DNA from: Patescibacteria group bacterium
GTDB lineage: Bacteria > Patescibacteriota > Microgenomatia > UBA1400 > PJMF01
NCBI GenBank assembly: GCA_041747555.1
Contig: JBGTEY010000013.1
Coordinates: forward strand, 16,814 to 80,813
Direction: 5' to 3'
DNA length: 64,000 nucleotides
Part shown: positions 1-64,000 of the stretch, piece after piece
How the letters are laid out: each line of letters begins with the position of its first letter
How positions within the stretch are numbered: the first letter of the stretch is position 1
Made by a program: the position numbers and the translations under genes
Notes under the pieces: model-generated
The model's input: only the letters and a program-made list of their open reading frames with translations
What the model was told of the DNA's origin: nothing
The model's database searches: none

Positions 1-139
1 TCCTAACCGCTAGACGATGGGGCCATCTAGAATTGACCATTATATCAGTTTCCCTCCCAATTCACTACCAATCCACAATATATGGTACGATAGAGGTACT
101 ATAACGGTAGGAAGAGTACCTCTTCAGATCAAGGACATC

Positions 140-661
140 ATGCCACAGCAAATTCTCGATCGATTGACAGATAAACAAGCGATGGATTTCATTAAATCAA
201 TCGAAAAACCATTCAAAGATTTACCTCACTTACCAGAAGCAATTCCGAGCATTTTGGTAAAAATCTCACCATGGTTGGCGCTTGTTGGCGGTGCGTTTGG
301 GCTGCTTGGTGCGTTGCAATCGATTTCATATGGAATTGGCGGCGGTACCGCGTACCAGCGAATATTTTCTGAGTTTGCTGGGTTACCTGCTTGGTATTTT
401 ATCGTTGTCGGGTTGTTGCAACTTGTATCGTCAGCGCTGCTTTTATTAGCGTTCAAGCACCTCAAGAACAGAACTACGACCGGATGGGTGTACCTATTTT
501 GGAATATGGCCCTTATGGTTGCACAATCACTCATCGGCATACTTGCTGGTTTGGGAGGTGTGGTTGGATTTGTGGTCGTGACCGCAATCAGCTACTATCT
601 CTTGTTTGAAATGAAGCCATTTTATGGAAAAACCTCAAAAGCAACGGAAGCTATGAATTAA
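140..661 (+). CDS. Polytopic membrane protein, unknown function; true start likely the internal ATG at 140
   Basis: Long ORF with 4-5 hydrophobic helices and GxxxG-rich segments. No recognisable catalytic motif. Confidence 0.35.
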   Translation: MPQQILDRLTDKQAMDFIKSIEKPFKDLPHLPEAIPSILVKISPWLALVGGAFGLLGALQSISYGIGGGTAYQRIFSEFAGLPAWYFIVVGLLQLVSSALLLLAFKHLKNRTTTGWVYLFWNMALMVAQSLIGILAGLGGVVGFVVVTAISYYLLFEMKPFYGKTSKATEAMN

Positions 662-663
662 CA

Positions 664-686
664 AACTTGCAAGTTTTTTTGATACG
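664..686 (+). terminator. Weak putative intrinsic terminator: palindrome AACTTGCAAGTT followed by a T7 run
   Basis: Perfect 12-nt palindrome then TTTTTTT directly after the stop of the upstream + ORF. Stem is AT-rich and short. Confidence 0.25.
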
Positions 687-946
687 TTCGTTTAGAAATT
701 GTAAATAAGATGGATACTACAGCTCGTTTCGAACGTAATATTTGATTAGCACCTGGACTTGATCGTTCTGTGCTAAGTTTGGTGGTTCTTGCTCTGCTAA
801 AATAAGGAGCTCATGAAATCCATCTTTAGAGAGAATTGATTCATCCCAATTTATGAGCGGTGTATATTGAACACGTGCAGATATGCCGAGTGCATCAGTC
901 CGCGCACTAACTCTTTGACAGTACCTATATCTTGAGCTACTAAGTT

Positions 947-1345
947 CTACTTTTGATCAAAATACCAAGCTACTTGTAGATCCCTTTTCACCTCACGGTC
1001 ATTGGCGTTTTCAAATAGTCGTACAGAAAGCTCGATAGTTTCATCAGGAGACTGGAGGTCAATTTGGTGGAGTGTATTGCGGGTGGGCTCGTTGAGTGGA
1101 AACGTAGACTCAGAGACCGTGATTGGTGTGCCAAATGCAGCTTCAAAATCTTGAGCGAATTGCTCCATCGTATCGCGTAACACGGTGACATGCTGATTCT
1201 TAGGTGTCGCCATCAAAATTTGCTGCAAATTAGAATCAACCATGAGTTTTTGCGTAAAGAATTCAGTAAAATTTGATCGTTGTTCTGCGCGCGGATGGGC
1301 AGGATTTGGTCGATCCATGCGTGCGAATGAGTCTGGTTCTACCAT
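947..1345 (-). CDS. Hypothetical protein, possible divergent member of the tandem paralog family
   Basis: C-terminal LQVAWYFDQK resembles the Y-x-I-x-F-E-I tail of the three downstream paralogs. Confidence 0.35.
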   Translation of the reverse strand: MVEPDSFARMDRPNPAHPRAEQRSNFTEFFTQKLMVDSNLQQILMATPKNQHVTVLRDTMEQFAQDFEAAFGTPITVSESTFPLNEPTRNTLHQIDLQSPDETIELSVRLFENANDREVKRDLQVAWYFDQK

Positions 1346-1471
1346 AGGGGGATCCTTCTTGAGTCACTGGTACAGTTGTATGTACTGTACAACACTCTTT
1401 GAAGAAAAAAAAGATTTGAGTACAATGAGGCCTGCGGCAAGTCTGTGCAATGCCTCACCTTTCAGTCTGAT

Positions 1472-1990
1472 TTATTGCTCAATAACATCTAGAGAGCGCA
1501 CAAATAGAATTGGCATATCGTCATATTTCAAAAATTCATTTTCATCGAGATCTGGACCAAGTGTATCTCGCAATTCCTGCTCTGTCAGCTCGCGCACGGT
1601 GCCCGTGACTTCAACAATTGCACTATCACCAAGTCCGAGTTGAGCATCAGTTGTATCCTGCGGTGGGCTAAATGGCTGTTCAGAAAAGACGATTATCCCC
1701 TTATTTGCAATCGATAAGTCCTGCACTTCAAGGATAAAGGCTTGTTTGGTCACCCAAGCCTCCACTTCACCAACAACGATAACTTCTGTGTCGTCAAATA
1801 CCTGCGGAGCATCAGCAATATCCCCAACTGATACGATGTCTTCTTTGTCAGTTGTTGTAAGCTTTGCTGTATCAGGCTCTTTGGGTGTAAGGGTTGGCAT
1901 ATTGAACGCCGACACAATCACAAAAACGGTAAAGAAAATACCGGCCAGAGCGAGCAGAATTATAAATGTGTTTTTTACCATACGGTCCAA
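1472..1990 (-). CDS. Hypothetical membrane-anchored or secreted protein
   Basis: N-terminal hydrophobic helix (ILLALAGIFFTVFVIV), then an acidic beta-rich domain. Confidence 0.4.
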   Translation of the reverse strand: MDRMVKNTFIILLALAGIFFTVFVIVSAFNMPTLTPKEPDTAKLTTTDKEDIVSVGDIADAPQVFDDTEVIVVGEVEAWVTKQAFILEVQDLSIANKGIIVFSEQPFSPPQDTTDAQLGLGDSAIVEVTGTVRELTEQELRDTLGPDLDENEFLKYDDMPILFVRSLDVIEQ

Positions 1991-2104
1991 TATACCAATT
2001 GCTATGAAGTAGTGATGATAAGAATATGATAATTCAAGAGACCATACCTTACGTGACAGATTGGTAAGGGTTGTGTAAGAAGAGCGAGGTAGTATGAAAT
2101 CAAA

Positions 2105-2419
2105 TTAGTATTGTTTTTTAAATGCTGCTTCCAACCCAGTTATTGTCTGAACCAATGGCAAAAGCAGATCTTTTTGTGCAGGTGGTGCGACTTTATAAAG
2201 GGTCATAACCTCAATACGAGCTGTTTTAAGGCAATTACCAATATATTTGCCAAGCATCTCTGCGAGTCTTGGCGGGTTATTGGGCTCAGTAATGTCTGCA
2301 TGGAGTTTCGTCACAATCACCATCATCTCAGCCAAACTGTCTTCATCAGTTGGAATAGGTGTTTCTGGGGGTACAAGCTTGACGTAGGCGAGACTCGAGT
2401 GGAGTTCCATCATCAGCAT
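2105..2419 (-). CDS. Hypothetical protein
   Basis: ORF only. The track start at 2494 overlaps the upstream gene, so the internal Met is more likely. Confidence 0.3.
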   Translation of the reverse strand: MLMMELHSSLAYVKLVPPETPIPTDEDSLAEMMVIVTKLHADITEPNNPPRLAEMLGKYIGNCLKTARIEVMTLYKVAPPAQKDLLLPLVQTITGLEAAFKKQY

Positions 2420-2450
2420 TGATATCGCAATCCAGAACGCTGCTTCGGAA

Positions 2451-2966
2451 TTATCGGGGCGTTGGGTTTTGGCTTCGAGCAATTGATTGATCATGGATTT
2501 CGAAGGATATTTGATAAGTTGGAGTAATTTGATCTTGATTTGGAATTAGAGACACATAGAAATACGCTGCGTACTGCGTGCCATCGGGCGTCGGGTGGGA
2601 ATACAGGTAGGGCGGAATGTCTGCAGTATAGTAACAATTTGTATTAGCGAGCGCGGTACCTGGTTCATTCTGTCTGAACTCGATGTTGAATCGTGAGGCT
2701 GACGGCATTTGAGGAACATACGCTTCTAAAAGCTGATCAATTGCTATTGTTTCTTGGGGTGAAAAAAGAAATTGCTGTTGGATACCGTCTGTGTGGACAA
2801 GCGCGAAGAGATCTGCAAGGAGCTGCTGCAGTGTGTGCTCATGACGCAAGAGATGTTCTGGGTGGGCAGCGGGAGGGGCTTTACGGGAAGGATCTGACTC
2901 TGGGGGCTCAGTAGGTTTGAGTCTTAATCGTGATTTCTTGGTGGCTATTTCAAGAGTTTGTATCAT
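2451..2966 (-). CDS. Hypothetical protein, tandem paralog family member 1
   Basis: C-terminal GTQYAAYFYVSLIP...YQISFEIHDQS aligns with the ORFs at 3029-3622 and 3742-4278. Confidence 0.45.
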   Translation of the reverse strand: MIQTLEIATKKSRLRLKPTEPPESDPSRKAPPAAHPEHLLRHEHTLQQLLADLFALVHTDGIQQQFLFSPQETIAIDQLLEAYVPQMPSASRFNIEFRQNEPGTALANTNCYYTADIPPYLYSHPTPDGTQYAAYFYVSLIPNQDQITPTYQISFEIHDQSIARSQNPTPR

Positions 2967-3028
2967 TGACAGTTTTTTGGTGCTGTATTATGAGTGTATC
3001 ATAGGTATTTTGTTATGGGTTGACTGGA

Positions 3029-3622
3029 TTATTTGCTTGGTGGTGCGGGATTTGTTCTCTTGAATCGTTCTCTCATTGTTGGCAAATGTTCGTGGATTTC
3101 AAAGGCGATAGTGTACTTACCTTTGTACTCTGGATCTGTAGTGTCTTTATTCTTAATGTTGCCCGGGGTGTGGATGATGTAAAAACGTGCTTCCCACTGA
3201 TATCCGTTATGATCTCTTGATGTGAGAATCGGGCTGGTGTCAGTAACGAGCACGCCTTCATTCTTCAATGAATTCACTGACCAACTAAACTGAAAATTAA
3301 CAAATTTTTTGTCTTCTCTCAGCTTTGCAACCATAGGCTCAAAGAGATTGTAGACAGGATCGATGTAGTCGGGAGAAAACCAGAGTTTGTGGCTAAATTT
3401 CTCATCGGTACAGAATGCGTCAATAGTGTCGACGAGGTAGTGGACGAATAGTTTGTTGAGTGTAAAGCGTTCTTGAGGACCAGATTCATTTGCAAAGTTA
3501 TCACTTAAAATTTTGAGTAGTGCATCAGGAGAGACGCCCATGGCTGCAGTGGCACGGATGGCTTCTACTTCAGGGTCGAGAATCGGTGTGGGGGTTGCTA
3601 TTGCTTCGTGTGTTTTTGCCAT
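3029..3622 (-). CDS. Hypothetical protein, tandem paralog family member 2
   Basis: GYQWEARFYIIHTP...YTIAFEIHEH tail. N-terminal PEVEAIRATA resembles PELEAIAITA in the next paralog. Confidence 0.45.
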   Translation of the reverse strand: MAKTHEAIATPTPILDPEVEAIRATAAMGVSPDALLKILSDNFANESGPQERFTLNKLFVHYLVDTIDAFCTDEKFSHKLWFSPDYIDPVYNLFEPMVAKLREDKKFVNFQFSWSVNSLKNEGVLVTDTSPILTSRDHNGYQWEARFYIIHTPGNIKNKDTTDPEYKGKYTIAFEIHEHLPTMRERFKRTNPAPPSK

Positions 3623-3741
3623 AGCTTAGATGCTATTTATTGTCTATAGTAATTATTATAGCATATTTATGATGATTGGAAGATTTTTGAACTAATTTGA
3701 CTTGTGTTGGTGTAATTTTATTCGTCAAAAACCGAAGCGAT

Positions 3742-4278
3742 TTACATCACTTCAAAATCGTGATCAAATTCATCGTTGGCATTGGGTTGAACAGTAGCAT
3801 CATCATCTGGTTCAACTTCTACAATAAAATAGGTAATTTCGTACTGAGCTTTTTGTGTAGCAGTGCCACGTTTAAAGACAATGAAAAATTGAGCTCGATA
3901 CTGAAAACCGTCTTTTGGCTTAGATCTAATGCTTATGCGAGTTTCGTTATTGAGAATAGTAAGTGGTGCCGTTTCTAGCTGAAATGCGTTCACTTTTTTG
4001 ACAACTCTTATTTCAAGGTTTTCTTCATCAACGCTGAGACCATGTGCGAGATTAGCCAGAATATTTCCTATTCGATTATCTAAGGTGTTAAATGAGATGA
4101 GATTATCGAAGGGAGTAAGTATTCTAGTTATTGAGTCCTGAATTTGTTCAGCTACCAGATAGTTGGGTGTAGCTCGTTTTTCGAGTTTGACGAGCTCTTT
4201 TAGGGCCGTTATTGCTATTGCTTCAAGTTCGGGAAATCTGGATGTGTCTAGGCCTTCGTGCTGTATTTCTTTGTTCAT
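3742..4278 (-). CDS. Hypothetical protein, tandem paralog family member 3
   Basis: GFQYRAQFFIVFKRG...YEITYFIVEVEP tail. Shared N-terminal motif with 3029-3622. Confidence 0.45.
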   Translation of the reverse strand: MNKEIQHEGLDTSRFPELEAIAITALKELVKLEKRATPNYLVAEQIQDSITRILTPFDNLISFNTLDNRIGNILANLAHGLSVDEENLEIRVVKKVNAFQLETAPLTILNNETRISIRSKPKDGFQYRAQFFIVFKRGTATQKAQYEITYFIVEVEPDDDATVQPNANDEFDHDFEVM

Positions 4279-4346
4279 ATAATTAAGTATGGCTTATAGT
4301 AATATAGTATATCATTAATTTGAATGAAGTGAGATTCAAGAGAAGA

Positions 4347-5927
4347 CTACTCAATTATAATGTCAGGTTGCGTCTTAATCTTATACACCTGCACGCTCTC
4401 ACCCTCCCAAACGACCTCGTGGTCCCAGTTCCAGTATTGTTTGCCTTTCATTTCTCGGGCAAGCCAGTCTGAACCGCGGTTCATGTCGATGATGATCCAG
4501 TCTGCGTAGCGAGCGGGGCGGTCCAATGCTTCATCCCAGTATTTGCCGGCGCCTTCGTGGATGTAGGTGCGGTAGGGGAAACCCATGAGGAACATTTGGT
4601 CTTCGAAGCCGGAGGCGGAGATGAGGATTTTGCCGCCGTTGTAGTTTTGTTGCATGAAGTGGACTAAATCACTATCTGGTTTTGGATAAATTTGTCTAGG
4701 TATTTCATACATTGGAGAGAATTGAGGATTGAAGTGGTTTAACAATTGCACCGAGAACAGCATAAAGAAAAGAATGTTGAGGTATTTTATTTTGAAAACA
4801 TACACAGTAAGGAGAGCCACCCAGGGTAAAAGTAAGATTCCATAGCGAATATTAAAGCCAGTGCTCAAACTTGTATCCACAGAAAGGATATTGATAAAAG
4901 TTAAAAAAGGTTGAACAATCGGTGTATTTCTCTGCAAAGTCAGAACCATGACTAAGAAAATAGAGAGTGGTAAGCCGAGTACCAGAAATGTCAAGCTTTT
5001 CTTGCGAATTGACTCGATGCCTGCAAGAACGAAGCCAATGAGTGCTGTGCCCACGGGGATGATTCCGGACATCCAGGAGATGGAGGTGAAGTATTGCCAG
5101 ACTGCGGCGAGGAAGGGTTTGGCTTGGGAGTATCCTTGCACAACTCCATCACTAGTGACTTTTTCTGTAGCGTAATAGTTTATCCAAAAAAGAGGATCAT
5201 TAAATATTGCCGTCAAATAAAGTGTCCACAATGCAAATCCTAAACCTGCTACAAAAATGTAAAGTATTATATCTCCTTCAATTTTTCTCCAGTTTATCTT
5301 GTAGTGTTGAAAAGTTGATACTATAAGTACCAATAGAATAGACCCTAATAGATATGCTAAAGCTTCATAACGGATTAGGGTCAAAGAGGAGACTGCAAAT
5401 GCAGCATAAACTAAGTATCTACGCATTTTTGTGATTGTCCACTTGAGAAATCCATATGTACTCACAGAAAGAAGTGCAACAAAAATGGCTTCTGACATCG
5501 CTGTAGTTTGAAGGTAGAGCATGTTAATATTTAAAGCATAAACAGTGACAGATAGCAGTGATGCTACCTTATTTTTAGATAATAAAAATGCTGATTTGTA
5601 GAGAAAAAATCCTCCGACAATATATGACAACATAGACATTATTGCGCCAGCCATACCAGTTCTCCACATCCAGTCATTCCATATAAAAGGCAACATCAGT
5701 AGTTGAGGAAGTGGAAGCCAGACCGATCCTAGTTGGGCCATACCTGGGTTGAGGTTATCAATAAGTTTTCGTGATAAGTTGAGACGTGCTACTGCGTCAG
5801 CGTATGGGATATTCAGTCCAGTTTGAAAAAAGTGGTATGTCGCTATCAATGAACATGAAAATAATAATCCAAGAAGAACTATTTCGACAGTTATTACTTG
5901 ATTAAATTTATGAATCTGTCTTTTCAC
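4347..5927 (-). CDS. Putative GT-C fold membrane glycosyltransferase (PMT/ArnT-like), about 12 TM helices plus a C-terminal soluble domain
   Basis: Polytopic topology. N-terminal loop YADAVARLNLSRK...WLPLPQLLMLPF resembles the GT-C acidic loop region. The C-terminal roughly 100-aa domain is hydrophilic. Confidence 0.45.
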   Translation of the reverse strand: MKRQIHKFNQVITVEIVLLGLLFSCSLIATYHFFQTGLNIPYADAVARLNLSRKLIDNLNPGMAQLGSVWLPLPQLLMLPFIWNDWMWRTGMAGAIMSMLSYIVGGFFLYKSAFLLSKNKVASLLSVTVYALNINMLYLQTTAMSEAIFVALLSVSTYGFLKWTITKMRRYLVYAAFAVSSLTLIRYEALAYLLGSILLVLIVSTFQHYKINWRKIEGDIILYIFVAGLGFALWTLYLTAIFNDPLFWINYYATEKVTSDGVVQGYSQAKPFLAAVWQYFTSISWMSGIIPVGTALIGFVLAGIESIRKKSLTFLVLGLPLSIFLVMVLTLQRNTPIVQPFLTFINILSVDTSLSTGFNIRYGILLLPWVALLTVYVFKIKYLNILFFMLFSVQLLNHFNPQFSPMYEIPRQIYPKPDSDLVHFMQQNYNGGKILISASGFEDQMFLMGFPYRTYIHEGAGKYWDEALDRPARYADWIIIDMNRGSDWLAREMKGKQYWNWDHEVVWEGESVQVYKIKTQPDIIIE

Positions 5928-6042
5928 GATATGAATTATTTTTCACTACTATTAAGTCTATATGCGTTCATTGTGACACACCCCGAGGACATTTGAAACA
6001 CTATCAAACAAAAATCTAACTCCTAGAATGATATTGTGAAAA

Positions 6043-7008
6043 CTAGTATGTTTTGTTTCCTAACATTTTTGCGTAATGGCTTTTCTGACTCCATGCTTCA
6101 AAAAACTCTCTATTTTTACCATAATTATTATCAACTACAACATTTTTTTTGTGCAAAATTTCAGCTAAAATGTGTCCATGCAGCCGAGTTGTGAAGGTCG
6201 TATCGTACTTGCACAAAAAATTTACTGCTTCGTCAATTAAGGCTTGCCTATTATGCAATTTGACTAATCCGAACACATCATGCTTCTCTTTCCAATGTAA
6301 ACCAAAAAGTTTCAATACATGTAGTATCGCTATGTTGATAATTAACGCCACATTATGAGCAACTGAGGTTTTCCAATGATTTTCAAAACTAGGCCAATCT
6401 GAAACGTCTACGTGTCTTAATAGCTCCTGCAAGTGAATGTTATCTATGGAGCTCTCTTTGTCAGCTCGCTGGAGCAGAAGAACTTTCTTGGTAGGGGGAT
6501 TGTTGCAGCGTAATTTTCGAATTCCAAACGCAGCATCAGGTAAGCATAAAATTTTATTTTTACTAAAATGTTTCATAAAAATATCTAAGGACCTAAAATC
6601 ACGCGCACATAAGGTAAGGTTGTCATGCTTGGCATAAATGTTCGCACTTATTTCCAGTTGCCTTGCATCTTGGAAATGCACTGTCTGCGGTAACATCACA
6701 ATTTTATTATTTCTAAATTCCTCAGCAATCATTCTTCTAAACTCCTCGTGTTTAGGATATAGATCACCCATGTTCCCCCCCCCATGCATGAGGATGCAAT
6801 CATCTGCTTTTATTTTATTAGCGTTGAAAAAATACCGTGAAGATTCGTATCTAGGATATTTGTTTAGCGCCGCTAATAATTCTAGTTCACCTTGATAAAT
6901 GAGCTGGTCTCCAGAATTTGCGTGATTAGGTAGGTCGAGTAGAACAACTTCTCTATTGCCAATTTCTGTGTGGAGCGAATCTAGTAATAATTGTCGATAT
7001 TTATGCAT
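6043..7008 (-). CDS. Polysaccharide pyruvyl transferase-like protein (CsaB/WcaK family)
   Basis: N-terminal HANSGDQLI (N-x-GD motif) and GGGNMGD. Size about 320 aa. Embedded in a glycosyltransferase cluster. Confidence 0.45.
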   Translation of the reverse strand: MHKYRQLLLDSLHTEIGNREVVLLDLPNHANSGDQLIYQGELELLAALNKYPRYESSRYFFNANKIKADDCILMHGGGNMGDLYPKHEEFRRMIAEEFRNNKIVMLPQTVHFQDARQLEISANIYAKHDNLTLCARDFRSLDIFMKHFSKNKILCLPDAAFGIRKLRCNNPPTKKVLLLQRADKESSIDNIHLQELLRHVDVSDWPSFENHWKTSVAHNVALIINIAILHVLKLFGLHWKEKHDVFGLVKLHNRQALIDEAVNFLCKYDTTFTTRLHGHILAEILHKKNVVVDNNYGKNREFFEAWSQKSHYAKMLGNKTY

Positions 7009-7023
7009 TATTTAATATGTATT

Positions 7024-7845
7024 CTATTTATACCCGCGAATAACTCTTCGATAAAAATTTGATAATTTAGTAGAGACTGTTTTTGGAATAAGTAGTCTTA
7101 GATTCCAGAGGAAAATTCCAATCCACGCTTTTGGGTATTCTGATTTATACTTCAGCACAATTGTTATACTATTTTGAATCTGCTGTTTTTTATTTTTTTG
7201 ACTAATACCTTCATTGGAGTATCTATACTGGACCATGGAAAGTGGAATGTTTGCAATTTTTCCGATTTTCCCCATCCTCAACCAAAGATCGTAGTCTTCA
7301 GCAAATTTTAAATCTTCAGAGTAGGCGCCCAATTCCATTGCAGCTTTCTTACGAAAAAGCACTGAGCTATGAACAAAGCAATTTTCAATGAGAATATATT
7401 TACGGATCTCATCATCATCAGTAGGGTATGTAAGATTATCAATTATTTTTCCAGATTCATCAATTCTTTGTGCAAACGTACCTACAAGTATATGATTCTT
7501 ATTCTTTATTAAAAACTGTACTTGTTTTGATAATTTGTTTTTATCATTCCAGATGTCGTCACCATCTATTCTTGCGATCAAACTACCATTTGCAGATTTT
7601 AATCCAATGTTAAGGGATTTAACGATACCTTGGTTTTCTTTATTCAATATGTATTTAACTTTTGAATTATTTTCTATAGTTTTATTAATAAGCTCATTCG
7701 AGTTATCAGTGGATGCATCATCAATGATTATCAATTCCCAATTTTCATACGATTGCGACAGTACACTTTCGAGTGATTTAACAATATGTGAAGCATCGTT
7801 ATAAGTAGGTAGGAGTATTGAGACTAGAGGTTTTTGCGAGTTCAT
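7024..7845 (-). CDS. Family 2 glycosyltransferase
   Basis: VSILLPTYNDASHIVKSLESVLSQSYENWELIIIDDASTDNS is a canonical GT2 N-terminus, with DGDD further on. Confidence 0.8.
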   Translation of the reverse strand: MNSQKPLVSILLPTYNDASHIVKSLESVLSQSYENWELIIIDDASTDNSNELINKTIENNSKVKYILNKENQGIVKSLNIGLKSANGSLIARIDGDDIWNDKNKLSKQVQFLIKNKNHILVGTFAQRIDESGKIIDNLTYPTDDDEIRKYILIENCFVHSSVLFRKKAAMELGAYSEDLKFAEDYDLWLRMGKIGKIANIPLSMVQYRYSNEGISQKNKKQQIQNSITIVLKYKSEYPKAWIGIFLWNLRLLIPKTVSTKLSNFYRRVIRGYK

Positions 7846-7858
7846 GGCTAGAGTTTTT

Positions 7859-8743
7859 CTAAAATTTCTTTGTTGATTTAGCAATATCCCAAATATACGG
7901 ATTCACTTTTTTCACACGAATATCAAAGCGACCAATGAGATTTACCAGTATTTCCACAGAAATTGCACCAAATAACCAAATAAGTTCCTTAAAGCCTCCT
8001 ATTTGGAAATCAAAAAGTAGCAATCGAACCGTTGATTTGGTCATATTGTCAATTTTAATCTCCTCCTCTTGATGCAACCTACAATGCCCATTAAAAATCC
8101 TCCGCCGCTGCATAACAATATCACCCAAAGACTCCGCCCCTTTATTCCACACCTTCGCCTCATCAACATGCACAATTTTGTATCCCAACTGCACCATCTT
8201 CGCCTGGATAAACGCCTCATCCACCGCCGTGGTCACCGAAATCTCTGGCAACACATTCCGATAGGCAATAATCTCCCCAAATCGGGGAATATTCCGATGA
8301 AACCACCACCACGTGTGCACCACATACCCCAGGAACGTATTCTTATCGTTCACTGGATGCGGCGCACCACCGGTCATACCGATTTTTTTATCTTTTAGGA
8401 ATGGCAAACACAATAATTCAATGGTATCAGGCTCACAAATCGTGTCTGTACTCTGAATCACAACCACTTCATGATCAACCACCTTGAGAAATGAATTGAT
8501 CGCAGAGGCTTTGCCTAACCGTTCCTTTTGCTTGATAAGCGAAATTCTAGAATCCTTGGCAATAAATGACTTAACAATCTCATTGGTCCCATCAGTCGAG
8601 GCAGAGGAGACCACGATAATCTTATCAATCACAATCCTATCAGTCTTCTGGGCCAGGAGACTCTCAAGCAACTTCCCAATATTCGCCTCCTCATTATAGG
8701 CAGGCAAACACAGAGCGACTGAAAGTTTTTGTGTGTTCGGCAT
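7859..8743 (-). CDS. Family 2 glycosyltransferase
   Basis: LCLPAYNEEANIGKLLESLLAQ...VVSSASTDGT GT2 signature. Confidence 0.8.
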   Translation of the reverse strand: MPNTQKLSVALCLPAYNEEANIGKLLESLLAQKTDRIVIDKIIVVSSASTDGTNEIVKSFIAKDSRISLIKQKERLGKASAINSFLKVVDHEVVVIQSTDTICEPDTIELLCLPFLKDKKIGMTGGAPHPVNDKNTFLGYVVHTWWWFHRNIPRFGEIIAYRNVLPEISVTTAVDEAFIQAKMVQLGYKIVHVDEAKVWNKGAESLGDIVMQRRRIFNGHCRLHQEEEIKIDNMTKSTVRLLLFDFQIGGFKELIWLFGAISVEILVNLIGRFDIRVKKVNPYIWDIAKSTKKF

Positions 8744-8758
8744 GAAAAATCCCACTCT

Positions 8759-11263
8759 TTATAAATTCAGTCGCCTCAACACAACCGTCCCATCCTCATC
8801 AATATTCCCATCCAAAGACATTTTCTTCACTGAGTGCCCATAGCCATTTGCCAGGCCATTGTTGCCAGCTCGCTTCAGTTCAAAATCATGACCAGATACC
8901 ATCTCGTGTTCTTCGGTACCTGGGTTTTTCATCGACTTCATACTCAAATCCACCCACTCATCCGCTCCCATCGCCTTGGGGTACCGACTATCCGGCTCAT
9001 CATAATCACTAATATCTCGCGCCACAGCCGGTACATCTCCTACATCCACCACATCCCCACTCACACCATACGAAGTAATTGACCGCCCAACCACGCCACT
9101 CGCATGCGCCAATGCTTTTTCATTATCCAGATGAAATCCATGCTTGGTCTTGGCCCAATAATGCGGCGCCACGATCAAGCTCCACACTGCCTTCCATGCC
9201 GCCACACTCATCATCAGCCAGTAGAACGGCACCAAAAACACATATTTAATAATCTCATCATGCCCCCGTTTGGCACAGCCAATCATGTAGTAGTACATGT
9301 ACAAGAAATTGCCAAAAACCAGACACGTCAGCGCCATATAAAACACCGCCGCCGGAAAGAACGGCTCAATCGCAGGCCCCAATGTAGACCGAAATACAAA
9401 GTACAAAATCGTCGTCGCCCACATAATCGGGTTAATAAACATACTCATCACCTTGCCACCAACCACCAGCTGAAAGGTCAACACATGCGGCTCACTCCAG
9501 CTGCGCAAGAACTCACGAGGGTTTCTCATGTGCACCAAGTAGGTCTGGATATAGCCCTTAATCCAGCGACTTCTCTGACTAAACCAATTAAAGAAATCAC
9601 TATTTGCTTCTTCGTTGGTAATCGAGTCCACAATGGCAGTCCTCAAGCCCCGTTTGACCATCCTGATGCCAAGGTCACAGTCTTCGGTCACGTTAAATGA
9701 ATCCCAGCCGTGCAACTCCTTGAGAATGCTGGTCTTAAAATGATTGCTCGTCCCACCCAACGGGATTGGCGCATGAATTGCCTGTAACCCCGTGAGCACC
9801 AAGTCAAACCACAGCGAATACTCTGCAGTAAAGACTCTGGTTAGCAAATTCTGATGCGGATTATAAAAATTGAGCTTCGCCTGCATGCAGACGACTTCTT
9901 TAGGGACTTTGTCAAATGCGAGGACGACTTTTTTGAGCTGGTCGGGCTCTGGGACATCTTCTGCGTCGTAGATCACCACATAATCGCTCTCAATTCTGTG
10001 CAGGGCGTAGTTACATGCCTTGGGCTTGGTCTTGGGGAAGGAATCGGGCACTACCATCACTTCAAAATGTGAGGGGAGTGCGAATTCTTTGACTTTTTGG
10101 AGCGTTTCGGTGTCGTCTTCCTCGAGCAAAAGATATACCTTGAGCTTGTCCTTGGGGTACTCCATCTGATCCATGCTGGTTACAAATTGGGGGATGACCT
10201 GCCATTCCTTATAGAGCGGGCAGAGAATTGCGTAGGTGGGGAGGTCTTTGTCCTCGAGTGCAGTAACTTTTTTGGGCTCGATCTTGATTTCTGGTGAATG
10301 AATAAAACTTTGGACAATGAGGAGCAAATTAAAGAGTAAGTCTACAAAATACAGGACAGTCAGCACTGCAATAAGTATTAAAAGAGTTGTTCTCCAGCTC
10401 GTGATCAGAAAAAATGCCAAAAACGCAACTAAGGCAACCAAAAAAAACGACTGCTTGCGGCTGAGTCTGGTAAACGCGCTCTCTGCATGAGGAAGCGGCG
10501 TGTGGTGGATGTACTTCTTGGAGCGATGGTGAAACCCGTGTCCGACTGATTCAATTTCTGTGGGATGAAATGGGATAATTCTGCGGTAGTGGGTGAGGAG
10601 CAATAGTGCTTGCCAGCTTAACTGGAGTGAAGCGTGGATGAGGTTGGTTTTGTGTTTACCATATTTTCTGGGCTGGAGTGCCACGTCGATTGATTCAATC
10701 ACGGCGCCCGCGTTGCGTGCATTCACTAGGAATTCAAGGTCAAAGGTCCATTGACTGGGATTGAGTTGAAGTCGCTCATATATGTTTTTGCGAAAAACTT
10801 TCATCCCTGATTGCACATCAACGGTAAAACCGTGCAGCGTTTTGCCAAACAATACCCTAAAGAGTGTTGCCAAGACCTTGCGATGGGCATCAACATTGAG
10901 TTCAAAGCGATTTGCAACCACAATATCGGCGCCCGCATCGAGTTTCTTGACCATTTTTTCAAAATTCTCTGGGGAGTATTGGAGATCCCCGTCAATCATG
11001 CCGATATAGTCGTACTGTGCTGCGGCAAAGCCTTCGATCAGTGACTGACCCTTACCTCGATTACCTGTTTTTTTGAGTAATTTGACTGCAGGAGAAGGAA
11101 AAGCTTTTACTCTATCTGGTGTGCCATCATCTGATCCATCATCGATGACCAAAATTTCAAATGTTGGGGTTATTTTTTCACATACAGCGACCGTACGTTC
11201 AAGCAAAATTGTGATACTTTTTGCTTCATTAAGGGTGGGAATGATGATAGAAATGCCTCTCAT
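8759..11263 (-). CDS. Bifunctional membrane glycosyltransferase: N-terminal Dpm1-like GT2 plus C-terminal processive GT2 synthase domain (QxxRW)
   Basis: Domain 1 is ISIIIPTLNEA...VIDDGSDDGT. A TM block follows. Domain 2 is AILCPLYKE...DAEDVPEPDQL...TEDCDLGIRM...QRSRWIKGY (D, D, TED and QxxRW motifs of cellulose/hyaluronan-synthase-like enzymes). More TM helices and an acidic roughly 130-aa tail follow. Start chosen at MRGISIII (11263). Confidence 0.75.
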   Translation of the reverse strand: MRGISIIIPTLNEAKSITILLERTVAVCEKITPTFEILVIDDGSDDGTPDRVKAFPSPAVKLLKKTGNRGKGQSLIEGFAAAQYDYIGMIDGDLQYSPENFEKMVKKLDAGADIVVANRFELNVDAHRKVLATLFRVLFGKTLHGFTVDVQSGMKVFRKNIYERLQLNPSQWTFDLEFLVNARNAGAVIESIDVALQPRKYGKHKTNLIHASLQLSWQALLLLTHYRRIIPFHPTEIESVGHGFHHRSKKYIHHTPLPHAESAFTRLSRKQSFFLVALVAFLAFFLITSWRTTLLILIAVLTVLYFVDLLFNLLLIVQSFIHSPEIKIEPKKVTALEDKDLPTYAILCPLYKEWQVIPQFVTSMDQMEYPKDKLKVYLLLEEDDTETLQKVKEFALPSHFEVMVVPDSFPKTKPKACNYALHRIESDYVVIYDAEDVPEPDQLKKVVLAFDKVPKEVVCMQAKLNFYNPHQNLLTRVFTAEYSLWFDLVLTGLQAIHAPIPLGGTSNHFKTSILKELHGWDSFNVTEDCDLGIRMVKRGLRTAIVDSITNEEANSDFFNWFSQRSRWIKGYIQTYLVHMRNPREFLRSWSEPHVLTFQLVVGGKVMSMFINPIMWATTILYFVFRSTLGPAIEPFFPAAVFYMALTCLVFGNFLYMYYYMIGCAKRGHDEIIKYVFLVPFYWLMMSVAAWKAVWSLIVAPHYWAKTKHGFHLDNEKALAHASGVVGRSITSYGVSGDVVDVGDVPAVARDISDYDEPDSRYPKAMGADEWVDLSMKSMKNPGTEEHEMVSGHDFELKRAGNNGLANGYGHSVKKMSLDGNIDEDGTVVLRRLNL

Positions 11264-11334
11264 GAACCCTTCATTATAGCAATTATAGTGATGCCTGTCG
11301 CTCGAAATAATTAGGGGTGTTATACTAAATAGAT
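11264..11334. promoter_or_regulatory. Divergent promoter region between the GT fusion gene and sppA, with repeated ATTATAG elements
   Basis: 71-nt AT-rich spacer. TATAAT present on the minus strand (revcomp of ATTATA) twice, 9 nt apart. Confidence 0.25.
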
Positions 11335-12444
11335 ATGCAACAAAAATCACACCTACTTGTCAGGGCCATGAAACATTTTTTTAGAGTATTCCTGAGTGTT
11401 AACGCCGTAATTATTGGTATATTTTCTAGTTTGGCAGTGATTGGAATTATGTCAGCGATGGTTTCTGATGACACAGCCGTTTCTGGCACGAGCTCAATTT
11501 CAGAAGACTATCGTGTCTTGGTTGGTGAAGACGATGCCGAACATCAATTTGCGTCAATTGCACTTGATGGAATTATTTTAGGTGACAGAAGTGAATTTGA
11601 GCAGATTTTTGAGGCATTTGCCTCTGGTGGAGTCACCTTTGGGTATGATGTCAAAGATGAGCTCTATGAACTCGCCGATGCCGATGAAGTCGCAGGAATT
11701 GTCTTAGAAATCAATTCTCCCGGAGGAACAATCTTTGGCACCCAAGCAATTGTTGATGGCGTTACCTATTATCGACAACAGACCAACAAACCTGTGGTTG
11801 CATATATAGGCAGCATTGCCGCATCTGGTGGATACTGGGCTGCGGTGAGTGCTGATGAGATTATTGCTGATGCTGGTACAACCATTGGTAGCATCGGTGT
11901 CATTACTGGACCTATTAAATTTTATGACGGCGTGGTGAGTGAGGATGGCGGCGCATTTATTGGAGGAATCGAAACCACCGGTGGCGTCCAGACAACATTT
12001 TTCACCGCAGGAGAGGGTAAAGATATGGGTAATCCCTACCGACCAATGACCGATCGTGAGCGACAAGTCTTGCAAGGGGCTGTAGATAGTAGTCATAGCA
12101 CGTTTGTCGATTATGTTTCAGAGCGTCGCGCTGTTGATCGAGCGACCGTTACCCAAATGTGGGGTGGATATATTTATAACGACATTCAAGCTACCCAACT
12201 AGGAATGGTTGATAACCGAGGCTCAAAGGATGCCGCCTACAACATCGTTGCAGAGCGTGCAGGTGTTGCTATCGATGACTCCTCCATCATTAGATACAGA
12301 TCAGGTGGTGGATTTTTTGATCAGTTATTTGGTGTGGTGAGTGATGCGCAGACTGAGCTTAAGGCTGGGCGCGTGTCTGGTGGGTGTTTGTATAGCCAAC
12401 ATGTGATGGCGTATCACGGGGATTTGGCTGGGTTGTGTTTTTAG
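11335..12444 (+). CDS. sppA: Signal peptide peptidase SppA (S49 family, 36K type)
   Basis: EINSPGGTIFG and GSIAASGGYWAAVSADEIIADAGTTIGSIGV match the SppA Ser/Lys dyad region. N-terminal TM anchor. Confidence 0.7.
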   Translation: MQQKSHLLVRAMKHFFRVFLSVNAVIIGIFSSLAVIGIMSAMVSDDTAVSGTSSISEDYRVLVGEDDAEHQFASIALDGIILGDRSEFEQIFEAFASGGVTFGYDVKDELYELADADEVAGIVLEINSPGGTIFGTQAIVDGVTYYRQQTNKPVVAYIGSIAASGGYWAAVSADEIIADAGTTIGSIGVITGPIKFYDGVVSEDGGAFIGGIETTGGVQTTFFTAGEGKDMGNPYRPMTDRERQVLQGAVDSSHSTFVDYVSERRAVDRATVTQMWGGYIYNDIQATQLGMVDNRGSKDAAYNIVAERAGVAIDDSSIIRYRSGGGFFDQLFGVVSDAQTELKAGRVSGGCLYSQHVMAYHGDLAGLCF

Positions 12445-12475
12445 GGTAGGATTATTTGTATATAATTGAAATTCT

Positions 12476-12898
12476 ATGATAGAACAAAATGAGCCATCAC
12501 CCAAAGAAGAAAACGGTGAACATCCACTAAAACTTGATGAATTTCAAGGTCTTTTAGATGTTTGGAAAAAGAGTAAAGAGGCAGGAGCTCGGGCCGTATC
12601 AGATTTTCTAGATGAACTAGATGATGCGCTTAAAGAAGTGCATGAGCAAGGTAGGCAATACCTGATAATGGGAACAATAATCAGTACGGCATCGAATTTA
12701 ATGTTTCCTAATCTCATGACCTCAGACTCTAGCTTTGCTACAGTGGCGATGTGGCTGGGGCTCAATGTGGTTGGTTCAGCTGTCGCACTAAAGATTAAAA
12801 ATAAAATAACTCAAGAAATAGCGAGGTACAAAGAAGAAGTTGCTTCGGGCCGAAGTTTTGATTCTACACATCAATATCAATCTGAGGATGAAGTATGA
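12476..12898 (+). CDS. Hypothetical protein
   Basis: ORF with one hydrophobic segment. Translationally coupled (ATGA overlap) to the next ORF. Confidence 0.3.
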   Translation: MIEQNEPSPKEENGEHPLKLDEFQGLLDVWKKSKEAGARAVSDFLDELDDALKEVHEQGRQYLIMGTIISTASNLMFPNLMTSDSSFATVAMWLGLNVVGSAVALKIKNKITQEIARYKEEVASGRSFDSTHQYQSEDEV

Positions 12899-13284
12899 CT
12901 GATCCAATTAAGGAACTATCCAATCTGGAGCATGTAGTCCTCGGTCCCTTACTCATCGCAACTGGCATGAGTGATGATGAGCAAGTCATTGTCAAAAAAC
13001 AGTTATTGCTCGTTATAGTGGCTCAATCAATCCAAAAGGTGGAGCAAGCTCTTTCAGAAGAAGAGAAAGAATCACTTCTCAACGAGTTATCTCAACTGGA
13101 TCCACAAAGTCAATTGGATCACCTTGCGAGCTTTATTTCCCAGAACGAAATTTCTCAACAGCTTTTATCTGAGTATTATCAAAAAGACTTACCCCAACTA
13201 CTAAAACGCTTACTGCTAAAATTCATGAATAGCGCCACCGATGAACAAAAACAGAGATTTCTTAAAGCTTCAGAGGCTGTTTAA
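12895..13284 (+). CDS. Hypothetical acidic helical protein
   Basis: ORF only. Coupled to the upstream ORF. Confidence 0.3.
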   Translation: MTDPIKELSNLEHVVLGPLLIATGMSDDEQVIVKKQLLLVIVAQSIQKVEQALSEEEKESLLNELSQLDPQSQLDHLASFISQNEISQQLLSEYYQKDLPQLLKRLLLKFMNSATDEQKQRFLKASEAV

Positions 13285-13285
13285 G

Positions 13286-14188
13286 CTAAATAATTTTGTG
13301 CTTAGTAAGAAGTTTGAAAATAGAAACAGTCCTCTGCGCAAATTCCTCATCCTCCAGAGGTACCGACCATAATTTATCCAAAAAAGAACTTCGTTGATAC
13401 TCGATGACCACGTATCTTAGTTTGCTATTGAGTACTGATGCAAGCTCACTCCACATGTCTTCGGTTATCATTTCGACTGGCAAAGAATCATGACTGTTGG
13501 TGCCAAGCGAAATATGGACAATGCACGGGCCAAGTGCGTCTAATTTTTGCAGCATTTCATGCCAGTGTTTGGATGGATTGATCAATGAATTTGGTTTTTC
13601 TAGTAAGTAGTGTACGATGTCAAAAACGGGAACGCACGGGATGCCTGCTTTTGTCAGTGTTTCGACTGCTTCACGGGTAACTTCATATGATTCTTCGAAT
13701 GGATTATTTTCTATTGCGAGTGGGCAGGGCAGGGCAGTGGGCAACTGATTGTTCTGAAAAACTGATCGTGCTTCTGTTTCGTGAATAAGAAAATAATGCG
13801 GTTTGCTATCTTGAGCAAGTGACAATCTTTGTAATGCTTTGGGCGTTGATTGCAAAAGTATGGTAAAGCCAATTGTGAGCAATCGAATAGGATTGAACCA
13901 AGAAAGATCGGGATCAATGCCAGTTCTACCGTGAAATCCGGCTACGGGGACAGCGTCTGAACTGCCAAGCTCATCCCATGGAGCGACAAATCTCCAGAGG
14001 AGGACTTCTATACCTGGCATCTGACTCTTTTCTCTTCCCTCGCCAACTTCTTTAAAAATGTATTGCCAAAATTCTCGTGCATCGTACCAATCGCCAAAAA
14101 CTCCCACCACATCGGTGGAAATACCCGATCCGTAGCTATTTTTGAGTGCTGTTATAAATTGTTCCGGATTAAAGTTGGTAGGAGGCAT
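13286..14188 (-). CDS. Hypothetical protein
   Basis: 300-aa ORF with no recognisable motif by eye. Confidence 0.3.
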   Translation of the reverse strand: MPPTNFNPEQFITALKNSYGSGISTDVVGVFGDWYDAREFWQYIFKEVGEGREKSQMPGIEVLLWRFVAPWDELGSSDAVPVAGFHGRTGIDPDLSWFNPIRLLTIGFTILLQSTPKALQRLSLAQDSKPHYFLIHETEARSVFQNNQLPTALPCPLAIENNPFEESYEVTREAVETLTKAGIPCVPVFDIVHYLLEKPNSLINPSKHWHEMLQKLDALGPCIVHISLGTNSHDSLPVEMITEDMWSELASVLNSKLRYVVIEYQRSSFLDKLWSVPLEDEEFAQRTVSIFKLLTKHKII

Positions 14189-14285
14189 AGCTGTATTTTT
14201 AAAAAAAATGACCTGTGTGTAAGCGATTTGTAGGATTTAAAAGGTATTGTAGCAAAAGTAACAGATAATAAAGAAAGGAGACAAG

Positions 14286-14855
14286 ATGTATAGCAAGAAA
14301 AAACTGCTTATCTCTGGTCTTTTTGTACTTCTGCTCGGGCTGACCCTTGGGGCAGGTGCAGTAGTCGCGTATTTTTCTAGTGTCGGTCAGACGGATTTCA
14401 ATACAATTCAAACAGGACGGCTTGACATGCTGGTTGGTCAAACAGATGCACTCCAAGAAGAGCATTGGCTGCCTGGTGAGTCACAAATCATTGAGTGGTC
14501 AGTACTCAATACGGGCAATATAGATTCATATCTCAAGGGAAAACTCGATGTAACCTGGGATGTAGAAGGTCTCGAGACAGAAAAAATTATCATAGATTCA
14601 GTCGAATATATGGATGCTGGTGTGTGGTATCCACTCACGAGTGGCACAATTTCACCCGGTGATGAATTTTTATACAGTGCAGATGGCACAGAAGGTGGTC
14701 TAATCTCATTCCCTCAGGCGAAAGAAGTGCTATTTAGAATGACCGTCACGCTCGATCCCACGGTGGAAAATGAGTATCAAAATGCAGGATTCTCTGGTCA
14801 AGTAAAAATGGCTGGCAGACAACAAACAGAGGGAGCTGTGTGGGGAAGTTTATAG
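14286..14855 (+). CDS. TasA/camelysin-family secreted protein with SipW-cognate-class signal peptide
   Basis: N-terminus MYSKKKLL...LGAGAVVAYFSSVGQTDFNTIQTGRLDM parallels B. cereus CalY/TasA MSLKKKLG...GGGTFAFFSDKEVSNNTFAAGTLDL. Middle LPGESQIIEWSVLNTGNIDS resembles LKPGDSVKKEFLLQNSGSL. C-terminal ...FSGQVKMAGRQ resembles ...LNLEWTFNANQ. Confidence 0.6.
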   Translation: MYSKKKLLISGLFVLLLGLTLGAGAVVAYFSSVGQTDFNTIQTGRLDMLVGQTDALQEEHWLPGESQIIEWSVLNTGNIDSYLKGKLDVTWDVEGLETEKIIIDSVEYMDAGVWYPLTSGTISPGDEFLYSADGTEGGLISFPQAKEVLFRMTVTLDPTVENEYQNAGFSGQVKMAGRQQTEGAVWGSL

Positions 14856-15646
14856 GAATAAGTATTTGTATGGGGCTGTTGATGTTTCACTCAGCAGCCC
14901 CTGCCAGAGCCTTTTTCACAACCATTGGTGAATTTACTCATCACTTTACTATCATTGAGTCAACAATTGTGTCAGTAGAAGCACCGTTTGAAAAAGAAAT
15001 TACTTCAATAAAACCAGACCAGTCTCTTTCACTCTGCTATCAATTCATCAGCGAAAGTGACGACCCTGGATTTGATGAACCAGCTATGACTGTGAAACTA
15101 TCAGAAAAAATCATATATGAGACAAGTTTTTCTGCAGATAAAAAATGTATTCAAATGCAGCTCGATCAAGGATACAACGTAATTCAAATATCGGTGCATG
15201 ACACCATAGATACTCAAAATTCACCTCAGGTGGTACTTTCAGATTTTGAGGTTAGCGCAACCGCTGCGTTGCCTTCACAGATGCTTCTAGTTTTTGATAG
15301 TATCGTGGAGCAAATCACCAGAAGTGATGACTCGACACTAGTAAGTTTTAAACTTGCGGTGCCTATGGATTCTGAATTAGTTGACATCAGTACTAATTAC
15401 TCACTGGCACTCTATGAGATAACATCATCGATTTCAGATGAAACAATCATTACCACAAACGTTCCAATTGGATTGAACATTTCGGCAGAGCCAGATCATC
15501 CTGTATTAATTTCCCCACACCAACCACTCTGGAATACATTTTTAGGCCAAAAATTTGTTGATAGTCGATTTCCAAATCATAGTATTAGTTTTGTGACTGC
15601 TCGAATTCCTCATGGTCACTGGTTTGCTCAAATTCATGAGGAATAA
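14840..15646 (+). CDS. Secreted hypothetical protein, possible second SipW-type substrate or minor subunit
   Basis: Signal peptide followed by ARAFFTTIGEFTHHF (resembles the A-Y-F-S-D...F motif). Overlaps the TasA-like gene by 16 nt. Confidence 0.35.
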   Translation: MGKFIGISICMGLLMFHSAAPARAFFTTIGEFTHHFTIIESTIVSVEAPFEKEITSIKPDQSLSLCYQFISESDDPGFDEPAMTVKLSEKIIYETSFSADKKCIQMQLDQGYNVIQISVHDTIDTQNSPQVVLSDFEVSATAALPSQMLLVFDSIVEQITRSDDSTLVSFKLAVPMDSELVDISTNYSLALYEITSSISDETIITTNVPIGLNISAEPDHPVLISPHQPLWNTFLGQKFVDSRFPNHSISFVTARIPHGHWFAQIHEE

Positions 15647-15791
15647 ACAATTCTCAGCTAGCTAACCCTTGAGTTTACTAGGGTTTGTAGTGCATACTTG
15701 GGACTACATGAAATTATTTGAAACGATCGCGCATCTCTTCCACCCTCGTCGGTCGAATAATCATCGACCCAAAGTCCTGCACCCAGAGGCA

Positions 15792-16760
15792 ATGGCATAC
15801 ATGGTTGGAATAATCGTCGCACTTTCATTTTTTATTCAATTTGCGCCGAGGCAAAACGCACTTTCAAACGTCTTGGGCTACTCATCAGATATAACGGTCG
15901 ATAAAGTGCTGTCTCAAACCAACCAAATCAGAGGACAAGGCAGCCTCAAGTCGTTGCAGTACAGTGATCGATTATCACAAGCAGCGGTCGCCAAAGGTCA
16001 AGACATGTTTGCCAATCAATACTGGGCACACACATCCCCTTCTGGCAGAGAACCATGGGATTTTATTCGCGCTGTTGGATATGGTTATCGAGTTGCGGGT
16101 GAAAATTTAGCTCGAGATTTTGACACCACAGATACCATGATGCAGGCATGGATGGCGTCACCAACGCACCGTGAAAACATCATGCACCCAAGATACCAAG
16201 AAATAGGTATCGCAGTCATCGACGGAACACTCAATGGAGTCGAAACTACACTGGTCGTGCAAATGTTTGGCCTCCCCATAACTACTCAAGTAGCTGAGGT
16301 TCCAGACAGTAACGTCTTTGGTGTTAACCAAGCTCAAGCTGCAGAACCAAGCGAATTCGAGCCAGCAGATCAGGTGGTGATCACTGAAGCAAATTCAGCA
16401 CGGGAAGTTGTTCCAGATGAAGCTGCTGGAAATGAACAACCACAGGCCAGCACCATCCCAGATCCTGAACCAACACTGAGCCCAACATCAGGCGACTCCA
16501 ATCTAGCGACACCAGTAGAACCCCTCATTGCAAGGCCCAGGCACTCTCTGGGAATCTTCCCACAGTTTTCTCCCCTCATGCTCACTAAAGCTGGAGTTAT
16601 TGCAGTCACTTTACTACTCCTTGGAACACTACTATATGATGCTATGATCATTGCTAATAGAAAAACAGAGCGATTTGTGGGTAAAAATTTAGCACATATT
16701 ATCTTGTTTTCCATGGTTTTATTTCTGCTAATTGTTATTAAGGGAGGAGCGATAGCATAA
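15792..16760 (+). CDS. CAP/SCP/PR-1 domain secreted protein with Pro/Glu-rich linker and C-terminal TM anchor
   Basis: YWAHTSPSG...GENLARDF...MQAWMASPTHRENIMHPRYQEIGIAV are the CAP-domain signature blocks. The C-terminal hydrophobic stretch is IAVTLLLLGTLLY. ATG at 15792 is preferred over the TTG at 15669. Confidence 0.6.
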   Translation: MAYMVGIIVALSFFIQFAPRQNALSNVLGYSSDITVDKVLSQTNQIRGQGSLKSLQYSDRLSQAAVAKGQDMFANQYWAHTSPSGREPWDFIRAVGYGYRVAGENLARDFDTTDTMMQAWMASPTHRENIMHPRYQEIGIAVIDGTLNGVETTLVVQMFGLPITTQVAEVPDSNVFGVNQAQAAEPSEFEPADQVVITEANSAREVVPDEAAGNEQPQASTIPDPEPTLSPTSGDSNLATPVEPLIARPRHSLGIFPQFSPLMLTKAGVIAVTLLLLGTLLYDAMIIANRKTERFVGKNLAHIILFSMVLFLLIVIKGGAIA

Positions 16761-17020
16761 TGATCAGAGGAGAACTCAAACGACATCCAGTTGCATATGG
16801 TGCGCTATTTTTGGGCTTGGGGATTTTCGTGTACGGTTTTCTTGGGGCATGGCCAGACCGTTTCACTCAGCGAATTTTGATCATGGGACTTGTTACATTT
16901 TATTTCATTTGGGGTGTGGCAACGCACGTTTCTGCCAAGCATCTTACCTCAAGAATTGTTGGAGAATATTTAGCTGTAGCACTGCTGGCAGGAGCATTAC
17001 TATTAGCTGTGACACTTTGA
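16760..17020 (+). CDS. Small membrane protein (2-3 TM)
   Basis: 86-aa hydrophobic ORF, start overlapping the upstream stop. Confidence 0.3.
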   Translation: MIRGELKRHPVAYGALFLGLGIFVYGFLGAWPDRFTQRILIMGLVTFYFIWGVATHVSAKHLTSRIVGEYLAVALLAGALLLAVTL

Positions 17021-17061
17021 TCTGGTAATGATACACTGGTACGGCAAAAGAAAGGATTTTT

Positions 17062-17784
17062 ATGAAAGGTATTATTTTAGCAGGTGGTTCAGGCTCACGC
17101 CTCAGGCCTTTGACCAAAATCACGAGCAAGCAATTGCTTCCGATTTATAACAAACCAATGATCTTCTTCCCGCTCCAAACGTTGCTCACTGCAGGAATTC
17201 GAGATATTTTGATCATTGTTGCCCCTGATCACGCAGGTGATTTTCTAAAACTACTGGGGAGTGGAAGAGAATTTGGCTGTAAATTTACCTATGAAATTCA
17301 AGACAAGCCAGAAGGATTGGCTCAGGCGTTTGTGATTGGTGAGAACTTTTTAGGCAACGACGATGTGACGCTCATACTAGGCGACAATTTGTATGAAGAC
17401 GATTTTTCAGATCAAATCGCAAGCTTTGAAAAAGGCGGACGAGTATTTCTGAAGAAAGTTTCTGATCCACAGCGATATGGTGTCGCAGAATTTGATGATA
17501 ATCGACAAGTGATCTCAATTGAGGAAAAACCAAAAACACCAAAATCTGACTTTGCCGTTACCGGTCTCTACATCTACGATAATTCAGTAGTGCAGCGCGC
17601 CAAAGCTCTTGAGCCATCAGAGCGCGGTGAGCTTGAAATCACCGATCTCAATAATTTGTACCTCAAAGATGGTCAGCTTGACGTTGCCTTTGTTGAGGGA
17701 CGATGGTTTGATACAGGCACCTTTGAATCACTTCATGACGCAATTCAGTTTGCACGAGAAAAGGAATTAGCTCATACTGCTTAA
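17062..17784 (+). CDS. rmlA: Glucose-1-phosphate thymidylyltransferase-like sugar nucleotidyltransferase (short-form RmlA)
   Basis: MKGIILAGGSGSRLRPLTKITSKQLLPIYNKPMIFFPL is a classic RmlA N-terminus. 240 aa, shorter than typical RfbA. Confidence 0.65.
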   Translation: MKGIILAGGSGSRLRPLTKITSKQLLPIYNKPMIFFPLQTLLTAGIRDILIIVAPDHAGDFLKLLGSGREFGCKFTYEIQDKPEGLAQAFVIGENFLGNDDVTLILGDNLYEDDFSDQIASFEKGGRVFLKKVSDPQRYGVAEFDDNRQVISIEEKPKTPKSDFAVTGLYIYDNSVVQRAKALEPSERGELEITDLNNLYLKDGQLDVAFVEGRWFDTGTFESLHDAIQFAREKELAHTA

Positions 17785-17785
17785 T

Positions 17786-18748
17786 ATGTTGATTACCCGA
17801 TCACAGGAATTTAGATTTGTTCTCACCGTATTGTTTCTGTTGTTTGTGTATGTTTTGATGAGTGGTGCAACGCAAGCATTTGGGAACACGGTCACCACGA
17901 TTGCACAGGCAGAGACTCCCTCAGAATCAGAAACACCCGCGGCAGCTACAGATTCAAGTGATATCGAGAGCATCGAGACTTTAGAAGCTGAGCCAGTTGG
18001 ACAATTCATTTTCAACCGTCAAGTACACGCAGAAGAGCGGGCGCAATTGCAGGCCCTCTATAAAGCTCAAATTGCGAAGTATCGCACCTCTGAACGACAA
18101 TTCACACTTGATAAGCAGCAGTACGCGCAACTCCAAACGCTTGTTTCACTTGAGGTTGCTGTTCGATCGACTAGAGAAGTGTACCTCGATCGATCTAAAG
18201 TGCTGGTTACGTACATTGAGTTGGTTCGTCTCACACTTCAGGACACGCCAGGAATTGAGTTGGGGGCAAAAGATCGAGCGCTCGTCACGCTTGATGAGGC
18301 TCGACAAGATTTGCTCACACATCAAGATGCCATCCTCTTATCAGAGGACAGAATCGCTCTTGGAGCGCGTGCAAGTGAGTTTGCACTGCTGACAGCAACG
18401 ATTAATGATGCAATTTATAGAGGTCTGTTATTAATCAATCTGGGCAAGGTACAAACGCTCTCCGATCAGAGCCAAATTTTATTTGATGATATTTTGCAGT
18501 ATCATACAGATAATCCTGGGTCTGCACTGCAAGAATCTCAACGAACGAGAGCCCGCCAAGAAATTGAACGAAATTTAGAGAGAACCAAGAATAGTCTCAA
18601 AAAGATATCGGACAACTATTCAAGATTAGAAGCAGATAATGACACGATTTCTCGAAATACATTTAATCGATACTCAGGTGATTTGAGCACACCGTATTCT
18701 CAGTTGTCAAACGTTTTGTCATATCTAGCTGAATTTATTACCATTTAA
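17786..18748 (+). CDS. Secreted coiled-coil hypothetical protein
   Basis: Signal peptide, then a long predicted helical region. Confidence 0.3.
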   Translation: MLITRSQEFRFVLTVLFLLFVYVLMSGATQAFGNTVTTIAQAETPSESETPAAATDSSDIESIETLEAEPVGQFIFNRQVHAEERAQLQALYKAQIAKYRTSERQFTLDKQQYAQLQTLVSLEVAVRSTREVYLDRSKVLVTYIELVRLTLQDTPGIELGAKDRALVTLDEARQDLLTHQDAILLSEDRIALGARASEFALLTATINDAIYRGLLLINLGKVQTLSDQSQILFDDILQYHTDNPGSALQESQRTRARQEIERNLERTKNSLKKISDNYSRLEADNDTISRNTFNRYSGDLSTPYSQLSNVLSYLAEFITI

Positions 18749-18752
18749 AACC

Positions 18753-19169
18753 ATGCAAGATTCACTTACTAACCAAACACAATTTTCTCAAGAAGAGCCA
18801 TACCTCGAGCCACATGGTGAGCATGAACCAAAACCACTCGATCCTAAAACTCCAGATCTTAAAGATCAGGCTGCACCTCCACAGAAAGCTCCATTATCGA
18901 TGCAGATGAAAATTTTAATCGGTGCATCCGCAGTTCTTATTGTGCTTGTCCTAGTGCTTTTAATAACTAGCCGCAACGGCTCAACACAACAAACTGTTGA
19001 GCCGGAACCCACTATAACACCATCAACTATCCCCGCCGCCGCAAATCCACTACTAAATCGAGTTGATTCGCTCAAAGCTGCGCACGACACCGCAGACCCA
19101 TCAGAGAATGACCTTAGTTTTCCCCCGGTAAGCATGGATTTACGCCTTGATCCGCCGCCTCGTCGATAG
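18753..19169 (+). CDS. Pro-rich single-pass membrane protein
   Basis: ORF with a central TM (ILIGASAVLIVLVLVLLI) and Pro-rich flanks. Confidence 0.3.
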   Translation: MQDSLTNQTQFSQEEPYLEPHGEHEPKPLDPKTPDLKDQAAPPQKAPLSMQMKILIGASAVLIVLVLVLLITSRNGSTQQTVEPEPTITPSTIPAAANPLLNRVDSLKAAHDTADPSENDLSFPPVSMDLRLDPPPRR

Positions 19170-19171
19170 GA

Positions 19172-20044
19172 TTATTTTTTGTATGTTTTGCTAAGAAACG
19201 CTCTATTTGTATAGACAATGTACACAAAGAGCACCCAGAAACTTACACTCAGGATCGGGAAGGTAAGGGTGGGAAACGCAAATAGTGCAACGGTATGTGC
19301 AATGTGAGCTGGGACAATAATGTGGAGTCCAAGCTGAAACACATCTCGGATGCTCAGTTGATAGCCATAGATTCTAACTAATAAAAATCCAAGTAGTGAC
19401 TCAATTATCAAGATAAAAATAGTGCTGAGAATTGTAATGGTGATCATTGCAATTGCGCCCAATGCAATAAAAATTTCTCGAGTCATGTATATTGCCTCGA
19501 CCAGTGAGTCGACAGAGCTATCAATAGTATCGGTGGTCAGCACAAACGTTTCATCTTTTGGCAGAATACTAGACAGGTTAGTGTCAGACCAGGCATTATT
19601 TGAATCCTGCATGTATACCGTATTGCTGGAAATTACAAACAAACTCTGGGCATCATTGAGTGTCGTATCATCAAGCGTGGTAGAAGACGTCTGAAACTGT
19701 GCTAAATATGGTGGAAGGTTATATTCATCTGGGTCAATTGCTTGGGGGTATGAAACCTGCAAGAGTGGATTGCTGGCAGAAAGTTGATTGCCATCCCATT
19801 CAATAATTAGGTCTTTTGGGTAAGTGACTTTTACTTCAGTTGCGACTTGATGCATGAACTGCTCTGCTTGGGGAACGGTCTTGATGAGAAAATGGGTGGT
19901 CTCAACAACTCCAATTAACGCTAATGAAATCAGAAAAAAGCGAACACTAAACCACAGTGGCGCTCGCAATACGTCTCTGTAGTACTCGGCTGATGAAATA
20001 CTCTGAATAAACGCATACAGGTATGTTTTGGGTCTCATAAGCAT
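19172..20044 (-). CDS. Polytopic membrane protein (DUF1189-like), unknown function
   Basis: TM helices at both ends and an extracellular middle domain. Confidence 0.3.
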   Translation of the reverse strand: MLMRPKTYLYAFIQSISSAEYYRDVLRAPLWFSVRFFLISLALIGVVETTHFLIKTVPQAEQFMHQVATEVKVTYPKDLIIEWDGNQLSASNPLLQVSYPQAIDPDEYNLPPYLAQFQTSSTTLDDTTLNDAQSLFVISSNTVYMQDSNNAWSDTNLSSILPKDETFVLTTDTIDSSVDSLVEAIYMTREIFIALGAIAMITITILSTIFILIIESLLGFLLVRIYGYQLSIRDVFQLGLHIIVPAHIAHTVALFAFPTLTFPILSVSFWVLFVYIVYTNRAFLSKTYKK

Positions 20045-20098
20045 ATATCCTACTACATCAGGACTGTGTTGTCTTTCTAAATCTGGTACAATCAGCTC

Positions 20099-20653
20099 AT
20101 GTCATATTCATTCAACACCTTTAACGACAAAGCTACCTCGACACTTGAGCACATCAAGCGCGATCTATCGAGCCTGAGAACAGGCAGAGCATCAACGCAG
20201 TTGCTTGATCCAGTTGTGGTTGAAGCATACGGCACTAAGATGAAGCTAATTGAAGTAGCGACCGTACAGGCGCCGGATCCTTCGTTACTCACGGTCAGCC
20301 CGTATGACAAATCACTGCTCTCTAATATAGAGCGCGCTATTTCAGATTCTGATCTTCAGCTCAATGCAATTGTTGACGGTGAAATAATTCGCATCCCGAT
20401 TGCCATGCTGACTGAAGAAAAAAGAAAAGAAATGGTCAAATCACTTCATAAGAAAATTGAGCAAGGGAAAGCGCTTGTTAGAGTGCTTCGCACTCAAACA
20501 AAGAAGGAAATTGAAGACCAAGAAGGCGGAGAAGGGGTGAGTGAGGATGATGTGCGTACCGATTTGGAAGATCTTGAGAAAAAAGTGCAAGCCATGCTTA
20601 CTGATTTAGACGAATTGGCAGAGCGTAAAGAGAAAGAACTGCTCACCGTTTAA
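20099..20653 (+). CDS. frr: Ribosome recycling factor
   Basis: 184 aa; LRTGRASTQLLDPVVVEAYGTKMKLIEVATV... is the typical RRF. Confidence 0.9.
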   Translation: MSYSFNTFNDKATSTLEHIKRDLSSLRTGRASTQLLDPVVVEAYGTKMKLIEVATVQAPDPSLLTVSPYDKSLLSNIERAISDSDLQLNAIVDGEIIRIPIAMLTEEKRKEMVKSLHKKIEQGKALVRVLRTQTKKEIEDQEGGEGVSEDDVRTDLEDLEKKVQAMLTDLDELAERKEKELLTV

Positions 20654-20655
20654 TT

Positions 20656-21810
20656 ATGACCGTACTTATTTTCATACTAGTGCTCTCTTTTTTGGTTATT
20701 ATTCATGAACTAGGGCATTTTTTTGCTGCAAAATGGGCAAAAATAAAAATTGAGGAGTTTGGAGTTGGGTATCCGCCCCGAGCCATCAAATTATTTACTT
20801 GGCGTGGGACGGTATTTAGTCTCAACTGGATTCCTTTTGGGGGTTTTGTCAGAATGTCAGGTGAAGACGCCACCCCAGAAGAAAAAACTGCTGCAGAAGA
20901 CTCACCCACCAAAAAATCCAAAGACAAAAGCAAGCCCAAAGAAATAGATTTCTATCAAGCAACCACATTTCAAAAAATGGTGGTTATTTTAGCTGGTGCA
21001 ACGGTCAATTTCTTATTTGGAGCGATCGTATTTGCAGTTATTTTTACGTCAAATGGTATTCCAGAGCCAATCGAAACCGCGCGAATCGGATATGTCTCCC
21101 CCGACTCTCCCGCCGCTACTGCAGGCATACCAGAGAATGTCGAAATTATTGCGATTACCATTGACGATCAGTTGTATTCTATTGCTACGGCACAAGAAGT
21201 AATTGATCTTGTTGAGCAAAATCTCGGTAAAACGATGACCGTCACAACCACTGGCGCCTGCGACGGGCTCAGTTGCCAAGAAAGCGCCGCGACCTACGAC
21301 GTCTATGCCCGAACCCAAGAAGAACAACCAGAAAATCAAGGCGCAATGGGAGTCGCTTTTGATCAAGTTGCAAATGTGTATTACCCCGCATGGGAAATGC
21401 CGTTTCGAAGCATTGCGTTTGGTTTTGAACAAGCGCTTGAGCTGAGCCGACTTATTCTAGTAACGCTTGGTGAGCTTGGAAATGATGTTGTGACAGAAGG
21501 TAAGGTGCCAACAGAATTGGCGGGTCCCGTTGGAATTGCCAAACAAGCCCATGACACAGGACTGCTTTCTCAGGGAATTGGGACAATTGTTTCGTTTGCC
21601 GCATTACTTTCAGTCAATCTAGCAATAATGAATGTATTGCCTATTCCACCACTCGATGGAGGTAGAGCTGTATTAACGATCTTAGGCCTGGTCATGAAGA
21701 AAAAATATATCGATGTGATTGAGTATTATAGTAACTACACAGGATATATTTTCTTGATGGGATTAATTATTCTGGTAACTGCCCGCGATATTTTTCAGCT
21801 CTTTGTGTAA
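20656..21810 (+). CDS. rseP: RIP zinc metalloprotease RseP (site-2 protease, M50)
   Basis: HELGHFFAAK HExxH motif in TM1, a PDZ-like middle domain, and a C-terminal LDGG motif. Confidence 0.85.
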   Translation: MTVLIFILVLSFLVIIHELGHFFAAKWAKIKIEEFGVGYPPRAIKLFTWRGTVFSLNWIPFGGFVRMSGEDATPEEKTAAEDSPTKKSKDKSKPKEIDFYQATTFQKMVVILAGATVNFLFGAIVFAVIFTSNGIPEPIETARIGYVSPDSPAATAGIPENVEIIAITIDDQLYSIATAQEVIDLVEQNLGKTMTVTTTGACDGLSCQESAATYDVYARTQEEQPENQGAMGVAFDQVANVYYPAWEMPFRSIAFGFEQALELSRLILVTLGELGNDVVTEGKVPTELAGPVGIAKQAHDTGLLSQGIGTIVSFAALLSVNLAIMNVLPIPPLDGGRAVLTILGLVMKKKYIDVIEYYSNYTGYIFLMGLIILVTARDIFQLFV

Positions 21811-22068
21811 TATAGCTAGACCAACCGAGTACTATGAAACATTCACGAAATAAACCAAGAAGAATTAAACACAGAATTCGTAGGGAAGCTTCAAGTGACT
21901 CGTCTCTCTCTTTACTTGTACCCGATAGAGATCTAGTATATAAAGACTTACGTAAAACCGCATTTGTAACAGTCATTATTATTGTAATTCTCATTGTCGT
22001 CACGACATTGCCTGCGGTACAATAAGCAGCTGTGGTCAACAGCCTTGAGGTATAAGGAACGCCGAACT

Positions 22069-23262
22069 ATGAAGAAAACATCTGTCTGGGTAACAATTGG
22101 ACTCTATATCGTTTCGAGCGTGGTATCTTTCATGGTTTTTTCAAATACCGGTAGCGTTACCAGTGAAGAAGCTGAGCAGAGATCAGGTTCTACCCCACTT
22201 GGCGATGAAACCGCCCTTGGCGCACTCCTTGAAATTGATCCATCAGAACCCCGTGATCAAGCCTGTCCGCTCAACGGTGCATACTACACACAAACAGAAC
22301 GAGAAGCATGGGAAAAACGAAGACCACTTGCAGTGATGATCGAAAACGCACCCGACGCTCGACCCCATTCAGGTATCACGAGTGCTGACGTCGTCTATGA
22401 AATGGTTGCAGAAGGTGGAGTGACTCGATTTATGGCGATGTACTACTGTGACGCGCAACGGTTTGATACCACGATTGCTCCTGTTCGCTCAGCGCGAACT
22501 TATTTCTTGGATTATGCGTCTGGATATAACTTCCCCATGTACGTCCACGTTGGAGGTGCAAACACTCCAGGACCTGCAGATGCACTTGGTCAAATCAACG
22601 ACTATGGCTGGGCGCTTGAAAATGACATGAATCAGTTTTCTATTGGATATCCGACGTTTGTTCGAAATGCAAATCGGTTGGGACGTCCCGTCGCTACAGA
22701 GCACACCATGGAGACAACAACTGAGCTACTCTGGGATGTCGCTGAAGAACGTGGTTGGACCAATATGTCACCTGCACGAAGAATTGGCAGAACTTCCTAC
22801 GATGCAGAAGATTGGAAAGATGGTTACGAAGGCTGGAGTTTCCAAGATGAAGTACCAAATCCGGGTTCAGTCACCTCCATTACACATGACTTCTGGTCTG
22901 GATATGGACAATACGTCGTCCGCTGGGACTACAATGCTGATTCAAATACCTACGCTCGAACCATGGGTGGCGAACCACACACTGATCTCAACAATGATGA
23001 GCAAGTTGCTGCTAGCAACGTAGTGGTCATTTTGACAGAAGAAAAAGGCCCTATTGATGAGCTTAAACATATTCTGTACACCACCATAGGTACTGGCGAC
23101 GCGCTCATATTTAAGAACGGCGAAGCCATTGAGGCAACTTGGGTCAAACGAGACAGATTAGCTGAACTCACTTTTGTTGACAAAAAAGGTGATGACATCG
23201 AATTTGCACGAGGGCTGACATGGATCGCTGTCGTTGATGAGTCGACGGAAGTTGAGTACTAA
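22069..23262 (+). CDS. Secreted or lipo-protein, DUF3048 (YerB)-like
   Basis: Signal peptide from the internal ATG. RPLAVMIENAPDARPHSGITSADVVYEMVAEGGVTRFMAMYY resembles the DUF3048 N-domain. Confidence 0.45.
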   Translation: MKKTSVWVTIGLYIVSSVVSFMVFSNTGSVTSEEAEQRSGSTPLGDETALGALLEIDPSEPRDQACPLNGAYYTQTEREAWEKRRPLAVMIENAPDARPHSGITSADVVYEMVAEGGVTRFMAMYYCDAQRFDTTIAPVRSARTYFLDYASGYNFPMYVHVGGANTPGPADALGQINDYGWALENDMNQFSIGYPTFVRNANRLGRPVATEHTMETTTELLWDVAEERGWTNMSPARRIGRTSYDAEDWKDGYEGWSFQDEVPNPGSVTSITHDFWSGYGQYVVRWDYNADSNTYARTMGGEPHTDLNNDEQVAASNVVVILTEEKGPIDELKHILYTTIGTGDALIFKNGEAIEATWVKRDRLAELTFVDKKGDDIEFARGLTWIAVVDESTEVEY

Positions 23263-23280
23263 CGAAGGATTACCACGCGT

Positions 23281-23880
23281 ATGAATAGCATGCAAGACTT
23301 CATGATCTCTCGGGTACGGGTCAAGGTAATGGTTTTATTTTTTACTAATATAGAAGAACTATTTTACGTCAGAGAAATTACCAGGCGCACCAAAGAGGAA
23401 ATCAATGCCGTTCGACGTGAGCTTGATAGAATGCTCGGCGCAGGGTTGCTCAAGAGCGAACAACGCGGAAACCGACTCTACTACTACCTTAACCAGCGCT
23501 ATCTCTACTTTCAAGAACTCCAACAAATGGTTGTCAAATCCACAGGGATTGGTGAAAAGATGCGAAAGTTTCGCAGAAAACTTGGGTCTGTTTCATTTGT
23601 GATGTTTTCCGGAAGTTTTATTCGTGGTGCAGCACCCAAACAAGGCGAAGTTGATATTTTGGTAATCGGGGATATCGTACTCCCAGAACTCGCAGCACTC
23701 ATCAAAGAAGAAGAAAAAAAACTAGGTAGAGAAGTTAACTATGCCGTGTTCTCAGATGATGAATTTGAATTTAGAAAAACTAGACGAGATCCGTTTGTCA
23801 TGGATGTCCTGTATGGGTCACGAGCGATGGTCATTGGTGGCGAGGACGCATTCGTTGAGCGAAAAATTCAGGGGCTATGA
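23281..23880 (+). CDS. Winged-HTH plus minimal nucleotidyltransferase (MNT)-like fusion protein
   Basis: N-terminal wHTH-like segment. C-terminal MFSGSFIRGAAPKQGEVDILVIGD matches the GS-x9-D-x-D nucleotidyltransferase motif. Confidence 0.45.
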   Translation: MNSMQDFMISRVRVKVMVLFFTNIEELFYVREITRRTKEEINAVRRELDRMLGAGLLKSEQRGNRLYYYLNQRYLYFQELQQMVVKSTGIGEKMRKFRRKLGSVSFVMFSGSFIRGAAPKQGEVDILVIGDIVLPELAALIKEEEKKLGREVNYAVFSDDEFEFRKTRRDPFVMDVLYGSRAMVIGGEDAFVERKIQGL

Positions 23881-25226
23881 ATCATACCAAACGAAGATTT
23901 ATTTGGCTAATGGGCCTTCTGGTCGTCGCCAGCGTTTTGGCTTTACCGCAAAGCGTTCCGATTAACTTTTCACTTTTTGGGAAACACATTGAAACCACAA
24001 TTGGATCACCCAACATTAACGTTAATTTTTTTGGCACCCAAATTCAAAAATCATTTGAAATCAAACGTGGCCTTGATCTCCAGGGTGGAATGCAGATTGT
24101 GTTGAGAGCAGGCATGGACGAGATACCTGCAGAAGATCGGACTGTTGCCTTGGATTCTGCTCGAGAAGTATTGTTGCGGCGCGTCGATCTCTATGGAATT
24201 GCCGAGCCAGTTGTTCAAACCGCAATTTCTGGAGACGAGTATAGACTTCTCGTCGAGTTGCCCGGCGTTGATAATCCACAAGAAGCCATAGCACTTGTAG
24301 GTCAAACCGCACAGTTAGATTTTAGGCTGCTTTCTCTTGGAGAAGACCCCGTGGCAACCAGCGGCGGCGTAGCAGCTACGGCAATTGGATTAAGTGGAGC
24401 TGATCTCAAGCGAGCAACGGTGCAATTTGACCCCCAAACAGGCGAGCCTGGTGTTGGAATTGAGTTTGGTTCAGATGGTGCGCAGATTTTTTCTGATGTA
24501 ACTACCGAGCACACTGGAGAATTACTTGGCATTTTTCTAGATAATGATTTAATTATGGCGCCGAGAATTACCCAGCCTATTGCTGGCGGGCAAGCGAGCA
24601 TTACTGGCCAGTTTACCCCAGAGGAAGCAAAGCAGCTAAGTATTCAGTTAAATGCAGGGGCGTTACCGGTTCCTATTGAAGTATTAGAGCAGCGAACCAT
24701 CGGTGCGTCACTCGGAGCAGATTCAATTCAGAGAAGTGTTCGGGCAGGTGCGATTGGATTATTGCTCGTGATGGCATTTATGATTATGTATTATGGGAAA
24801 AATGGCATAATTTCGAGCGTTGTATTAGTTATGTATGGAATTTTCACGCTGGCACTCTATAAGCTGACGTCAATTACATTAACACTTCCCGGTATTGCGG
24901 GTTTAATTCTGTCAATTGGGATGGGAGTTGATAGCAACATTTTAATATTTGAGCGAATGAAAGAAGAATTGAGGCTCGGAAAGCCATATGCAGTGGCATT
25001 AGAACTGGGGTTTGGTCGTGCTTGGGATAGTATTAAGGATGCAAATGTCGTTACTATTGTTACAGCGTTGGTTTTGATAAATCCTTTTAATGTTTCCTTT
25101 CTCAATACATCTGGATTGGTGAGAGGGTTTGGTGTCACGCTGCTAGTTGGTGTACTACTATCACTATTTACTGGAGTTTTTGTGACGCGAACGTTGATGA
25201 GACTGTTTTTAAAGGAGCGAGCATGA
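23877..25226 (+). CDS. secD: Protein translocase subunit SecD
   Basis: GLDLQGGMQIVL motif and a C-terminal 6-TM domain. Confidence 0.85.
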   Translation: MNHTKRRFIWLMGLLVVASVLALPQSVPINFSLFGKHIETTIGSPNINVNFFGTQIQKSFEIKRGLDLQGGMQIVLRAGMDEIPAEDRTVALDSAREVLLRRVDLYGIAEPVVQTAISGDEYRLLVELPGVDNPQEAIALVGQTAQLDFRLLSLGEDPVATSGGVAATAIGLSGADLKRATVQFDPQTGEPGVGIEFGSDGAQIFSDVTTEHTGELLGIFLDNDLIMAPRITQPIAGGQASITGQFTPEEAKQLSIQLNAGALPVPIEVLEQRTIGASLGADSIQRSVRAGAIGLLLVMAFMIMYYGKNGIISSVVLVMYGIFTLALYKLTSITLTLPGIAGLILSIGMGVDSNILIFERMKEELRLGKPYAVALELGFGRAWDSIKDANVVTIVTALVLINPFNVSFLNTSGLVRGFGVTLLVGVLLSLFTGVFVTRTLMRLFLKERA

Positions 25227-26101
25227 ATTTCATGAAGTATCGATATTTTTACCTTGTATTTTCTTTTATTCTTATTGTGATAAGCCTGATTTCACTAGCT
25301 GTGCATGGTCTGCGTCCTTCAATTGACTTTGCTGGCGGAAGTTTGGTAGAGATTGTTGTCGAAGATGCAGAGTCGGTAGATGTTGAAGGTCTCACTACTC
25401 AACTTGGAGAGTTTTATGCAGTTGGCACAATTCAACCCGTTGGTGATGCAACGCTACAGATTAGGGGTGCTTCGCTCACCGAAGAATCACAAGCCATGGT
25501 GTTGGATGTAATAGATAGAGAGGTTGGCATCGTGGAAATTTCTTCTCTAGAAACCGTTGGACCGACACTTAGTCGAGAACTTCTTCAGAAAACAGTTTCG
25601 GCGGTAATTCTAGTTGCTGGTTTTATCATGGTCTATATCTGGAAGCAGTTTAATGAATTAAAGTATGGAATTTCTGCGATTATTGCTACCCTTCATGACT
25701 CACTAATTTTGCTTGGTAGTTTTAGTATTTTTGGATGGATGTTTGGGGCAGAAGTTGATGTACTCTTTGTGACAGCGCTCTTGACTACTTTGTCATTTTC
25801 AGTGCATGATACGATTGTTGTTTTCGACAGAATACGCGAGCTTTCAAGACGATTCCCAACTGCTTCATACCAAAAAATTGTTGATACTGCGATCACCGAG
25901 ACTCTTAGTCGCTCGTTGAATAATTCCATCACGATTATTATTATGCTTCTATCGCTCGTACTGATTGGAGGAGACAGCATTCATTGGTTTGCTACCGCGC
26001 TCTTGATAGGAGCTGTAGTGGGAACCTATTCCTCCACATTTACCGCAGTGCCACTCCTACTTATTTGGGATGAGATTTCTTCAAAAAAGTTAAAAAAATA
26101 G
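25223..26101 (+). CDS. secF: Protein translocase subunit SecF
   Basis: SIDFAGGSLVE motif. Coupled to secD. Confidence 0.85.
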   Translation: MNFMKYRYFYLVFSFILIVISLISLAVHGLRPSIDFAGGSLVEIVVEDAESVDVEGLTTQLGEFYAVGTIQPVGDATLQIRGASLTEESQAMVLDVIDREVGIVEISSLETVGPTLSRELLQKTVSAVILVAGFIMVYIWKQFNELKYGISAIIATLHDSLILLGSFSIFGWMFGAEVDVLFVTALLTTLSFSVHDTIVVFDRIRELSRRFPTASYQKIVDTAITETLSRSLNNSITIIIMLLSLVLIGGDSIHWFATALLIGAVVGTYSSTFTAVPLLLIWDEISSKKLKK

Positions 26102-26129
26102 TGTTGATTATTGCCAACTTGTAAATTAT

Positions 26130-27767
26130 TTACTGGTTCTGCTGCTCTATGATTGTAGTAGAGAGCTTGAGTAAATTTTCTCGAGTATTTTGATCTGGAT
26201 CATTGAGTACTACTTGCAACAATTCTGTAAGAATAGTGCCGAGTATCGGGCCAGGTTTGAGTGAAAATTCTTCCATCAAATCGGTTCCATTTATAGCTAA
26301 ATCAGTCACCTCCATTGGCTGATGGAGCTGCTCAATCATGCGTTGCTTCATTTCTTCGAGGCGCCAGCTTGTCTTACGGGCACCACTGCCCAAACGGTCA
26401 GCCTCTCTGACATCAAGAATATCATCCAAGTGTTCCAGCCCAACATTGCGCATAAAACGTCGAATAGACGCATCAGAGTTTTGCTCTTGGTAATGGAACA
26501 TATGAAACCGCACTAAGATAAAAAGACGATCGATGTCTTTCTTTGATAATTTCAGCCGTTGCCCAATTTTTTTGGCAATTCTGGCACCGATCACTTCGTG
26601 ATTGTAGAAGGTAGGCTGACCATTAATGAGCTTCATGGTTTGAGGTTTGGCAATATCATGAATCAGTGTTGCCAGCCGAACAATTGGATCAGTTGCAGGA
26701 GACGCTTCAAGTGCATCGAGACTATGCGTCCAGACGTCTGTGGTGTGATGACCACCTTGTTCGACGTTTTTTGCTTCTAGGAGCTCTGGCAAAACGGTTT
26801 GTAAGAGACCCGTTTCGTCAAGGAGCTCAATTGCTCGCTTTGGTTGCTTGCTCGATATCATTTTCAAAAACTCGGTGCTTATCCGTTCCCAACTAACAAA
26901 TGAGAGGAGATCTGCCTTTTTCTTAATAGCTTGCACCGTGTCTTGATCTATCGTTGCTTCAAGTTGAACAGCGAAACGAATTGCCCTGAGCAGGCGGAGT
27001 GCATCCTCGGTAAAACGGTCCTCGGCAATCCCGACTGTTTTCACAAGCTTGTTTTGTAAATCGGTATAACCATTAAAAGGATCAATAATGGTGTAATCGC
27101 TTGATGAGAGTGTACTATTCAGCTGAGTATCAAGGACTGTGCTGGTCTTTTTGGTTTCTAGTGCGGTCGAAAGTACATCAGAGGATAGTTGAATTGCCAT
27201 GGCGTTGATAGTGAAATCTCTACGTTCAAGGTCATCTTCGATATTTTCTCCCCAGCTCACTTGATCAGGCTTGCGGTGATTCTGATACGCTCCGTCAGAG
27301 CGAAAGGTAGTGATTTCAAAATTTTTAAGTTTAGAAAGAACTTTAGACGCTTTTTGGTCATCAGAAATCACTTCTTGCTGTAGCGATACATGAATTTTTG
27401 TTGCAGCTGAAATATCAATTATGCGATTTTCTCGATTTGTGTCATTTGGGAGGAGCCGTTCTGCCATCTCAAGGTCATCAAGTTTGTGCGGTAGTACTTT
27501 CCAAATTTCGGGTGGAGTTATCATCACTGTTCCATACTCATTTTCATAAAAACTTTCTGGAAACACTTTAAGAATTTGCTCAGGAGTAGCATTTGTAGTG
27601 AAGTCAAAATCAACAATGTGATCACGCCCCTGCAATAGATCACGCACCGCTCCACCCACAAGGTAGCACTCATACCCTGCAGCGTCCAGTTGTTTCATGA
27701 TATATACAACCTCAATTGGAATAGGAAGGCTGGTTGGAGGAGTAGTCGGTGAATCCATAGCCTTCAT
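26130..27767 (-). CDS. cca: CCA tRNA nucleotidyltransferase/poly(A) polymerase family protein with HD domain
   Basis: LVGGAVRDLLQGRDHIVDFDFTT is the head-domain motif. HHTTDVWTHSL and IHDIAKP are HD motifs. The start is trimmed to the ATG at 27767, because the track ORF runs into recJ. Confidence 0.7.
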   Translation of the reverse strand: MKAMDSPTTPPTSLPIPIEVVYIMKQLDAAGYECYLVGGAVRDLLQGRDHIVDFDFTTNATPEQILKVFPESFYENEYGTVMITPPEIWKVLPHKLDDLEMAERLLPNDTNRENRIIDISAATKIHVSLQQEVISDDQKASKVLSKLKNFEITTFRSDGAYQNHRKPDQVSWGENIEDDLERRDFTINAMAIQLSSDVLSTALETKKTSTVLDTQLNSTLSSSDYTIIDPFNGYTDLQNKLVKTVGIAEDRFTEDALRLLRAIRFAVQLEATIDQDTVQAIKKKADLLSFVSWERISTEFLKMISSKQPKRAIELLDETGLLQTVLPELLEAKNVEQGGHHTTDVWTHSLDALEASPATDPIVRLATLIHDIAKPQTMKLINGQPTFYNHEVIGARIAKKIGQRLKLSKKDIDRLFILVRFHMFHYQEQNSDASIRRFMRNVGLEHLDDILDVREADRLGSGARKTSWRLEEMKQRMIEQLHQPMEVTDLAINGTDLMEEFSLKPGPILGTILTELLQVVLNDPDQNTRENLLKLSTTIIEQQNQ

Positions 27768-27789
27768 TATACTGCATTTTGTTGCTACA

Positions 27790-29505
27790 ATGACTGCCAT
27801 GCGCTGGCAGATACAAACATCACACATTCCAAAAAATTTAGACGAGCTCAAAGAAATTTTACTTGCAAATCGAAACATTTCAGAGAGCGATGATTTTTTC
27901 TCGCCTCCTGATCCATTTACTATAACCGCCGAAGAAATTGGATGTAACAAGAAGCAACTCCAGAGCGCGCTGGACAGATTTTTTGTTGCGTTAGAAAAAA
28001 AGCAAGACATCGTGATTTTTGGGGATTATGACGCAGATGGAATTTGTGCTTCTGCAGTGTTATGGCATGTCCTCACTACTCTCAAGGCAACAGTGCGGCC
28101 GTTCATCCCACAGCGTGAGGTTCATGGATATGGCCTCAGCATTCCAGCACTAGAAGAAATAATCACCGAAAAAAAACCAGATCTTATCATCACTGTCGAC
28201 AACGGCATTGTGGCACACGAAGCAGTTGATTTTGCTCGTGAAAATAACGTCGATATCATCATCACCGACCACCATCAGCCAGAAGAAAAAGCAAAAAAAG
28301 AGCATTTACCAAAAGCCAACGCAGTTGTTCACACCACGGCACTCTGTGGAACAACCGTAGCCTGGATGTTTGCTCGTGAAATCATTGCCGCACATAAAAA
28401 AACAGGCCCCGCAGGTGTGCAAAAAAATGCTGAACGAATTCTAAAAGACACCCTCGATCTCTGCGGAATTGCCACCGTAGCCGACCAAGTGCCACTGCTC
28501 GGGTACAACAGGGGTTTCGCTACTGCAGGTATCGCAGCTTTACAAAAAAGCGCTCGCCCCGGCATTAGAGCCCTCTGTGCTCAAGCAAATATTGATCAAG
28601 CGGCAATCACCAGTGACTCAATCGGATTTGGAATTGCTCCCCGAATCAACGCCATGGGTAGGCTTGCACACGGACTTGACGCACTGCGATTGCTCTGTAC
28701 GGGAAACTTTACCAAAGCTACCGAATACGCGCAGGTGCTTGGCAACAAAAATGACCAGCGAAAAGACATGACTGCAGAAATGTTTGCCCACGCCATGCAA
28801 CAAGCTAAGTTGCAAGCGGAAGAGCATGTACTCATTGTTGGCTCTGCTGAATATCATGAAGGAATAATTGGATTGATAGCAGGGAGATTGAGCGAGCGGT
28901 TTTCTAAACCAGCAATCGTGGTAAGTTTTGGCAAAACAGTGGCTAAAGCATCGGCCCGGTCAGTCATTGGAGTGAATATTGTTGAGTTTATTCGAGAAGT
29001 ACAGGCTGATTTGCTTGCAGTTGGCGGGCATCCAATGGCTGCGGGGTTTGGGTTGGCGATGGATAATTTTGAGAAAGTTCAAAAAAAACTCTTTGAGCTT
29101 GGACGCGAAACAATTGGATCTGAGCTACTAACGCCTGGGCTAGAAATTGACTGTGAGATCCCGTGGCAGCTTGTCACAGAAAAACTAGTAACTTTGCAAG
29201 AAGCATTTGCACCATTTGGTTCAGCAAATCCGCGTCCCGTATTCATCCTCACGTGCGAAGTCCAATCCACCAAACGCATTGGCGCAGAAGGCAAGCATCT
29301 CAAATTATTTCTCGGTGAATCAGACGAAACTGGTATGACAAATTCTCTAGAAGCATTAGCCTGGAATAGAGGTGAGTGGGCAGAATCATTAGAGGAGGGA
29401 CAAAAGGTTCGGGTTGCGGTTAAAGTTGAGTTAAATACATGGCAAGGTCGGTCAAAAGTTCAGTTGGTTATCCGCGATATGCAGAATCCTGAAGAAGCAC
29501 CGTAA
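27790..29505 (+). CDS. recJ: Single-stranded-DNA-specific exonuclease RecJ (DHH family)
   Basis: IFGDYDADGICA, IITDHHQP and GGHPMAAG are DHH/DHHA1 motifs. Start set at MTAMRWQ. Confidence 0.85.
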   Translation: MTAMRWQIQTSHIPKNLDELKEILLANRNISESDDFFSPPDPFTITAEEIGCNKKQLQSALDRFFVALEKKQDIVIFGDYDADGICASAVLWHVLTTLKATVRPFIPQREVHGYGLSIPALEEIITEKKPDLIITVDNGIVAHEAVDFARENNVDIIITDHHQPEEKAKKEHLPKANAVVHTTALCGTTVAWMFAREIIAAHKKTGPAGVQKNAERILKDTLDLCGIATVADQVPLLGYNRGFATAGIAALQKSARPGIRALCAQANIDQAAITSDSIGFGIAPRINAMGRLAHGLDALRLLCTGNFTKATEYAQVLGNKNDQRKDMTAEMFAHAMQQAKLQAEEHVLIVGSAEYHEGIIGLIAGRLSERFSKPAIVVSFGKTVAKASARSVIGVNIVEFIREVQADLLAVGGHPMAAGFGLAMDNFEKVQKKLFELGRETIGSELLTPGLEIDCEIPWQLVTEKLVTLQEAFAPFGSANPRPVFILTCEVQSTKRIGAEGKHLKLFLGESDETGMTNSLEALAWNRGEWAESLEEGQKVRVAVKVELNTWQGRSKVQLVIRDMQNPEEAP

Positions 29506-29750
29506 GTCTGATGTCAGAGTTTTAGCCGATATAACTGTCACTATTCACCAATAATCTATGCAGTATAATGAATGACACAAAGACCTTGAGTCTACTGACA
29601 ATAGACGAGATTTGTTTCAATGCTAATCAGGTCGCATAGGGTTGCAACTATGTCGGGTAAGCCCGTAATCGCTGGAATTAAGCAGGTTAGGCAGTGATAT
29701 ATTTCATTGTTTTATCCAAAAGAGGTGGCACCGTTCTTTATTTTTGAGAG

Positions 29751-29795
29751 CCCTCTTGAGCACGTCAATTGTATGGCGTATTCAAGAGGGTTTTT
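29751..29795 (+). terminator. Intrinsic terminator: 9-bp stem CCCTCTTGA/TCAAGAGGG, 22-nt loop, T5 tail
   Basis: Perfect inverted repeat followed by TTTTT, 245 nt downstream of the recJ stop. Confidence 0.6.
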
Positions 29796-29880
29796 CACGT
29801 GGAAATTCATTGAGTACAAAATGACGTCAAGTAATTATTTATAATGTTTCACGTGGAAAGTATATTTCCACGCGTGGAAA
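29791..29880 (+). promoter_or_regulatory. aspS promoter region with three copies of palindromic box TTTC(C)ACG(C)GTGGAAA, a -10 TATAAT at 29840-29845 and a TGACGTCA palindrome
   Basis: Boxes at 29791-29808, 29847-29860 and 29865-29880 (perfect 16-nt palindrome TTTCCACGCGTGGAAA). Boxes 2 and 3 lie between the -10 and the aspS start. Confidence 0.45.
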
Positions 29881-29897
29881 TAAATTTGAAAGGGAAC

Positions 29898-31346
29898 ATG
29901 TCATCAAAAAAGTCACAAGAAGAAACGCCAACAACACAGTTGGAGCGAACAGTAATGATTAGTACACCAGATGCAGTTGGAGCTCGCGTCCGACTCTGCG
30001 GCTGGGTTGAGACAAAGAGAGACCACGGCAAATTGACCTTTATCGATTTTCGCGACCGCACAGGTAGTGTGCAGTGCGTTGGATATCAAAAACTTGGCGA
30101 GGTCAGTGAGCAGTCGGTCTTAGAAATAATTGGTATGGTTAAGGCTCGACCAGAGCGAATGATCAACAAAGACATTCCAACTGGCAGCGTGGAAGTCGAT
30201 GTGGAATCCTACACAGTTCTTAACAAAAGTAAAGAACTTCCAATCCCTGTTGAGGGGCCTGGCTACGAAATTAAAGAAGAGTTGCGGCTTCAGTATCGCT
30301 ATCTTGACCTGAGAAGAAAACGTCTCAGAGACAATATCAAACTTCGTTCAGATTTGGCATTTCAAATGAGACAAAACCTTCACACAGAGGGCTTTACAGA
30401 AGTTGAGACACCGATGCTTACCAAATCCACCAAAGAAGGTTCTCGCGATTTTGTAGTTCCATCACGCCTTCAGCCAGGAAAATTTTATGCGCTTCCCCAG
30501 AGCCCACAACAGTACAAACAGCTGCTTATGACTGCGGGTGTAGAGCGCTACTTCCAGTTTGCACGCTGCATTCGTGATGAAGACTTGAGAGCAGATCGCG
30601 GGTTTGAACACACACAGGTTGACTTGGAAATGAGCTTTGTGACGCAACAGGAGGTAATGGACACCGTTGAGAAAATGGTAACGACTACCATGATTGATAT
30701 TGGTTGCACGCTCAAGGACACGCCATTCCCTGTATATCAGTACGATGATGCAATTAAGCAATTTGGACAAGACAAATTTGATATTCGATCAGAAGAAGAA
30801 AAAAAAGCTGGCGTTTTGGCATTTGCATGGGTTGTTGGATTTCCTTTCTTCAAGCAAGTCGACAAGACTGACATTGCAGAAGTACGAGACGGCAAGAGTG
30901 GATGGACATTTACACATAATCCATTTAGTTCACCCCTTCCTGAAAACGAATCTGATCATGTCGCAGCAAAGAACATAGAAAACATTGTGACCGCACAGTA
31001 CGACCTTGTATGCAACGGCTATGAAGTTGGCGGCGGAAGTATTAGAGCACATAAACCTGAGGTATTGCGCGCAACATTCAAAATAATGGGGTACTCAGAT
31101 GAAGAAATAGAAGCGAGTATCGGGCATATGCTTCAAGCATTTGAGGTCGGTACTCCACCGCATGGCGGAATTGCTCTAGGACTCGATCGTTTGGCAATGC
31201 TTGCGGCAGGCGAAACTTCACTTAGGGAAGTAATCCCGTTCCCGATGACCTCAAGTGGTAGAACTGCTGTCATGGATGCACCCAGTCCTCTAGCAAAAGA
31301 ACAGCTCGAAGAGCTCCAGTTGTCAGTGGTGGCTAAAGATGAGTAG
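29898..31346 (+). CDS. aspS: Aspartyl-tRNA synthetase, short form lacking the large GAD insertion
   Basis: OB-fold N-terminus. LPQSPQQYKQLLM (QSPQ motif), FRDEDLRADR, and GGGSIRAH motif 3. ATG at 29898 is preceded by AAAGGGAA. Confidence 0.85.
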   Translation: MSSKKSQEETPTTQLERTVMISTPDAVGARVRLCGWVETKRDHGKLTFIDFRDRTGSVQCVGYQKLGEVSEQSVLEIIGMVKARPERMINKDIPTGSVEVDVESYTVLNKSKELPIPVEGPGYEIKEELRLQYRYLDLRRKRLRDNIKLRSDLAFQMRQNLHTEGFTEVETPMLTKSTKEGSRDFVVPSRLQPGKFYALPQSPQQYKQLLMTAGVERYFQFARCIRDEDLRADRGFEHTQVDLEMSFVTQQEVMDTVEKMVTTTMIDIGCTLKDTPFPVYQYDDAIKQFGQDKFDIRSEEEKKAGVLAFAWVVGFPFFKQVDKTDIAEVRDGKSGWTFTHNPFSSPLPENESDHVAAKNIENIVTAQYDLVCNGYEVGGGSIRAHKPEVLRATFKIMGYSDEEIEASIGHMLQAFEVGTPPHGGIALGLDRLAMLAAGETSLREVIPFPMTSSGRTAVMDAPSPLAKEQLEELQLSVVAKDE

Positions 31347-31355
31347 AATACACGT

Positions 31356-32441
31356 ATGATTGCAGATACCCGTATTTATTTGACGGTTGGGTTGCCAGTG
31401 TTGGCTGTTTTGGGCGTGGCATTGAGTCTTGGATCGTATACGCCTCTTTCTACTGCAGCCAAACCGCAAACTATTACTGTGCATCAAGCTGCGTTGGGTC
31501 CAATGCCTATTTCTAGAGCACAGTATCAGTTGTTACTTGATGAGGAAAAAGTATCACAAACTGCGTTCGCACCACTTCTTGCGCAGACATTTACAAGTTC
31601 TAATGATGACGATATTTCTGAACTATCAGATTCAGGATCAACGACAGACCAATCGCTTCTTGGCGCTCCCTTAGAGAACCAGCCATCGTTGTCTGCTCAA
31701 GCAGCTCTCGTTCTTGATGAACGTTCGGGTTCGGTGTTGTTTGAGCACAATAGCGCTGCACGGCTGGCTCCGGCTTCGACGACAAAGTTGCTTACAGCTC
31801 TGGTAGCGCTCGATACGTTTCAGTTGTCGGACACGCTAACGGTTAGTAATCTGCAGGGTTTAGATGGCGCGCGGATTGGGTTTTTTGTTGGAGAAGCATT
31901 GACGCTTGATCAACTGTTGTATGCACTGTTGATTCAATCTGGCAATGACGCGGCTCTAGTAATTTCTCGCTCGCACCCCGAAGGAGAGCAAGGTTTTGTA
32001 GCTGATATGAATGAAAAGGCAGTAGCTCTTGGCTTAACTTCCACGCACGTGACCAATGCCATGGGTTTTGATCATCCTGATCATTACTCAACTGCGCGCG
32101 ATTTAGGAATTCTTGCACGCGAGGTAATGAAAGTGCCGCTACTTAGATCAATTGTTGCGCAACCAGAAACTATAATTACAGATGTGACGGGGCAGTTTTC
32201 ACACCGCATTTCTTCAACAAATGTACTACTCAGCGATGCAGCAATCATTGGCATCAAAACTGGCACAACAGACGAAGCGGGCCAGGTACTTATTACGCAG
32301 CGTGAAGAAAATGGCCGATCACTTTTGATGGTCATCATGGGGAGTGAAGATCGATATGCAGATACAACACGACTTCAGCAATGGATCGATCAGGAAATTA
32401 TTTGGATCACTCCAGATGAACTGCTTGCATTGACTCGATAA
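31356..32441 (+). CDS. dacA: D-alanyl-D-alanine carboxypeptidase (S11, PBP5/6-like)
   Basis: SxxK (ASTTK), SGN (QSGNDAA) and KTG (KTGTT) motifs at the expected spacing. N-terminal signal/anchor. Confidence 0.75.
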   Translation: MIADTRIYLTVGLPVLAVLGVALSLGSYTPLSTAAKPQTITVHQAALGPMPISRAQYQLLLDEEKVSQTAFAPLLAQTFTSSNDDDISELSDSGSTTDQSLLGAPLENQPSLSAQAALVLDERSGSVLFEHNSAARLAPASTTKLLTALVALDTFQLSDTLTVSNLQGLDGARIGFFVGEALTLDQLLYALLIQSGNDAALVISRSHPEGEQGFVADMNEKAVALGLTSTHVTNAMGFDHPDHYSTARDLGILAREVMKVPLLRSIVAQPETIITDVTGQFSHRISSTNVLLSDAAIIGIKTGTTDEAGQVLITQREENGRSLLMVIMGSEDRYADTTRLQQWIDQEIIWITPDELLALTR

Positions 32442-32496
32442 CAAAGGAATAGCATCACTCTACTGAGAGTGATATACTCAGGAAATCAAACTACAT

Positions 32497-33813
32497 ATGA
32501 ACATAACAATAATTGGAACTGGTTTTGTGGGCGTTGTATCGGCGGCAGTGTATTCTTCATTTGGCAATACAGTCGTCGGGCTGGACGTTGATGAAAAGAA
32601 AATTGAGAGCTTGAGGCAGTCTAAAGTTCCTTTTTTTGAACCACAACTTGAGGAATTACTTGCTGAACAACAAAGCGCTGGCACTTTATCGTTCACTACA
32701 GAGTATGAAACCGCCATCCCAAACGCTGACGTTATCATCATTGCAGTGGGAACACCTTCTGATGAAAATGGAAACGCAAATTTAACCTATGTGTTTTCTG
32801 CTGTCGAAAGTGCGGCAAAATACCTCAAGGAAAACGCAATTCTAGTGGTTAAATCAACCGTTCCACCTGGCACGCTTATAAAAGTAAAAGATCTTGCGGC
32901 TGCGCAAACAGATGTGACGATTCATTTGGCATCCCTACCAGAGTTTTTACGTGAGGGAAGCGCAGTCCACGACACTCTGCATCCAGACAGGGTTGTAATC
33001 GGTGCTGAAAATGACTTTGTTTTCGAAAAATTAGAAGAGCTTCACAAACCGCTCAAAGCCCCCGTACTCAAAATGTCCCCAGAATCTGCTCAAATGACAA
33101 AGTATGCTGCAAACGCTTACTTGGCGACTCGAATCGCGTTTATCAATCAAATTGCCGACATCTGTGAAACCAACGGTGCTGATATCCAGGAAGTGATAAC
33201 TGGAATTGGATATGATGCTCGCATCGGTGACCATTACTGGTATCCAGGACTTGGCTATGGCGGGTCTTGCTTTCCCAAGGACGTGCGTGAGATTGCACTC
33301 TATTCGAAATCGGTAGGCATGGATGACAATTTATTTGCCAAAATTCATCAACTCAATGTATTTAGAATTTCCGAACGACTCAATCGATATGAGAAATTAG
33401 TAGGTGGTTGGAATGGAAAAACAGTTGCAGTTCTTGGATTATCCTTTAAACCAAACACTGACGACTTGAGGGAAGCGCCAAGTCTTTCGGTCATACCAAG
33501 CTTACTCGAATCAGGTGCTGTTGTACGCGGATTTGATCCTGCAGCACAGTACGTGCTCCCAGAAAGTAATCCAAATGCAGAGCAGTATGATCAAGTTGCC
33601 ACGCTCAATGAGGCAGTTGCTGGCGCAGATGTTGTAATGGTTCTCATCGAGTGGCCGGAGATTTTAAAATTTGACTACAGCACTGCTCGAGATACAAAGA
33701 AGACACAATGGTTTATTGATACTAGAAACCAGATGAATCCTGAGAATTTGAAAAAACAAGGCTTTAACTATCTTGCTACTGGCCGTCCTGAAACAGAAGA
33801 AGGAGCTCAATGA
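32497..33813 (+). CDS. ugd: UDP-glucose 6-dehydrogenase (nucleotide-sugar dehydrogenase family)
   Basis: N-terminal IIGTGFVGVVSAAV Rossmann fold and GGSCFPKD catalytic Cys motif. Confidence 0.8.
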   Translation: MNITIIGTGFVGVVSAAVYSSFGNTVVGLDVDEKKIESLRQSKVPFFEPQLEELLAEQQSAGTLSFTTEYETAIPNADVIIIAVGTPSDENGNANLTYVFSAVESAAKYLKENAILVVKSTVPPGTLIKVKDLAAAQTDVTIHLASLPEFLREGSAVHDTLHPDRVVIGAENDFVFEKLEELHKPLKAPVLKMSPESAQMTKYAANAYLATRIAFINQIADICETNGADIQEVITGIGYDARIGDHYWYPGLGYGGSCFPKDVREIALYSKSVGMDDNLFAKIHQLNVFRISERLNRYEKLVGGWNGKTVAVLGLSFKPNTDDLREAPSLSVIPSLLESGAVVRGFDPAAQYVLPESNPNAEQYDQVATLNEAVAGADVVMVLIEWPEILKFDYSTARDTKKTQWFIDTRNQMNPENLKKQGFNYLATGRPETEEGAQ

Positions 33814-34775
33814 GCGAGGACTCTAAACCAATTTTGATTACTGGTGGAACCGGCTTTGTCGGTGCACATCTAGTACAGTTTCTGAAAGACGCTGGCGAAC
33901 AAAACATCCACGTCACTACATTTGGTGGAGTTCCCGAGTCTTTGAGAGAAACACTCGAAGGTGTGCAAGTCCACGCGGTGGATTTGACAGACCAAACTGC
34001 CACAGCGCAACTATTCGAAACAATTGCTCCTAAACAAATATATCATTTGGCAGCATTTTCATCGGTTGCGGATAGTTTGGGTAATGTCCAGAAAACCCTT
34101 GAAAATAATATTAATCTTCAAGTCTCTGTACTCGAGGCAATTCGTGAAAAAGCACCTGATGCTCGAGTACTGATTGTTGGGTCTGCAGAAGAGTATGGTT
34201 TGAGTAAGCCTGGCGAAGTTCCAATATCCGAAGACCATCCACTCAGGCCAGCTAATCCATACGCTGTTTCTAAAGTTACGCAAGATTTGTTGGCGTACTC
34301 CTATCAAGTCAGTTATGGTCTCTCAATCCTTCGAGTGCGTCCATTTAATCATACTGGTGCTGGTCAACACCCGAACTTTGCAATTCCAAGTTGGGCGCAA
34401 CAAATTGTTGCAATAGAGCGCGGTGCTGAGCCTGTGCTTCGTGTTGGTAATTTAGAAGCGATTCGCGATATTTCACACGTACAAGATGTAGTTAACGCAT
34501 ATTCAATAATCATGGAAAAAGGCACTGTGGGCGAAGTTTATAATGTCGGTACGGGCACTGGGGTAAGTATGAAGCAGGTAGTGGATGCGCTTATAGCAGC
34601 ATCTATCAAAGAAATAGCAGTCGTCGTTGATCAAGAACGCTTACGCCCACTTGATATTCCAGAGATGATAGCCAATAATGAAAAGGTACGAGGACTCGGT
34701 TGGGAACCAACTCACTCTCTAGCAGATATCGTGAACGAAGTATTAGAGTGGTATAGAACGCAGGAGGACGAATGA
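33810..34775 (+). CDS. rmd: GDP-4-keto-6-deoxy-D-mannose reductase-like SDR (Rmd-like; GDP-D-rhamnose forming)
   Basis: [31 protein letters not shown] and VYNVGTG align with Pseudomonas Rmd blocks. Coupled to gmd. Confidence 0.6.
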
Positions 34776-35749
34776 AAAAAGCATTTATAACTGGCATTAC
34801 TGGCCAAGATGGATCGTATTTAGCTGAGTTTTTACTCGAGGAGGGGTACAAGGTCTATGGATTGACCAGAAGAACCAGCACTCAAAATTTTGCTCGAATC
34901 AATCATATTATTCACGATCCCAATCTCGAATTAATATCTGGCGATTTAATTGATCAACATTCCTTGACCTACGCTATCAAAGATATTCAACCTGATGAAG
35001 TTTACAATTTAGCTGCGCAGTCATTTGTACAAGCATCCTGGGAACAACCAGTTTTAACAGGAGAATTTACGGCAATTGGCGTCACGCGCGTACTCGAGGC
35101 AATACGCCTGGCATGCCCATCGGCAAAATTTTATCAAGCAAGCTCAAGTGAAATGTTTGGCAGAGTTCAGGAAGTTCCTCAGAATGAGGATACTCCGTTT
35201 TATCCTCGATCACCCTATGGCGTTGCCAAGGTGTATGGTCACTGGATCACCGTCAATTATCGTGAATCATTCGATATGTTTGCAGTATCAGGGATTTTAT
35301 TTAATCACGAATCACCCCGAAGAGGTCTAGAATTCGTTACCAGAAAAATTGCAAATGCGGTTGCCCGCATTAAACTTGGTAAGCAAGAATTCGTTGAACT
35401 CGGGAATTTAGAGGCAAAACGCGATTGGGGATATGCCAAAGATTATGTGAGAGCGATGTGGCTGATGCTACAACAAGAAGAGCCGCAGGATTATGTCATT
35501 GCAACGGGCGAAACACACTCTGTTAAAGAATTTCTACAATTAGCGTGTAAATCAGCTGGACTCGAGGATTGGGAAGCCGTGTATAAACACAACAAGCAGT
35601 TTGACCGACCTGCAGAGGTGGATTTATTGATAGGCGATCCTTCACAAGCCCAAGCACAATTGGGTTGGGAGCCAACTATTTCATTTGAAGAGCTGGTTGA
35701 TCTCATGGTGCAGGCAGAACTGGAACTCGAATCAAAAACAGAACTATAA
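34772..35749 (+). CDS. gmd: GDP-mannose 4,6-dehydratase
   Basis: [30 protein letters not shown] is a near-invariant Gmd N-terminus. Confidence 0.9.
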
Positions 35750-35752
35750 AGT

Positions 35753-36910
35753 ATGAAACACGCCGTTGTCATCATTCCAACTTATAACGAGCGAGAGAAC
35801 ATTCAGGTAGTTATTCCTGCCCTTCATGACGTTTTTTCAGGCATTTCCAGCTGGAAGATGTCTATATTGGTCGTAGATGATACTTCACCTGATAAAACCT
35901 ATGAGGTGGTGGAAGAACTTTCCAAGAAATACCCCTTCGTTCACCTACTAAAAAATAAGCAAAAGTCAGGTCTTGGTGGCGCGTATCTCAAAGGTATGGC
36001 AGAAGCCTTCGGAGCTCTTGATGCAGACGTTATCTTCGAGTTTGACGCCGATCTCTCACACGACCCAACCAAGATCCCTCAATTTTTAGCAGCTGTTGAT
36101 GCTGGGGCTGATATGGTGCTTGGATCTCGTTATATTCCTGGTGGTAGTATCCCAAAAAATTGGGGGCTCCATCGCAAATTCTTTAGTGTGGTAGGTAATA
36201 TAGTTATCGCACTTGTTTTGACCAACTTCTCAATTAGAGATTGGACTACAGGATTCCGCGCGATCACTAAAAAAGTCTATGACGCAGTGCATCCATCACT
36301 CCATACGGAACAATTTTCTGGGTATACGTTTCAAATTGGTTTTCTCCACGCCGCAGTCAAAAATAAATTTAATATAACAGAGGTGCCATTTCATTTTGCA
36401 GATCGAACCATTGGGCATTCTAAGTTGGGCCCTGAATACATCAAAAATACACTCCTCTACATTATTAGAGTCAGATTGCAGGATGTGTACGCGAGTAGAG
36501 TATTTAAGTTTGCAGTGGTGGGTGGTGTTGGTGCGCTTATTCAACTTTCAAGCTTGCAGCTGTGGAGACTCATCGTGCCATTCCAACTTGCATTTTTTCT
36601 TTCCATAGAAACAGCTATTATTTCTAACTTTATTCTCAATAATACATGGACATTTTCTGATCATCAGTTAGCACTAGCTGATTTTCCTAAGAAGTTTTTG
36701 CAATTTAACTTTACCTCTGGAGGGTCAATCATTATTCAACAATTGGTGGCTATCTTTGGCGAGTTGTTTGTGGGTCTCATCACCTTATTTACCATTCCAT
36801 TTCTCAATTTTCCGTTTGATACTGGCACGCTCTATGCAATTATTGGGATTTTACTTGGCATGACCTGGAATTTCTTTGCTTACACCAAATTTATTTGGAA
36901 GACTGCCTAG
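35753..36910 (+). CDS. Polyprenol-phosphate sugar synthase (GtrB/Dpm1-like GT2) fused to a C-terminal GtrA-like 4-TM domain
   Basis: VVIIPTYNERENI...VVDDTSPDKT GT2 motifs, then 4 C-terminal TM helices typical of GtrA-family proteins. Confidence 0.75.
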   Translation: MKHAVVIIPTYNERENIQVVIPALHDVFSGISSWKMSILVVDDTSPDKTYEVVEELSKKYPFVHLLKNKQKSGLGGAYLKGMAEAFGALDADVIFEFDADLSHDPTKIPQFLAAVDAGADMVLGSRYIPGGSIPKNWGLHRKFFSVVGNIVIALVLTNFSIRDWTTGFRAITKKVYDAVHPSLHTEQFSGYTFQIGFLHAAVKNKFNITEVPFHFADRTIGHSKLGPEYIKNTLLYIIRVRLQDVYASRVFKFAVVGGVGALIQLSSLQLWRLIVPFQLAFFLSIETAIISNFILNNTWTFSDHQLALADFPKKFLQFNFTSGGSIIIQQLVAIFGELFVGLITLFTIPFLNFPFDTGTLYAIIGILLGMTWNFFAYTKFIWKTA

Positions 36911-36914
36911 TATC

Positions 36915-38498
36915 ATGAGAACGTCCAGCACACTGCCCGAGCCACTTAAAAAAATAGTTGCGGCTTCCACAAAGGTGTATACCAGGGTCTATTCCAGAAT
37001 ATCTGGGTTTGGATGGGAAGAGAAGGTTTTAATACTTATTTTTTTTGCTGCCTGTTATTTACGCCTCTATAATATTCCCGATACCGTGCAATTTTTAGGT
37101 GATCAGGGCAGGGATGCGTTGATTGTTTCTCGGATATTTACCGAAGGCGACTTAGCGTTTATTGGGCCGGTTACCAGCGTTGGAAATGTATACCTTGGGC
37201 CGGCATATTACTATTTTATGCTGCCATTTTTGTGGCTGAGTTATCCAAGTCCACTTGGTCCTGTATATGCTGTTGCTGCACTTAGTATCTTTACGACTGC
37301 TTGCATGTATCTGTTTGGCAAGCACATGTTTGGAAAAAGAACTGCGCTGATTGCAACCGCGTTGTTCGCATTTTCAAGTACAGTTGTCACGTATGCGCGA
37401 TTTAGCTGGAATCCAAATCCTGCACCATTTGTTTCCTTGTTTGTTTTGTATGCAACGTGGAGATCGTTTAATGATGCTCGGTGGTTGATTGGCGTTATTG
37501 CGGGGTTAAGTCTTTTGGTCCAGCTTCACTATTTAACGTTGCTGCTGTTTCCTGCAATCGGGCTCATTTGGTTGTACCAATTGTGGCAGCTCCATCAAGC
37601 TACCAAAAAAAATGTGATGGAGGTATTAAAGCCAACAGCGATCGGCATAATTATTTTTGCAGCATCGCTAGTACCATTACTTTTATTTGACATGAAACAT
37701 GACTGGCTCAACTCGAGAGCATTTTATGAAATGTTTTTTGGAAACTCAGAACTCAACGTTGATGATGCCTCACTGGGGAGTAAATTGCTGAGTGCACTTA
37801 CAGAAACTCATGGTCGAAGCATGCACATTCTATTCGAAATAACGATCGGAAAGTTTCGAATGCTCAATTCCGCATTACTTATCGGTTTTTTGGGAGGAAT
37901 GTGGTACTTAGTGCGATCAGATCATAAGCACCAGTTGGGTCTGCGCATACTGCTCATTATTTTCATAACCAGCGTCATCGGAATTAGTTTTTATCAACAC
38001 TCAGTTTTTGATCACTACATTGCATATTTGTTTCCAGTAACCATGTATTTGCTTGCTATCGCGATTAATGAACTTCTTACTATTAAATATATAGGACCGG
38101 TTGCTGCATTTGCTTTTGCATTTTACTTTGTTGGATTCAATCTACGAACGTATCCACTTGATTCGCTTGGGTGGACGATGTCTGATATGCAAAAAACTAC
38201 TATGACAATTTTAGAACGTATTGATGACAATGAGAAATATAACCTTGTGCTCTTATCACCAACTGGCGATATTGAGGCACTGAGCTATCGATACTTTTTA
38301 CACGCAAGTGACAAACCACCGTTGCGAACAGAAGAACGACTTGAAGCAGAAACCCTTTTTATAATCGATGAAGATCGAACGCTGCAAAAATCAACAGACT
38401 CACCTGTGTATGAAATAGTTGTGTTTCCAAATAAAGAGCCTGATGAGATCTATGAAATTCAGGGTGGTCCAAGGATAACAGTACTGAGAAGAGAATAG
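36915..38498 (+). CDS. Putative GT-C fold membrane glycosyltransferase (GtrC-like partner)
   Basis: About 12 TM helices plus a roughly 120-aa C-terminal soluble domain. Directly follows the GtrA/GtrB fusion gene. Confidence 0.45.
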   Translation: MRTSSTLPEPLKKIVAASTKVYTRVYSRISGFGWEEKVLILIFFAACYLRLYNIPDTVQFLGDQGRDALIVSRIFTEGDLAFIGPVTSVGNVYLGPAYYYFMLPFLWLSYPSPLGPVYAVAALSIFTTACMYLFGKHMFGKRTALIATALFAFSSTVVTYARFSWNPNPAPFVSLFVLYATWRSFNDARWLIGVIAGLSLLVQLHYLTLLLFPAIGLIWLYQLWQLHQATKKNVMEVLKPTAIGIIIFAASLVPLLLFDMKHDWLNSRAFYEMFFGNSELNVDDASLGSKLLSALTETHGRSMHILFEITIGKFRMLNSALLIGFLGGMWYLVRSDHKHQLGLRILLIIFITSVIGISFYQHSVFDHYIAYLFPVTMYLLAIAINELLTIKYIGPVAAFAFAFYFVGFNLRTYPLDSLGWTMSDMQKTTMTILERIDDNEKYNLVLLSPTGDIEALSYRYFLHASDKPPLRTEERLEAETLFIIDEDRTLQKSTDSPVYEIVVFPNKEPDEIYEIQGGPRITVLRRE

Positions 38499-38531
38499 AG
38501 ACAACCTATCGAGCTTGAGGTAATATAGTGT

Positions 38532-39317
38532 ATGATAGTCACCATGAAACCTTTTGTATCTGTCGTTATTCCATCATTTAATGAAATGAATAATATCAAG
38601 AAACGAGTTCTTGATGACGTGTACCTATTCATGAGCTCGCAATCTTATGCTTTTGAAATTATCCTCAGTGACGATGGTTCAACAGATGGCACAGTAGACG
38701 CACTCATTGCATTCGCCTCAGATAAAAAAGAAGTGCGGGTACTAGAAAATGCTCATGCTGGAAAAGCACCAACGGTGAAAAGCGGCATGCTCGAAGCCAA
38801 GGGAGAATGGAGACTCTACACCGACTTTGATCAATCAACGCCCATTTCCGAGCTCACGAACCTTCTTGAAACTGCAAACAAAGGTCATGACATCGTCATC
38901 GGCTCAAGAGAGATGGTTGGAGCTAAGCGAGAGAAAGAACCTTGGTATCGGCGATTGATGGGGAGAGGATTTAATATTTTGGTGCAAATAATTGCTGTGC
39001 CTGGCATTCTTGATACACAGTGCGGATTTAAACTTTTTTCTGATACAGCTACAGATCAGCTGTTTAATCAACTTATCGTATATGGTTCTCAGAAGGAGCG
39101 TGCAGACGCCTATACCGGCGCATTTGATGTTGAGTTACTTTTCTTGGCATATAAGCAGGGGTACTCAATTAGAGAAGTGCCCATACAATGGAATCATGCA
39201 GAGACCAATAGAGTCAGTCCAATCAAAGACTCGATTAGAATGTTGTGGGACATTATCAAAATTAAAGCACAGTATGTCTTCGGAAATTACTCATTAGAGC
39301 AGTCATTGAAAGCATGA
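38532..39317 (+). CDS. Family 2 glycosyltransferase (Dpm1/GtrB-like, soluble)
   Basis: VSVVIPSFNEMNNI...ILSDDGSTDGT GT2 motifs. Confidence 0.75.
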   Translation: MIVTMKPFVSVVIPSFNEMNNIKKRVLDDVYLFMSSQSYAFEIILSDDGSTDGTVDALIAFASDKKEVRVLENAHAGKAPTVKSGMLEAKGEWRLYTDFDQSTPISELTNLLETANKGHDIVIGSREMVGAKREKEPWYRRLMGRGFNILVQIIAVPGILDTQCGFKLFSDTATDQLFNQLIVYGSQKERADAYTGAFDVELLFLAYKQGYSIREVPIQWNHAETNRVSPIKDSIRMLWDIIKIKAQYVFGNYSLEQSLKA

Positions 39318-40615
39318 AGTTTTTTACTTCACTCCCCAAACCAATTCCGTTACTATTGGTTGTTTATTCAGTATTGTTCTGGGTTTTTTCGATCTTTTCA
39401 TATGCGCTTACCGATCCTAACTTGGTATTGATTAGCTGGGCGCCATATCAAACTTTCCAGAATTGGATGTGGAGCTCAATTGGGAGCAATCAACAATACT
39501 TATCATCTTTGTATGGGATTATTGTGGCTGGAATGGCGCTTCTCTATGTGTTGATTATTCTTCACCTATTCAAAGCTAAGAAAGAATTTTCAAAGTTGCC
39601 GCTTTCATACTTGGCACTACTTTGGTTGGTTCTTTTTGTGGCCCCACTCATGGTATCAATGAATGCGTTGTCTCATGATGTTTTTAACTACATCTTTAAT
39701 GCCAAAATGGCAGTTGTATACGGCGCAAATCCTCATGTGAGTGTTGCGTTGGACTTTCCTCAAGATTTATGGACTCGATTTATGCACAACACGCATACAG
39801 CGGCACCCTATGGATACGGATGGACGGCACTTTCACTTATTCCATTTGGCTTGGGTTTTGGTGTGTTTAGCATAACTTGGGTAATGTTTAGGCTGTTTAT
39901 GATTGGTGGGATTTTTGTGCTTTACTTTGGATTGCAAAGACTTTCAAGGGCTTTGCGGGATGTTACTGTGCCATTGTCACACTTGGCAGTTCTATTTTTA
40001 AATCCTCTTTTTTTGATCGAAACTATTAGTTCTATGCATAATGATGTTTGGATGATGGCGCTGGCGGTATGGGCAATTGCATTGATTCTACCCCTCAAAA
40101 TAAGTATGAAGCAGGTCTTGGCCTCAGCACTTTTACTGATCATGTCGATCTCAATTAAATATGTGACAGTTGTGCTTGTTCCCATCTGGTTATTTTTTGC
40201 GGCCAGCACTATTCTTGAATCAAAAGTTGCAACATTGATGCAGAATAAACTTAGAATTCCTGCCCGAATAGTTGAGATGTTGTTGCAAAAAGTAGTGTCT
40301 CTAGCAACTAATTTTCTACCCTTACTCATCTCAGTGCTATTTATTCTCCCACTCTTCACCGCAAGATCACAGCAGTTTCACCCTTGGTATTTGATATGGG
40401 CACTAGTCTGGATCCCAGAGATTAAAAGCGCGTGGTGGAGGTGGTCGCTTATCGCACTCTCAATAAGTAGTCTCTTTCGCTATCTCCCGTGGTTGTTTCA
40501 TGGAGGATACTCAAGTGAAATTTTGCTACAACAAAAAAGCATTACGTGGTTACCATTTTTCTTGATTTTGGTTCTGCAAGTGATGTGGTGGCATGCAAAG
40601 AGAGAGAAGGCATGA
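39314..40615 (+). CDS. Polytopic membrane protein, possible GT-C (GT87/DUF2029-like) mannosyltransferase
   Basis: More than 10 TM helices. Loop SHDVFNYIFNAK...TAAPYGYGWT is weakly reminiscent of the GT87 family. Coupled to neighbouring GT genes. Confidence 0.35.
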   Translation: MKFFTSLPKPIPLLLVVYSVLFWVFSIFSYALTDPNLVLISWAPYQTFQNWMWSSIGSNQQYLSSLYGIIVAGMALLYVLIILHLFKAKKEFSKLPLSYLALLWLVLFVAPLMVSMNALSHDVFNYIFNAKMAVVYGANPHVSVALDFPQDLWTRFMHNTHTAAPYGYGWTALSLIPFGLGFGVFSITWVMFRLFMIGGIFVLYFGLQRLSRALRDVTVPLSHLAVLFLNPLFLIETISSMHNDVWMMALAVWAIALILPLKISMKQVLASALLLIMSISIKYVTVVLVPIWLFFAASTILESKVATLMQNKLRIPARIVEMLLQKVVSLATNFLPLLISVLFILPLFTARSQQFHPWYLIWALVWIPEIKSAWWRWSLIALSISSLFRYLPWLFHGGYSSEILLQQKSITWLPFFLILVLQVMWWHAKREKA

Positions 40616-42186
40616 AAACTAAATTAGCGATTATGATCTTGGTTCTTGCATATCTATGCACTAGATTGATTGGTCTTGGCGCATTTCCTGTCTTTGCTGA
40701 CGAGGCAATTTACATTCGCTGGACGCAACTGATGATCGATTCGTTAAGTGAGTACGCGTTTTTTCCTCTTAATGATGGCAAGACCCCGCTCTTTATGTGG
40801 ATGATGATTCCATTTCAGTATTTGTTTCAAGATCAATTGGTTGCAGGCAGGTTCGTTTCAGTCGTTATTGGTGGTTTGCAGGTTATTGTTACCGGGCTAA
40901 TACTGAGTGGACTTGGGGTTGGGAAAAGAGCGGCATATATTGCAAGTGGATTAGTTGTACTGTTGCCATTTTGGGTGCTTCATCACCGGTTGGCACTGAT
41001 AGATGGAACGTTGACATTCTTCTTGACACTATCTGTGTATTTTCTACTTAAAGCAGTTACTCTTGATCAATCGCGCAGCATCTGGAAGTGGCGAATATTG
41101 TCTGGATTCAGTCTAGGAGCAGCGCTACTTACAAAGATTCCTGCGGTGTTGGCAGTTCCTTCACTTGGAGTTCTGGCGCTGTTTCTCATGAAAAATGAGC
41201 AAAAAAAGTTCAGACTGAGTCGATTTGAATTTATGCACCGTAGTGTTACGTTTGCGAGTATCTGCACAGTAGCGCTCATCGTCTTTTTATCACTCAAAAT
41301 TCACCCTGCATTTGGTCAGTTATTCAGAAGGGGCGGAGATTTTTTACACCCATTTTCTGATGTATTCTTCCAAGGAATGTGGAAAGACACGATCGGTAGT
41401 ATTCCAAATTATATACGCTATTTTCTCCAGTATCTGACACCAGCAGTATCTGCAGTGATGCTAATTGGCTTATTCCTAAAGAAACATCAGCAGCGAACGC
41501 ATCTCTTTTTTTGGTGTGGAGTCCTATTTATTTTGCCAATCGCGCTTCTGGGAAAGGTCGTGTATCCTCGTTATCTCTTTCCCGCCACTCTCTTTTTTAC
41601 TGTTGCTGCCGCACTGAGTTTTGATGCACTTATAGATCTCACGAGTCGCCTCAAAGGGGTAAGGCAGATTGCAGTTGGGGCAATTCTGGCGCTTTTGATC
41701 GCGAATACAGTCACTCAGTCAATGGCTTTTGCTATTCCGCTAATGAGTGATTACAACATGACGCCCTTTGTCTCATCTGATAGAGAGCAGTATTTGACAG
41801 AATGGTCATCTGGGCATGGAGTGCATGAAGTTGTTCAACGTATTACCCAAGAATCTCAAGACAAAACGATTGCAGTTGCTACAGAAGGGCATTTTGGAAC
41901 GCTTCCTGACGGGATATTGCTCTATTTGCATCGCAGGCCCGTTGACTCACTGTATATTGAGGGAATTGGTCAGCCCGTACACTCTATTCCAGAGAAATTC
42001 TTGGAGCGAGCAAGAGGATTTGATGAAATATTTCTAGTCGTAAATAGTCATCGAATGATGATTCCACTTGATCAATCTTTATTGCGTGTTGAGTATTGCA
42101 GGCCTTTTGACGCGCCGTGTTTGCAGGTCTGGGATATAACTGACATTGAGACAATTCAACCGCAAACAGACGCTGTAAGTCAATAA
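40612..42186 (+). CDS. ArnT/PMT-like GT-C membrane glycosyltransferase
   Basis: FADEAIYIRW...FFPLNDGKTPLFMWMM matches the ArnT/PMT first-loop DE motif and KPPL-like segment. 11+ TM helices and a C-terminal soluble domain. Confidence 0.55.
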   Translation: MKTKLAIMILVLAYLCTRLIGLGAFPVFADEAIYIRWTQLMIDSLSEYAFFPLNDGKTPLFMWMMIPFQYLFQDQLVAGRFVSVVIGGLQVIVTGLILSGLGVGKRAAYIASGLVVLLPFWVLHHRLALIDGTLTFFLTLSVYFLLKAVTLDQSRSIWKWRILSGFSLGAALLTKIPAVLAVPSLGVLALFLMKNEQKKFRLSRFEFMHRSVTFASICTVALIVFLSLKIHPAFGQLFRRGGDFLHPFSDVFFQGMWKDTIGSIPNYIRYFLQYLTPAVSAVMLIGLFLKKHQQRTHLFFWCGVLFILPIALLGKVVYPRYLFPATLFFTVAAALSFDALIDLTSRLKGVRQIAVGAILALLIANTVTQSMAFAIPLMSDYNMTPFVSSDREQYLTEWSSGHGVHEVVQRITQESQDKTIAVATEGHFGTLPDGILLYLHRRPVDSLYIEGIGQPVHSIPEKFLERARGFDEIFLVVNSHRMMIPLDQSLLRVEYCRPFDAPCLQVWDITDIETIQPQTDAVSQ

Positions 42187-42256
42187 GTACATCATACTTA
42201 TTGCGACTCACAAACATAGCGTATATGATCGCGATCTTAGCTGCCCCATACCATTT

Positions 42257-42988
42257 ATGCGGCAGTTTATTTCACAACTCTCTAGTGCATTCAAAGGAGA
42301 TTCCTTTACCAAAAAGAATCTACGAGTGCTAGTTGAAAAAACTGATACAAACTCTAATGACCACGCACTTTTTTCTAACCCAAAAACCCTCGCACATGCT
42401 TGTGCAACGCCACTTACCGTTATTAAATGCTGTGTTCAACAAAGTTTGGAAAAATCAAATCTGTCTGAGCAACAAATGTTGCTTAACTCATCATTGGTAG
42501 CGATTGATCGCATGAAAAACATCTTGAATAGCGTGTTGGACAATCAGACTCCAAGAAGTGGACCAGTAGATCTCAATGTGCTTTTAACTGAGGCTATTAA
42601 GTTAGTGCAAAATTCAAATCAAAGTCAAATATCTTACATTACTGCGAGAACTATAGATGCACAAATACTGGGCAGTTCTACTTTAGTTAGTGAGATGCTA
42701 ATTTGCATACTCAAAAATGCAATCGAAGCCTCACGCAACGAGAAAATCATCGTGCATCTCTCAGCTCGAAAGGCTTGGGTTAGGATTGACATTACAGATT
42801 TCGGCCATGGTATGAGCGAGCGGCAGCTAAAACTAGCCTCAAAGACGTCTTTCAGTACAAAATCGACTGGCAATGGAATTGGGCTACCATTTGTACGCGA
42901 AACGATTCATCAATATGGGGGCACACTCTCAATTATGAGCAGAGTAGGTGTAGGAACCTGGATTTCAATCAGATTACCAAAGGCCTAG
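42257..42988 (+). CDS. Histidine kinase, cytoplasmic, no TM or sensor domain
   Basis: H-box LAHACATPLTVIK. HATPase_c N/G boxes (NAIEAS, DFGHGM, GNGIGL, GGTLSI). Confidence 0.7.
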   Translation: MRQFISQLSSAFKGDSFTKKNLRVLVEKTDTNSNDHALFSNPKTLAHACATPLTVIKCCVQQSLEKSNLSEQQMLLNSSLVAIDRMKNILNSVLDNQTPRSGPVDLNVLLTEAIKLVQNSNQSQISYITARTIDAQILGSSTLVSEMLICILKNAIEASRNEKIIVHLSARKAWVRIDITDFGHGMSERQLKLASKTSFSTKSTGNGIGLPFVRETIHQYGGTLSIMSRVGVGTWISIRLPKA

Positions 42989-43000
42989 CGAGCAATAATA

Positions 43001-43669
43001 TCACTCGCATCGGTATCCAAATCCACGAACAGTTTGCAAATACCTTGAGTAGTCACCGAGCGATATCCTCAGCCTTCGAATATAGACATCAATAGAGGCG
43101 TAACTCGGTGCATCATCGGCTGCGTGCCACACAGCATCAATTATCTTTTCTCGTGAAACGGTAGATGGGCGTGATCGTAGTAGGCAGGTTAGAATTGCAG
43201 CTTCTTTTCTGCGAAGCTGCTTCTCACCTTGTGGGGTAATTAACACACCACTCCCTGCAATAAATCTGGCTGCACCTATTTCATAGTCTTCTAGCGGTGG
43301 GTGCTTTACAACCTGAAGCAATTTATTAGATTTAATGAGAAGCTCTGGTAGTGAAAAAGGCTTGGGCACATAATCGTCTGCACCGTCTTCAAGTCCGCGA
43401 ATTCGTTCATCGAGGTGATGTTGTCTAGAAAGTACAATAATTTTCGTTTGAAAATGGCAATCACGTAAATACCGAGCGACTTCAAGCCCGTCGCCATCGG
43501 GTAGCATTCTATCCAAAAGCACCAAGTCAAACTGTTTGGACTCAAGCTGCGCATAGGCGTCAAAAATAGTATGAGACGTGTGACAACTATGTGACTTCTT
43601 CTCAATCTGTGCGCGGAGTAGATTAGCGAGTTGCCAATCGTCTTCAACAATCAGGACATTTTTTTTCAT
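43001..43669 (-). CDS. OmpR-family response regulator
   Basis: REC domain (LIVEDD...LVLLDRMLPDGDG...K) plus a C-terminal winged-helix (RRLRISL...VRGFGYRCE). Confidence 0.85.
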   Translation of the reverse strand: MKKNVLIVEDDWQLANLLRAQIEKKSHSCHTSHTIFDAYAQLESKQFDLVLLDRMLPDGDGLEVARYLRDCHFQTKIIVLSRQHHLDERIRGLEDGADDYVPKPFSLPELLIKSNKLLQVVKHPPLEDYEIGAARFIAGSGVLITPQGEKQLRRKEAAILTCLLRSRPSTVSREKIIDAVWHAADDAPSYASIDVYIRRLRISLGDYSRYLQTVRGFGYRCE

Positions 43670-43733
43670 GAAATCATCGTATGATAGACTTGTATCATAG
43701 ACAATGAAGCGGTCTTACTCATTGACACTCATG

Positions 43734-43804
43734 ATCCCGGACTAGGATTCGAACCTAGGATAACAGAGTCAGAATCTGTTGTGATGCCACTTCACTATCC
43801 GGGA
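43734..43804 (-). tRNA. tRNA-Gln (anticodon CUG)
   Basis: Minus-strand cloverleaf folded by hand. Acceptor stem UCCCGGA/UCCGGGA, D-stem GUGA/UCAC, anticodon stem ACAGA/UCUGU, loop UUCUGAC, T-arm CUAGG-UUCGAAU-CCUAG. U1-A72 is typical of bacterial tRNA-Gln. CCA not encoded. Confidence 0.8.
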
Positions 43805-43928
43805 TTGGCGCTTGAATTACGCTCTTATCAAAGCGATATTCTCGAGGTATAGCCTACCACAAAATGAATGCGTTTGCTATATAAATGCCTACTTCCACAC
43901 ACCTCATCACATATTGTACAATGAAAAT

Positions 43929-44519
43929 ATGGCATATAGTAACCAGTCTGAATTTAGTTCATTACGACGACATCATCACAAGTGGCCGTATATTGTTGCC
44001 GCCTTACTGCTTACTATTGTTATCTATCAATCAATCCGTGCTAGAGAAGCAGTCGCTCCCACAGATGAAGTGTCAGATATTGAAGTTCAGCAAGTAATTC
44101 AGTCAGAGGATCAGCAAGTTATAGAGAAAATTACTCCCGTGGATGGCTCATACACTGTTGGTGTTCAAGAATCTGATTTAAATTACTTACTAGCTCGAGA
44201 ACTAGACAATCAAGCTCCCAGTGACAACCCTGTTGTTGATGCGACCATAACCCTCAATCAAGGCGTAGGCGTCTTACTTCTGACCTGGAAACAGGGTCAA
44301 ATCCTTACGGCAGAGGTCGTTGTGGATGACACTAAAATTAACTTAGAAATTCAGAACACAACAGTTACGGGAGCAGGTCTCCTGAACAGCGTTATGGAAG
44401 TAGCGGCCACTAAATACCTCGAGCAAGCCATGGATACACTCACTCAGTCTGAGGACTTTCAAGATATTGCTCAAATCGATATCGTACCTGGTGAGCTACG
44501 GGTCTATTATGCGTTTTAG
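43929..44519 (+). CDS. Membrane-anchored hypothetical protein
   Basis: Internal ATG start, one TM (IVAALLLTIVIY), acidic ectodomain. Confidence 0.3.
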   Translation: MAYSNQSEFSSLRRHHHKWPYIVAALLLTIVIYQSIRAREAVAPTDEVSDIEVQQVIQSEDQQVIEKITPVDGSYTVGVQESDLNYLLARELDNQAPSDNPVVDATITLNQGVGVLLLTWKQGQILTAEVVVDDTKINLEIQNTTVTGAGLLNSVMEVAATKYLEQAMDTLTQSEDFQDIAQIDIVPGELRVYYAF

Positions 44520-44557
44520 CTACGACTAAAAAACTTACTTTTATAACAGTAATTATA

Positions 44558-46213
44558 TTACTGATTTACTTGATATAACTTGTGTAAATACTCATCAAGC
44601 ATTCGCTTTGAGCTAAATTTTTCTGATAGTTCAATTGATTTTTGCATCATGGTTATCCAGCGATCTGGTAACCCATCGGCATTGCAGGCATAAAAAAGCG
44701 GCACTATTTCTTCTTCTAGTGTCTGGTAGATACTTGTAGAAAGATCCTCATGATTAAGCTTCCAACCCACCTCAGACCAATCAACTTCCGCAGCCCAACC
44801 GTCTGCAACGGTGCATTGCAAAACTCCATTAGAAATTGCCTTCATACCAGAAGTTCCACTCGCTTCTCGACCAAACTCAGGGGTATTCAGCCACACGTCA
44901 GAGCCTCTCGTGAGCTGTTGTGCTACTTCAATTGAGTAATTAGGCACAAAGAGAGCGTGACCAGATAACTCATTTTGAAAAATTTTAATAATTGATTGCA
45001 ATTCGTGCTTTCCAGTCGTGTCCCCAATATGCGCTTTTCCAGAAACCAAGAGTTGAATGGGATGTTTTGAATTCTTGATCAGTTGTGTCAGTCTCTCTAA
45101 ATCACGAAAGAGTAGTGGAAGCTGCTTGTAACCCGCAATTCTTCGAGCCCAACTAATGACAAGACGATTGTGATCATACGTATATCCGGTGACACTTTGT
45201 ACGTATCGCGCCAAATCCTCTTTAAGCTGATGATGGCGGTTCCATAGTGCTGCAGGTGCATCCTTTTGTGAGTGGAGTTCTTGATCTTGCCATGTAGGAA
45301 GATGCACGCCATTCGTTACGTTTACCCAATCATATCGCGACCAGGTGCCCTGAGAAAGCTTGGTATGAAGTTCACTGACGCCATTGGCGCGGTGCGAAGT
45401 ATTGAGCGCATAGTTGGTGATCGAGAATACTTCTGGATCAAGATCTATGCCGTCTGCAAGGAGTTGCTCGGTACTTATTCCCATTTTTTGCGCATAATAC
45501 CGTGCAAATACTTTTAACAAATCCATAGAATACCCTTGATTTCCAGCTGCGACCAAGGTGTGGTTCGTATACACAGTTTTTTCAATTGCCAGTGTACGAG
45601 CACTCTGATAGTTCATCCCATGCGTATCCATGAACATTCTAATTAATTGCCAATGCAAGAAAGCAGGTCGTCCCTCATTCACGTGGTATAAATATGGTCT
45701 CACATCGAGTTCTCTGAGAAGTTTAATCCCACCTATGCCCAGTATAAGTTGCTGCTTCAGTTGCTGTTCTTGAGTTCCTGAGTAGAGAATTTGGGTAATG
45801 CTGCGTTCACTTAACTGATTTTGATCAGTTTCTGTATCAAGGAGGTAGAGTACAACGTTATTATTAAATGTCTTTTTCCAAACTCTGACCCAAACATCAA
45901 CCTCCGTTAGGTGAATTTTTAAAAATAAGGGATCATTATCAACATATACATGCTCAAGACCAACTGATAACGGATCAAAAAGATTGTCATGCTCAATCTG
46001 CATACCATCCTGAGTAAGACTCTGAATCGCCCCGTATCCTCTGTAAAGTAGTCCAATGCCAATGAAGGGGGTGCCATTGTCTGCAGCTTGCTTTATGGTG
46101 TCACCGGCTAAGATACCAAGTCCACCTGCATATATTGGGATAGAAGTATCAAATCCAAACTCTGCACAGAAGTAAGCGATAGGGTTTTGTGGGCTCAGGG
46201 CAGGAGTCGGCAT
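44558..46213 (-). CDS. glgP: Alpha-glucan phosphorylase (GT35, short archaeal/maltodextrin type)
   Basis: YAGGLGILAGDTIKQAADNGTPFIGIGLLY N-terminus and the PLP-lysine motif EASGTSGMK. Confidence 0.75.
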   Translation of the reverse strand: MPTPALSPQNPIAYFCAEFGFDTSIPIYAGGLGILAGDTIKQAADNGTPFIGIGLLYRGYGAIQSLTQDGMQIEHDNLFDPLSVGLEHVYVDNDPLFLKIHLTEVDVWVRVWKKTFNNNVVLYLLDTETDQNQLSERSITQILYSGTQEQQLKQQLILGIGGIKLLRELDVRPYLYHVNEGRPAFLHWQLIRMFMDTHGMNYQSARTLAIEKTVYTNHTLVAAGNQGYSMDLLKVFARYYAQKMGISTEQLLADGIDLDPEVFSITNYALNTSHRANGVSELHTKLSQGTWSRYDWVNVTNGVHLPTWQDQELHSQKDAPAALWNRHHQLKEDLARYVQSVTGYTYDHNRLVISWARRIAGYKQLPLLFRDLERLTQLIKNSKHPIQLLVSGKAHIGDTTGKHELQSIIKIFQNELSGHALFVPNYSIEVAQQLTRGSDVWLNTPEFGREASGTSGMKAISNGVLQCTVADGWAAEVDWSEVGWKLNHEDLSTSIYQTLEEEIVPLFYACNADGLPDRWITMMQKSIELSEKFSSKRMLDEYLHKLYQVNQ

Positions 46214-46287
46214 GGCGTTTTATGGTTAATCTGGTAAAGTAATAACAGTAACCATAGTACCAGAATTCATACTCGAAAGTACAGCCT

Positions 46288-47346
46288 ATGTCGATTCAAG
46301 AAATTGAAACCATCCTCGGTGAAGAAGTAGAAACACTCCTTCATCACACCTGCACCAAGATTCCAAAAGAAAGTATTGTGATTCCAGGCGGTGATCATGT
46401 CACTCGAGTTTTTTCTGACAGTAATCGATCCGAAGCAGTAATTTCAAATCTGAAGCGTCTGTACAATCACGGCTCGCTATCTGGAACGGGATACATGTCC
46501 ATTTTCCCGGTTGATCAGGGAATGGAGCATACTGCGGCATACTCGTTTTATTCAAATCCCCAGTATTTTGATCCAGAAGTTATAGTCAAAATGGCAATTG
46601 AAGGCGGATGCAATGGCGTTGCCTCAACATCAGGTATTTTGGGCTTGGTATCAAAAAAATACGCTGACCAAATTCCATTTATTGTTAAAGCAAATCACAG
46701 TGAGCATCTGACATACCCTGAACAAACAAATCAATTGCTTTTTACGTCTGCCCAACAAATAGCTGATATGGGTGCTGCAGGCGTTGGAGCAACAATTTAT
46801 TTTGGTTCAGAGCAATCACATCGTCAAATACAAGAAATTGCAGCACTCTTCGAAGATGCCCACCAGAGGGGATTATTTACAATATTGTGGTGCTACCCAA
46901 GAAACGATGGGTATGAAAAAGATGGCACTGATTTCACTTCCTCCGCTGACATTACTGCACAAGCTATACACATCGGTGTGACACTTGGCGCTGACATTAT
47001 TAAGCAAAAAATGCCAACCTCCACAAGAGGATTTAGTAGTTTGGGTTTCAGCAAGTATGCTGAAGGTATGTACGATCAACTTCTCTCAGATCATCCAATC
47101 GATTTGGTCAGATATCAAGTTGCCCACAGTTATATGGGAAAAATCAGCATGATTAATTCCGGGGGCGAGTCCAAAGGAGACGATGACTTGCGTGCTGCGG
47201 TCAGAGCTGCAGTAATCAATAAACGAGGTGGCGGTGCTGGCTTAATTATGGGCAGAAAAGTCTTCAAGCGACCATTTGAGGAGGGCATCAAAATCCTCCA
47301 AGCAGTACAAAATGTGTATCACATGCCAGAAATTACTGTTGCGTAA
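46288..47346 (+). CDS. fbaB: Fructose-bisphosphate aldolase class I (FbaB/DhnA type)
   Basis: Collinear with E. coli FbaB: HHTCTKIPKESIVIPGGDHVTRV, GTGYMSIFPVDQGMEH, GATIYFGSE, ADIIKQKM, INSGG and KRGGGAGLIMGRK blocks. Confidence 0.85.
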   Translation: MSIQEIETILGEEVETLLHHTCTKIPKESIVIPGGDHVTRVFSDSNRSEAVISNLKRLYNHGSLSGTGYMSIFPVDQGMEHTAAYSFYSNPQYFDPEVIVKMAIEGGCNGVASTSGILGLVSKKYADQIPFIVKANHSEHLTYPEQTNQLLFTSAQQIADMGAAGVGATIYFGSEQSHRQIQEIAALFEDAHQRGLFTILWCYPRNDGYEKDGTDFTSSADITAQAIHIGVTLGADIIKQKMPTSTRGFSSLGFSKYAEGMYDQLLSDHPIDLVRYQVAHSYMGKISMINSGGESKGDDDLRAAVRAAVINKRGGGAGLIMGRKVFKRPFEEGIKILQAVQNVYHMPEITVA

Positions 47347-47406
47347 GGTCCAGGTTCGAAAAAAAATACTCACAAAAATGGTGCGATTAATGCTGGCAAA
47401 AGCTCG

Positions 47407-48636
47407 CTAGACCTGAAATGTACCGTCTTTATAGATAATTCGAGTACTTCCATCGCTCAATGTAGCCGTTACAGTTCTGTCGGTTGTTGAGACTATATCT
47501 GTATGTTCTGATGAGTCATTGAACCCCATTTTTTCCCATTCTGATTTTGAAACTGTCGCAGGGTCACCTCGGTAGCAATCTCGATACGCCATTCCAATGG
47601 CAACATGCGTGTTACCGTAGGGTCCTCCCACGTTTTCATCAAACAAAGTCTCAGCCATGGGATGTGTAATGCGCGACATTCTGGCATCGGTTAGTGAAAA
47701 TTCTCCCAATTTGTCTGCATTTTTCGTATTGAGCATTTCTTCTAGCAGTTTTTGCCCAGTACGAGCAGTTGCGCTTGTCACCAATCCTTTTTTAAACTCT
47801 AGTCGTGCGCCATCAATAACTGCGCCGTATCGATACACTGGTTGATTGAATTGAATCCAGCCTTCTGTCCCTCGCCAGTCAGGTGATGTAAATAGTTCAA
47901 AACTAGGTATGTTTCTACCCCGACCACCACTCCAAACTCTATTTGTACCCAGCTGAACATGGAGATCTGCATCTGCTCCAACCATATGGATTTTTTCTAT
48001 ACTCATTTTATTGAGACGATCCTTTATTTTCTTTTGCAGTCTATAGAGCGACTCCCATTCAGCAATTGGGTTTTGACTATCCAAGAAACATGCTTGAATG
48101 ATTTGTTTCCAGTAATCCTCAAGCGAGAGGCCAACAATTTTTGCTTTTGCCTCAGTACCCCAAAGAGCAAGTGTCCAGGTGTATTTACCGCTATTTTCTT
48201 TATCAATCAGTAAATCTCGAAATGGTTTTTTTGCGTTGCGCGCAAGCATAATTTTGGCAGGATCGGTACTAGAAAGTTCTGTAGGATCAACATCAGCAAT
48301 AATACCGATAGTATGATCAATCAATTTAGCACGTTCTTTTAGAAATTCTTCAGGAAAAAATGTCAATTGTTTGTCAGATGCCAATGCATAAAAGGTACGA
48401 TCAAAACCGGTTGGTAGTAATTTGATGAGAGGTTGTGCACCAGCTTCAAGAAGCACATTTTGTAAATGAAATGCTAATGGCTTGGCGACATCAGGCACCA
48501 AACATTGAACTACATCACCTTTTTTCACCCCTTTTCCGCTGTTAAGTGCAAAAAGTACCAGAACGCGAGCATATTTTTCGAGTAACTCATCTGGTGGTAC
48601 ATACTGTTGCATCACGGTTCGGTGATAATTAGACAT
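47407..48636 (-). CDS. Aminopeptidase, M29 (AmpS/PepS) family-like
   Basis: 409 aa. N-terminal EKYARVLV..ALN..KGD and C-terminal GNTHVAIG pattern consistent with thermophilic-type aminopeptidases. Confidence 0.55.
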   Translation of the reverse strand: MSNYHRTVMQQYVPPDELLEKYARVLVLFALNSGKGVKKGDVVQCLVPDVAKPLAFHLQNVLLEAGAQPLIKLLPTGFDRTFYALASDKQLTFFPEEFLKERAKLIDHTIGIIADVDPTELSSTDPAKIMLARNAKKPFRDLLIDKENSGKYTWTLALWGTEAKAKIVGLSLEDYWKQIIQACFLDSQNPIAEWESLYRLQKKIKDRLNKMSIEKIHMVGADADLHVQLGTNRVWSGGRGRNIPSFELFTSPDWRGTEGWIQFNQPVYRYGAVIDGARLEFKKGLVTSATARTGQKLLEEMLNTKNADKLGEFSLTDARMSRITHPMAETLFDENVGGPYGNTHVAIGMAYRDCYRGDPATVSKSEWEKMGFNDSSEHTDIVSTTDRTVTATLSDGSTRIIYKDGTFQV

Positions 48637-48645
48637 ATATCCTTT

Positions 48646-49251
48646 CTAGTTTTTTGGTGATTTATTCAAAGAGGTAGTTGTCACGAGGTGATCTTTTACT
48701 TTCATGAATGCACGTGCGCGGTGAGAGTATTTGGCTTTATATTCAGAGCCCAATTGCGCAAAGGTATCTGTCTCCCCATCTGGGGTAAAAATAGGATCGT
48801 AACCAAAACCAGCAGATCCTGAAGGCTGCTCTGCAATTTTCCCTGTTATAACTCCTTCAAAATAAAGTGGTTCAGCACCCTCTTGCAAGAGGCATGCAAC
48901 TGTAACAAAACGGGCCGAGCGATCTCCAGCGGTAGCAATTCGATTGAGGAGCGCTTGATTCTTTTCGCCGTCGGTACCAGGATGCCAACGATTACTCGCC
49001 ACCCCAGGTTCGTTATTGAGAGCTGTGACTTCTAAACCTGAGTCATCAGCAACACAGAGTTTGTGCGTTACATTTGAATAAAATGCAGCCTTAATGTAGG
49101 CATTTTCTGCGAACGTGGTACCTGTTTCTTCAACATCCACATCTTGCATACTAACGTCTGCCAGTGAAAATATGGTCAACGGTAGATCTTGAAAAATTTC
49201 TTTGATCTCGGATAATTTATTTGAATTTGTTGTCGCTACGACGAGGTCCAT
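48646..49251 (-). CDS. rdgB: Non-canonical purine NTP pyrophosphatase (RdgB/Ham1)
   Basis: LVVATTNSNKLSEIKEIF... and GFGYDPIF motifs. Start set at MDLVV. Confidence 0.8.
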   Translation of the reverse strand: MDLVVATTNSNKLSEIKEIFQDLPLTIFSLADVSMQDVDVEETGTTFAENAYIKAAFYSNVTHKLCVADDSGLEVTALNNEPGVASNRWHPGTDGEKNQALLNRIATAGDRSARFVTVACLLQEGAEPLYFEGVITGKIAEQPSGSAGFGYDPIFTPDGETDTFAQLGSEYKAKYSHRARAFMKVKDHLVTTTSLNKSPKN

Positions 49252-49255
49252 GCTA

Positions 49256-49540
49256 TTAGTTTCCACCCCCAAGCATACCTGACAATCCACCAGTCATGCT
49301 TTGTAGTTTCTTGGCTGCAAGCTCTTGAGATTGCTTGATTGCTTTATTAAGAACATCAATGACTTCACTGCTTGAAACGCCCTGAACTGATAGTTTATGA
49401 ATTGTTTGATCCCCACCAATTACAACAACCACATCACCTTCTTCTAGAGTGATTCGCTCATTTGCAAGCTCATCTTGCATTTGCTTTGCTTGCTTTCTGA
49501 GATTATTGAGGTCTCCAAGTGCTTTAAACGGATTTGCCAT
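49256..49540 (-). CDS. ybaB: Nucleoid-associated protein YbaB/EbfC
   Basis: 94 aa: FKALGDLNNLRKQAKQMQDEL...GGDQTIHKLSV. Immediately downstream of dnaX. Confidence 0.85.
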   Translation of the reverse strand: MANPFKALGDLNNLRKQAKQMQDELANERITLEEGDVVVVIGGDQTIHKLSVQGVSSSEVIDVLNKAIKQSQELAAKKLQSMTGGLSGMLGGGN

Positions 49541-49638
49541 AGTTCCTTTCGAGGTAAGTCTTTTCTATTTGTGAGTCACACTATTGTAGCAAATAATCAG
49601 CGGAACACGATAGTTATTTTCTTAGCACGAGCAACAGT

Positions 49639-51210
49639 TTAAAGAAGTGCTTTCGCGGCGAGTGTTTCAAGTGAGGTAGAGTCACTAACCTCAATTACGT
49701 CTGCTGTTTCTGGTACATCTGCTTTGATAAATGTTAACGAAACATGTCCTCCACAGAGCATTGCGATAGGTTTACTCAAAATCGCTGCTATCTTTGGGCC
49801 CTGCAGTTGTTCTTGATGAAAAGAATAGTAGACCCGAATCGTCGCCGATCCGTGTTCACCAGAAATTGGCTTCGCAGATCGAATAAGCGCCGCAACGGTA
49901 GAATTTTCATTAGCCACAAGTTCGGCAAACTGTTCCCATTTTGTGCAAAGGATATGGCCGTCACCAGCTGCAGTACTCACCGTATCAGCAAATTTTTGTG
50001 TCACGGGCATTTCATAATCTAAATCTAATGCAGGCTCCAAAGCCTCGATAAGTGCTTTTTTTGATACTGGCGCATGTTTTTTTGTGCTACTACTGGACTT
50101 GCGAACAGGTTCCCCATCTGCTCCGCCTCCTCCAGATTTTTTCTGAGAGCGTGCAATAATCTCTAAAGCTTTTAGCTCAAGTGGTAGGAGTGGAATTGGA
50201 CTCGAGTATGTCAGTACTTCATCAGAAAACTCTTGTAATAAAAATGTGCACACTCGAACATTTAGTGATGATGAATTGTCATCATTCTCGATGGCCAATG
50301 TCATCGAATCATGTAAGTATTCGAGCAACTGTTGATGAAGATATTGTTGTTGTACCTTATTGTCCCTTAATTTTGAAAATAGCGTGACTACTTCCTTAGC
50401 ATCTTTATTTAAAATTGATGTCACAATCGATTGTACCTGTTCGACTAATGAACCTGACGAAACAGACCGTACAGATTCTGTGGAGATTGCACCGGATCGT
50501 GATGCATGCTCTGCCAACTTGATTGCATCACGAAAACTACCATCTGATTGAAGTATAATTTCAGTCAATCCCGCTTCATCAAACGGTATTTTTTCAGATT
50601 CAAGCACATTCGAAATTGCTTCAGAAAGTTCCTCGGGCGAAGCCTTGTGAAATTGAATAACCTGACATCGTGAAAGAACTGTAGCAGGAATTTTATGCAT
50701 TTCAGTTGTAGCAAGGATGAAAATCGCATGACTTGGTGGTTCTTCAAGAACTTTAAGTAACGCATTAAATGCCTCGGTAGTTAGCATGTGTGCTTCATCT
50801 AAAATATAGACCGACACACTTCCTTCTTGAGGTGGGAGGGCGACGCGTTCTTTTAGTTGTCGAACGTCATCAATTCCACGATTGCTGGCAGCATCCATTT
50901 CATTCACTACATACGATTCACCGCGAAATATCTTTGACACGAGCGGCTCTGTTAAATCTGGACTAGAAAATGACGTTGATTTGCCTGAACCACTTCGAAT
51001 ACTTTCGAGAGATTTTGCATTATTTGGATCGTTCAATGTAGCACCAATAATTCGTGATGCGGAAGTCTTTCCCGTACCCTTTGGGCCCGCAAACAATAAC
51101 GCTTGAGGAAAAATTCCACTGGTAAAAAGTGACTGCAGTTGTTCCCGAACGGATTTCAAATGTAGCTCGTCAACAGACGTTGGACGATATTTTCGATTCC
51201 AATTACTCAT
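49639..51210 (-). CDS. dnaX: DNA polymerase III subunit gamma/tau
   Basis: KYRPTSVDEL...LLFAGPKGTGKTS Walker A, DEAHML, SR-C motif. Confidence 0.9.
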   Translation of the reverse strand: MSNWNRKYRPTSVDELHLKSVREQLQSLFTSGIFPQALLFAGPKGTGKTSASRIIGATLNDPNNAKSLESIRSGSGKSTSFSSPDLTEPLVSKIFRGESYVVNEMDAASNRGIDDVRQLKERVALPPQEGSVSVYILDEAHMLTTEAFNALLKVLEEPPSHAIFILATTEMHKIPATVLSRCQVIQFHKASPEELSEAISNVLESEKIPFDEAGLTEIILQSDGSFRDAIKLAEHASRSGAISTESVRSVSSGSLVEQVQSIVTSILNKDAKEVVTLFSKLRDNKVQQQYLHQQLLEYLHDSMTLAIENDDNSSSLNVRVCTFLLQEFSDEVLTYSSPIPLLPLELKALEIIARSQKKSGGGGADGEPVRKSSSSTKKHAPVSKKALIEALEPALDLDYEMPVTQKFADTVSTAAGDGHILCTKWEQFAELVANENSTVAALIRSAKPISGEHGSATIRVYYSFHQEQLQGPKIAAILSKPIAMLCGGHVSLTFIKADVPETADVIEVSDSTSLETLAAKALL

Positions 51211-51592
51211 GGTGGTACCCTAACAAATGCATAATTCCATGCTGCAAATAAAAGCACAGCTGATCATCAACTAGTTTACCGTAACGTTTTGCCGAAGCAA
51301 CCGCTTCAGGAAAACTAATGACAATATCTCCTAAATGTGGAGCCACACCTTCTGGAAGGGGAAAATCGTCAAGCTGATTCTTTTCATGCTGAGGAAACGA
51401 CAGCACATCTGTTGAACCAGCATGACCAAGTTTGGATTCATTTAATGTCTTTATTTTCCTTGATCCGACAATTGAAATATCAATTTGAGCATCTTCAACT
51501 CCCTGATCTTGCAATGATTTTTTTGCACATGCACGAAGCTTTTTGCGATCAACCGGATATCTCGAGCCAATAAATAGGTGAATGGTAATCAT
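51203..51592 (-). CDS. ybeY: Endoribonuclease YbeY
   Basis: TDVLSFP and HGIMHLLGYHHE (H-x3-H-x5-H). Confidence 0.85.
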   Translation of the reverse strand: MITIHLFIGSRYPVDRKKLRACAKKSLQDQGVEDAQIDISIVGSRKIKTLNESKLGHAGSTDVLSFPQHEKNQLDDFPLPEGVAPHLGDIVISFPEAVASAKRYGKLVDDQLCFYLQHGIMHLLGYHHE

Positions 51593-51927
51593 GGCGTTTC
51601 ACCATCAGACAATATGCTGAGGAGTGTTCTTTCTATTTTTTCAACAATTATGGGTAGCACATCAGTATGCTGCTCTTTAAACGTATCAAAAAAATCAGTG
51701 TCAGTATACCTGAAGATAAACGAATTCATAAATTGTTGGCGCCCCTGAACCGTTGAAAGGCTTTCTAATATGATTGAAAGTGTTGTGTAGTTAATAAACG
51801 TAATCAGTTCTTGCAACACACTTGAAAAATTATCATTACTTTGTGTAGATAGAAAAGCATCAATCTGCTCAGATGGCAAGAGCGGTGAAAAAAATATATT
51901 GGAGAGTGCAGGATGAAGCTTCGTCAT
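51589..51927 (-). CDS. Hypothetical protein
   Basis: ORF only, coupled within the gltX-ybeY operon. Confidence 0.3.
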   Translation of the reverse strand: MTKLHPALSNIFFSPLLPSEQIDAFLSTQSNDNFSSVLQELITFINYTTLSIILESLSTVQGRQQFMNSFIFRYTDTDFFDTFKEQHTDVLPIIVEKIERTLLSILSDGETP

Positions 51928-52805
51928 GAGAGGGTTGGATGATGGAGTGGAATTATTCCAAGCGGTACTTCATTTTTTGGATCATCGACTAAGTAGAGAA
52001 TACATTTACCATTCGCTTTTGGACTCCAAAATAACCCGTCACGAATAAGTGCTGGGGAGCCAGTGCATTGAAATAATGTGTCGAGCGTTGGTGCAATATC
52101 ACCAACAACTGCAATTACCGCTCTCGCATCAGCAGGATTAATGACCACAATTTTGATATTCTTATAGGCACCCCTTAGATCATGAGATTCTTGCGACCAT
52201 TCGGGTAGGTTTTGAAGTGGCAGACCAAGTACGTATGTGGCCACATTAGAGTTCACAACATCAGTGTGCGGATAGCCAAATGCCGATCTGTAGCGCCTAA
52301 CGCCAGCCTCCCTAATGCGGCCAGAAGTTGTAGCTCTCTCATTATTTAGTGGCAAATGCTGATCAGCATAGATGGTGCCGGACATGGTTGGTAAGGTGAG
52401 CGATTTTAGACGAGAGCAAACGGTAAATCCAAAAATATCGCTCAATTGTTGTTCTAAGTAGAGTGCGGTCTCATCTGGTGGTGAACCTGGCGGCAGCTGG
52501 GAAAGCGCTTTGAGCTTATCAAGTACTATCTGAAACTCTTCGAGTGAGATATCCCATGCTATTTCTGGGGCATGACTCGATTCATTTGACAATGCTTGCG
52601 ATACTTGGCTCTCTACTGACAACGTAGCAGGGTAGGAAACCGACCCATATTCATGTATGACAATATCAGCGAGTTGTTCGACAGCGTCTTCTTTAATGGA
52701 GTCTTGTAGTTCGGGATACGTATTCAAAACTTTTGAGCGCAGTTCTTTGTTCAGTGACTTTAACTTGATTAAATGGGCAGATTGAGTTGTCATAATATGT
52801 TTCAA
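51924..52805 (-). CDS. Hypothetical protein; C-terminal region weakly resembles a 3D/MltA-like double-psi barrel
   Basis: ...IVVINPADARAVIAVVGD...QCTGSPALIRDGLFW is loosely reminiscent of the 3D-domain DTGGAIKGNRIDLF block. Weak. Confidence 0.3.
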   Translation of the reverse strand: MKHIMTTQSAHLIKLKSLNKELRSKVLNTYPELQDSIKEDAVEQLADIVIHEYGSVSYPATLSVESQVSQALSNESSHAPEIAWDISLEEFQIVLDKLKALSQLPPGSPPDETALYLEQQLSDIFGFTVCSRLKSLTLPTMSGTIYADQHLPLNNERATTSGRIREAGVRRYRSAFGYPHTDVVNSNVATYVLGLPLQNLPEWSQESHDLRGAYKNIKIVVINPADARAVIAVVGDIAPTLDTLFQCTGSPALIRDGLFWSPKANGKCILYLVDDPKNEVPLGIIPLHHPTLS

Positions 52806-54241
52806 ACTGAAAGCGCATCACTTTGAATCAGTAATCGACTCAATACCTTTTCTTTTCCGAGCACCTCCATAGTTTCAAAAAGTGGGGGGGTGGCAGTTTT
52901 GCCGGTAATCGCAACACGGAGCATCATGAAGTACTGACGCTTGTGCCAGCTGCGCTCCTCCTGTAGATCTCGGATGTGACGTTCAATTTCTTCCACGGTC
53001 CAATCATCTATCCGAGAAAGTACATCCTTGGTTTCTGCAAGTTGATTTGTGACTTCTGTGGCAGTTGATTTTTTGGTAAGAAGTTGAGGATCAATAGTAA
53101 TTGAACGGTAAAAAAAGGTGGTATGCTCCTCAATATCGCGCAAGGTTACTAAGCGGTCAGCAACAAGTGGAAGAATTTTATGAAGTGCATCATTTGGAAA
53201 ATCATCCGGTAAAAAAGGGTGAATTCTTCGCTCAAGTTCTGCTGAAGGAAGCAATCTAATATATTGTCCGTTTATCCACTCTAATTTTTTGACATCAAAA
53301 ACTACCGACTTAGGGCTAATATCTTTTGGATCAAATTCTTGAATGTACTCATGCAACGTCAACATTTCTCGCTGATCTTGCGGTGTCCATCCTAGAATCA
53401 TAAAAAAATTAAGAAGTGCCTCTGGAAGATAACCAGCGTCAAGGAAAGATTGAGCAGAAACTGTACCTTTTCGCTTACTCATTTTACCTTTTCCATCTGG
53501 ATTGAGAAAAACGGGTATATGGCCATATACGGGAGGCTCCCATCCGAAAGCTCGATATAAAAGTACGTGTTTCGGTGTAGAACTTATCCATTCTTCACCG
53601 CGCAGAACATGGGTAATTTCCATTTCATGGTCATCAGCAACGACCGCGAGATGATAGGTCGGGAAACCGTCAGATTTTAGCAATACCTGATCATCAACAC
53701 TTGCTGAAGGAGTTGTAATCTCGCCACGAATCATATCGTCAAATGATACTGGTTCATCATCTGGAACTAGTAGTCGAATGACATATTCTTCACCAGCGTC
53801 AATTTGTTTTTTAATTTCTGATTGCTTACTAACACAGTGGCGATCATATTTTGGTGGTTGTTTGTCCTTTTGCTGTTGTTCACGTAGGGCAGACAGTCTG
53901 TCCGGGGAGCAGGTGCAGTAATACGCAGCGCCATCTTCAACAAGTTTAAGTGCATAGTCTTTGTACCTACTCAATCTTTGAGATTGCACGTACGGCTCAT
54001 GAGGACCTCCTTTTTCGGGACCTTCATCCCAATCGAGACCATATGCCTTAATCACGCTCAAAATCTTTTCTACAGCACCTGGAACAAGTCGAAATTGATC
54101 GGTATCCTCAATTCTCAAAATAAATGCACCATCGTGCTTTTTGGCAAACGCGTAGTTTTTGAGTAACGTAGCAATATGACCGACGTGATACTCACCAGTC
54201 GGACTTGGAGCCATTCGGGTTCGAATGATTTGTGTATTCAT
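52802..54241 (-). CDS. gltX: Glutamyl-tRNA synthetase
   Basis: RMAPSPTGEYHVGH (HIGH) and KMSKRKG (KMSKS). Start set at the ATG giving MNTQIIRTRMAPSPTG. Confidence 0.85.
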   Translation of the reverse strand: MNTQIIRTRMAPSPTGEYHVGHIATLLKNYAFAKKHDGAFILRIEDTDQFRLVPGAVEKILSVIKAYGLDWDEGPEKGGPHEPYVQSQRLSRYKDYALKLVEDGAAYYCTCSPDRLSALREQQQKDKQPPKYDRHCVSKQSEIKKQIDAGEEYVIRLLVPDDEPVSFDDMIRGEITTPSASVDDQVLLKSDGFPTYHLAVVADDHEMEITHVLRGEEWISSTPKHVLLYRAFGWEPPVYGHIPVFLNPDGKGKMSKRKGTVSAQSFLDAGYLPEALLNFFMILGWTPQDQREMLTLHEYIQEFDPKDISPKSVVFDVKKLEWINGQYIRLLPSAELERRIHPFLPDDFPNDALHKILPLVADRLVTLRDIEEHTTFFYRSITIDPQLLTKKSTATEVTNQLAETKDVLSRIDDWTVEEIERHIRDLQEERSWHKRQYFMMLRVAITGKTATPPLFETMEVLGKEKVLSRLLIQSDALSV

Positions 54242-54260
54242 AGTGACATTATACAGGTAC

Positions 54261-55346
54261 TTATCGAGTGCTTTGGATGAACTCTGGATCAACTGCACTC
54301 ACAAACCCTAAGAACCCATCTTCTGGATTTGAAAATACATAAATTGGTTGGAGATACTCCTGTTCTTCGAAGTCGTCGTAATAGCCAAGAGAGACTGATC
54401 TGATAACTGCGGTTTCATTTGCGGCGGGATGAGCAATATACCCTTCCCCAGCCTGCAACACCTGCCATGCTTCTTGAGAGGTTCGTATTGGATACGTATG
54501 AACCTGAGAGTAATCAACGGGAGAATAATAAGAGGCAATTTCAACGATAGAATCATCAGCGCGAAATGAACCACTGATGACTGCAGAAATAACGCCCGTC
54601 AACCCTTCTGGGCTATACATCCTGTACCTATTGTCAATTGGTGTGCGAAACAAATCAACCTGAAGATAATCGGCGTCAGATGGGGAAACTGCCTCCTCAA
54701 GCTCGCCGCCAATCGCCTTCATATATACAACCTCACCTGAAGCAGTCGCAACGTCGGATGGTAACAACCTTGCACCCTTCATCCAGTTTTTTACGGTGTC
54801 TACTGCTTTAAAGGTAGTTGGCACGCTGCTTCCCAAAAGTAACTCTGGCCGTGACAAATAATCAGTTGTCATTTCAAAATGATGATTTCGCGTGTTGAGC
54901 TCAAGCGTTGATTGAAGCGGCTCAGATTTTGTCCATCGATACCGCTCATTGCTTAAAATTTCTGGGTCAAATAGAAACCCAAATTCACTCGCAATGGAAC
55001 GTGCGCGCTGGTCGTCGAGTAAACTCGACGCAGCCTTTGGCATAAAGAACACTTTAGCGCGATCACCAAATTCTGGCAAGCGACCGTCTGCAGTTTCTAG
55101 TCGATATGAAATCGGGTTATCCTCTGATCCATCTGGAAATTGCAGCGTTGGCAAAGCCCCAAAACCAACAGTTGGCGGGGGCGGAGGAGGCGGATGCGTG
55201 GCTTTCCAGTATGCTATAAATGCGTTTATCGATACCCTACCAACCATGAGCACAACCAATCCCACTAGACCAAATTTGACAACTTGTCGACCCATTTGAG
55301 TTACATTAGTGAGTGTTGGTCCAACTGATTGTGGTGTGGTTGGCAT
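54261..55346 (-). CDS. Membrane-anchored extracytoplasmic hypothetical protein with a poly-Pro linker
   Basis: N-terminal TM (FGLVGLVVLMVG), PPPPPPP, then a roughly 300-aa hydrophilic domain. Confidence 0.35.
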   Translation of the reverse strand: MPTTPQSVGPTLTNVTQMGRQVVKFGLVGLVVLMVGRVSINAFIAYWKATHPPPPPPPTVGFGALPTLQFPDGSEDNPISYRLETADGRLPEFGDRAKVFFMPKAASSLLDDQRARSIASEFGFLFDPEILSNERYRWTKSEPLQSTLELNTRNHHFEMTTDYLSRPELLLGSSVPTTFKAVDTVKNWMKGARLLPSDVATASGEVVYMKAIGGELEEAVSPSDADYLQVDLFRTPIDNRYRMYSPEGLTGVISAVISGSFRADDSIVEIASYYSPVDYSQVHTYPIRTSQEAWQVLQAGEGYIAHPAANETAVIRSVSLGYYDDFEEQEYLQPIYVFSNPEDGFLGFVSAVDPEFIQSTR

Positions 55347-55405
55347 AAGCTAGGAGAATGATAGCAGGTAATGACGCTCTAATAAATAGGACGTATAATG
55401 GTTGT

Positions 55406-56062
55406 ATGCTGTTTGACATTTTAACTTTATTCCCAGAATTTTTTACTGGGCCACTTCATCAATCAATGCTCAAAAGAGCTGCCGTTACTCCCACGGTTGA
55501 ATACAATGTGGTTGATATCCGCACGTTTGCTGATCTTCCTCACAAACTTACTGATGATCGCCCATTTGGCGGTGGACCTGGTATGGTTATGAAAATCGAA
55601 CCCATTGCTCGCGCGCTCAAGCATCTAGATGCAAAAAAAGGCACTGCTCACCAGAAAATACTTCTAACTTCCGCAAAAGGAGAAATGTACACCCAAACTG
55701 TTGCGCGTGAGTGGTCTGAACTTGAGAGAATTGTGATTATTTGCGGTCATTATGAAGGTGTTGATGAGCGCGTAGCCGAGCATTTAATAGATGCAGAGGT
55801 AAGGATTGGAGACTATGTGCTCACTGGTGGTGAGCCAGCTGCACTCGTTATGATCGATTCACTCGTCCGCCTCCAACCTACTGTGCTCGGTAACCAAGAA
55901 AGCTTGGAAGGTGAGTCTCATGACACTCCCGGGAAACTCGGTTATCCACAGTATACGAGACCAAGGGAGTATCAAACATGGGCGGTTCCAGATGTATTGC
56001 TATCAGGAGATCACGAAAAAATTATCAAGTGGCGTCAGTTGCAAGAGCGTCAAGATCAATAA
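55406..56062 (+). CDS. trmD: tRNA (guanine37-N1)-methyltransferase
   Basis: MLFDILTLFPEFF N-terminus and the GGGPGMVM motif. Confidence 0.85.
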   Translation: MLFDILTLFPEFFTGPLHQSMLKRAAVTPTVEYNVVDIRTFADLPHKLTDDRPFGGGPGMVMKIEPIARALKHLDAKKGTAHQKILLTSAKGEMYTQTVAREWSELERIVIICGHYEGVDERVAEHLIDAEVRIGDYVLTGGEPAALVMIDSLVRLQPTVLGNQESLEGESHDTPGKLGYPQYTRPREYQTWAVPDVLLSGDHEKIIKWRQLQERQDQ

Positions 56063-56942
56063 CTACGCTTGCGAGTGCCTCGGGCAAAGAGAGTAACTGC
56101 AATTGAGAGTCTCGAAGAAGTTTATCTGAATTGAGCGCAGTGTTTTGTTGATAGGGTCTTACGGTCGTTTTGAGGTATTCAACTAGCGTCGTTTTTTTTA
56201 TTGCATACTCAATTTCTAGTTGTTGCTGAATATGGGTTGCAAATTCAAAGTCACTGACTTTAGTATTGGTTGTACAGTGGTAGATACCAGCTTTTTTTTC
56301 AGTAATTGCCCAACGAAGCACTGTTGCAAAATCATCGATATATGTCGCCGCAAAGAAATGATCAGTAAATTGTGGATACAGTGAGTCTGTGAGCATTCCA
56401 CGAACAGTTCTTCGTACAACATCGTGACGAGCAAAATCATCAGATCTAAATGGCTGATCAATGCGAAAAACAGTATTCAAACAAGTACTATTTAGCACAG
56501 CCTCTTCTGCAATTGCTTTGGTTTTGCCATACCACTCGATAGGGTTTGGCGAATCCGATTCTATATACATTTCATTTTTTGTGCCATCAAATACATACGC
56601 TGTTGAAATATGAATTAAATGAACTCCATATTGTTCACAAGCGGCAATAATGTTTTGAGTACCAACGACATTAACCAGGAATGCGGGACCATTTTTATCT
56701 TCTGACTGCTCCCAAGCTGCTGTTACGTTCGTAAATGCTGCAAAATGGACAAGTGCCACTGGTTGTGTTTTTTCAATCAGTTCGAACACTTGCGATTTGT
56801 TGGTAATATCAACTGGATTAGTCTCACTGTTAATATCGGCAGGAATTATCTCAAAATCATCTGCAGCCTCTGAAACAAATTTTGACCCAATGAGACCATT
56901 GCTCCCTGTAACAATAACTGAAACTTTTTCTGTATTATCCAC
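56025..56942 (-). CDS. rmlD: dTDP-4-dehydrorhamnose reductase
   Basis: RmlD-type SDR (VIVTGSNGLIGS; YGKTK). Coupled to rmlC and rmlB. Confidence 0.65.
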   Translation of the reverse strand: MDNTEKVSVIVTGSNGLIGSKFVSEAADDFEIIPADINSETNPVDITNKSQVFELIEKTQPVALVHFAAFTNVTAAWEQSEDKNGPAFLVNVVGTQNIIAACEQYGVHLIHISTAYVFDGTKNEMYIESDSPNPIEWYGKTKAIAEEAVLNSTCLNTVFRIDQPFRSDDFARHDVVRRTVRGMLTDSLYPQFTDHFFAATYIDDFATVLRWAITEKKAGIYHCTTNTKVSDFEFATHIQQQLEIEYAIKKTTLVEYLKTTVRPYQQNTALNSDKLLRDSQLQLLSLPEALASVVIDLDALATDAT

Positions 56943-57477
56943 GAGTTAGTTCCCATACTTCAGATCCGAACACATCCCATGGCAGGCGCTGCTCGTCAGG
57001 ATCTTTCGCATTAAACTGTTGTGAAGTCGCATAAAACAAGGTCATATCACGATGATACGGATTAGAGACGCCATGAGCGACACCCTTTGGTATTCTCACC
57101 TGTACGGCGCTACCTGCGCCAAGGACGAGCCGCATATGGGTATCAAATGTCGGTGAGTCCTGACGTACGTCGTGTAAATTTACGAGGAGACGGTCATAGG
57201 GAGAAACAAACCATAAATCATCTTGCTCGTAATGTAAATGATATGCTTTGATAGTGCCTGGCACTACGACAGACATGCTTAACTGCCGAACTTCAAAAGA
57301 GTCTACCAAGCCCTCTACACGTCCTTCTGTGAGTCGAAATATTTCTGTAAAATTGCCACCGTCATCTTTGTGAAACGGACTCTTCATAAATTCAACACCA
57401 GTAATTGAAGGTGCTTTTGAGCCATACTCCTGAACTGTTACTTTTTTGTGGTATTTAGTGTGGATATCCATGATCAC
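56935..57477 (-). CDS. rmlC: dTDP-4-dehydrorhamnose 3,5-epimerase
   Basis: 180-aa cupin with AYHLHYEQDDLWFV and SPTF blocks. Operon context. Confidence 0.7.
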   Translation of the reverse strand: MIMDIHTKYHKKVTVQEYGSKAPSITGVEFMKSPFHKDDGGNFTEIFRLTEGRVEGLVDSFEVRQLSMSVVVPGTIKAYHLHYEQDDLWFVSPYDRLLVNLHDVRQDSPTFDTHMRLVLGAGSAVQVRIPKGVAHGVSNPYHRDMTLFYATSQQFNAKDPDEQRLPWDVFGSEVWELTRG

Positions 57478-58517
57478 TCCTGACTAATTGGTTGGTAGTT
57501 TTTCTCGTAAAAGTCTTTATTTGCTATTTTTAGTGGCTTCCACCAGGATTCATTGGCCTCATACCACTCAATTGTCTTTTGCAACCCTTCTTTGAGGCTA
57601 ACGGCTGGCTTCCACCCAAGATTTGTGGTAATTTTTGACCAGTTTACACTGTATCGCTCATCATGGCCAGCGCGGTCTTTTACGAATTCTAGCTGATCGC
57701 TTGGGGCATTCATGAGTTCAAGAATCATCGAAACAACGTCTATATTAGGAATATCTTGCGAAAGTCCACCAACCACATATGTTTCACCAAACTTTTTATT
57801 CTTGATTACTAAGTCGATTGCAGAGCAGTGATCTTGAACATACAGCCAATCCCTAACCTGTTTTCCATTTCCATAGATAGGTACTTTTTTGCCTTCAAGA
57901 ATGTTCGTAATCGCAAGTGGTACTAATTTTTCTGGAAACTGATACTCACCGTAGTTATTTGAACAATTGGTGATGGTGTATGGCAAACCATAGGTTTCAC
58001 CATATGCACGGACGAGATGATCTGATGCAGCTTTGCTGGCAGAATAAGGACTTCTGGGGTCATAATGAGTGTCCTCTGAAAATTGAGTATCTGCTTCTAG
58101 AGCTAGTGTGCCAAAAACTTCATCAGTAGAGATATGATGAAAATGCTGAATGTCATGACGAAGTGCCGCATCGAGCAACACTTGCGTTCCAAGAACATTT
58201 GTTTCTAGAAAAAGAGCTGGCTCGAGAATGGATCGATCAACGTGTGTTTCTGCAGCAAAGTGAACGATACGATTCACACTCTTAACTAATGAATCAACGA
58301 GAGCTGCGTCGCAAATTGAGCCTTTAACAAATGTGTATCGTGGGTCATCGGCAATCTGTACGTGATTTTCATTATTTCCCGCATAGGTCAGCGCGTCTAG
58401 ATTGATGATTGCATCATCTTGGTACGTTTTGAGCCAGTAGTGAATAAAATTTGATCCAATAAAACCAGACCCTCCTGTTACCAGGATCGTGCGTTGAGAT
58501 GTGCTTGCTGAGTTCAT
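57474..58517 (-). CDS. rmlB: dTDP-glucose 4,6-dehydratase
   Basis: ILVTGGSGFIGSNFIHYWLKTY...INLDALTYAGN and YSASKAASD (YxxxK). Confidence 0.9.
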   Translation of the reverse strand: MNSASTSQRTILVTGGSGFIGSNFIHYWLKTYQDDAIINLDALTYAGNNENHVQIADDPRYTFVKGSICDAALVDSLVKSVNRIVHFAAETHVDRSILEPALFLETNVLGTQVLLDAALRHDIQHFHHISTDEVFGTLALEADTQFSEDTHYDPRSPYSASKAASDHLVRAYGETYGLPYTITNCSNNYGEYQFPEKLVPLAITNILEGKKVPIYGNGKQVRDWLYVQDHCSAIDLVIKNKKFGETYVVGGLSQDIPNIDVVSMILELMNAPSDQLEFVKDRAGHDERYSVNWSKITTNLGWKPAVSLKEGLQKTIEWYEANESWWKPLKIANKDFYEKNYQPISQE

Positions 58518-58561
58518 ATGTCTATTATACGGTCTATTGTGGATGTTGGGAGTATCGGATT

Positions 58562-59704
58562 TTATGGAGTAGATACTTGCATGCCAAGTAATGACCTGAC
58601 AGTTGAGCTAAATTTCTCTGGATCGATGATGCGATACACCCACTGATTATTATACTCACTAACCGGTGGATGCTCAATTACCCCATTTTCATCTTCAGGA
58701 AAAATAGGAAGATTGTGGGCTATCATCTCAGGTTGCGCATCGTTTTCCACCAAGGTAAACCCAGTAGATAGCACTTCAGAAATAGGCAATTGTTTTTCAA
58801 ACGTTTCTTGATAGAGCACATACAACTTCGCTACAATCTCTGGATTAAACAAAACATCTCGCGATGTTATTTTTTGTATAAGTGACGTCAACACTACCTG
58901 TTGACGACGATTGCGTGCAACATCAGTAGCCTCCTCTGCAGTGTCACTATTTCGACTACGAATGTACTGGAGAGCTCGCTCGCCCGACATTTGTTGAGGG
59001 CCTTTTTCAAATGTGATGGCTTGATAGAGCTGCTCAGGATCAGTGACAGTAGTAACATCGACATCTGGTTTGGGAAAAGTAGAATCACTAAATCCAACCG
59101 GTACATCTACTTCAATTCCGTCGACTGCATCAATAATTCCCTCCAACGAACTGAGTGATATTAGAACCGTGTGATGAATGGGAACACCAGTTAATTCTGA
59201 AATAACTTCTTCTGAAAATTGCTCAGGACGGTCTGGGTATCGTTCAGCACCATAGACATAGAGCGCATTTATTTTCGTTTGATACGCTTCACTCCAGATG
59301 TCCCGTGGCAGCGGCAATGAGTTGACTTTTCCTGTCTGCAGATCTACAGAAATCAAAAGAATAGTATCTGAAAGTGCGGGACTTCCCGGTCTTGATTCTA
59401 AACTATCTAGTCCAAGTACCAGGAAATTTTTCTTTCCATTTGTGGCTGTTGGAGAAGTCTCATACGCTGTTCTCACCATTTGGATGAACTCGGGCGGAGT
59501 GGTGTTGCTGGCGTCAGTAAATTTGACAAATTGACGATACATAAAACCAGCCGCAACTATGCCAGTTATAAACAGCATAACAAAGGTAAAAACTAGCGAA
59601 AGTAGGGTAGTTTTAATCAAAATTCCTGCCAAAGATACAGTTTTTTCTGGGCGTACCTCAGTATCCGGGGCAATCTGGTCGAGATGTTCCTTCTTTTTCA
59701 CCAC
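58562..59704 (-). CDS. LytR-CpsA-Psr (LCP) family cell-wall glycopolymer ligase
   Basis: N-terminal TM, then NFLVLGLDSLESRPGSPALSDTILLISVD...SLPLPRDIW (LCP core). Confidence 0.7.
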   Translation of the reverse strand: MVKKKEHLDQIAPDTEVRPEKTVSLAGILIKTTLLSLVFTFVMLFITGIVAAGFMYRQFVKFTDASNTTPPEFIQMVRTAYETSPTATNGKKNFLVLGLDSLESRPGSPALSDTILLISVDLQTGKVNSLPLPRDIWSEAYQTKINALYVYGAERYPDRPEQFSEEVISELTGVPIHHTVLISLSSLEGIIDAVDGIEVDVPVGFSDSTFPKPDVDVTTVTDPEQLYQAITFEKGPQQMSGERALQYIRSRNSDTAEEATDVARNRRQQVVLTSLIQKITSRDVLFNPEIVAKLYVLYQETFEKQLPISEVLSTGFTLVENDAQPEMIAHNLPIFPEDENGVIEHPPVSEYNNQWVYRIIDPEKFSSTVRSLLGMQVSTP

Positions 59705-59728
59705 TTTATAGTATCACGAATACCAATG

Positions 59729-61450
59729 ATCATGGCTCTGGGTTACAATAGGTGGATGGTGAAGAAGATCTTATTCAGTCTCGTAATACTTGTAGTTATA
59801 GTTGGGTCATCGTGGTCTCTCTTTCGACCAGAATTTTTCCGGGTACATGATTATATTCACGCTGCTCGAATTTCTGAATTCAGTCGTGCATGGGCTGATG
59901 GCCATGTACCAGTTCGTTGGAGCGAAAATTTTGGGTATGGATACGGAATGCCATTGTTCGAGTTCTATGCGCCGTTACCATATGCAGTGGGCGCACTACT
60001 TTGGAGTGCAGGACTTTCAATTGTTTTGACCATAAAAACGCTTTATGTTTTATCTTCAGTAATAATGGTGGTTGGAAGTTTAAAACTTGGACGAGCGCTG
60101 TACGGCGGAGCGGGCGCTGTCATTCTTGCAACGCTCACAACGCTCGCTCCTTATCGAGCTGTAAACCTGTTTGTGCGCGGAGCAGTGAGTGAAGCCTGGG
60201 CAATGAGTTTTTTTCCTTGGATGTTGCTCGGAATTCTGCAGGTCTATCGAGGACAGCGATTTGGGTGGGTTACGCTGACGGTTTCGGTAGCTGGTGTTTT
60301 CCTTTCTCACAATCTTTCTGTTCTGATGGTATTGCCATTTGTACTTCTTTTTGCCGTGTACATTCTGTTAAAAGACCTACTTTCAAAAGAAAAAAAGATG
60401 GTATTTGCAGATATCCAAAGACCAATTTCAACTTGGATTTTGGCAATTGGATTGGCAGTTGGGATTGCAAGTTTTTATAGTATCCCTTCTTATTTCGAAA
60501 AAGACTTAACGCAAGTAGACTCAACCATACTTGGGGGATATTTTGATTTTAATCTTCACTTCTTATATGTTCGCCAATTGATTACACCTCTTTGGTCATA
60601 TGGTGGATCACAGTGGGGTCCCGAAGATGGTATTTCATTCTTTCTTGGTTACGCAACGCTACTTGGTATATTGGTGATCGGTGTGACAACCGCAAAAAAA
60701 TATGCGTTTAGTATTAGTAGCTTGATCAAAGAGCAAAAAGATCTTTTATTTTGGTCTGGTTGTGCAGGTATCGCACTTTTGCTGACGACATTTAAAGCGC
60801 AAACTCTCTGGCAAGCGATTCCTCTATTTGAATATCTGCAATTTCCATGGAGGTTTTTATCCCCAGCAGTTGTACTTTTAGGTTTAGCAATTGCGAGTGG
60901 AGTTCGATTATTTTCTTCAACCCGCGAAAGAGTGTATTTTGCTTTTGTAATTACACTGGTGGCACTATTTACACAAACGCCATATTTTCAACCAGAATCG
61001 TACCTTGATGATCCCGATTCACTCTATTACACCGATCCAGAGCGAATTCAATCTCAAATGAGTCAGATACTTCCTGACTTTATTCCAAAATCAATGAGCT
61101 TAGAAGTTCCTCCTACTTCACTAATACGTCCTGACATTGAGCATGAGCTTCTTATTGATAGAGTTCATCAGAAATTAATTTCATACTCACTGCTTGAGCA
61201 AAAAACAATCACTATAGCAATAGCCTCATATCCTGGATGGATTACAGAAATTGATGGCGAATTAGTTGATCATACAACCAGTGAAACAGGTTTGATTCAG
61301 GTAGCATTGCCAGAAGGAAATCACACTCTTGCCGTATCTCTTTCGAGAACATCCGTTCGTGCATTGGCAGACTCAATCTCAGGGATATCTATTCTCATTT
61401 TTATTGCGTTCCTCTATCGTGAGCATCACTCAATAGGAAAAAAATCATGA
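59729..61450 (+). CDS. Large polytopic membrane protein, possibly a GT-C type transferase/polymerase
   Basis: More than 12 TM helices. Conserved-looking loop RWSENFGYGYGMPLFEFYAPLPY. Located between the LCP and Wzx-like genes. Confidence 0.35.
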   Translation: MMALGYNRWMVKKILFSLVILVVIVGSSWSLFRPEFFRVHDYIHAARISEFSRAWADGHVPVRWSENFGYGYGMPLFEFYAPLPYAVGALLWSAGLSIVLTIKTLYVLSSVIMVVGSLKLGRALYGGAGAVILATLTTLAPYRAVNLFVRGAVSEAWAMSFFPWMLLGILQVYRGQRFGWVTLTVSVAGVFLSHNLSVLMVLPFVLLFAVYILLKDLLSKEKKMVFADIQRPISTWILAIGLAVGIASFYSIPSYFEKDLTQVDSTILGGYFDFNLHFLYVRQLITPLWSYGGSQWGPEDGISFFLGYATLLGILVIGVTTAKKYAFSISSLIKEQKDLLFWSGCAGIALLLTTFKAQTLWQAIPLFEYLQFPWRFLSPAVVLLGLAIASGVRLFSSTRERVYFAFVITLVALFTQTPYFQPESYLDDPDSLYYTDPERIQSQMSQILPDFIPKSMSLEVPPTSLIRPDIEHELLIDRVHQKLISYSLLEQKTITIAIASYPGWITEIDGELVDHTTSETGLIQVALPEGNHTLAVSLSRTSVRALADSISGISILIFIAFLYREHHSIGKKS

Positions 61451-62943
61451 CCGATGTCGCAACTACTCTTCCACTTGAAGCGGAGACTCAACTCGATACT
61501 GATGATCTCGATACGATTAAGAAAAAGTCAGTCAAAGGTGCAGTTTCTTACTTTGTTCGCACCATCTTGCTCAATATCATTGGTCTTGCAGCTGCTGTGC
61601 TTCTCAGTTTATTTTTTGAACCTGAAGATTTTGGAATCTATGGATTTGTGATTCAAATCATAGGCATACTTACTTTTTTCTCTGACATTGGGCTTGCTGC
61701 AGCATTAGTACAGAAAAAATTGGAACCAAGCACTAACGAGTATCGGACTGCATTTACAGTTCAACAAGTTTTATCTTGGGTGATTGTTTTGATCACCATT
61801 GCAATCATTTCAACAGGATGGGTAGAAGCAAAAACAGGGAGCGCTGGCGTCTGGATATTGATTGCGCTCGCGATTTCATTTCCCCTCGCAAGTCTTAAGA
61901 CTATTTCTTCTGTCATTCTAGAAAGAAAACTTGATTTTTCAAAACTTGTAATTCCAAGCATCGCTGAACAAATTGCATTTTATGGAATACTAGTATATCT
62001 GGCCTGGCAGGGATATGGTGCTATCGCTTATGCGTACGCAATAATTGTGCGGTCGGTATTGGGAAGCATTGTCATGCTTTTCATTCAGCCTTGGTCGTTT
62101 GGTGTAGCACTTCATAAAGAATCATTTAAATCACTTTTTTCATATGGTTTTAAATTTCAACTCAATGACTTTCTTGCTCGTATTAAGGATCAACTGTTTT
62201 ATCTAGCACTTGGTGCATTTTTACCTCTCAGAGAATTCGGAATGATAAGCTGGGCCAAGCAATGGTCTCTATATCCGTACAATTTAACAGTCCAAAATGT
62301 GATGGCAATAACCTTTCCAACATTTTCTCGCCTTCAGCACAATAAAGAAGCACTTAAGCGCGCAATCGAGAAAACCTTATTTTTTATCACACTCGTTATT
62401 TTTCCCATCATAACTGGCATGAGCGTCTTTATTGTCCCCCTGATTGCAACGTTTCCAGAGTATGCGAAATGGACTCCGGCTGTTATGAGTTTAATTCTTT
62501 TTAGCCTCAGCGTGGGATGGAGTGCGATATCTAGCCCACTCACGAATACACTGAATGCGATTGGAGAAATTTCCACTACACTTAAATTAATGCTCTTTTG
62601 GACAGCTGCAACCTGGTTTCTGACACCGCTTTTGGTCTGGCAATGGGGTTATAATGGTGTTGCAGCTGCGGCATTAATAATTAGTTTTTCATCATATTTA
62701 CCTGTTCACTATGTTCAAAAGCACATTCCGTTCTCGTTTTTTGATCAAATTTGGCGACAGTTGCTTGCAAGCATTGTGATGGCTGCGGTTGCTCTGATTG
62801 GACAGGATATTTGGTCCACCAACATGGTTCTACTCGCCACAGGCATGATTGTTTCGGGGTTAGTATATGGCGCTACAGTTTTACTACTGGGAAAAGATAA
62901 AACTTTAGGCGAAATCCGTGCTATTCTTAGGATGAGGAAATAA
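61447..62943 (+). CDS. Wzx-like polysaccharide flippase (MOP/PST family)
   Basis: About 498 aa with 12-14 TM, N-terminal cytoplasmic KKKSVKGA then helices. Coupled to GT2 genes. Confidence 0.6.
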   Translation: MTDVATTLPLEAETQLDTDDLDTIKKKSVKGAVSYFVRTILLNIIGLAAAVLLSLFFEPEDFGIYGFVIQIIGILTFFSDIGLAAALVQKKLEPSTNEYRTAFTVQQVLSWVIVLITIAIISTGWVEAKTGSAGVWILIALAISFPLASLKTISSVILERKLDFSKLVIPSIAEQIAFYGILVYLAWQGYGAIAYAYAIIVRSVLGSIVMLFIQPWSFGVALHKESFKSLFSYGFKFQLNDFLARIKDQLFYLALGAFLPLREFGMISWAKQWSLYPYNLTVQNVMAITFPTFSRLQHNKEALKRAIEKTLFFITLVIFPIITGMSVFIVPLIATFPEYAKWTPAVMSLILFSLSVGWSAISSPLTNTLNAIGEISTTLKLMLFWTAATWFLTPLLVWQWGYNGVAAAALIISFSSYLPVHYVQKHIPFSFFDQIWRQLLASIVMAAVALIGQDIWSTNMVLLATGMIVSGLVYGATVLLLGKDKTLGEIRAILRMRK

Positions 62944-62945
62944 CC

Positions 62946-63848
62946 ATGTCACTATCTGTTGTTATCAATACCAGAAATGCAGCCGAAACGCTCGAAGAGG
63001 CGCTAGAATCGGTCAAGTTTGCTGATGAAATAGTGATCATGGATATGGAAAGCAATGACGACACTGTAAAAATTGCATCTCAGTACACCGATAAAATCTT
63101 TACCCACCCCAAAGTAGGATTCGTTGAACCAGCTAGAAATGCTGCCATCGCGAAATCCACAAAGGAGTGGATCCTCATTCTAGATGCAGACGAAGTTGTG
63201 CCAGAAACCCTAGCTACCATTCTGGTACTAATCTCACGAAATGAACATCCAGATTTTCAGTCTATTGATTGCCTTAAAATTTCTCGAAAAAATATAATTT
63301 TTGGCGACTGGGTGCAATCAGCAGGATGGTGGCCTGATTACTTAATTCGTTTTTTTAAGAGACATGCGGTAACTTGGCCTGAAACGATTCATGCAGTTCC
63401 TGAAGTTTCAGGCACTATCTCTCAACTACCTGCAGAAGAAAAATACGCACTCATTCACAATAACTACACCTCGGTCAGTCAATTTGTCCAACGCCTCAAT
63501 AAATACACAAGCATTCAAGCGACACAAGGTGAGAGCACGACACTACCAGCGACCCCAGTTGATGTGTTATCAGATGAATTACTGCGACGATTATTTGTCT
63601 GGAATGGCATATCTGGAAGTTACCGTGGTTTATGTCTCTCAATTCTTCAAAGCTTAGCAGAGGTGGTGACCTACACTAAGATTCTAGAATCGAGATCTTT
63701 TGATGGTATTTTAGGTGAAAAAGAAAGTGTTGAGTCCTTGGAGCGACTCCAAAAATCATTAAGCTACTGGACTGCTGACTGGCATGTTCGGAACTCTATC
63801 GGAGTCGAAAAACTCTTCTGGATGATCCGCAGACGATTTGCGGTATAA
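62946..63848 (+). CDS. Family 2 glycosyltransferase-like protein
   Basis: LSVVINTRNAAETLEEALESVKFADEIVIMD, and ILDADE (DxD). Confidence 0.6.
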   Translation: MSLSVVINTRNAAETLEEALESVKFADEIVIMDMESNDDTVKIASQYTDKIFTHPKVGFVEPARNAAIAKSTKEWILILDADEVVPETLATILVLISRNEHPDFQSIDCLKISRKNIIFGDWVQSAGWWPDYLIRFFKRHAVTWPETIHAVPEVSGTISQLPAEEKYALIHNNYTSVSQFVQRLNKYTSIQATQGESTTLPATPVDVLSDELLRRLFVWNGISGSYRGLCLSILQSLAEVVTYTKILESRSFDGILGEKESVESLERLQKSLSYWTADWHVRNSIGVEKLFWMIRRRFAV

Positions 63849-63855
63849 TATCCCT

Positions 63856-64000
63856 GTGACACACATTTCTATAATTATAGTCAATTATAATACCCCTGAG
63901 GATACGACAGAATGTCTGCAGTCGTTACTCGATCTCCAGTTGGCCAAGATAACGCTGTCTGTTGTGGTGGTCGACAATGGTTCTCAGACACCGTATGCAT
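63856..64000 (+). CDS. Family 2 glycosyltransferase, 5' partial (runs off the window; GTG start)
   Basis: Translation VTHISIIIVNYNTPEDTTECLQSLLDLQL...VVVVDNGS is a canonical GT2 N-terminus. Not in the ORF track because it is truncated. Confidence 0.55.
   Translation, partial: MTHISIIIVNYNTPEDTTECLQSLLDLQLAKITLSVVVVDNGSQTPYA

Follow-up and report, generated by a model that had tools for sequence, protein, structure and literature searches.

Three consecutive minus-strand genes in the 64-kb window (the whole stretch of 64,000 nucleotides of DNA that was analyzed) encode true paralogs, here named D, E and F, and together with a helical, non-paralogous partner, C, they constitute a four-gene cassette that is conserved as a unit in a second lineage. 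All four ORFs listed in the original prediction (2451-2966, 3029-3622, 3742-4278 and 947-1345) are present on the minus strand, and its claim of three tandem paralogous small proteins is confirmed for the first three, which are real protein-coding genes. Gene C (2105-2494) was absent from that prediction. The family appears to be undescribed, in that no known family or defence system matched it, and it is "new" by elimination only. The features discussed below are as follows.

3742..4278, minus strand: paralog F (178 aa), ORF in one orthogroup with P0004
3029..3622, minus strand: paralog E (197 aa), ORF of the central member joining D and F, in one orthogroup with P0005
2451..2966, minus strand: paralog D (171 aa), ORF sharing an orthogroup with P0007 (over its N-terminal ~150 residues)
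2105..2494, minus strand: gene C (129 aa, predicted helical), conserved alongside D, E and F and not their paralog
4306..4314, minus strand: promoter-like element of the extended -10 type, TGATATACT, located 28 nt upstream of where F starts (consensus match only)
3655..3663, minus strand: putative promoter-like element of the extended -10 type, TGCTATAAT, located 33 nt upstream of where E starts
3732..3755, minus strand: terminator-like hairpin with a T-run, overlapping the F stop codon

Pairwise alignment gave significant similarity for both neighboring pairs of the array. D and E align over 123 residues with a BLASTP E-value of 9e-8 and a Smith-Waterman z of 8.7, a score that was reached by none of 500 shuffles, and E and F align over 147 residues (BLASTP E-value 2e-5; Smith-Waterman z = 7.9 against 500 shuffles). 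The direct similarity between D and F is weak (E-value 0.029, z 1.8), and these two proteins are linked transitively, via E and the common profile. The two C-terminal blocks described in the original prediction are present, but their details need correction: the first block reads G-(T/Y/F)-Q-(Y/W)-x-A-x-F-(Y/F)-(V/I), with T at position 2 in D; the second, Y-x-I-x-F-E-I, holds for D and E, whereas F has Y-E-I-T-Y-F-I; and the spacing between the blocks is ~20 residues in E and ~12 in D and F. The N-terminal motif reported for two of the proteins is real, the PEVEAIRATA/PELEAIAITA match between E and F lying within their BLASTP alignment.

The ORF at 947-1345, which had been put forward as a fourth member on account of a similar tail, is unrelated to the family. 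Its Smith-Waterman z against D, E and F is 0.1-0.6, it does not match the family profile, and hhalign gave a probability below 0.2% against both the six-member profile and the D-subfamily profile. Its look-alike segments (TIELSVRLFE, then LQVAWYF) occur in an order inverted relative to the two blocks of the family. Profile comparison also rejected the ORF at 1472-1990 (gene B), and the flanking proteins of L064 and a 381-aa protein of the contig L002 were tested as cryptic family members and found not to be members.

In an HMMER scan covering all 1.84 billion representative proteins, the relatives from outside the window's own lineage came from a single further one, a Microgenomates-group MAG, in which both relatives lie on a single 7.7-kb contig (L002). 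The only further match was P0006 (357 aa, E-value 2.4e-4), which was discarded: the similarity involves a segment of 27 residues that occurs five times over in this tandem-repeat protein of low complexity. Word-index protein searches with family alignments returned only proteins of the present contig and of L002, and the same kind of search with C added one new relative, P0012. The alignment of the F ortholog pair found no matches among genome, metagenome and viral contigs, nor did that of the E pair among metagenome and viral contigs, and a literature search for the accessions returned nothing.

Reciprocal best hits sort the proteins into three orthogroups, a result drawn from a minimal sample of two available lineages: F with P0004 (200 aa; phmmer 4e-29, reciprocal 1e-29; bootstrap for the F pair 99.7%), E with P0005 (180 aa; 7e-16, reciprocal 4.5e-16), and D with P0007 (253 aa; 4e-8, reciprocal 1.3e-8). 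The family profile matches residues 37-151 of P0007 at 7e-10, and P0007 additionally carries a helical C-terminal extension that is absent from D; this extension has no homolog within the window, and it was rejected as a fused C-like domain, having no similarity to C. Gene C matches P0011 of L002 (123 aa) at 1.2e-11 and P0012 at 2e-39 with 50% identity. Orthologs of D, E, F and C are one-to-one, despite only 23-36% identity between the lineages. Because a distant Microgenomates genome carries a separate ortholog for every one of the paralogs, the triplication is judged to be ancient, with all three copies kept, and the array reads as an old triplet instead of the locally duplicated, rapidly diverging family envisaged in the original prediction.

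The gene order of the cassette is F-E-D-C in the window and F'-C'-D'-E' in L002. Its flanking genes differ between the two genomes, those in the window encoding a PMT_2-like membrane protein, GT2s and small proteins of no assigned family, and those in L002 encoding the 381-aa protein (function unknown), a HAD-like protein, a GT4 glycosyltransferase and a 592-aa unknown protein. Since the flanking genes are not common to both genomes, the conserved unit is the four-gene cassette itself. A further member of the C family was found in a third lineage; it lies on a contig of 2.4 kb, and the proteins adjacent to it have no detectable similarity to D, E or F, so that C is not strictly tied to the triplet.

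None of the databases of known families accommodated these proteins, in agreement with the original prediction that no known domain could be assigned. Pfam and NCBIfam gave no match below E 0.1 for D, E, F, P0004, P0005 or P0007, except for P0004 against tRNA-synt_1c (E 0.095, 12 bits against a cut-off of 23.4 bits), which is at chance level; every hit fell well short of its cut-off. PDB sequence profiles returned no match for the family, and C matched nothing in Pfam, NCBIfam or PDB. PADLOC-DB matched zero families for 10 proteins (orthologs included), PHROGs gave nothing below E 0.05, and no relatives appeared in IMG/VR scans or in tblastn searches of INPHARED phages and PLSDB plasmids. With a query model of pLDDT 68, Foldseek gave no clear match among solved and viral predicted folds (E <= 1e-3 or TM >= 0.5). 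That model, an AF2 prediction for E from a six-sequence alignment (pTM 0.64), places helices at the N-terminus ahead of about four beta strands.

D, E and F are acidic and soluble proteins (pI 4.8-6.0), and both they and their orthologs lack TM segments and signal peptides (hydropathy over 19 residues at most 1.43). F, with a pI of 4.8, has a strongly acidic C-terminal tail, a feature conserved in its orthogroup (net charge -10 in F and -7 in P0004). The columns invariant among the six members (M1, F82, S135, A145, F147 and Y170) are nearly all hydrophobic or aromatic, and therefore contain no acid/base catalytic set. D and C share 44 nt, the start of C lying within the end of D, an overlap that points to translational coupling of the two genes; the ATG at 2494 as the start of C is backed by the N-terminal alignment with its homologs. 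Judging from consensus matches, a separate promoter seems to precede each of F and E: six of the window's seven TGNTATAMT matches are correctly oriented and sit just upstream of the point where a gene or tRNA begins. The F and E spacers also have ATTACTATA in common. The hairpin at 3732..3755 is weak evidence for a terminator, as shuffled sequences contain at least as many terminator-like sites in total as this region does.

We tentatively propose, as the best of several explanations, that D, E, F and C are non-catalytic subunits acting together. D, E and F go back to one gene that was triplicated long ago and whose soluble, acidic product of ~170-200 residues is predicted to have helices at the N-terminus followed by a small beta sheet; with the helical C they make up a self-contained cassette in a CPR/Patescibacteria (Microgenomates-like) chromosome. 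The four proteins are taken to be non-redundant, non-enzymatic and jointly acting because of their one-to-one retention, the hydrophobic/aromatic core devoid of catalytic-looking residues, and the D/C coupling. They would then associate physically, most likely as subunits or adaptors of one cytoplasmic hetero-oligomeric assembly, in which the acidic tail of F-type proteins may serve as a subunit-specific interaction element. Hetero-oligomers built of anciently duplicated paralogous subunits are a general principle, and the present proteins resemble them in that old paralogs are retained jointly, each with its own orthologs and with subunit-specific features (such as the F tail), and in that the partner gene C is probably translationally coupled. 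They differ in that the gene order and promoters of the cassette are not of the tight-operon type. Several observations stand against an assembly: the promoter-like elements of F and E and the possible F terminator make an atypical layout for stoichiometric subunits, and the C family occurs in the third lineage apart from D/E/F-like neighbors. Moreover, two strains of the other lineage are 99.85% identical, and three of their four SNPs are amino-acid changes in E' (P = 0.028, a tiny sample); this cluster, like the extreme rarity of D, E and F, would be more in keeping with accessory proteins that evolve fast than with a core structural function.

Alternatively, though we consider this unlikely, the cassette might be an immunity, antitoxin or other conflict array, in which each paralog acts against a different incoming toxin or phage factor, or an undescribed defence system. 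Tandem paralogs that are small, soluble and non-enzymatic and match no known domain would suit such a role, as would the extremely patchy distribution of the family, the different context of the cassette in the two genomes, and the amino-acid changes in E'. In addition, a defence island comprising a TrlF-family ATPase (431 bits), a type I R-M system and a large serine recombinase lies ~4 kb from the cassette, beyond the left end of the window. However, the island is set apart by a tRNA-Glu gene, three unrelated genes and a clearly different composition. Its GC content (0.32-0.36 versus 0.38-0.47) is more than 2 sd lower, and the GC, GC3 and codon choice of the cassette are within ~1-2 sd of the window gene mean; by composition, the cassette is native to the chromosome. 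In neither genome does the cassette contain or adjoin a toxin, a nuclease, an ATPase or a TM effector, no defence genes were found on the L002 contig, and every cassette protein and ortholog was negative in PADLOC. The strict 1:1:1 orthology also differs from a variable copy number. With no phage or plasmid relatives either, the idea in the original prediction that the array serves immunity, anti-phage defence or host interaction gained no positive support.

Polymorphic toxin systems are said, in work attributed to Zhang, Aravind and colleagues in 2012, to include orphan or poly-immunity arrays of tandem immunity genes (e.g. SUKH/Imm). Like them, D, E and F are tandem paralogs, small, soluble, non-catalytic alpha+beta proteins that are rare, lineage-restricted and devoid of a conserved active site. 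Unlike them, the six members scanned have no Imm/SUKH or other Pfam match, no toxin gene or domain lies near the cassette, the conserved unit includes the non-paralogous helical partner C, and D, E and F are ancient 1:1:1 orthologs whereas the arrays vary in number and content. Compared with PADLOC systems located beside R-M/TrlF islands, the cassette is similar in being a small multi-gene unit ~4 kb from an island with type I R-M, TrlF and recombinase genes, but it has no model match and no enzymatic or membrane effector component, its composition differs from that of the island, and its L002 counterpart has no defence neighbors.

A more novel reading, namely that the family represents a previously undescribed fold and serves either in a hetero-oligomeric apparatus specific to CPR or as immunity or defence proteins of a new family under diversifying selection, also seems rather improbable to us. 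If the proposed explanation is right, the protein family would be one not described before, perhaps along with its fold, with three ancient paralogs and a helical partner retained in ultra-small CPR bacteria, and D, E, F and C would form a compact four-protein system that is easily expressed. Either a hetero-oligomer or a new immunity or defence family would be a new functional module in CPR, where most lineage-specific genes are unexplained. Orphan families such as D/E/F are common in CPR genomes, and nothing in the present data shows a new kind of biological system.

It is distinctly unlikely that the four proteins are cytoplasmic accessory factors of the neighboring envelope-glycan pathway, for instance chaperones or scaffolds for glycosyltransferases and a 526-aa PMT_2-like membrane protein. 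The cassette does lie 68 nt downstream of a co-directional gene run encoding this membrane protein, an 863-aa double GT2, two GT2s and a polysaccharide pyruvyl transferase, and a GT4 gene is found ~0.6 kb from the L002 cassette. However, genes for glycosyltransferases and sugar-nucleotide enzymes abound all along the window, so that such adjacency is expected by chance. The GT4 of L002, the only such gene near the cassette there, belongs to a different family and lies on the opposite strand in convergent orientation, none of the glycan genes of the window has a homolog on L002, and F has its own promoter-like element. The location next to envelope genes, which had been mentioned in the original prediction, therefore carries little weight, considering also the promoter-like element of E and the different flanks in L002.

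Export of the proteins by a non-classical route, as effectors or surface factors for host-cell interaction in the episymbiotic lifestyle of CPR bacteria, is likewise given little chance. The family is lineage-restricted and fast-diverging, and the neighboring gene B (1472-1990) has a signal-anchor-like N-terminal helix; against this, D, E, F and their orthologs have neither signal peptides nor TM segments, no secretion genes were found at either locus, and gene B has no homolog on L002. Far less probable, and largely refuted, is the explanation that the array is prophage or integrative-element cargo inserted at the tRNA-Glu gene. A tRNA-Glu(CTC) gene is indeed located at the left edge of the window, adjoined by the large serine recombinase, but the tRNA separates the array from the recombinase and the low-GC island, which are on its other (3') side, the array is native in GC, GC3 and codon use, no direct repeats or tRNA fragment bound it, and the searches of PHROGs, IMG/VR, INPHARED and PLSDB produced no relatives. 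Finally, that the similarity among D, E and F is due to chance or that the ORFs are non-coding, for which the missing annotation is the sole argument, is ruled out in practice by the shuffle statistics and by protein conservation in the second lineage reaching 4e-29.

The family may also be compared with the hypothetical-protein families that show enrichment among Microgenomates and CPR genomes, which are defined as widespread in the group (Meheust et al. 2019, PMC6744442). The D/E/F family is similarly uncharacterized and limited to CPR/Microgenomates-type genomes; the organism is assigned to this group from LysRS best hits, at 69% or less, to Patescibacteria/Pacebacteria MAGs and from the source name given for the orthologs. 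A difference is that, with 1.84 billion representatives searched, D, E and F were detected in no more than two lineages, and another is that they are soluble, membrane proteins being frequent among the families of that study.

Six ORFs follow one another on the minus strand at window positions 900-4300:

947-1345, minus strand: ORF A, 132 aa
1472-1990, minus strand: ORF B, 172 aa
2105-2494, minus strand: ORF C, 129 aa, predicted helical
2451-2966, minus strand: ORF D, 171 aa, family member
3029-3622, minus strand: ORF E, 197 aa, family member
3742-4278, minus strand: ORF F, 178 aa, family member

The paralogy of D, E and F was borne out by significant scores between D and E (BLASTP E-value 9e-8; Smith-Waterman z = 8.7, a score matched in 0 of 500 shuffles) and between E and F (E-value 2e-5; z = 7.9), while D and F, whose direct similarity is weak (E-value 0.029, z 1.8), are joined through E as the connecting member. 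The shared motifs of the original prediction are present, except that D carries T instead of Y/F in the G-x-Q block and F has YEITYFI in place of YxIxFEI; the PE(V/L)EAI..TA match at the N-termini of E and F was confirmed and falls within their BLASTP alignment. ORF A, proposed as a fourth member, proved unrelated (z ≤0.6 against D, E and F): the family profile does not match it, its hhalign probability is <0.2%, and its two look-alike segments stand in reverse order relative to the family blocks. Between A and a convergent 214-aa membrane protein (17-661, plus strand) lies a 285-nt gap (662-946) with no ORF of at least 50 aa, whose minus strand resembles, judged by eye, short coding remnants past the stop codon of A. 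ORF B was also rejected as a member. Its N-terminus is strongly hydrophobic (19-residue hydropathy 2.89) if translation starts at TTG 1990 or ATG 1981; with its start at 1900, the public gene call loses this segment. Membrane anchoring or export is probable for B, a very acidic protein (pI 4.05).

When the family alignments were used in a word-index search of 5.8 billion clusters, the only proteins recovered were this contig's own and, from a second search, P0007. Of the hits from a HMMER scan of 1.84 billion 50%-identity representatives with a three-paralog profile, P0004 (5e-18) and P0005 (8e-11) are the only real relatives; P0006, also returned, is a repeat artefact. Both relatives are encoded on one 7.7-kb contig (L002) from a MAG of 'Microgenomates group bacterium', and a second strain fragment (L065) is 99.85% identical to it. 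Pattern scans added no relatives from GTDB species genomes, JGI metagenomes or IMG/VR, and tblastn added none from phage and plasmid collections.

The L002 gene row comprises a 381-aa unknown protein, P0004, a 123-aa protein (P0011), P0007 (253 aa) and P0005. Reciprocal phmmer searches between window and L002 proteins paired them as follows, all cross-pairs being far weaker:

F with P0004: E-value 4e-29 forward, 1e-29 reverse
E with P0005: E-value 7e-16 forward, 4.5e-16 reverse
D with the N-terminal ~150 residues of P0007: E-value 4e-8 forward, 1.3e-8 reverse

The neighbour-joining tree groups F with P0004 (bootstrap 99.7%) and D with P0007 (60%). C, absent from the original prediction, matches the 123-aa protein (1.2e-11). 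Homologs of the remaining L002 proteins were sought in the window, and those of A and B on L002, and none were found; gene order is F-E-D-C in the window versus F'-C'-D'-E' on L002. One ortholog per paralog, a C ortholog and unshared neighbours together indicate, at the sequence level, that the triplication is older than the split of the two lineages, that D, E, F and C have all been retained, and that this four-gene cassette, not its surroundings, is the conserved unit. The array is thus not the locally duplicated, rapidly diverging one originally described, since each paralog has its own L002 ortholog. P0007 (L002:2553-3314) has an additional helical C-terminal extension of ~100 residues, missing from D in the window; considered as a C-like domain, it was rejected, having no similarity to C and no window homolog. 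A closer homolog of C, P0012 (50% identity, 2e-39), occurs in a third lineage (L064:1147-1524, a 2.4-kb contig from Logan ERR14369873), where it lies between two unknown proteins (338+ and 203+ aa), each cut by a contig end. Similarity of these neighbours to D/E/F was looked for and none was detectable, so the C family extends beyond the triplet.

As originally supposed, the family could not be placed in any known domain: Pfam, NCBIfam, PADLOC and PHROGs gave no credible match, nor did PDB sequences for the family profile (best E-value 0.6) or for C. An acidic pI (4.7-6.0) is common to D, E, F and their orthologs, none of which has a hydrophobic segment fitting a signal peptide or transmembrane helix, and the C-terminal tail of the F orthogroup is strongly acidic (net -10 and -7). 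An AF2 model from three sequences was poor (pLDDT 49.5); with six sequences (pLDDT 68, pTM 0.64; core residues 55-180, pLDDT 68-88) it shows four to five N-terminal helices, then about four beta strands. The six members share invariant M1, F82, S135, A145, F147 and Y170 and near-conserved Gly140 and Gln142, which would make up a hydrophobic/aromatic core surrounding a beta hairpin and include no plausible catalytic set.

The window carries the chromosomal markers SecD, CCA-adding enzyme, RecJ, a class II aminoacyl-tRNA synthetase and DnaX, and is on this basis chromosomal. The longest ORFs of CCA-adding enzyme (26130-28010, minus strand) and RecJ (27697-29505, plus strand) overlap by ~314 bp, and for one or both the true start is probably further downstream. 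The organism is assigned to CPR/Patescibacteria because the synthetase, compared with 185,579 species representatives, is closest to MAGs of Patescibacteria, Pacebacteria and Paceibacterota (≤69% identity). An identical Logan contig (L001) runs beyond the left end of the window, where two features were located:

about window -48 to 24, straddling position 1, minus strand: tRNA-Glu(CTC)
L001:13599-20594, just past window position 1: low-GC island (GC 0.32-0.36)

This region, a probable integrated defence island, encodes a large serine recombinase (Resolvase, Recombinase and Zn ribbon), the S and M subunits of a type I R-M system and a TrlF-family AAA-like ATPase of 893 aa that scores 431 bits (cut-off 350). 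The array genes, unlike the island, lie near the window means (GC 0.38-0.47 against 0.427; GC3 0.30-0.43 against 0.375), and no repeats or tRNA fragments bounding the array were found; the array therefore looks native and does not belong to the island.

D/E/F and C thus very probably represent a real, anciently triplicated orphan family with a helical partner, chromosome-native and confined to a few lineages of Microgenomates type. D and C overlap by 44 nt and the annotated C start is backed by alignment with P0012 and P0011, which suggests translational coupling. As to mechanism, the reading that we tentatively favour is that the four proteins could be non-catalytic subunits or adaptors working together, probably as a hetero-oligomer, because three non-redundant paralogs and C are retained at 23-36% identity, catalytic residues are absent, subunit-specific features exist and D and C may be coupled. 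Orphan families abound in CPR genomes, and an undescribed one would not much surprise a specialist. Two analogies come closest: the orphan immunity arrays found in polymorphic toxin systems, for which D/E/F fails every membership test that could be applied, and the Microgenomates-enriched hypothetical families of Meheust et al. (PMC6744442), compared to which D/E/F is far rarer. The family is undescribed and counts as new by elimination only.

A role in conflict (immunity or defence) would agree with how extremely rare the family is, with the differing genomic context of the cassette, with the defence island nearby and with the SNP pattern of the two strains. Over 2,684 bp, four SNPs separate L002 from L065: three change amino acids (I28L, K31E, Y145F) in the E' gene (L002, 3393-3935; L065, 609-1151), and the fourth is synonymous in a neighbouring gene (P = 0.028 for at least three of four in E', from a very small sample); this is perhaps a hint that E' evolves fast at the amino-acid level. 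However, none of the known immunity or defence families matches, neither a toxin nor an effector is close by, orthology is 1:1:1 and composition is native, so the immunity idea gained no positive support and we consider it unlikely. Glycan genes are dense across the window (GT2s, PMT-type proteins, pyruvyl transferase, sugar-nucleotide enzymes), but adjacency within this region is the sole basis for a part in the adjoining glycan pathway, which is improbable. At 8759-11350 (minus strand) an 863-aa protein is encoded that has a pair of GT2 domains; the second belongs to the processive Glyco_trans_2_3 type. Two GT2 genes, a polysaccharide pyruvyl transferase gene and one for a 526-aa PMT_2-like membrane protein follow it in the same direction, and the run is probably a cluster for the synthesis of surface glycans. 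Exported host-interaction factors are equally doubtful, as export signals are lacking. Mobile-element cargo is highly improbable and chance similarity still more so, both being essentially excluded.

Candidate expression signals occur in the orphan cassette and elsewhere in the window, those at E and F being consensus matches only:

33 nt upstream of the E ATG: extended -10-like element TGCTATAAT
28 nt upstream of the F ATG: extended -10-like element TGATATACT
after F: terminator-like hairpin
39-47, minus strand, ~15 nt upstream of tRNA-Glu: TGATATAAT

Six of the seven window matches to the extended -10 pattern precede a gene or tRNA start. The signals at E and F suggest that the paralogs do not simply form the end of the glycosyltransferase operon upstream. 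Extended -10-like TGNTATAMT elements also occur at 11273-11281 (minus strand), 11318-11326 (plus) and 32470-32478 (plus), ~9-19 nt before the annotated starts of the 834/863-aa double GT2, an S49 peptidase and UDP-glucose dehydrogenase. Since such elements lie close to starts and no Shine-Dalgarno sequence is visible at any array gene, leaders in this organism may be very short or absent.

Follow-up and report, generated by a model that had tools for sequence, protein, structure and literature searches.

What would a bacterium make with a single polypeptide that joins a Dpm1-like glycosyltransferase domain to one resembling cellulose and hyaluronan synthases? The question is raised by a gene in a 64,000-nucleotide stretch of DNA from a Patescibacteria group bacterium (contig JBGTEY010000013.1), hereafter the window. 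The longest form of its open reading frame (ORF) starts from a GTG and covers 8759-11350 (863 aa), and the ATG at 11263 yields an 834-aa product. This ATG is where the N-termini of homologues align (consensus xxxxISIIIPTxNE), and the 863-aa form would run into the divergent SppA gene at 11335. An earlier note on this DNA had described one 834-aa ORF with two GT2 domains, which the ORF list, translation, and Pfam confirm. Its caution that a frameshift or sequencing error might have fused two genes can be set aside: the identical 834-aa protein is found both on a 274,772-base NCBI contig and in the independent Logan assembly of run SRR28170463, and 41 single stop-to-stop ORFs among the loci we fetched contain both domains. 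Nor is the fusion uncommon, as the note had supposed, since it occurs in at least 120 protein clusters and in ≈40 species-level genomes, almost all of them Patescibacteria, and both domains are present throughout the top 120 homologue clusters, at 53-83% identity and mostly 730-760 aa in length. The gene encodes a genuine bifunctional membrane glycosyltransferase, and the fusion is its standard form across many Patescibacteria. A search of the literature found no paper on this fusion family. We refer to the Dpm1-like domain as module N and to the synthase-like part (residues ≈227-700) as module C.

Table 1. Features of the fusion gene and its operon, in window coordinates
Feature	Position	Strand	Basis
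Whole bifunctional membrane glycosyltransferase, 834 aa, stop codon included	8759..11263	(-)	ORF list and translation; exact copy in two assemblies
Dpm1/ArnC/GtrB-like GT2 catalytic domain, polyprenyl-phosphate glycosyltransferase type, residues 1-226	10586..11263	(-)	Pfam, NCBIfam, PDB matches, Foldseek
Pre-membrane segment (IPFHP...GxGFH...ESAF) and two-helix TM hairpin 269-321, residues 227-321	10301..10585	(-)	Hydropathy, AF2
BcsA/HAS-like GT2 catalytic domain, residues 322-590	9494..10300	(-)	Pfam PF13641, PF13632; BcsA alignment; Foldseek
Three long hydrophobic helices, residues 591-698	9170..9493	(-)	AF2 helices 593-635, 638-665, 672-698
PHxWxKTKHG motif (700-709, conserved) and lineage-specific disordered tail, residues 699-834	8762..9169	(-)	AF2, charge
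Operon gene 2, soluble or monotopic GT2, 298 aa	7859..8755	(-)	Pfam
Operon gene 3, GT2, 286 aa	7024..7884	(-)	Pfam; NCBIfam EpsE 3.9e-42, TuaG 1.5e-34
Operon gene 4, polysaccharide pyruvyl transferase	6043..7008	(-)	Pfam PF04230, 7.4e-26
Operon gene 5, GT-C-fold membrane glycosyltransferase (divergent PMT_2), 526 aa	4347..5927	(-)	AF2, Foldseek, synteny

Module N belongs with the polyprenyl-phosphate glycosyltransferases (PP-GTs; Dpm1/DPMS, ArnC, GtrB, AglJ, PpgS, and CsbB). Pfam places Glycos_transf_2 (PF00535) at residues 5-164 (whole-protein E = 4e-43), and phmmer matches in the PDB are to ArnC (6e-18, residues 2-210), Pyrococcus furiosus DPMS (3.5e-17, residues 4-218), and GtrB (4.5e-10). 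The module shares the GT-A fold of these enzymes, a DxQSG(M/L)K segment, and a DxD motif (DGDLQY here and DADLQN in ArnC, the DGD at residues 91-93 aligning with DAD), with 24-26% identity; Foldseek superposes it on ArnC, DPMS, and GtrB over 220-240 residues at ≈3 Å (rmsd 2.7-3.5 Å, target-normalised TM-score 0.55-0.61). The best specific NCBIfam match is AglJ (2.5e-25), followed by ArnC (7e-24), all far below the equivalog cut-offs, and the canonical PP-GT of the window itself, a GT2 plus GtrA_DPMS_TM protein at 35753-36910, is 28% identical to module N over 224 aa (E = 8e-20). Residues D42, D91, D93, R119, D149, K155, D175, and R199 are invariant among 68 homologues. Module N differs from its relatives in that it has neither C-terminal TM helices nor a GtrA-like domain of its own; its last residue is ≈226, and the fusion serves as its tether. 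We assign the TM hairpin that follows to module C because unfused homologues begin to match at residues ≈228-260, so that residues 227-321 form the N-terminus of the synthase-like module. An intrinsic anchor is not universal among Dpm1-type enzymes, since human DPM1 and Mt-Ppm1/D2 likewise lack TM helices.

Module C is predicted to be built like the membrane GT2 synthases (BcsA, class I hyaluronan synthase, PgaC/IcaA, NodC, and chitin synthase), with a glycosyltransferase domain set between N- and C-terminal TM helices, interface helices, and a finger helix. Pfam assigns Glyco_tranf_2_3 to residues 342-570 (7e-35) and Glyco_trans_2_3 to residues 428-623 (6e-23). All signature motifs, namely EEDD (381-384), KPKACN (413-418), YDAED (432-436), TED (526-528), and QRSRW (563-567), align column for column in HMMER with LCDDG, HAKAGN, FDADHVP, ITEDAE, and QRGRW of Rhodobacter sphaeroides BcsA, and their residues are invariant among the 68 homologues. 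In the AF2 model of the whole protein (pLDDT 80.2, pTM 0.77), two TM helices (269-288 and 290-321) precede the catalytic domain and three follow it; TED lies at the start of the finger helix (527-537) and QRSRW in an interface helix, the amphipathic helices being 473-495 and 557-578. Because the catalytic motifs of both GT2 halves are invariant across homologues of 52-83% identity, both are probably active. Module C departs from the known synthases in having just 2 + 3 TM helices, no PilZ domain, and no BcsB- or PgaD-like partner, in place of which stands a conserved GT-C protein.

The NCBIfam scores of module C against the named equivalogs (CelA, PgaC, NodC, EpsU, and XrtG-associated) are 46-98 bits, where the cut-offs are 364-700 bits, and the KEGG-style automatic label XagB (of the Xanthomonas xagABC locus) that IMG gives to several homologues reflects the similarity of the C-terminal half to PgaC-like synthases, XagB being a poorly characterised protein. 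Foldseek matches include BcsA, XlHAS1, and CvHAS (target-normalised TM-score 0.4-0.54 for BcsA/HAS) as well as PcManGT (6yv7), a non-processive archaeal mannosyltransferase that is among the best structural matches (0.68, target-normalised). Module C may be processive, as its motifs suggest, but QxxRW and TED alone do not reveal processivity, being common to non-processive enzymes such as PcManGT.

The three helices that follow the catalytic domain carry invariant polar and aromatic residues (K604, N611, W615, T618, Y621, N652, Y655, Y681, W682, and S686) and are a candidate glycan channel or groove. The tail beyond them, with AlphaFold2 pLDDT below 50 for residues 710-834, is restricted to the closest relatives, P0002 (83% identity, query coverage 100%) and P0003 (70%, coverage 92%); tblastn found no homologue of it in the other loci, and all other homologues cover at most ≈91% of the query. 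Some relatives have a Wzx-like region and a GT4 domain where the tail stands here. The domain architecture proposed in the earlier note is upheld in each part: the Dpm1/GtrB-type N-terminal domain by PDB sequence matches and Foldseek, the second GT2 domain with D, D, TED, and QRSRW motifs after a TM block by alignment to BcsA, its fold by the structural matches to BcsA and hyaluronan synthases, and the further TM helices (593-698) and acidic tail (≈700-834) by the model and composition, with the acidity only mild (22 D+E and 15 K+R in residues 701-834, net charge -7).

The fusion gene opens an operon whose further genes encode, in order, two soluble GT2s, a pyruvyl transferase, and a GT-C-fold membrane transferase, here module G. 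The GT-C assignment rests on structure and conservation; a profile search of the PDB by sequence alone gave no match. PF13231 is matched by 39 of 54 homologues of the protein, and the AF2 model (pLDDT 89.9) retrieves GT-C fold proteins as all of its top 35 Foldseek PDB matches, among them STT3, ALG12, ALG9, ALG3, DPY19, ArnT, PglB, GPI mannosyltransferase I, Pmt1/2/4, AftB, and EmbA/B/C; three of the 35 entries are PIGU, a GPI-transamidase subunit that shares the GT-C fold without being a transferase. The first outward loop, which follows TM1, contains a nearly invariant D44 and invariant R48, R53, and D57. Enzymes of the GT-C class consume polyprenyl-phosphate-linked sugar donors outside the membrane.

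The association of this partner with module C reaches well beyond the window. A GT-C gene lies downstream on the same strand, or is fused to the synthase-like half, in 63 of the 67 informative loci; among the loci with enough sequence, this downstream position on the same strand was found in 30 of the 33 fused loci and 33 of the 34 unfused ones, ≈30 of them with a gap below 350 nt. Modules C and G are fused in five loci, and Chloroflexota have at least 120 protein clusters with this fusion; one locus (L062) has an N-type gene directly upstream of such a fusion, and a single Dormibacterota MAG (L059) encodes a fusion of a PP-GT with a GT-C. Larger relatives carry a Wzx-type flippase region and a GT4 domain fused behind module C (in L030, PF01943 scores 42.9 bits and exceeds its gathering score). 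The smallest unit in Chloroflexota consists of C and G, most loci having no other transferase nearby. Module N is absent from about half of the orthologues, and its repeated gains and losses within Patescibacteria leave C and G in place. Hosts of the family belong to monoderm-like lineages (Patescibacteria, Chloroflexota, and Actinomycetota), and many tiny Patescibacteria genomes contain it, sometimes in several tandem copies.

Because the GT-C partner is conserved and often fused, the protein appears not to act alone, and the earlier suggestion of a self-contained polymer export machine is not supported by the operon context. A co-polymerase in which the two GT2 domains alternate, as in K4CP or class II hyaluronan synthase, or in which the lipid-linked sugar made by module N is the direct monomer of module C, as the note could be read to suggest, is very improbable. 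K4CP, a chondroitin polymerase with two GT2 domains, is the top Foldseek match by E-value (4e-16), and catalytic motifs are kept in both domains here; however, the TM-score of 0.2-0.3 and rmsd of ≈19 Å reflect merely the presence of two GT-A domains. The affinity of module N to polyprenyl-phosphate transferases over its whole length, its absence from so many orthologues, and the GT-C partner all argue against such a co-polymerase. BcsA/HAS-type synthases, moreover, bind and use nucleotide sugars, not lipid-phosphate sugars, so that the Dpm1-like product is more likely a donor for the GT-C enzyme than feedstock for the synthase.

We tentatively favor a reading in which the fusion protein is the core of a three-module surface-glycan machine: module C would export a glycan, module N would make a lipid-phosphate sugar, and module G would join the two outside. 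Module C would use a nucleotide sugar at the cytoplasmic face to build a beta-linked glycan, whether a polymer, an oligomer, or the head group of a glycolipid, which would leave the cell through or along the five TM helices of the module. It would probably self-prime from the nucleotide sugar, as BcsA, HAS, and NodC do, since the minimal Chloroflexota unit mostly has no other transferase nearby. Module N, its own anchor lost and held at the membrane by module C as in the Mycobacterium tuberculosis Ppm1 fusion, would load a sugar onto polyprenyl (undecaprenyl) phosphate. The lipid-phosphate sugar would then be flipped, the candidate flippase in larger relatives being the fused Wzx-type domain, and module G, encoded four genes downstream, would transfer the sugar outside the membrane onto what module C has made. 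Before that, the two soluble GT2s of this operon may lengthen the donor, which may also be pyruvylated. We infer the substrates, processivity, flippase, and direction of flow (which product is donor and which acceptor) against a background of observed domain identities, motifs, folds, conserved fusions, and synteny.

The three-module reading draws on Rosetta-stone fusions of N with C (the 41 ORFs), C with G, and PP-GT with G, together with the GT-C synteny and the relatives in which the flippase region and GT4 are fused behind module C. It also has precedents. A PP-GT, a flippase, and a GT-C enzyme constitute an established three-component logic of extracytoplasmic glycosylation (PMC13390465), with PP-GT and GT-C encoded together in GtrA/GtrB/GtrC, ArnC/ArnT, and CsbB/GtcA/YfhO; in the family described here, the synthase-type GT2 is an integral and more conserved part, and the flippase module, where relatives have one, is Wzx-type rather than GtrA-type. 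The Wzx-like AglR has been implicated in flipping Dol-P-mannose (PMC3871713). The closest architectural parallel to module N is Ppm1 of M. tuberculosis (Rv2051c) and Ppm1/Ppm2 of M. smegmatis and C. glutamicum, where a TM-less Dpm1-type domain forms one protein with an unrelated polytopic membrane enzyme in some species, interacts in others with that enzyme as the product of an adjacent gene, and makes a product that feeds GT-C transferases (PMC3485146). There the partner is an N-terminal Lnt-like acyltransferase, whereas here it is a C-terminal synthase-like GT2.

Several observations sit less well with this three-module reading. The processivity of module C is one of them, given PcManGT. N and C would work side by side and not one after the other, which is a less common reason for two enzymes to be fused. 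The operon has no GtrA or Wzx gene, although a Wzx gene lies 50 kb away (61447-62943). The three helices after the second GT domain would put the tail outside, yet the positively charged KTKH cluster follows the last of them.

The remaining genes of the operon also weigh against it. Gene 2 has orthologues with 55-63% identity in the closest loci (tblastn against L011, L027, L034, and L036), and gene 3 is nearest to EpsE, TuaG, and WcaA-type enzymes, with all NCBIfam matches below the family cut-offs. Such enzymes act on lipid-linked repeat units. Because these GT2s and the pyruvyl transferase would need a cytoplasmic lipid-linked acceptor, on which they normally work, the genes fit at least as well with the main rival, which we consider somewhat unlikely overall. 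Module N would prime undecaprenyl phosphate, as AglJ does dolichyl phosphate; the glycan on this lipid monophosphate would be extended by the soluble GT2s, the pyruvyl transferase, and module C, the last adding one or a few sugars or acting as a processive polymerase in the manner of WbbF, the O:54 synthase that uses a lipid-linked primer; the TM region of module C, or the Wzx domain in relatives, would move the glycan outward; and the GT-C protein, like an AglB or WaaL-type oligosaccharyltransferase or ligase, would transfer it en bloc to protein, peptidoglycan, or lipid. A fusion of N with C would be natural if both act consecutively, AglJ is the best specific match of module N, and a Wzx-type region and GT4 are fused into the same polypeptide in relatives. 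STT3/OST is among the top GT-C Foldseek matches, a weak indication, as it concerns ranking within one fold.

Precedents for such priming and extension exist in Haloferax volcanii, where AglJ, AglG, AglI, and AglE build a tetrasaccharide on dolichyl monophosphate which, once flipped, is transferred by the GT-C enzyme AglB (PMC3871713), in AepG, a Dpm1-like enzyme active in exopolysaccharide synthesis (PMC9943897), and in Salmonella O:54, where WbbF is thought to polymerise and export lipid-linked O-antigen (PMC6286764). The Agl pathway (AglJ, AglG/I/E, AglR, AglB, and AglD/AglS) is similar in its Dpm1-like priming of a lipid monophosphate, GT2 extension, Wzx-like flipping, and GT-C finish, and different in being archaeal and dolichol-based, with separate proteins and no BcsA-like synthase (PMC3871713). 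The O:54 system (WbbE/WbbF and WaaL) similarly pairs a HAS/BcsA-like synthase with a polytopic ligase that transfers its product, but its primer is pyrophosphate-linked and made by WecA, and it has no Dpm1-like domain and no fusion (PMC6286764).

Other evidence counts against this rival. The TED and QxxRW motifs point to a sugar acceptor but do not reveal whether it is lipid-linked. The Chloroflexota C-G unit has no priming enzyme nearby, and module N, repeatedly gained and lost while C and G stay, looks accessory rather than an obligatory first step. To our knowledge, the known bacterial pairs of Dpm1-type and GT-C enzymes transfer single sugars; en bloc transfer in bacteria uses pyrophosphate-linked donors from phosphoglycosyl transferases. 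A stronger version, which we regard as unlikely, is that the fusion and its GT-C partner form an unrecognized fourth bacterial surface-glycan route in which a synthase-type enzyme takes a lipid-monophosphate primer: module N would prime undecaprenyl phosphate, the BcsA-like half would elongate and translocate the lipid-linked chain, and the GT-C enzyme would ligate it en bloc to wall or surface proteins.

The structural matches of module G to AftB and the Emb arabinosyltransferases suggest a further alternative, a glycolipid or lipoglycan route, in which module C glycosylates a membrane lipid such as diacylglycerol, perhaps with a few sugars, and the GT-C enzyme elongates it outside with the donor made by N. 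This would follow the logic of LM/LAM synthesis, where the mycobacterial Mpt/Emb GT-C enzymes build lipomannan from polyprenyl-phosphate mannose (PPM) made by Ppm1 (PMC3485146), and it would suit the monoderm-like hosts. Module C also scores with GT21, the ceramide glucosyltransferase family (PF13506, 2e-10), and with HpnI, but these matches are weak (HpnI 24 bits, where the family cut-off is 310), the best matches being polymer synthases (BcsA, HAS, CelA, and PgaC) rather than lipid glycosyltransferases. No gene in the locus points to a particular lipid acceptor, and we judge this route quite improbable.

A large part of bacterial diversity belongs to Patescibacteria (CPR), about whose envelope chemistry almost nothing is known; many of them live as epibionts and attach to hosts by way of their surface. 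The gene family described here links three enzyme types that are usually described apart: synthase-dependent export, lipid-carrier sugar donors, and GT-C transfer outside the membrane. Their pairwise fusions across phyla yield a testable prediction of a physical complex, and the presence of the same core in culturable Actinomycetota and Chloroflexota makes experiments feasible. If the synthase-like half does act on a lipid-linked primer, it would represent a new assembly route for bacterial glycans. The fourth route, if real, would be a bacterial counterpart of archaeal Dol-P-based glycosylation and could be the principal way in which Patescibacteria and many Chloroflexota make envelope polymers, in the latter with synthase and ligase as one polypeptide.

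The gene under study is one unbroken minus-strand reading frame that ends at 8759. Its longest form, 863 residues from a GTG at 11350, was rejected; judged from the sequences, the ATG at 11263, which yields 834 residues, is the credible start because the N-termini of 68 homologues are in register with it (consensus xxxxISIIIPTxNE) and the GTG-start extension would run into a divergent S49 peptidase (SppA) gene. Pfam finds two independent GT2 domains in this single protein, with the D, TED, and QRSRW motifs placed as the earlier note had read them. The remaining particulars of that layout are likewise confirmed: the domains are set apart by a hydrophobic block of two helices (residues 269-321), the second is followed by three long hydrophobic helices (residues 593-698), and the C-terminal 125-134 residues, mildly acidic with a net charge of -7, are predicted to be disordered (pLDDT below 50). 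Homologues of this tail were found by tblastn in the same contig only.

Features of the fused transferase, its window, and related loci (window positions unless a residue range or a fetched locus, L001 to L065, is named)
Feature	Position	Strand	Detail
GT2 domain 1	residues 5-164		PF00535, E = 4e-43
GT2 domain 2	residues 342-570		PF13641, 7e-35
GT2 domain 2	residues 428-623		PF13632, 6e-23
DGD	residues 91-93
YDAED	residues 432-436
TED	residues 526-528
QRSRW	residues 563-567
Signatures, module C / BcsA			LLLEEDD/LCDDG; KPKACN/HAKAGN; YDAEDVP/FDADHVP; VTEDCD/ITEDAE; QRSRW/QRGRW
S49 peptidase (SppA)	11335-12444		divergent
298-aa GT2	7859-8755	-	operon member
286-aa GT2	7024-7884	-	operon member; most like EpsE, TuaG, WcaA
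Polysaccharide pyruvyl transferase	6043-7008	-	operon member
526-aa polytopic protein (GT-C)	4347-5927	-	operon member; no Pfam match of its own
Three small soluble ORFs	2451-4278	-	178, 197, 171 aa
GT2 fused to GtrA/DPMS TM domain	35753-36910	+	canonical cluster
GT-C, weak PMT_2-like	36876-38498	+	canonical cluster
11-TM protein	39314-40615	+	canonical cluster; weakly like mycobacterial alpha-1,6-mannosyltransferase
GT-C, PMT/GT39-like	40546-42186	+	canonical cluster
PTPS_related polytopic membrane protein	59684-61450	+
Wzx-type flippase	61447-62943	+	Polysacc_synt_3, E = 3e-46
Synthase-like/GT-C fusion	L060 9794-12784		also L061, L062, L063, L065
Dpm1-like/GT-C fusion, 1100 aa	L059 11470-14772
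Megaprotein	L014 9986-14686		also L020, L024, L030, L033
Tandem fused transferases	L006 ~6179-16611		three copies
~500-530-aa polytopic protein	L014 17447-19024; L033 18144-19676; L022 11563-13098; others		no Pfam match
GT-C with GH5 domain	L058 12200-14839		PF00150, 1e-13
Large serine recombinase	L001 19806-20822		Resolvase/Recombinase/Zn_ribbon_recom

The joining of the N-terminal GT2 (module N) to the second GT2 and its helices (module C) is not a frameshift or assembly artefact. The identical 834-aa protein occurs both on a 274,772-base NCBI contig and in an independent Logan assembly of run SRR28170463, and both modules lie in 41 stop-to-stop ORFs among the fetched loci by HMM bookkeeping. 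The best 120 homologue clusters, 53-83% identical and mostly 730-760 aa, all have both domains and come from Microgenomates, Levybacteria, Woesebacteria, Roizmanbacteria, Saccharimonadales, and other Patescibacteria. With at least 120 clusters carrying it, the fusion is common in databases rather than uncommon as first thought.

Module N is a GT2 polyprenyl-phosphate glycosyltransferase at the level of motif and fold, in keeping with its initial description as Dpm1/GtrB-type. Its nearest solved relatives by sequence are ArnC (6e-18), the Pyrococcus furiosus dolichyl-phosphate mannose synthase, DPMS (3.5e-17), and GtrB (4.5e-10), and an AlphaFold2 model of the whole protein (68-sequence alignment, mean pLDDT 80.2, pTM 0.77) places this module on the three structures at 2.7-3.5 A over 221-240 columns with 24-26% identity. 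The best NCBIfam matches, AglJ (2.5e-25) and ArnC (7e-24), like all others fall far short of the equivalog cut-offs, which leaves module N without an assignable sugar specificity; neither GT2 domain belongs to a named NCBIfam equivalog. The window also encodes a canonical enzyme of this kind, 28% identical to module N over 224 residues, in a second lipid-carrier glycosylation cluster (35753-42186). That enzyme has its own GtrA/DPMS TM domain, whereas module N lacks one.

Module C belongs to the BcsA-like synthase group by the same two measures. Every signature, including the TED and QxxRW motifs, is in register with Rhodobacter sphaeroides BcsA, and Foldseek matches the module to BcsA, to the Xenopus and Chlorella-virus hyaluronan synthases, and to PcManGT, a minimal cellulose-synthase-like mannosyltransferase. 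Processivity is suggested at the motif level and is a property that sequence cannot demonstrate. Both halves look active because the whole family keeps their catalytic residues unchanged. Certain polar and aromatic residues within the last three helices are invariant too, and for this reason the membrane part of module C looks like a sugar-binding groove or channel.

The fused gene is the first of a tightly spaced minus-strand operon that includes a 526-aa polytopic protein, which we predict to be a GT-C-fold transferase. Its AlphaFold2 model (pLDDT 89.9) has GT-C fold proteins as all of its top 35 PDB fold matches, among them STT3, ALG12, ALG9, ALG3, DPY19, ArnT, PglB, GPI mannosyltransferase I, Pmt1/2/4, AftB, and EmbA/B/C; PIGU, a GPI-transamidase subunit that shares the fold without being a transferase, accounts for three of the 35. 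PMT_2 is matched by 39 of 54 homologues, and the first outward loop carries a nearly invariant Asp together with invariant Arg and Asp residues. A sequence-profile search of the PDB with the GT-C alignment gave no match, the identification being by fold comparison only, and NCBIfam had no match for this protein or the pyruvyl transferase. Directly downstream of the GT-C gene are three small ORFs, without a Pfam or NCBIfam match, whose C-terminal halves resemble one another on visual inspection (...Y.W.A.F(Y/F)I...Y.I.FEI.E...). On the Logan contig, just past the window's low-coordinate end, a large serine recombinase is encoded close to where the glycan operon region ends.

Scanning GTDB with one genome for each species gave at least 600 candidate stretches, at least 594 of which encode a relative. 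About half of the best 80 loci are fused and half are without the N domain. The unfused proteins start at the equivalent of residues 228-260, just past the junction near residue 226 (window position ~10585), and keep the TM hairpin as well as a conserved segment, IPFHP...GxGFH...ESAF. A rough neighbour-joining tree built from the synthase-like half places the sequences from outside Patescibacteria, which are unfused, at its base, and within Patescibacteria fused and unfused proteins are mixed; the N domain therefore seems to have been gained or lost repeatedly there, as far as so crude a tree can tell. The relatives' organism names are those of their records, and several titles are automatic labels that are doubtful (e.g., "uncultured Gammaproteobacteria," "Bdellovibrionales"). 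Among loci with enough flanking sequence, from a set of 80 picked by similarity and so not an unbiased census, 30 of 33 fused and 33 of 34 unfused ones have a GT-C homologue encoded downstream in the same orientation, in about 30 of them directly adjoining the synthase-like gene. A self-contained co-polymerase, after the earlier note's proposal of a self-contained polymer export machine, is contradicted because this partner is conserved and module N is dispensable, and we regard it as very improbable.

Fusions in other lineages join the same pieces differently. In Chloroflexota/Ktedonobacteraceae, the synthase-like half and the GT-C form one polypeptide of ~990-1470 aa with GT2 and PMT_2 domains, found in five fetched loci and at least 120 protein clusters (P0241-P0360); in one of these loci, from a Ktedonobacterales MAG (L062), an N-type gene lies just upstream. 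A Candidatus Nephthysia (Dormibacterota) MAG instead has a Dpm1-like domain fused to the N-terminus of the GT-C, and this gene directly follows an unfused synthase-like gene. The GT-C synteny and these fusions make the polyprenyl-phosphate glycosyltransferase, the synthase-like GT2, and the GT-C a single unit; that different lineages fuse different pairs of its members is a classic sign of a common pathway or complex. The pair of module C and GT-C also occurs in a culturable bacterium, Paraconexibacter sp. AEG42_29 (NZ_CP114014.1, 5.39-5.42 Mb). Neighboring genes are enriched in GT4, GT2, PIG-L and polysaccharide deacetylases, sortases, and dTDP-rhamnose enzymes. A Saccharimonadales MAG has three tandem copies of the fused transferase, one inverted and two each followed by their own GT-C, an arrangement that suggests surface-glycan diversification. 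In many patescibacterial loci, a polytopic protein of ~500-530 aa that may be a second GT-C-like enzyme lies immediately upstream of the GT-C; tblastn did not find it in the window. One GT-C homologue, like P0137, carries a C-terminal GH5 cellulase-like domain, which hints at a beta-glycan as acceptor or product.

GT-C enzymes work outside the membrane with polyprenyl-phosphate-linked donors, and Dpm1-type enzymes make such donors. The reading we favor, tentatively and at a little under even chances, is that module C would make a glycan from nucleotide sugar and export it, while module N, tethered through the fusion, would place a sugar on undecaprenyl phosphate; once flipped, this lipid-phosphate sugar would serve the GT-C as donor for glycosylating the exported glycan. 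Before that step, the soluble GT2s of this operon may lengthen the donor, which may also be pyruvylated. Beyond domain identity, we infer these functions. We prefer this reading because it fits the established three-component logic of bacterial extracytoplasmic glycosylation (PMC13390465), because Ppm1 similarly joins a TM-less Dpm1 domain to a membrane enzyme (PMC3485146), and because it explains a core of module C and GT-C that has no priming enzyme nearby.

The main rival, which we consider possible though rather unlikely, is a prime-extend-flip-transfer pathway on a lipid monophosphate, as in the Haloferax AglJ/AglG/AglI/AglE/AglB system (PMC3871713), in which module C would extend or polymerize a lipid-linked chain, an action proposed for WbbF (PMC6286764). 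It is well matched by the EpsE/WcaA-like GT2s and the pyruvyl transferase of the operon and by the Wzx and GT4 modules fused in relatives. The relatives in question are megaproteins of ~1570-1620 aa in other Patescibacteria, ordered as Dpm1-like GT2, synthase-like GT2, a 12-14-TM Wzx-type region, and GT4; the helix region matches Wzx-type flippases (PF01943) at 42.9 bits in L030 and more weakly in L024, L033, and L014, and two loci (L048 and L051, 1333 aa) keep the order without the first domain. A lipoglycan variant is improbable. Pfam found neither GtrA nor Wzx among the operon genes, and tblastn of the window gave no match to the Wzx-like region of relatives; flippase candidates in the window lie only outside the operon. 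One Wzx-type flippase gene, following a PTPS_related gene (59684-62943), is a candidate for the flippase missing from the operon.

Each domain belongs to a known superfamily. The pairing of a GT-C with a synthase-type GT2 as its constant partner, to which a Dpm1-type domain is fused in Patescibacteria, appears to be undescribed, and so does the single synthase-GT-C polypeptide of Chloroflexota/Ktedonobacteraceae. Full-text searches, which covered XagB (itself barely characterized), Patescibacteria/CPR glycosyltransferases, and GT2/GT-C fusions, found no paper on either fusion in the library covered, which does not prove that there is none. The fused transferase is built of ordinary parts, common in databases, and unstudied, and it leads to a clear and testable prediction on how envelopes are built in a little-understood region of the bacterial tree.

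Follow-up and report, generated by a model that had tools for sequence, protein, structure and literature searches.

A TasA/camelysin-family gene and a secreted partner gene in a conserved Patescibacteria cluster without an adjacent sipW

The closest described counterparts of the locus reported here include the tapA-sipW-tasA operon of Bacillus subtilis (PDB 5OF1, 8AUR), whose major subunit belongs to PF12389 and carries a TIGR04088-type signal peptide. The donor strand of TasA comprises residues 28-38, and the N-terminus of TapA, which nucleates the fibres, resembles that strand (PMC9674648). An aromatic residue at P2' is poorly handled by LepB-type enzymes, and the LepB block in TasA has been traced mainly to Trp at P2 (PMC10269814). 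In archaea, the TapA-like AbpB is encoded directly downstream of abpA, and the ABP operons contain no dedicated peptidase (PMC9245690). The AbpA/AbpB bundling-pilus pair of Pyrobaculum calidifontis (PDB 7UEG) likewise consists of a TasA-fold pilin followed by a secreted accessory protein, and AbpB is the proposed giver of the first donor strand. CalY/TasA-SipW of B. cereus and BsaA of Clostridium perfringens are also SipW-dependent secreted matrix subunits of the TasA/camelysin family.

Those Patescibacteria that have been cultivated grow attached to other microbes. To our knowledge, type IV pili alone have so far been experimentally tied to this attachment, and we know of no Patescibacteria TasA homologue for which a fibre has been seen. 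We analyzed a 64-kb window (the whole stretch of DNA under study) from a reduced-genome member of the Patescibacteria, in contrast to the Firmicute Bacillus. Whereas isopeptide cross-links and T4P-linked secretion are reported features of BsaA, the protein and the putative fibre module described here are known from genes alone. Three open reading frames, ORF1 to ORF3, lie where the first-pass annotation of this DNA had placed them (Table 1).

Table 1. Positions of the features of the locus within the 64-kb window.
Feature	Position	Strand	Description
SppA-type signal-peptide peptidase (S49)	11335..12444	+	PF01343, 8.9e-33
Shine-Dalgarno AAGGAG	14275..14280	+	5 nt upstream of the ORF1 ATG; read from sequence
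ORF1	14286..14855	+	TasA/camelysin-family protein, 189 aa; predicted major fibre subunit, mature form ~161 aa
ORF1 signal peptide, residues 1-28	14286..14369	+	KKK n-region, hydrophobic core, GAGAVVA c-region
ORF1 mature N-terminus, residues 29-47 (YFSSVGQTDFNTIQTGRLD)	14370..14426	+	Predicted donor strand
Shine-Dalgarno AGGGAG	14830..14835	+	Within the 3' end of ORF1, 4 nt upstream of the ORF2 GTG; read from sequence
ORF2	14840..15646	+	Secreted 268-aa protein of an unannotated family; predicted TapA-like initiator/tip subunit
ORF3	15669..16760	+	CAP/YkwD-domain membrane protein; CAP 82-198; predicted TM 40-60, 300-323 and 336-363
86-aa three-TM membrane protein	16760..17020	+	Conserved CAP partner; follows CAP in most loci

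The motifs by which ORF1 had been likened to TasA/CalY are all present, namely the KKK, the hydrophobic stretch, AYFS...N.I.TGRLD, WLPGESQIIEWSVLNTGN and FSGQVKMAGRQQ. HMM searches bore out the likeness, with ORF1 scoring above the cut-off for both PF12389 (Peptidase_M73; 25.7 bits, cut-off 22.5, E 1.2e-5) and TIGR04088 (cognate_SipW; 23.6 bits, cut-off 19, residues 14-46), the PF12389 match covering only ORF1 residues 5-81 and the N-terminal 40% of the model. For AbpA, by contrast, it takes profile-profile or structural comparison to reveal the kinship with TasA. By E-value, the best NCBIfam match of ORF1 was TIGR04090 (2e-6), which describes the BsaA subfamily; its 27.7 bits fall below the cut-off of 60, which does not place ORF1 in that subfamily. 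A phmmer search of the PDB with ORF1 alone gave no match, and a family profile was needed. The size of the family was taken from an exhaustive HMMER search, which yielded 213 clusters at 50% identity, whereas word-indexed homologue searches had given 3, then 8 proteins. PF12389 matched 43 of 60 family members (best E 1.6e-19). The profile of these 60 sequences matched the TasA structures 5of1 (E 9e-6) and 8aur (E 1.1e-5) across both the N-terminal block and, towards the C-terminus, the N.YQ...F..A.Q motif, and also matched archaeal AbpX (E 1.4e-3). At the level of sequence, these comparisons confirm that ORF1 belongs to the TasA/camelysin family, that its signal peptide is of the SipW-cognate type and that the likeness exceeds chance. 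A metalloprotease reading of the name camelysin was rejected, as ORF1 has no HExxH motif and the members of this family are nowadays regarded as fibre subunits.

The first-pass annotation regarded a TasA-like filament system in a Patescibacteria-like genome as unusual, but a TasA-like protein is no rarity in this phylum. Wang et al. 2022 (PMC9245690) name Patescibacteria as one of the phyla in which PF12389 homologues occur, and we found the TasA-like family in >20 Patescibacteria genomes. An orthologue 79% identical to ORF1 carries the NCBI name 'TasA family protein [Microgenomates group bacterium]'. ORF1 is a recognizable, NCBI-named member of the TasA family in a phylum from which that family had already been reported.

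The AF2 model of ORF1 (pLDDT 93.3) has a TasA-type jelly-roll/beta-sandwich fold, and AbpA (PDB 7UEG) is the second-best Foldseek match of this model (E 1.5e-4). A helix spans residues 3-31, and residues 32-47 form an unstructured coil ahead of the beta-sandwich in the monomer model. Cleavage probably occurs at A28|Y29, homologous to A27|A28 of TasA; in 60 relatives A28 never varies, and Y29 and F30 hardly do. In the family, conservation of the mature N-terminus runs well past this site (...N.F.TG.L), and in the comparison of the family profile with structures the mature N-terminus aligns with the TasA region that contains the donor strand. A conserved mature N-terminus without structure in the monomer model is as expected of a donor strand, and we predict that residues 29-47 serve as one. 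ORF1 shares with TasA a beta-sandwich fold, and its N-terminal segment is the homologue of the donor-strand segment in TasA. Its mature form has ~161 aa against 234 aa for TasA, and the TasA C-terminal tail is absent.

ORF2 has a GTG start codon and shares 16 nt with the end of ORF1, an overlap that had already been described, and its signal-proximal motif is similar to that of ORF1. This overlap and an MGK(F/L) start are kept in the related loci L001 (GTG) and L002 (ATG); one automated gene call used an alternative start, ATG 14870. The Shine-Dalgarno sequence within the 3' end of ORF1 suggests translational coupling of ORF2 to ORF1. The signal peptide of ORF2 comprises residues 1-24 (...PARA|FF), and the mature N-terminus FFTTIGE mimics the YFSSVGQ of ORF1. 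In 20 loci an ORF2 orthologue is the next gene after either the TasA-like gene or sipW, and all 20 proteins show [AS]|[FY][FY] after a signal peptide. ORF2 itself matched nothing in Pfam, NCBIfam or the PDB, and TIGR04088 did not reach E 0.1 with any of its orthologues. ORF2 was rejected as a TasA paralogue, the BLASTP match between ORF1 and ORF2 being weak (E 0.25) and confined to the signal region. When the two families were compared with hhalign, only residues 18-42 of ORF2 aligned to 22-46 of ORF1 (E 2.2e-5, probability 76%). The AF2 model of ORF2, built from the single sequence only, was discarded for its pLDDT of 35.6. Like B. subtilis TapA, ORF2 is a second secreted protein, encoded beside the tasA-like gene, whose mature N-terminus resembles the donor strand; it differs in that no similarity to TapA was detected beyond its first ~25 residues. 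These features make ORF2 a candidate TapA-like initiator or tip protein.

As had also been noted, no SipW gene was found in the window: the signal peptidase motif S-x-S-M-x-P is absent from all six frames, a tblastn search with two related SipW proteins gave a best E of 2.6, and no signal peptidase of any type, TIGR02228 included, was found within the 64 kb. In this respect the cluster differs from the B. subtilis operon and agrees with the AbpA/AbpB locus, although the several multi-pass membrane proteins of the archaeal operon were not seen here. In 11 related Patescibacteria genomes (L009, L011, L012, L016, L018, L021-L025 and L036), a SipW/archaeal-type peptidase gene sits exactly between the orthologues of ORF1 and ORF2. 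In these relatives a SipW-type gene separates the two as in B. subtilis, with the gene order reversed (tasA-like, sipW, ORF2 as opposed to tapA, sipW, tasA). Because of these 11 clusters, a SipW-type peptidase is clearly the enzyme class to be expected for processing ORF1 and ORF2. The earlier description of the processing enzyme as unknown was therefore too cautious with regard to its class. We assume that a SipW-type enzyme is present in the organism, and infer that the processing peptidase, whatever its identity, is encoded elsewhere in its genome.

The peptidases of L009 and L010, the two that were scanned, pass TIGR02228 with 87.7 and 90.1 bits (cut-off 51.85). An alignment of 13 peptidases shows no variation at the Ser and His of the motifs, at the G and N of GDAN or at the Asp that follows; the Asp of GDAN is replaced by L, and H-R by H-Q, in L024 and L025, and the Ala of GDAN by Y in L016. 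Three clades, the studied one included, have no sipW in the cluster, yet both genes are intact and the cleavage motif is retained. The consensus A|[YF]F[ST]…N.F.TG.L is equally well preserved whether or not the cluster has a sipW.

We favor, at a probability of roughly 0.55, the reading that ORF1 and ORF2 are a minimal TasA-type module for an extracellular donor-strand fibre, with the peptidase encoded outside the cluster. Both proteins would be exported by Sec, and their signal peptides would be cut off immediately ahead of two aromatic residues (A28|YF in ORF1, A24|FF in ORF2) by a SipW/archaeal-type signal peptidase that, in the studied lineage, would no longer be encoded in the cluster. 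ORF1 would then polymerize by donor-strand exchange, the freed N-terminal strand of each copy inserting into the beta-sandwich of the next subunit. ORF2 would be made in smaller amounts from its overlapping GTG start; it would supply the first donor strand and so nucleate or cap the fibre, with anchoring of the fibre or adhesion as possible further roles. Action in the manner of TapA or AbpB is proposed because ORF2 carries a look-alike N-terminal strand on an otherwise unrelated body.

Homology and fold alone are shown for ORF1, and it could instead be a TasA-fold surface protein that does not polymerize, for example a matrix, coat or camelysin-like protein, with ORF2 an unrelated protein sharing only the peptidase recognition motif. 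Mature ORF1 is ~100 residues shorter than TasA and is without its C-terminal inter-subunit tail (TasA 239-261), and the likeness of ORF2 is limited to ~25 residues that overlap the peptidase recognition region. We consider this explanation unlikely. Conservation of the ORF1 mature N-terminus beyond the cleavage site, together with its lack of structure in the monomer model, speaks against it, as does the fact that all structurally characterized close relatives (TasA, AbpA, AbpX) form donor-strand filaments. An unrelated ORF2 is further disfavored by co-variation of the TasA-like and ORF2 N-termini within genomes, which only 0.2-0.4% of shuffles match in score and which persists when the first two residues are excluded. 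Decay of the module after sipW loss, with ORF1 either non-functional or tethered to the membrane by an uncleaved signal-anchor, is highly improbable. The absence of sipW from the cluster and the 64 kb around it would fit such decay, as would ORF2, which is shorter in the clade of the studied genome than in most relatives (268 aa vs 340-420) and evolves fast (pN/pS 0.415/0.65 vs L001). ORF1, however, is under strong purifying selection (pN 0.116, pS 0.71 vs L001; 0.239 and 0.698 vs L002), three genomes keep the same ORF1/ORF2 overlap and start, the cleavage motif is intact, and clusters without sipW persist over deep divergence (23-47% identity).

The fibre may also be functional while a housekeeping signal peptidase does the cutting in clusters without sipW, as proposed for AbpA/AbpB; we rate this as less likely than the favored reading. 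The absence of sipW from the cluster in three separate clades with both genes left intact is consistent with it, as are the archaeal ABP operons that do without a dedicated peptidase (PMC9245690). ORF1 has Val at P2 in place of the Trp mainly responsible for the LepB block in TasA (PMC10269814). The P2 residue is hydrophobic (V/F/Y/I/M/L) in all clusters without sipW; of the 12 loci where sipW is adjacent, 11 have a polar or charged residue or Gly at P2 and L010 has Tyr. The difference hints at adaptation to a different enzyme; this pattern comes from only about five clades, however, and could reflect phylogenetic inertia. The P2' Phe, which LepB-type enzymes disfavor, is nevertheless retained in all clusters without sipW. 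Enzymes of the SipW/archaeal type are very common in Patescibacteria, since 13 Patescibacteria SipW queries gave 7273 matches, several of them named from this phylum; the housekeeping enzyme could therefore belong to that type as well.

If the donor-strand fibre reading is true, cells of a Patescibacteria clade may attach to hosts or to each other via a TasA-type fibre, and ORF2 may represent a so far undescribed family of initiator or adhesin proteins. The repeated loss of sipW from the cluster and the shift at P2 would then imply a differently encoded processing peptidase, possibly an archaeal/ER-type housekeeping enzyme. We tentatively suggest that a minimal TasA-type fibre, built from the ~161-aa subunit with ORF2 as initiator or adhesin and processed by such a differently encoded signal peptidase, is an attachment filament distinct from type IV pili. 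A second, simpler filament of this kind, needing one small subunit, an initiator and a peptidase, would be a concrete candidate for mediating aggregation or binding to hosts in lineages not yet amenable to cultivation. The ORF1 family also offers very small TasA-type subunits, and the natural variants with and without SipW could be used to study the SipW dependence of signal peptides.

The related loci were gathered via the conserved CAP neighbour; a TasA-like alignment search of species-representative genomes had found none. That a CAP-domain membrane protein follows ORF2 was correctly predicted (PF00188, 62.7 bits vs a cut-off of 21.1, 7.3e-17; TIGR02909 gave 104.9, below its cut-off of 171). 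Its inclusion in the TasA module was rejected, however, since the CAP and 86-aa genes form a pair conserved independently across Patescibacteria: in Saccharibacteria, WWE3 and others, CAP is present, usually together with the 86-aa gene, although the 10 kb around it contain neither a TasA-like nor an ORF2 gene. ORF3 is best regarded as a conserved and probably co-transcribed neighbour. Scans for promoters and terminators gave counts no higher than in shuffles. At 27697-29505 the window also contains a 602-aa ORF that appears RecJ-like by eye. In L014, L016, L019, L024 and L025 the SppA gene immediately precedes the TasA-like gene, and in L028, a locus without the module, it immediately precedes CAP; it is the module's upstream boundary in several related genomes.

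In the first-pass annotation, ORF1 had been aligned by eye with Bacillus TasA, and that assignment holds: ORF1 is almost certainly a TasA-family protein. It scored above the curated thresholds of both Pfam PF12389 (25.7 bits, threshold 22.5, residues 5-81) and TIGR04088, the SipW-dependent-type signal peptide model (23.6 bits, threshold 19), and below the cut-off of the BsaA subfamily model TIGR04090 (27.7 vs 60). An exhaustive HMMER search returned 213 family clusters at 50% identity with E<1e-3 (66 at E<1e-10), nearly all of them 180-195 aa long and matched end to end. PF12389 was matched by 43 of 60 aligned family members (best 1.6e-19), and the 60-member profile in turn matched the solved B. 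subtilis TasA (5of1, 8aur) at ~1e-5 and archaeal AbpX at 1.4e-3. That TasA match takes in both the block at the N-terminus and, at the C-terminus, the N.YQ…F..A.Q motif, which had likewise been spotted by eye. An alignment-based AlphaFold model of ORF1 (pLDDT 93.3; helix 3-31, unstructured 32-47, then a beta-sandwich) had the TasA fibre as top Foldseek match (E 2.5e-7), followed by Pyrobaculum bundling pili and, lower in the list, further donor-strand pilins. Mature ORF1 is ~70 residues shorter than TasA. In three family members, P0029 (587 aa), P0030 (697 aa) and P0063 (698 aa), the TasA-like domain is the N-terminus of a far longer protein, one of them carrying the NCBI name 'TasA family protein [bacterium]'; these may be fused subunit-adhesin forms.

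The window derives from a Microgenomates/Pacebacteria-like MAG of the Patescibacteria. Patescibacteria were already among the phyla listed with PF12389 homologues (Wang et al. 2022, PMC9245690), and PGAP names a 79%-identical ORF1 orthologue 'TasA family protein [Microgenomates group bacterium]'; the protein is therefore not a new kind. Literature searches on TasA, SipW or pili in Patescibacteria/CPR turned up no paper on this operon, on the family of ORF2 or on SipW being present in some clusters and absent from others; that presence-absence pattern and the accessory family are modestly new.

An automated gene call started ORF2 at ATG 14870. We accept the earlier GTG start and the 16-nt overlap with ORF1, as originally annotated, because the MGK(F/L) start is kept in two related contigs, in one of them with ATG. 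An RmlA-like nucleotidyltransferase gene follows the 86-aa three-TM gene.

Features of the TasA-like locus (window positions) and of loci in related genomes
Feature	Position	Remarks
SppA-type signal-peptide peptidase (S49)	11335-12444	recurrent upstream neighbour of the module
Three genes between sppA and ORF1 (300, 140, 129 aa)	13286-14188 (minus strand), 12476-13284	no family match
ORF1, TasA-like, 189 aa	14286-14855	co-directional with ORF2 and ORF3; strong AAGGAG ribosome-binding site
Residue 27 of ORF1, P2 of inferred cleavage site	14364-14366	
ORF2, secreted protein, 268 aa	14840-15646	GTG start inside last 16 nt of ORF1; AGGGAG 4 bases 5'
ORF3, CAP/YkwD membrane protein, 363 aa	15669-16760	same direction as ORF1 and ORF2
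Three-TM protein, 86 aa	16760-17020	directly after ORF3
CAP pair (ORF3 and three-TM gene)	15669-17020	near position 10000 in L011-L075
Split ORF2 orthologue	L023:4953-6163	two overlapping ORFs, 223 + 198 aa
Distant ORF2-like gene	L020:8630-9913	1.08-Mb contig JACKFW010000001; upstream of CAP
TasA-like gene in a different context	L010:9947-17436	GCA_964579845.1
SipW-type peptidase between two short ORFs	L061:94-1504 (minus strand)	Saccharibacteria MAG

ORF2 had no sequence match in Pfam, NCBIfam or the PDB, and its structure model was unusable (pLDDT 35.6). Direct ORF1-ORF2 sequence comparison rejected a TasA paralogue. Synteny yielded 20 orthologues of 268-420 aa, all carrying [AS]|[FY][FY] behind their signal peptide, often together with …N.F..GEW. 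In a profile-profile comparison the match to the TasA-like family was confined to ORF2 18-42/ORF1 22-46 (E 2.2e-5, probability 76%), and mature residues 1-7 in the window read FFTTIGE in ORF2 and YFSSVGQ in ORF1. Across 19 genomes, N-termini of the two proteins from the same genome were more alike than shuffled pairs (0.2-0.4% of 20,000 shuffles reached the score), a signal that persisted when the first two residues were left out. In TapA the N-terminus is similar to the donor strand of TasA and serves to nucleate fibres (PMC9674648), and ORF2 shares with TapA this N-terminal resemblance to the TasA-like protein. Its position directly behind the TasA-like gene also fits the pattern of archaeal AbpB, encoded directly after abpA (PMC9245690). 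Five longer orthologues contain an OmpL47/Ig-like domain that ORF2 of the window lacks. One orthologue (L023) is apparently split, be it by a frameshift, as a pseudogene or through faulty assembly. The distant L020 protein has no A|FF motif behind its signal peptide, and neither a TasA-like gene nor sipW lies within 10 kb; it is possibly a remnant whose fibre subunit was lost.

The reported lack of a SipW gene was borne out, and no S26 peptidase was found, with zero S-x-S-M-x-P occurrences in six frames of the whole 64-kb window and nothing better than E 2.6 by tblastn. In related loci, a 147-aa gene separates the TasA-like gene from ORF2 (L009) and a 217-aa gene follows the TasA-like gene (L010); their products score 87.7 and 90.1 bits (cut-off 51.85) with TIGR02228, the model for signal peptidase I of the archaeal/SipW type. 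Among 66 Patescibacteria loci collected through the conserved CAP neighbour and scanned with local HMMs, 11 genomes have the order TasA-like, SipW, ORF2, CAP, and the window with ~9 others has the same order minus SipW. An alignment of 13 peptidases shows invariant Ser and His residues in the motifs, and likewise an invariant G and N of GDAN and next Asp; L024 and L025 have Leu for the GDAN Asp and H-Q for H-R, and L016 has Tyr for the GDAN Ala. Repeated loss or relocation of sipW is suggested because the SipW-less clusters form three clades in unbootstrapped NJ trees of the CAP and TasA-like proteins.

A28 is invariant in the ORF1 family, and Y29 and F30 nearly so. By homology with TasA (…TWA|AFND…), cleavage is predicted at A28|Y29, which would leave YFSSVGQTDFNTIQTGRLD as the free N-terminal segment, equivalent to the donor strand of TasA (residues 28-38; PMC9674648). 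We favour, at a probability of about 0.55 for the parts taken jointly, a reading in which ORF1 subunits would polymerise as donor-strand fibres, ORF2 would be the fibre initiator or tip, and both would be processed by a peptidase whose gene lies elsewhere. Enzymes of the SipW type are abundant in Patescibacteria (7273 matches, E<1e-8), and among the matches listed several are named from Patescibacteria, Parcubacteria and Berkelbacteria. The main rival, itself compatible with a fibre, would have a housekeeping peptidase do the cutting, and we consider it a tentative proposal. TasA is a poor LepB substrate, for which Phe at P2' plus Trp at P2 are held responsible (PMC10269814); the P2 residue of ORF1 is Val.

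It is rather improbable that ORF1 is a surface protein that does not polymerise. Decay of the module is very improbable. Purifying selection is strong on ORF1 (pN 0.116, pS 0.71 against L001) and weaker on ORF2 (pN 0.415, pS 0.65), and in SipW-less clusters both genes are intact and the A|[YF]F motif is unaltered.

At P2, among the TasA-like orthologues of loci L001-L044, those of all sipW-less clusters have a hydrophobic residue (V/F/Y/I/M/L), and those of clusters retaining sipW a polar, charged or Gly residue (T/K/G/R/S), the exception being Tyr in L010, where sipW lies behind the TasA-like gene but the context differs. ORF2 orthologues have no such sipW-linked split. In the TasA-like proteins, the split may stem from adaptation to another signal peptidase, or just from ancestry shared within ~5 clades.

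Counting CAP into the TasA system, as had been proposed, is unsupported. The CAP pair is widespread in Patescibacteria, including genomes such as those of Saccharibacteria and WWE3 with neither a TasA-like gene nor ORF2 within 10 kb, and in L028 the S49 gene adjoins CAP directly; TasA-like, (SipW) and ORF2 therefore behave as a two- or three-gene module of their own, located in one clade between sppA and the CAP pair. Across a 22-nt gap, CAP is probably co-transcribed with it. The pair is conserved in very diverse Patescibacteria, often with glycosyltransferases downstream. The membrane-embedded CAP/YkwD protein carries the motif HLFHP(R/Q)RSNNHR(P/S)KLLH, which hardly varies, in its cytoplasmic N-terminus, and has a weak NCBIfam match to the divisome-associated lipoprotein DalA.

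SppA also lies upstream of the module in L014, L016, L019, L024 and L025, and of CAP in L028. In many genomes, genes for RRF, an M50 (RseP-like) protease, DUF3048 and SecDF are found in unchanged order a few kb further downstream, and with SppA form a conserved secretion/envelope neighbourhood. Of the genes between sppA and ORF1, those of 129 and 300 aa recur in L001, one of ~306 aa occurs in L007, and for the 140-aa gene the sole match was in L003, itself a copy of the window; other syntenic genomes lack all three, and sppA there abuts the module. In L010 the TasA-like gene precedes, in this order, genes for SipW, for an LTD-domain protein and for a HemolysinCabind protein of 346 aa, the last with a weak TasA-like HMM match (1.7e-9); repeat-rich secreted proteins and a sortase come next. 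The short ORFs flanking the L061 peptidase weakly match the TasA-like HMM (2e-7 and 1.8e-4), a hint that Saccharibacteria may have the module in a more divergent form.
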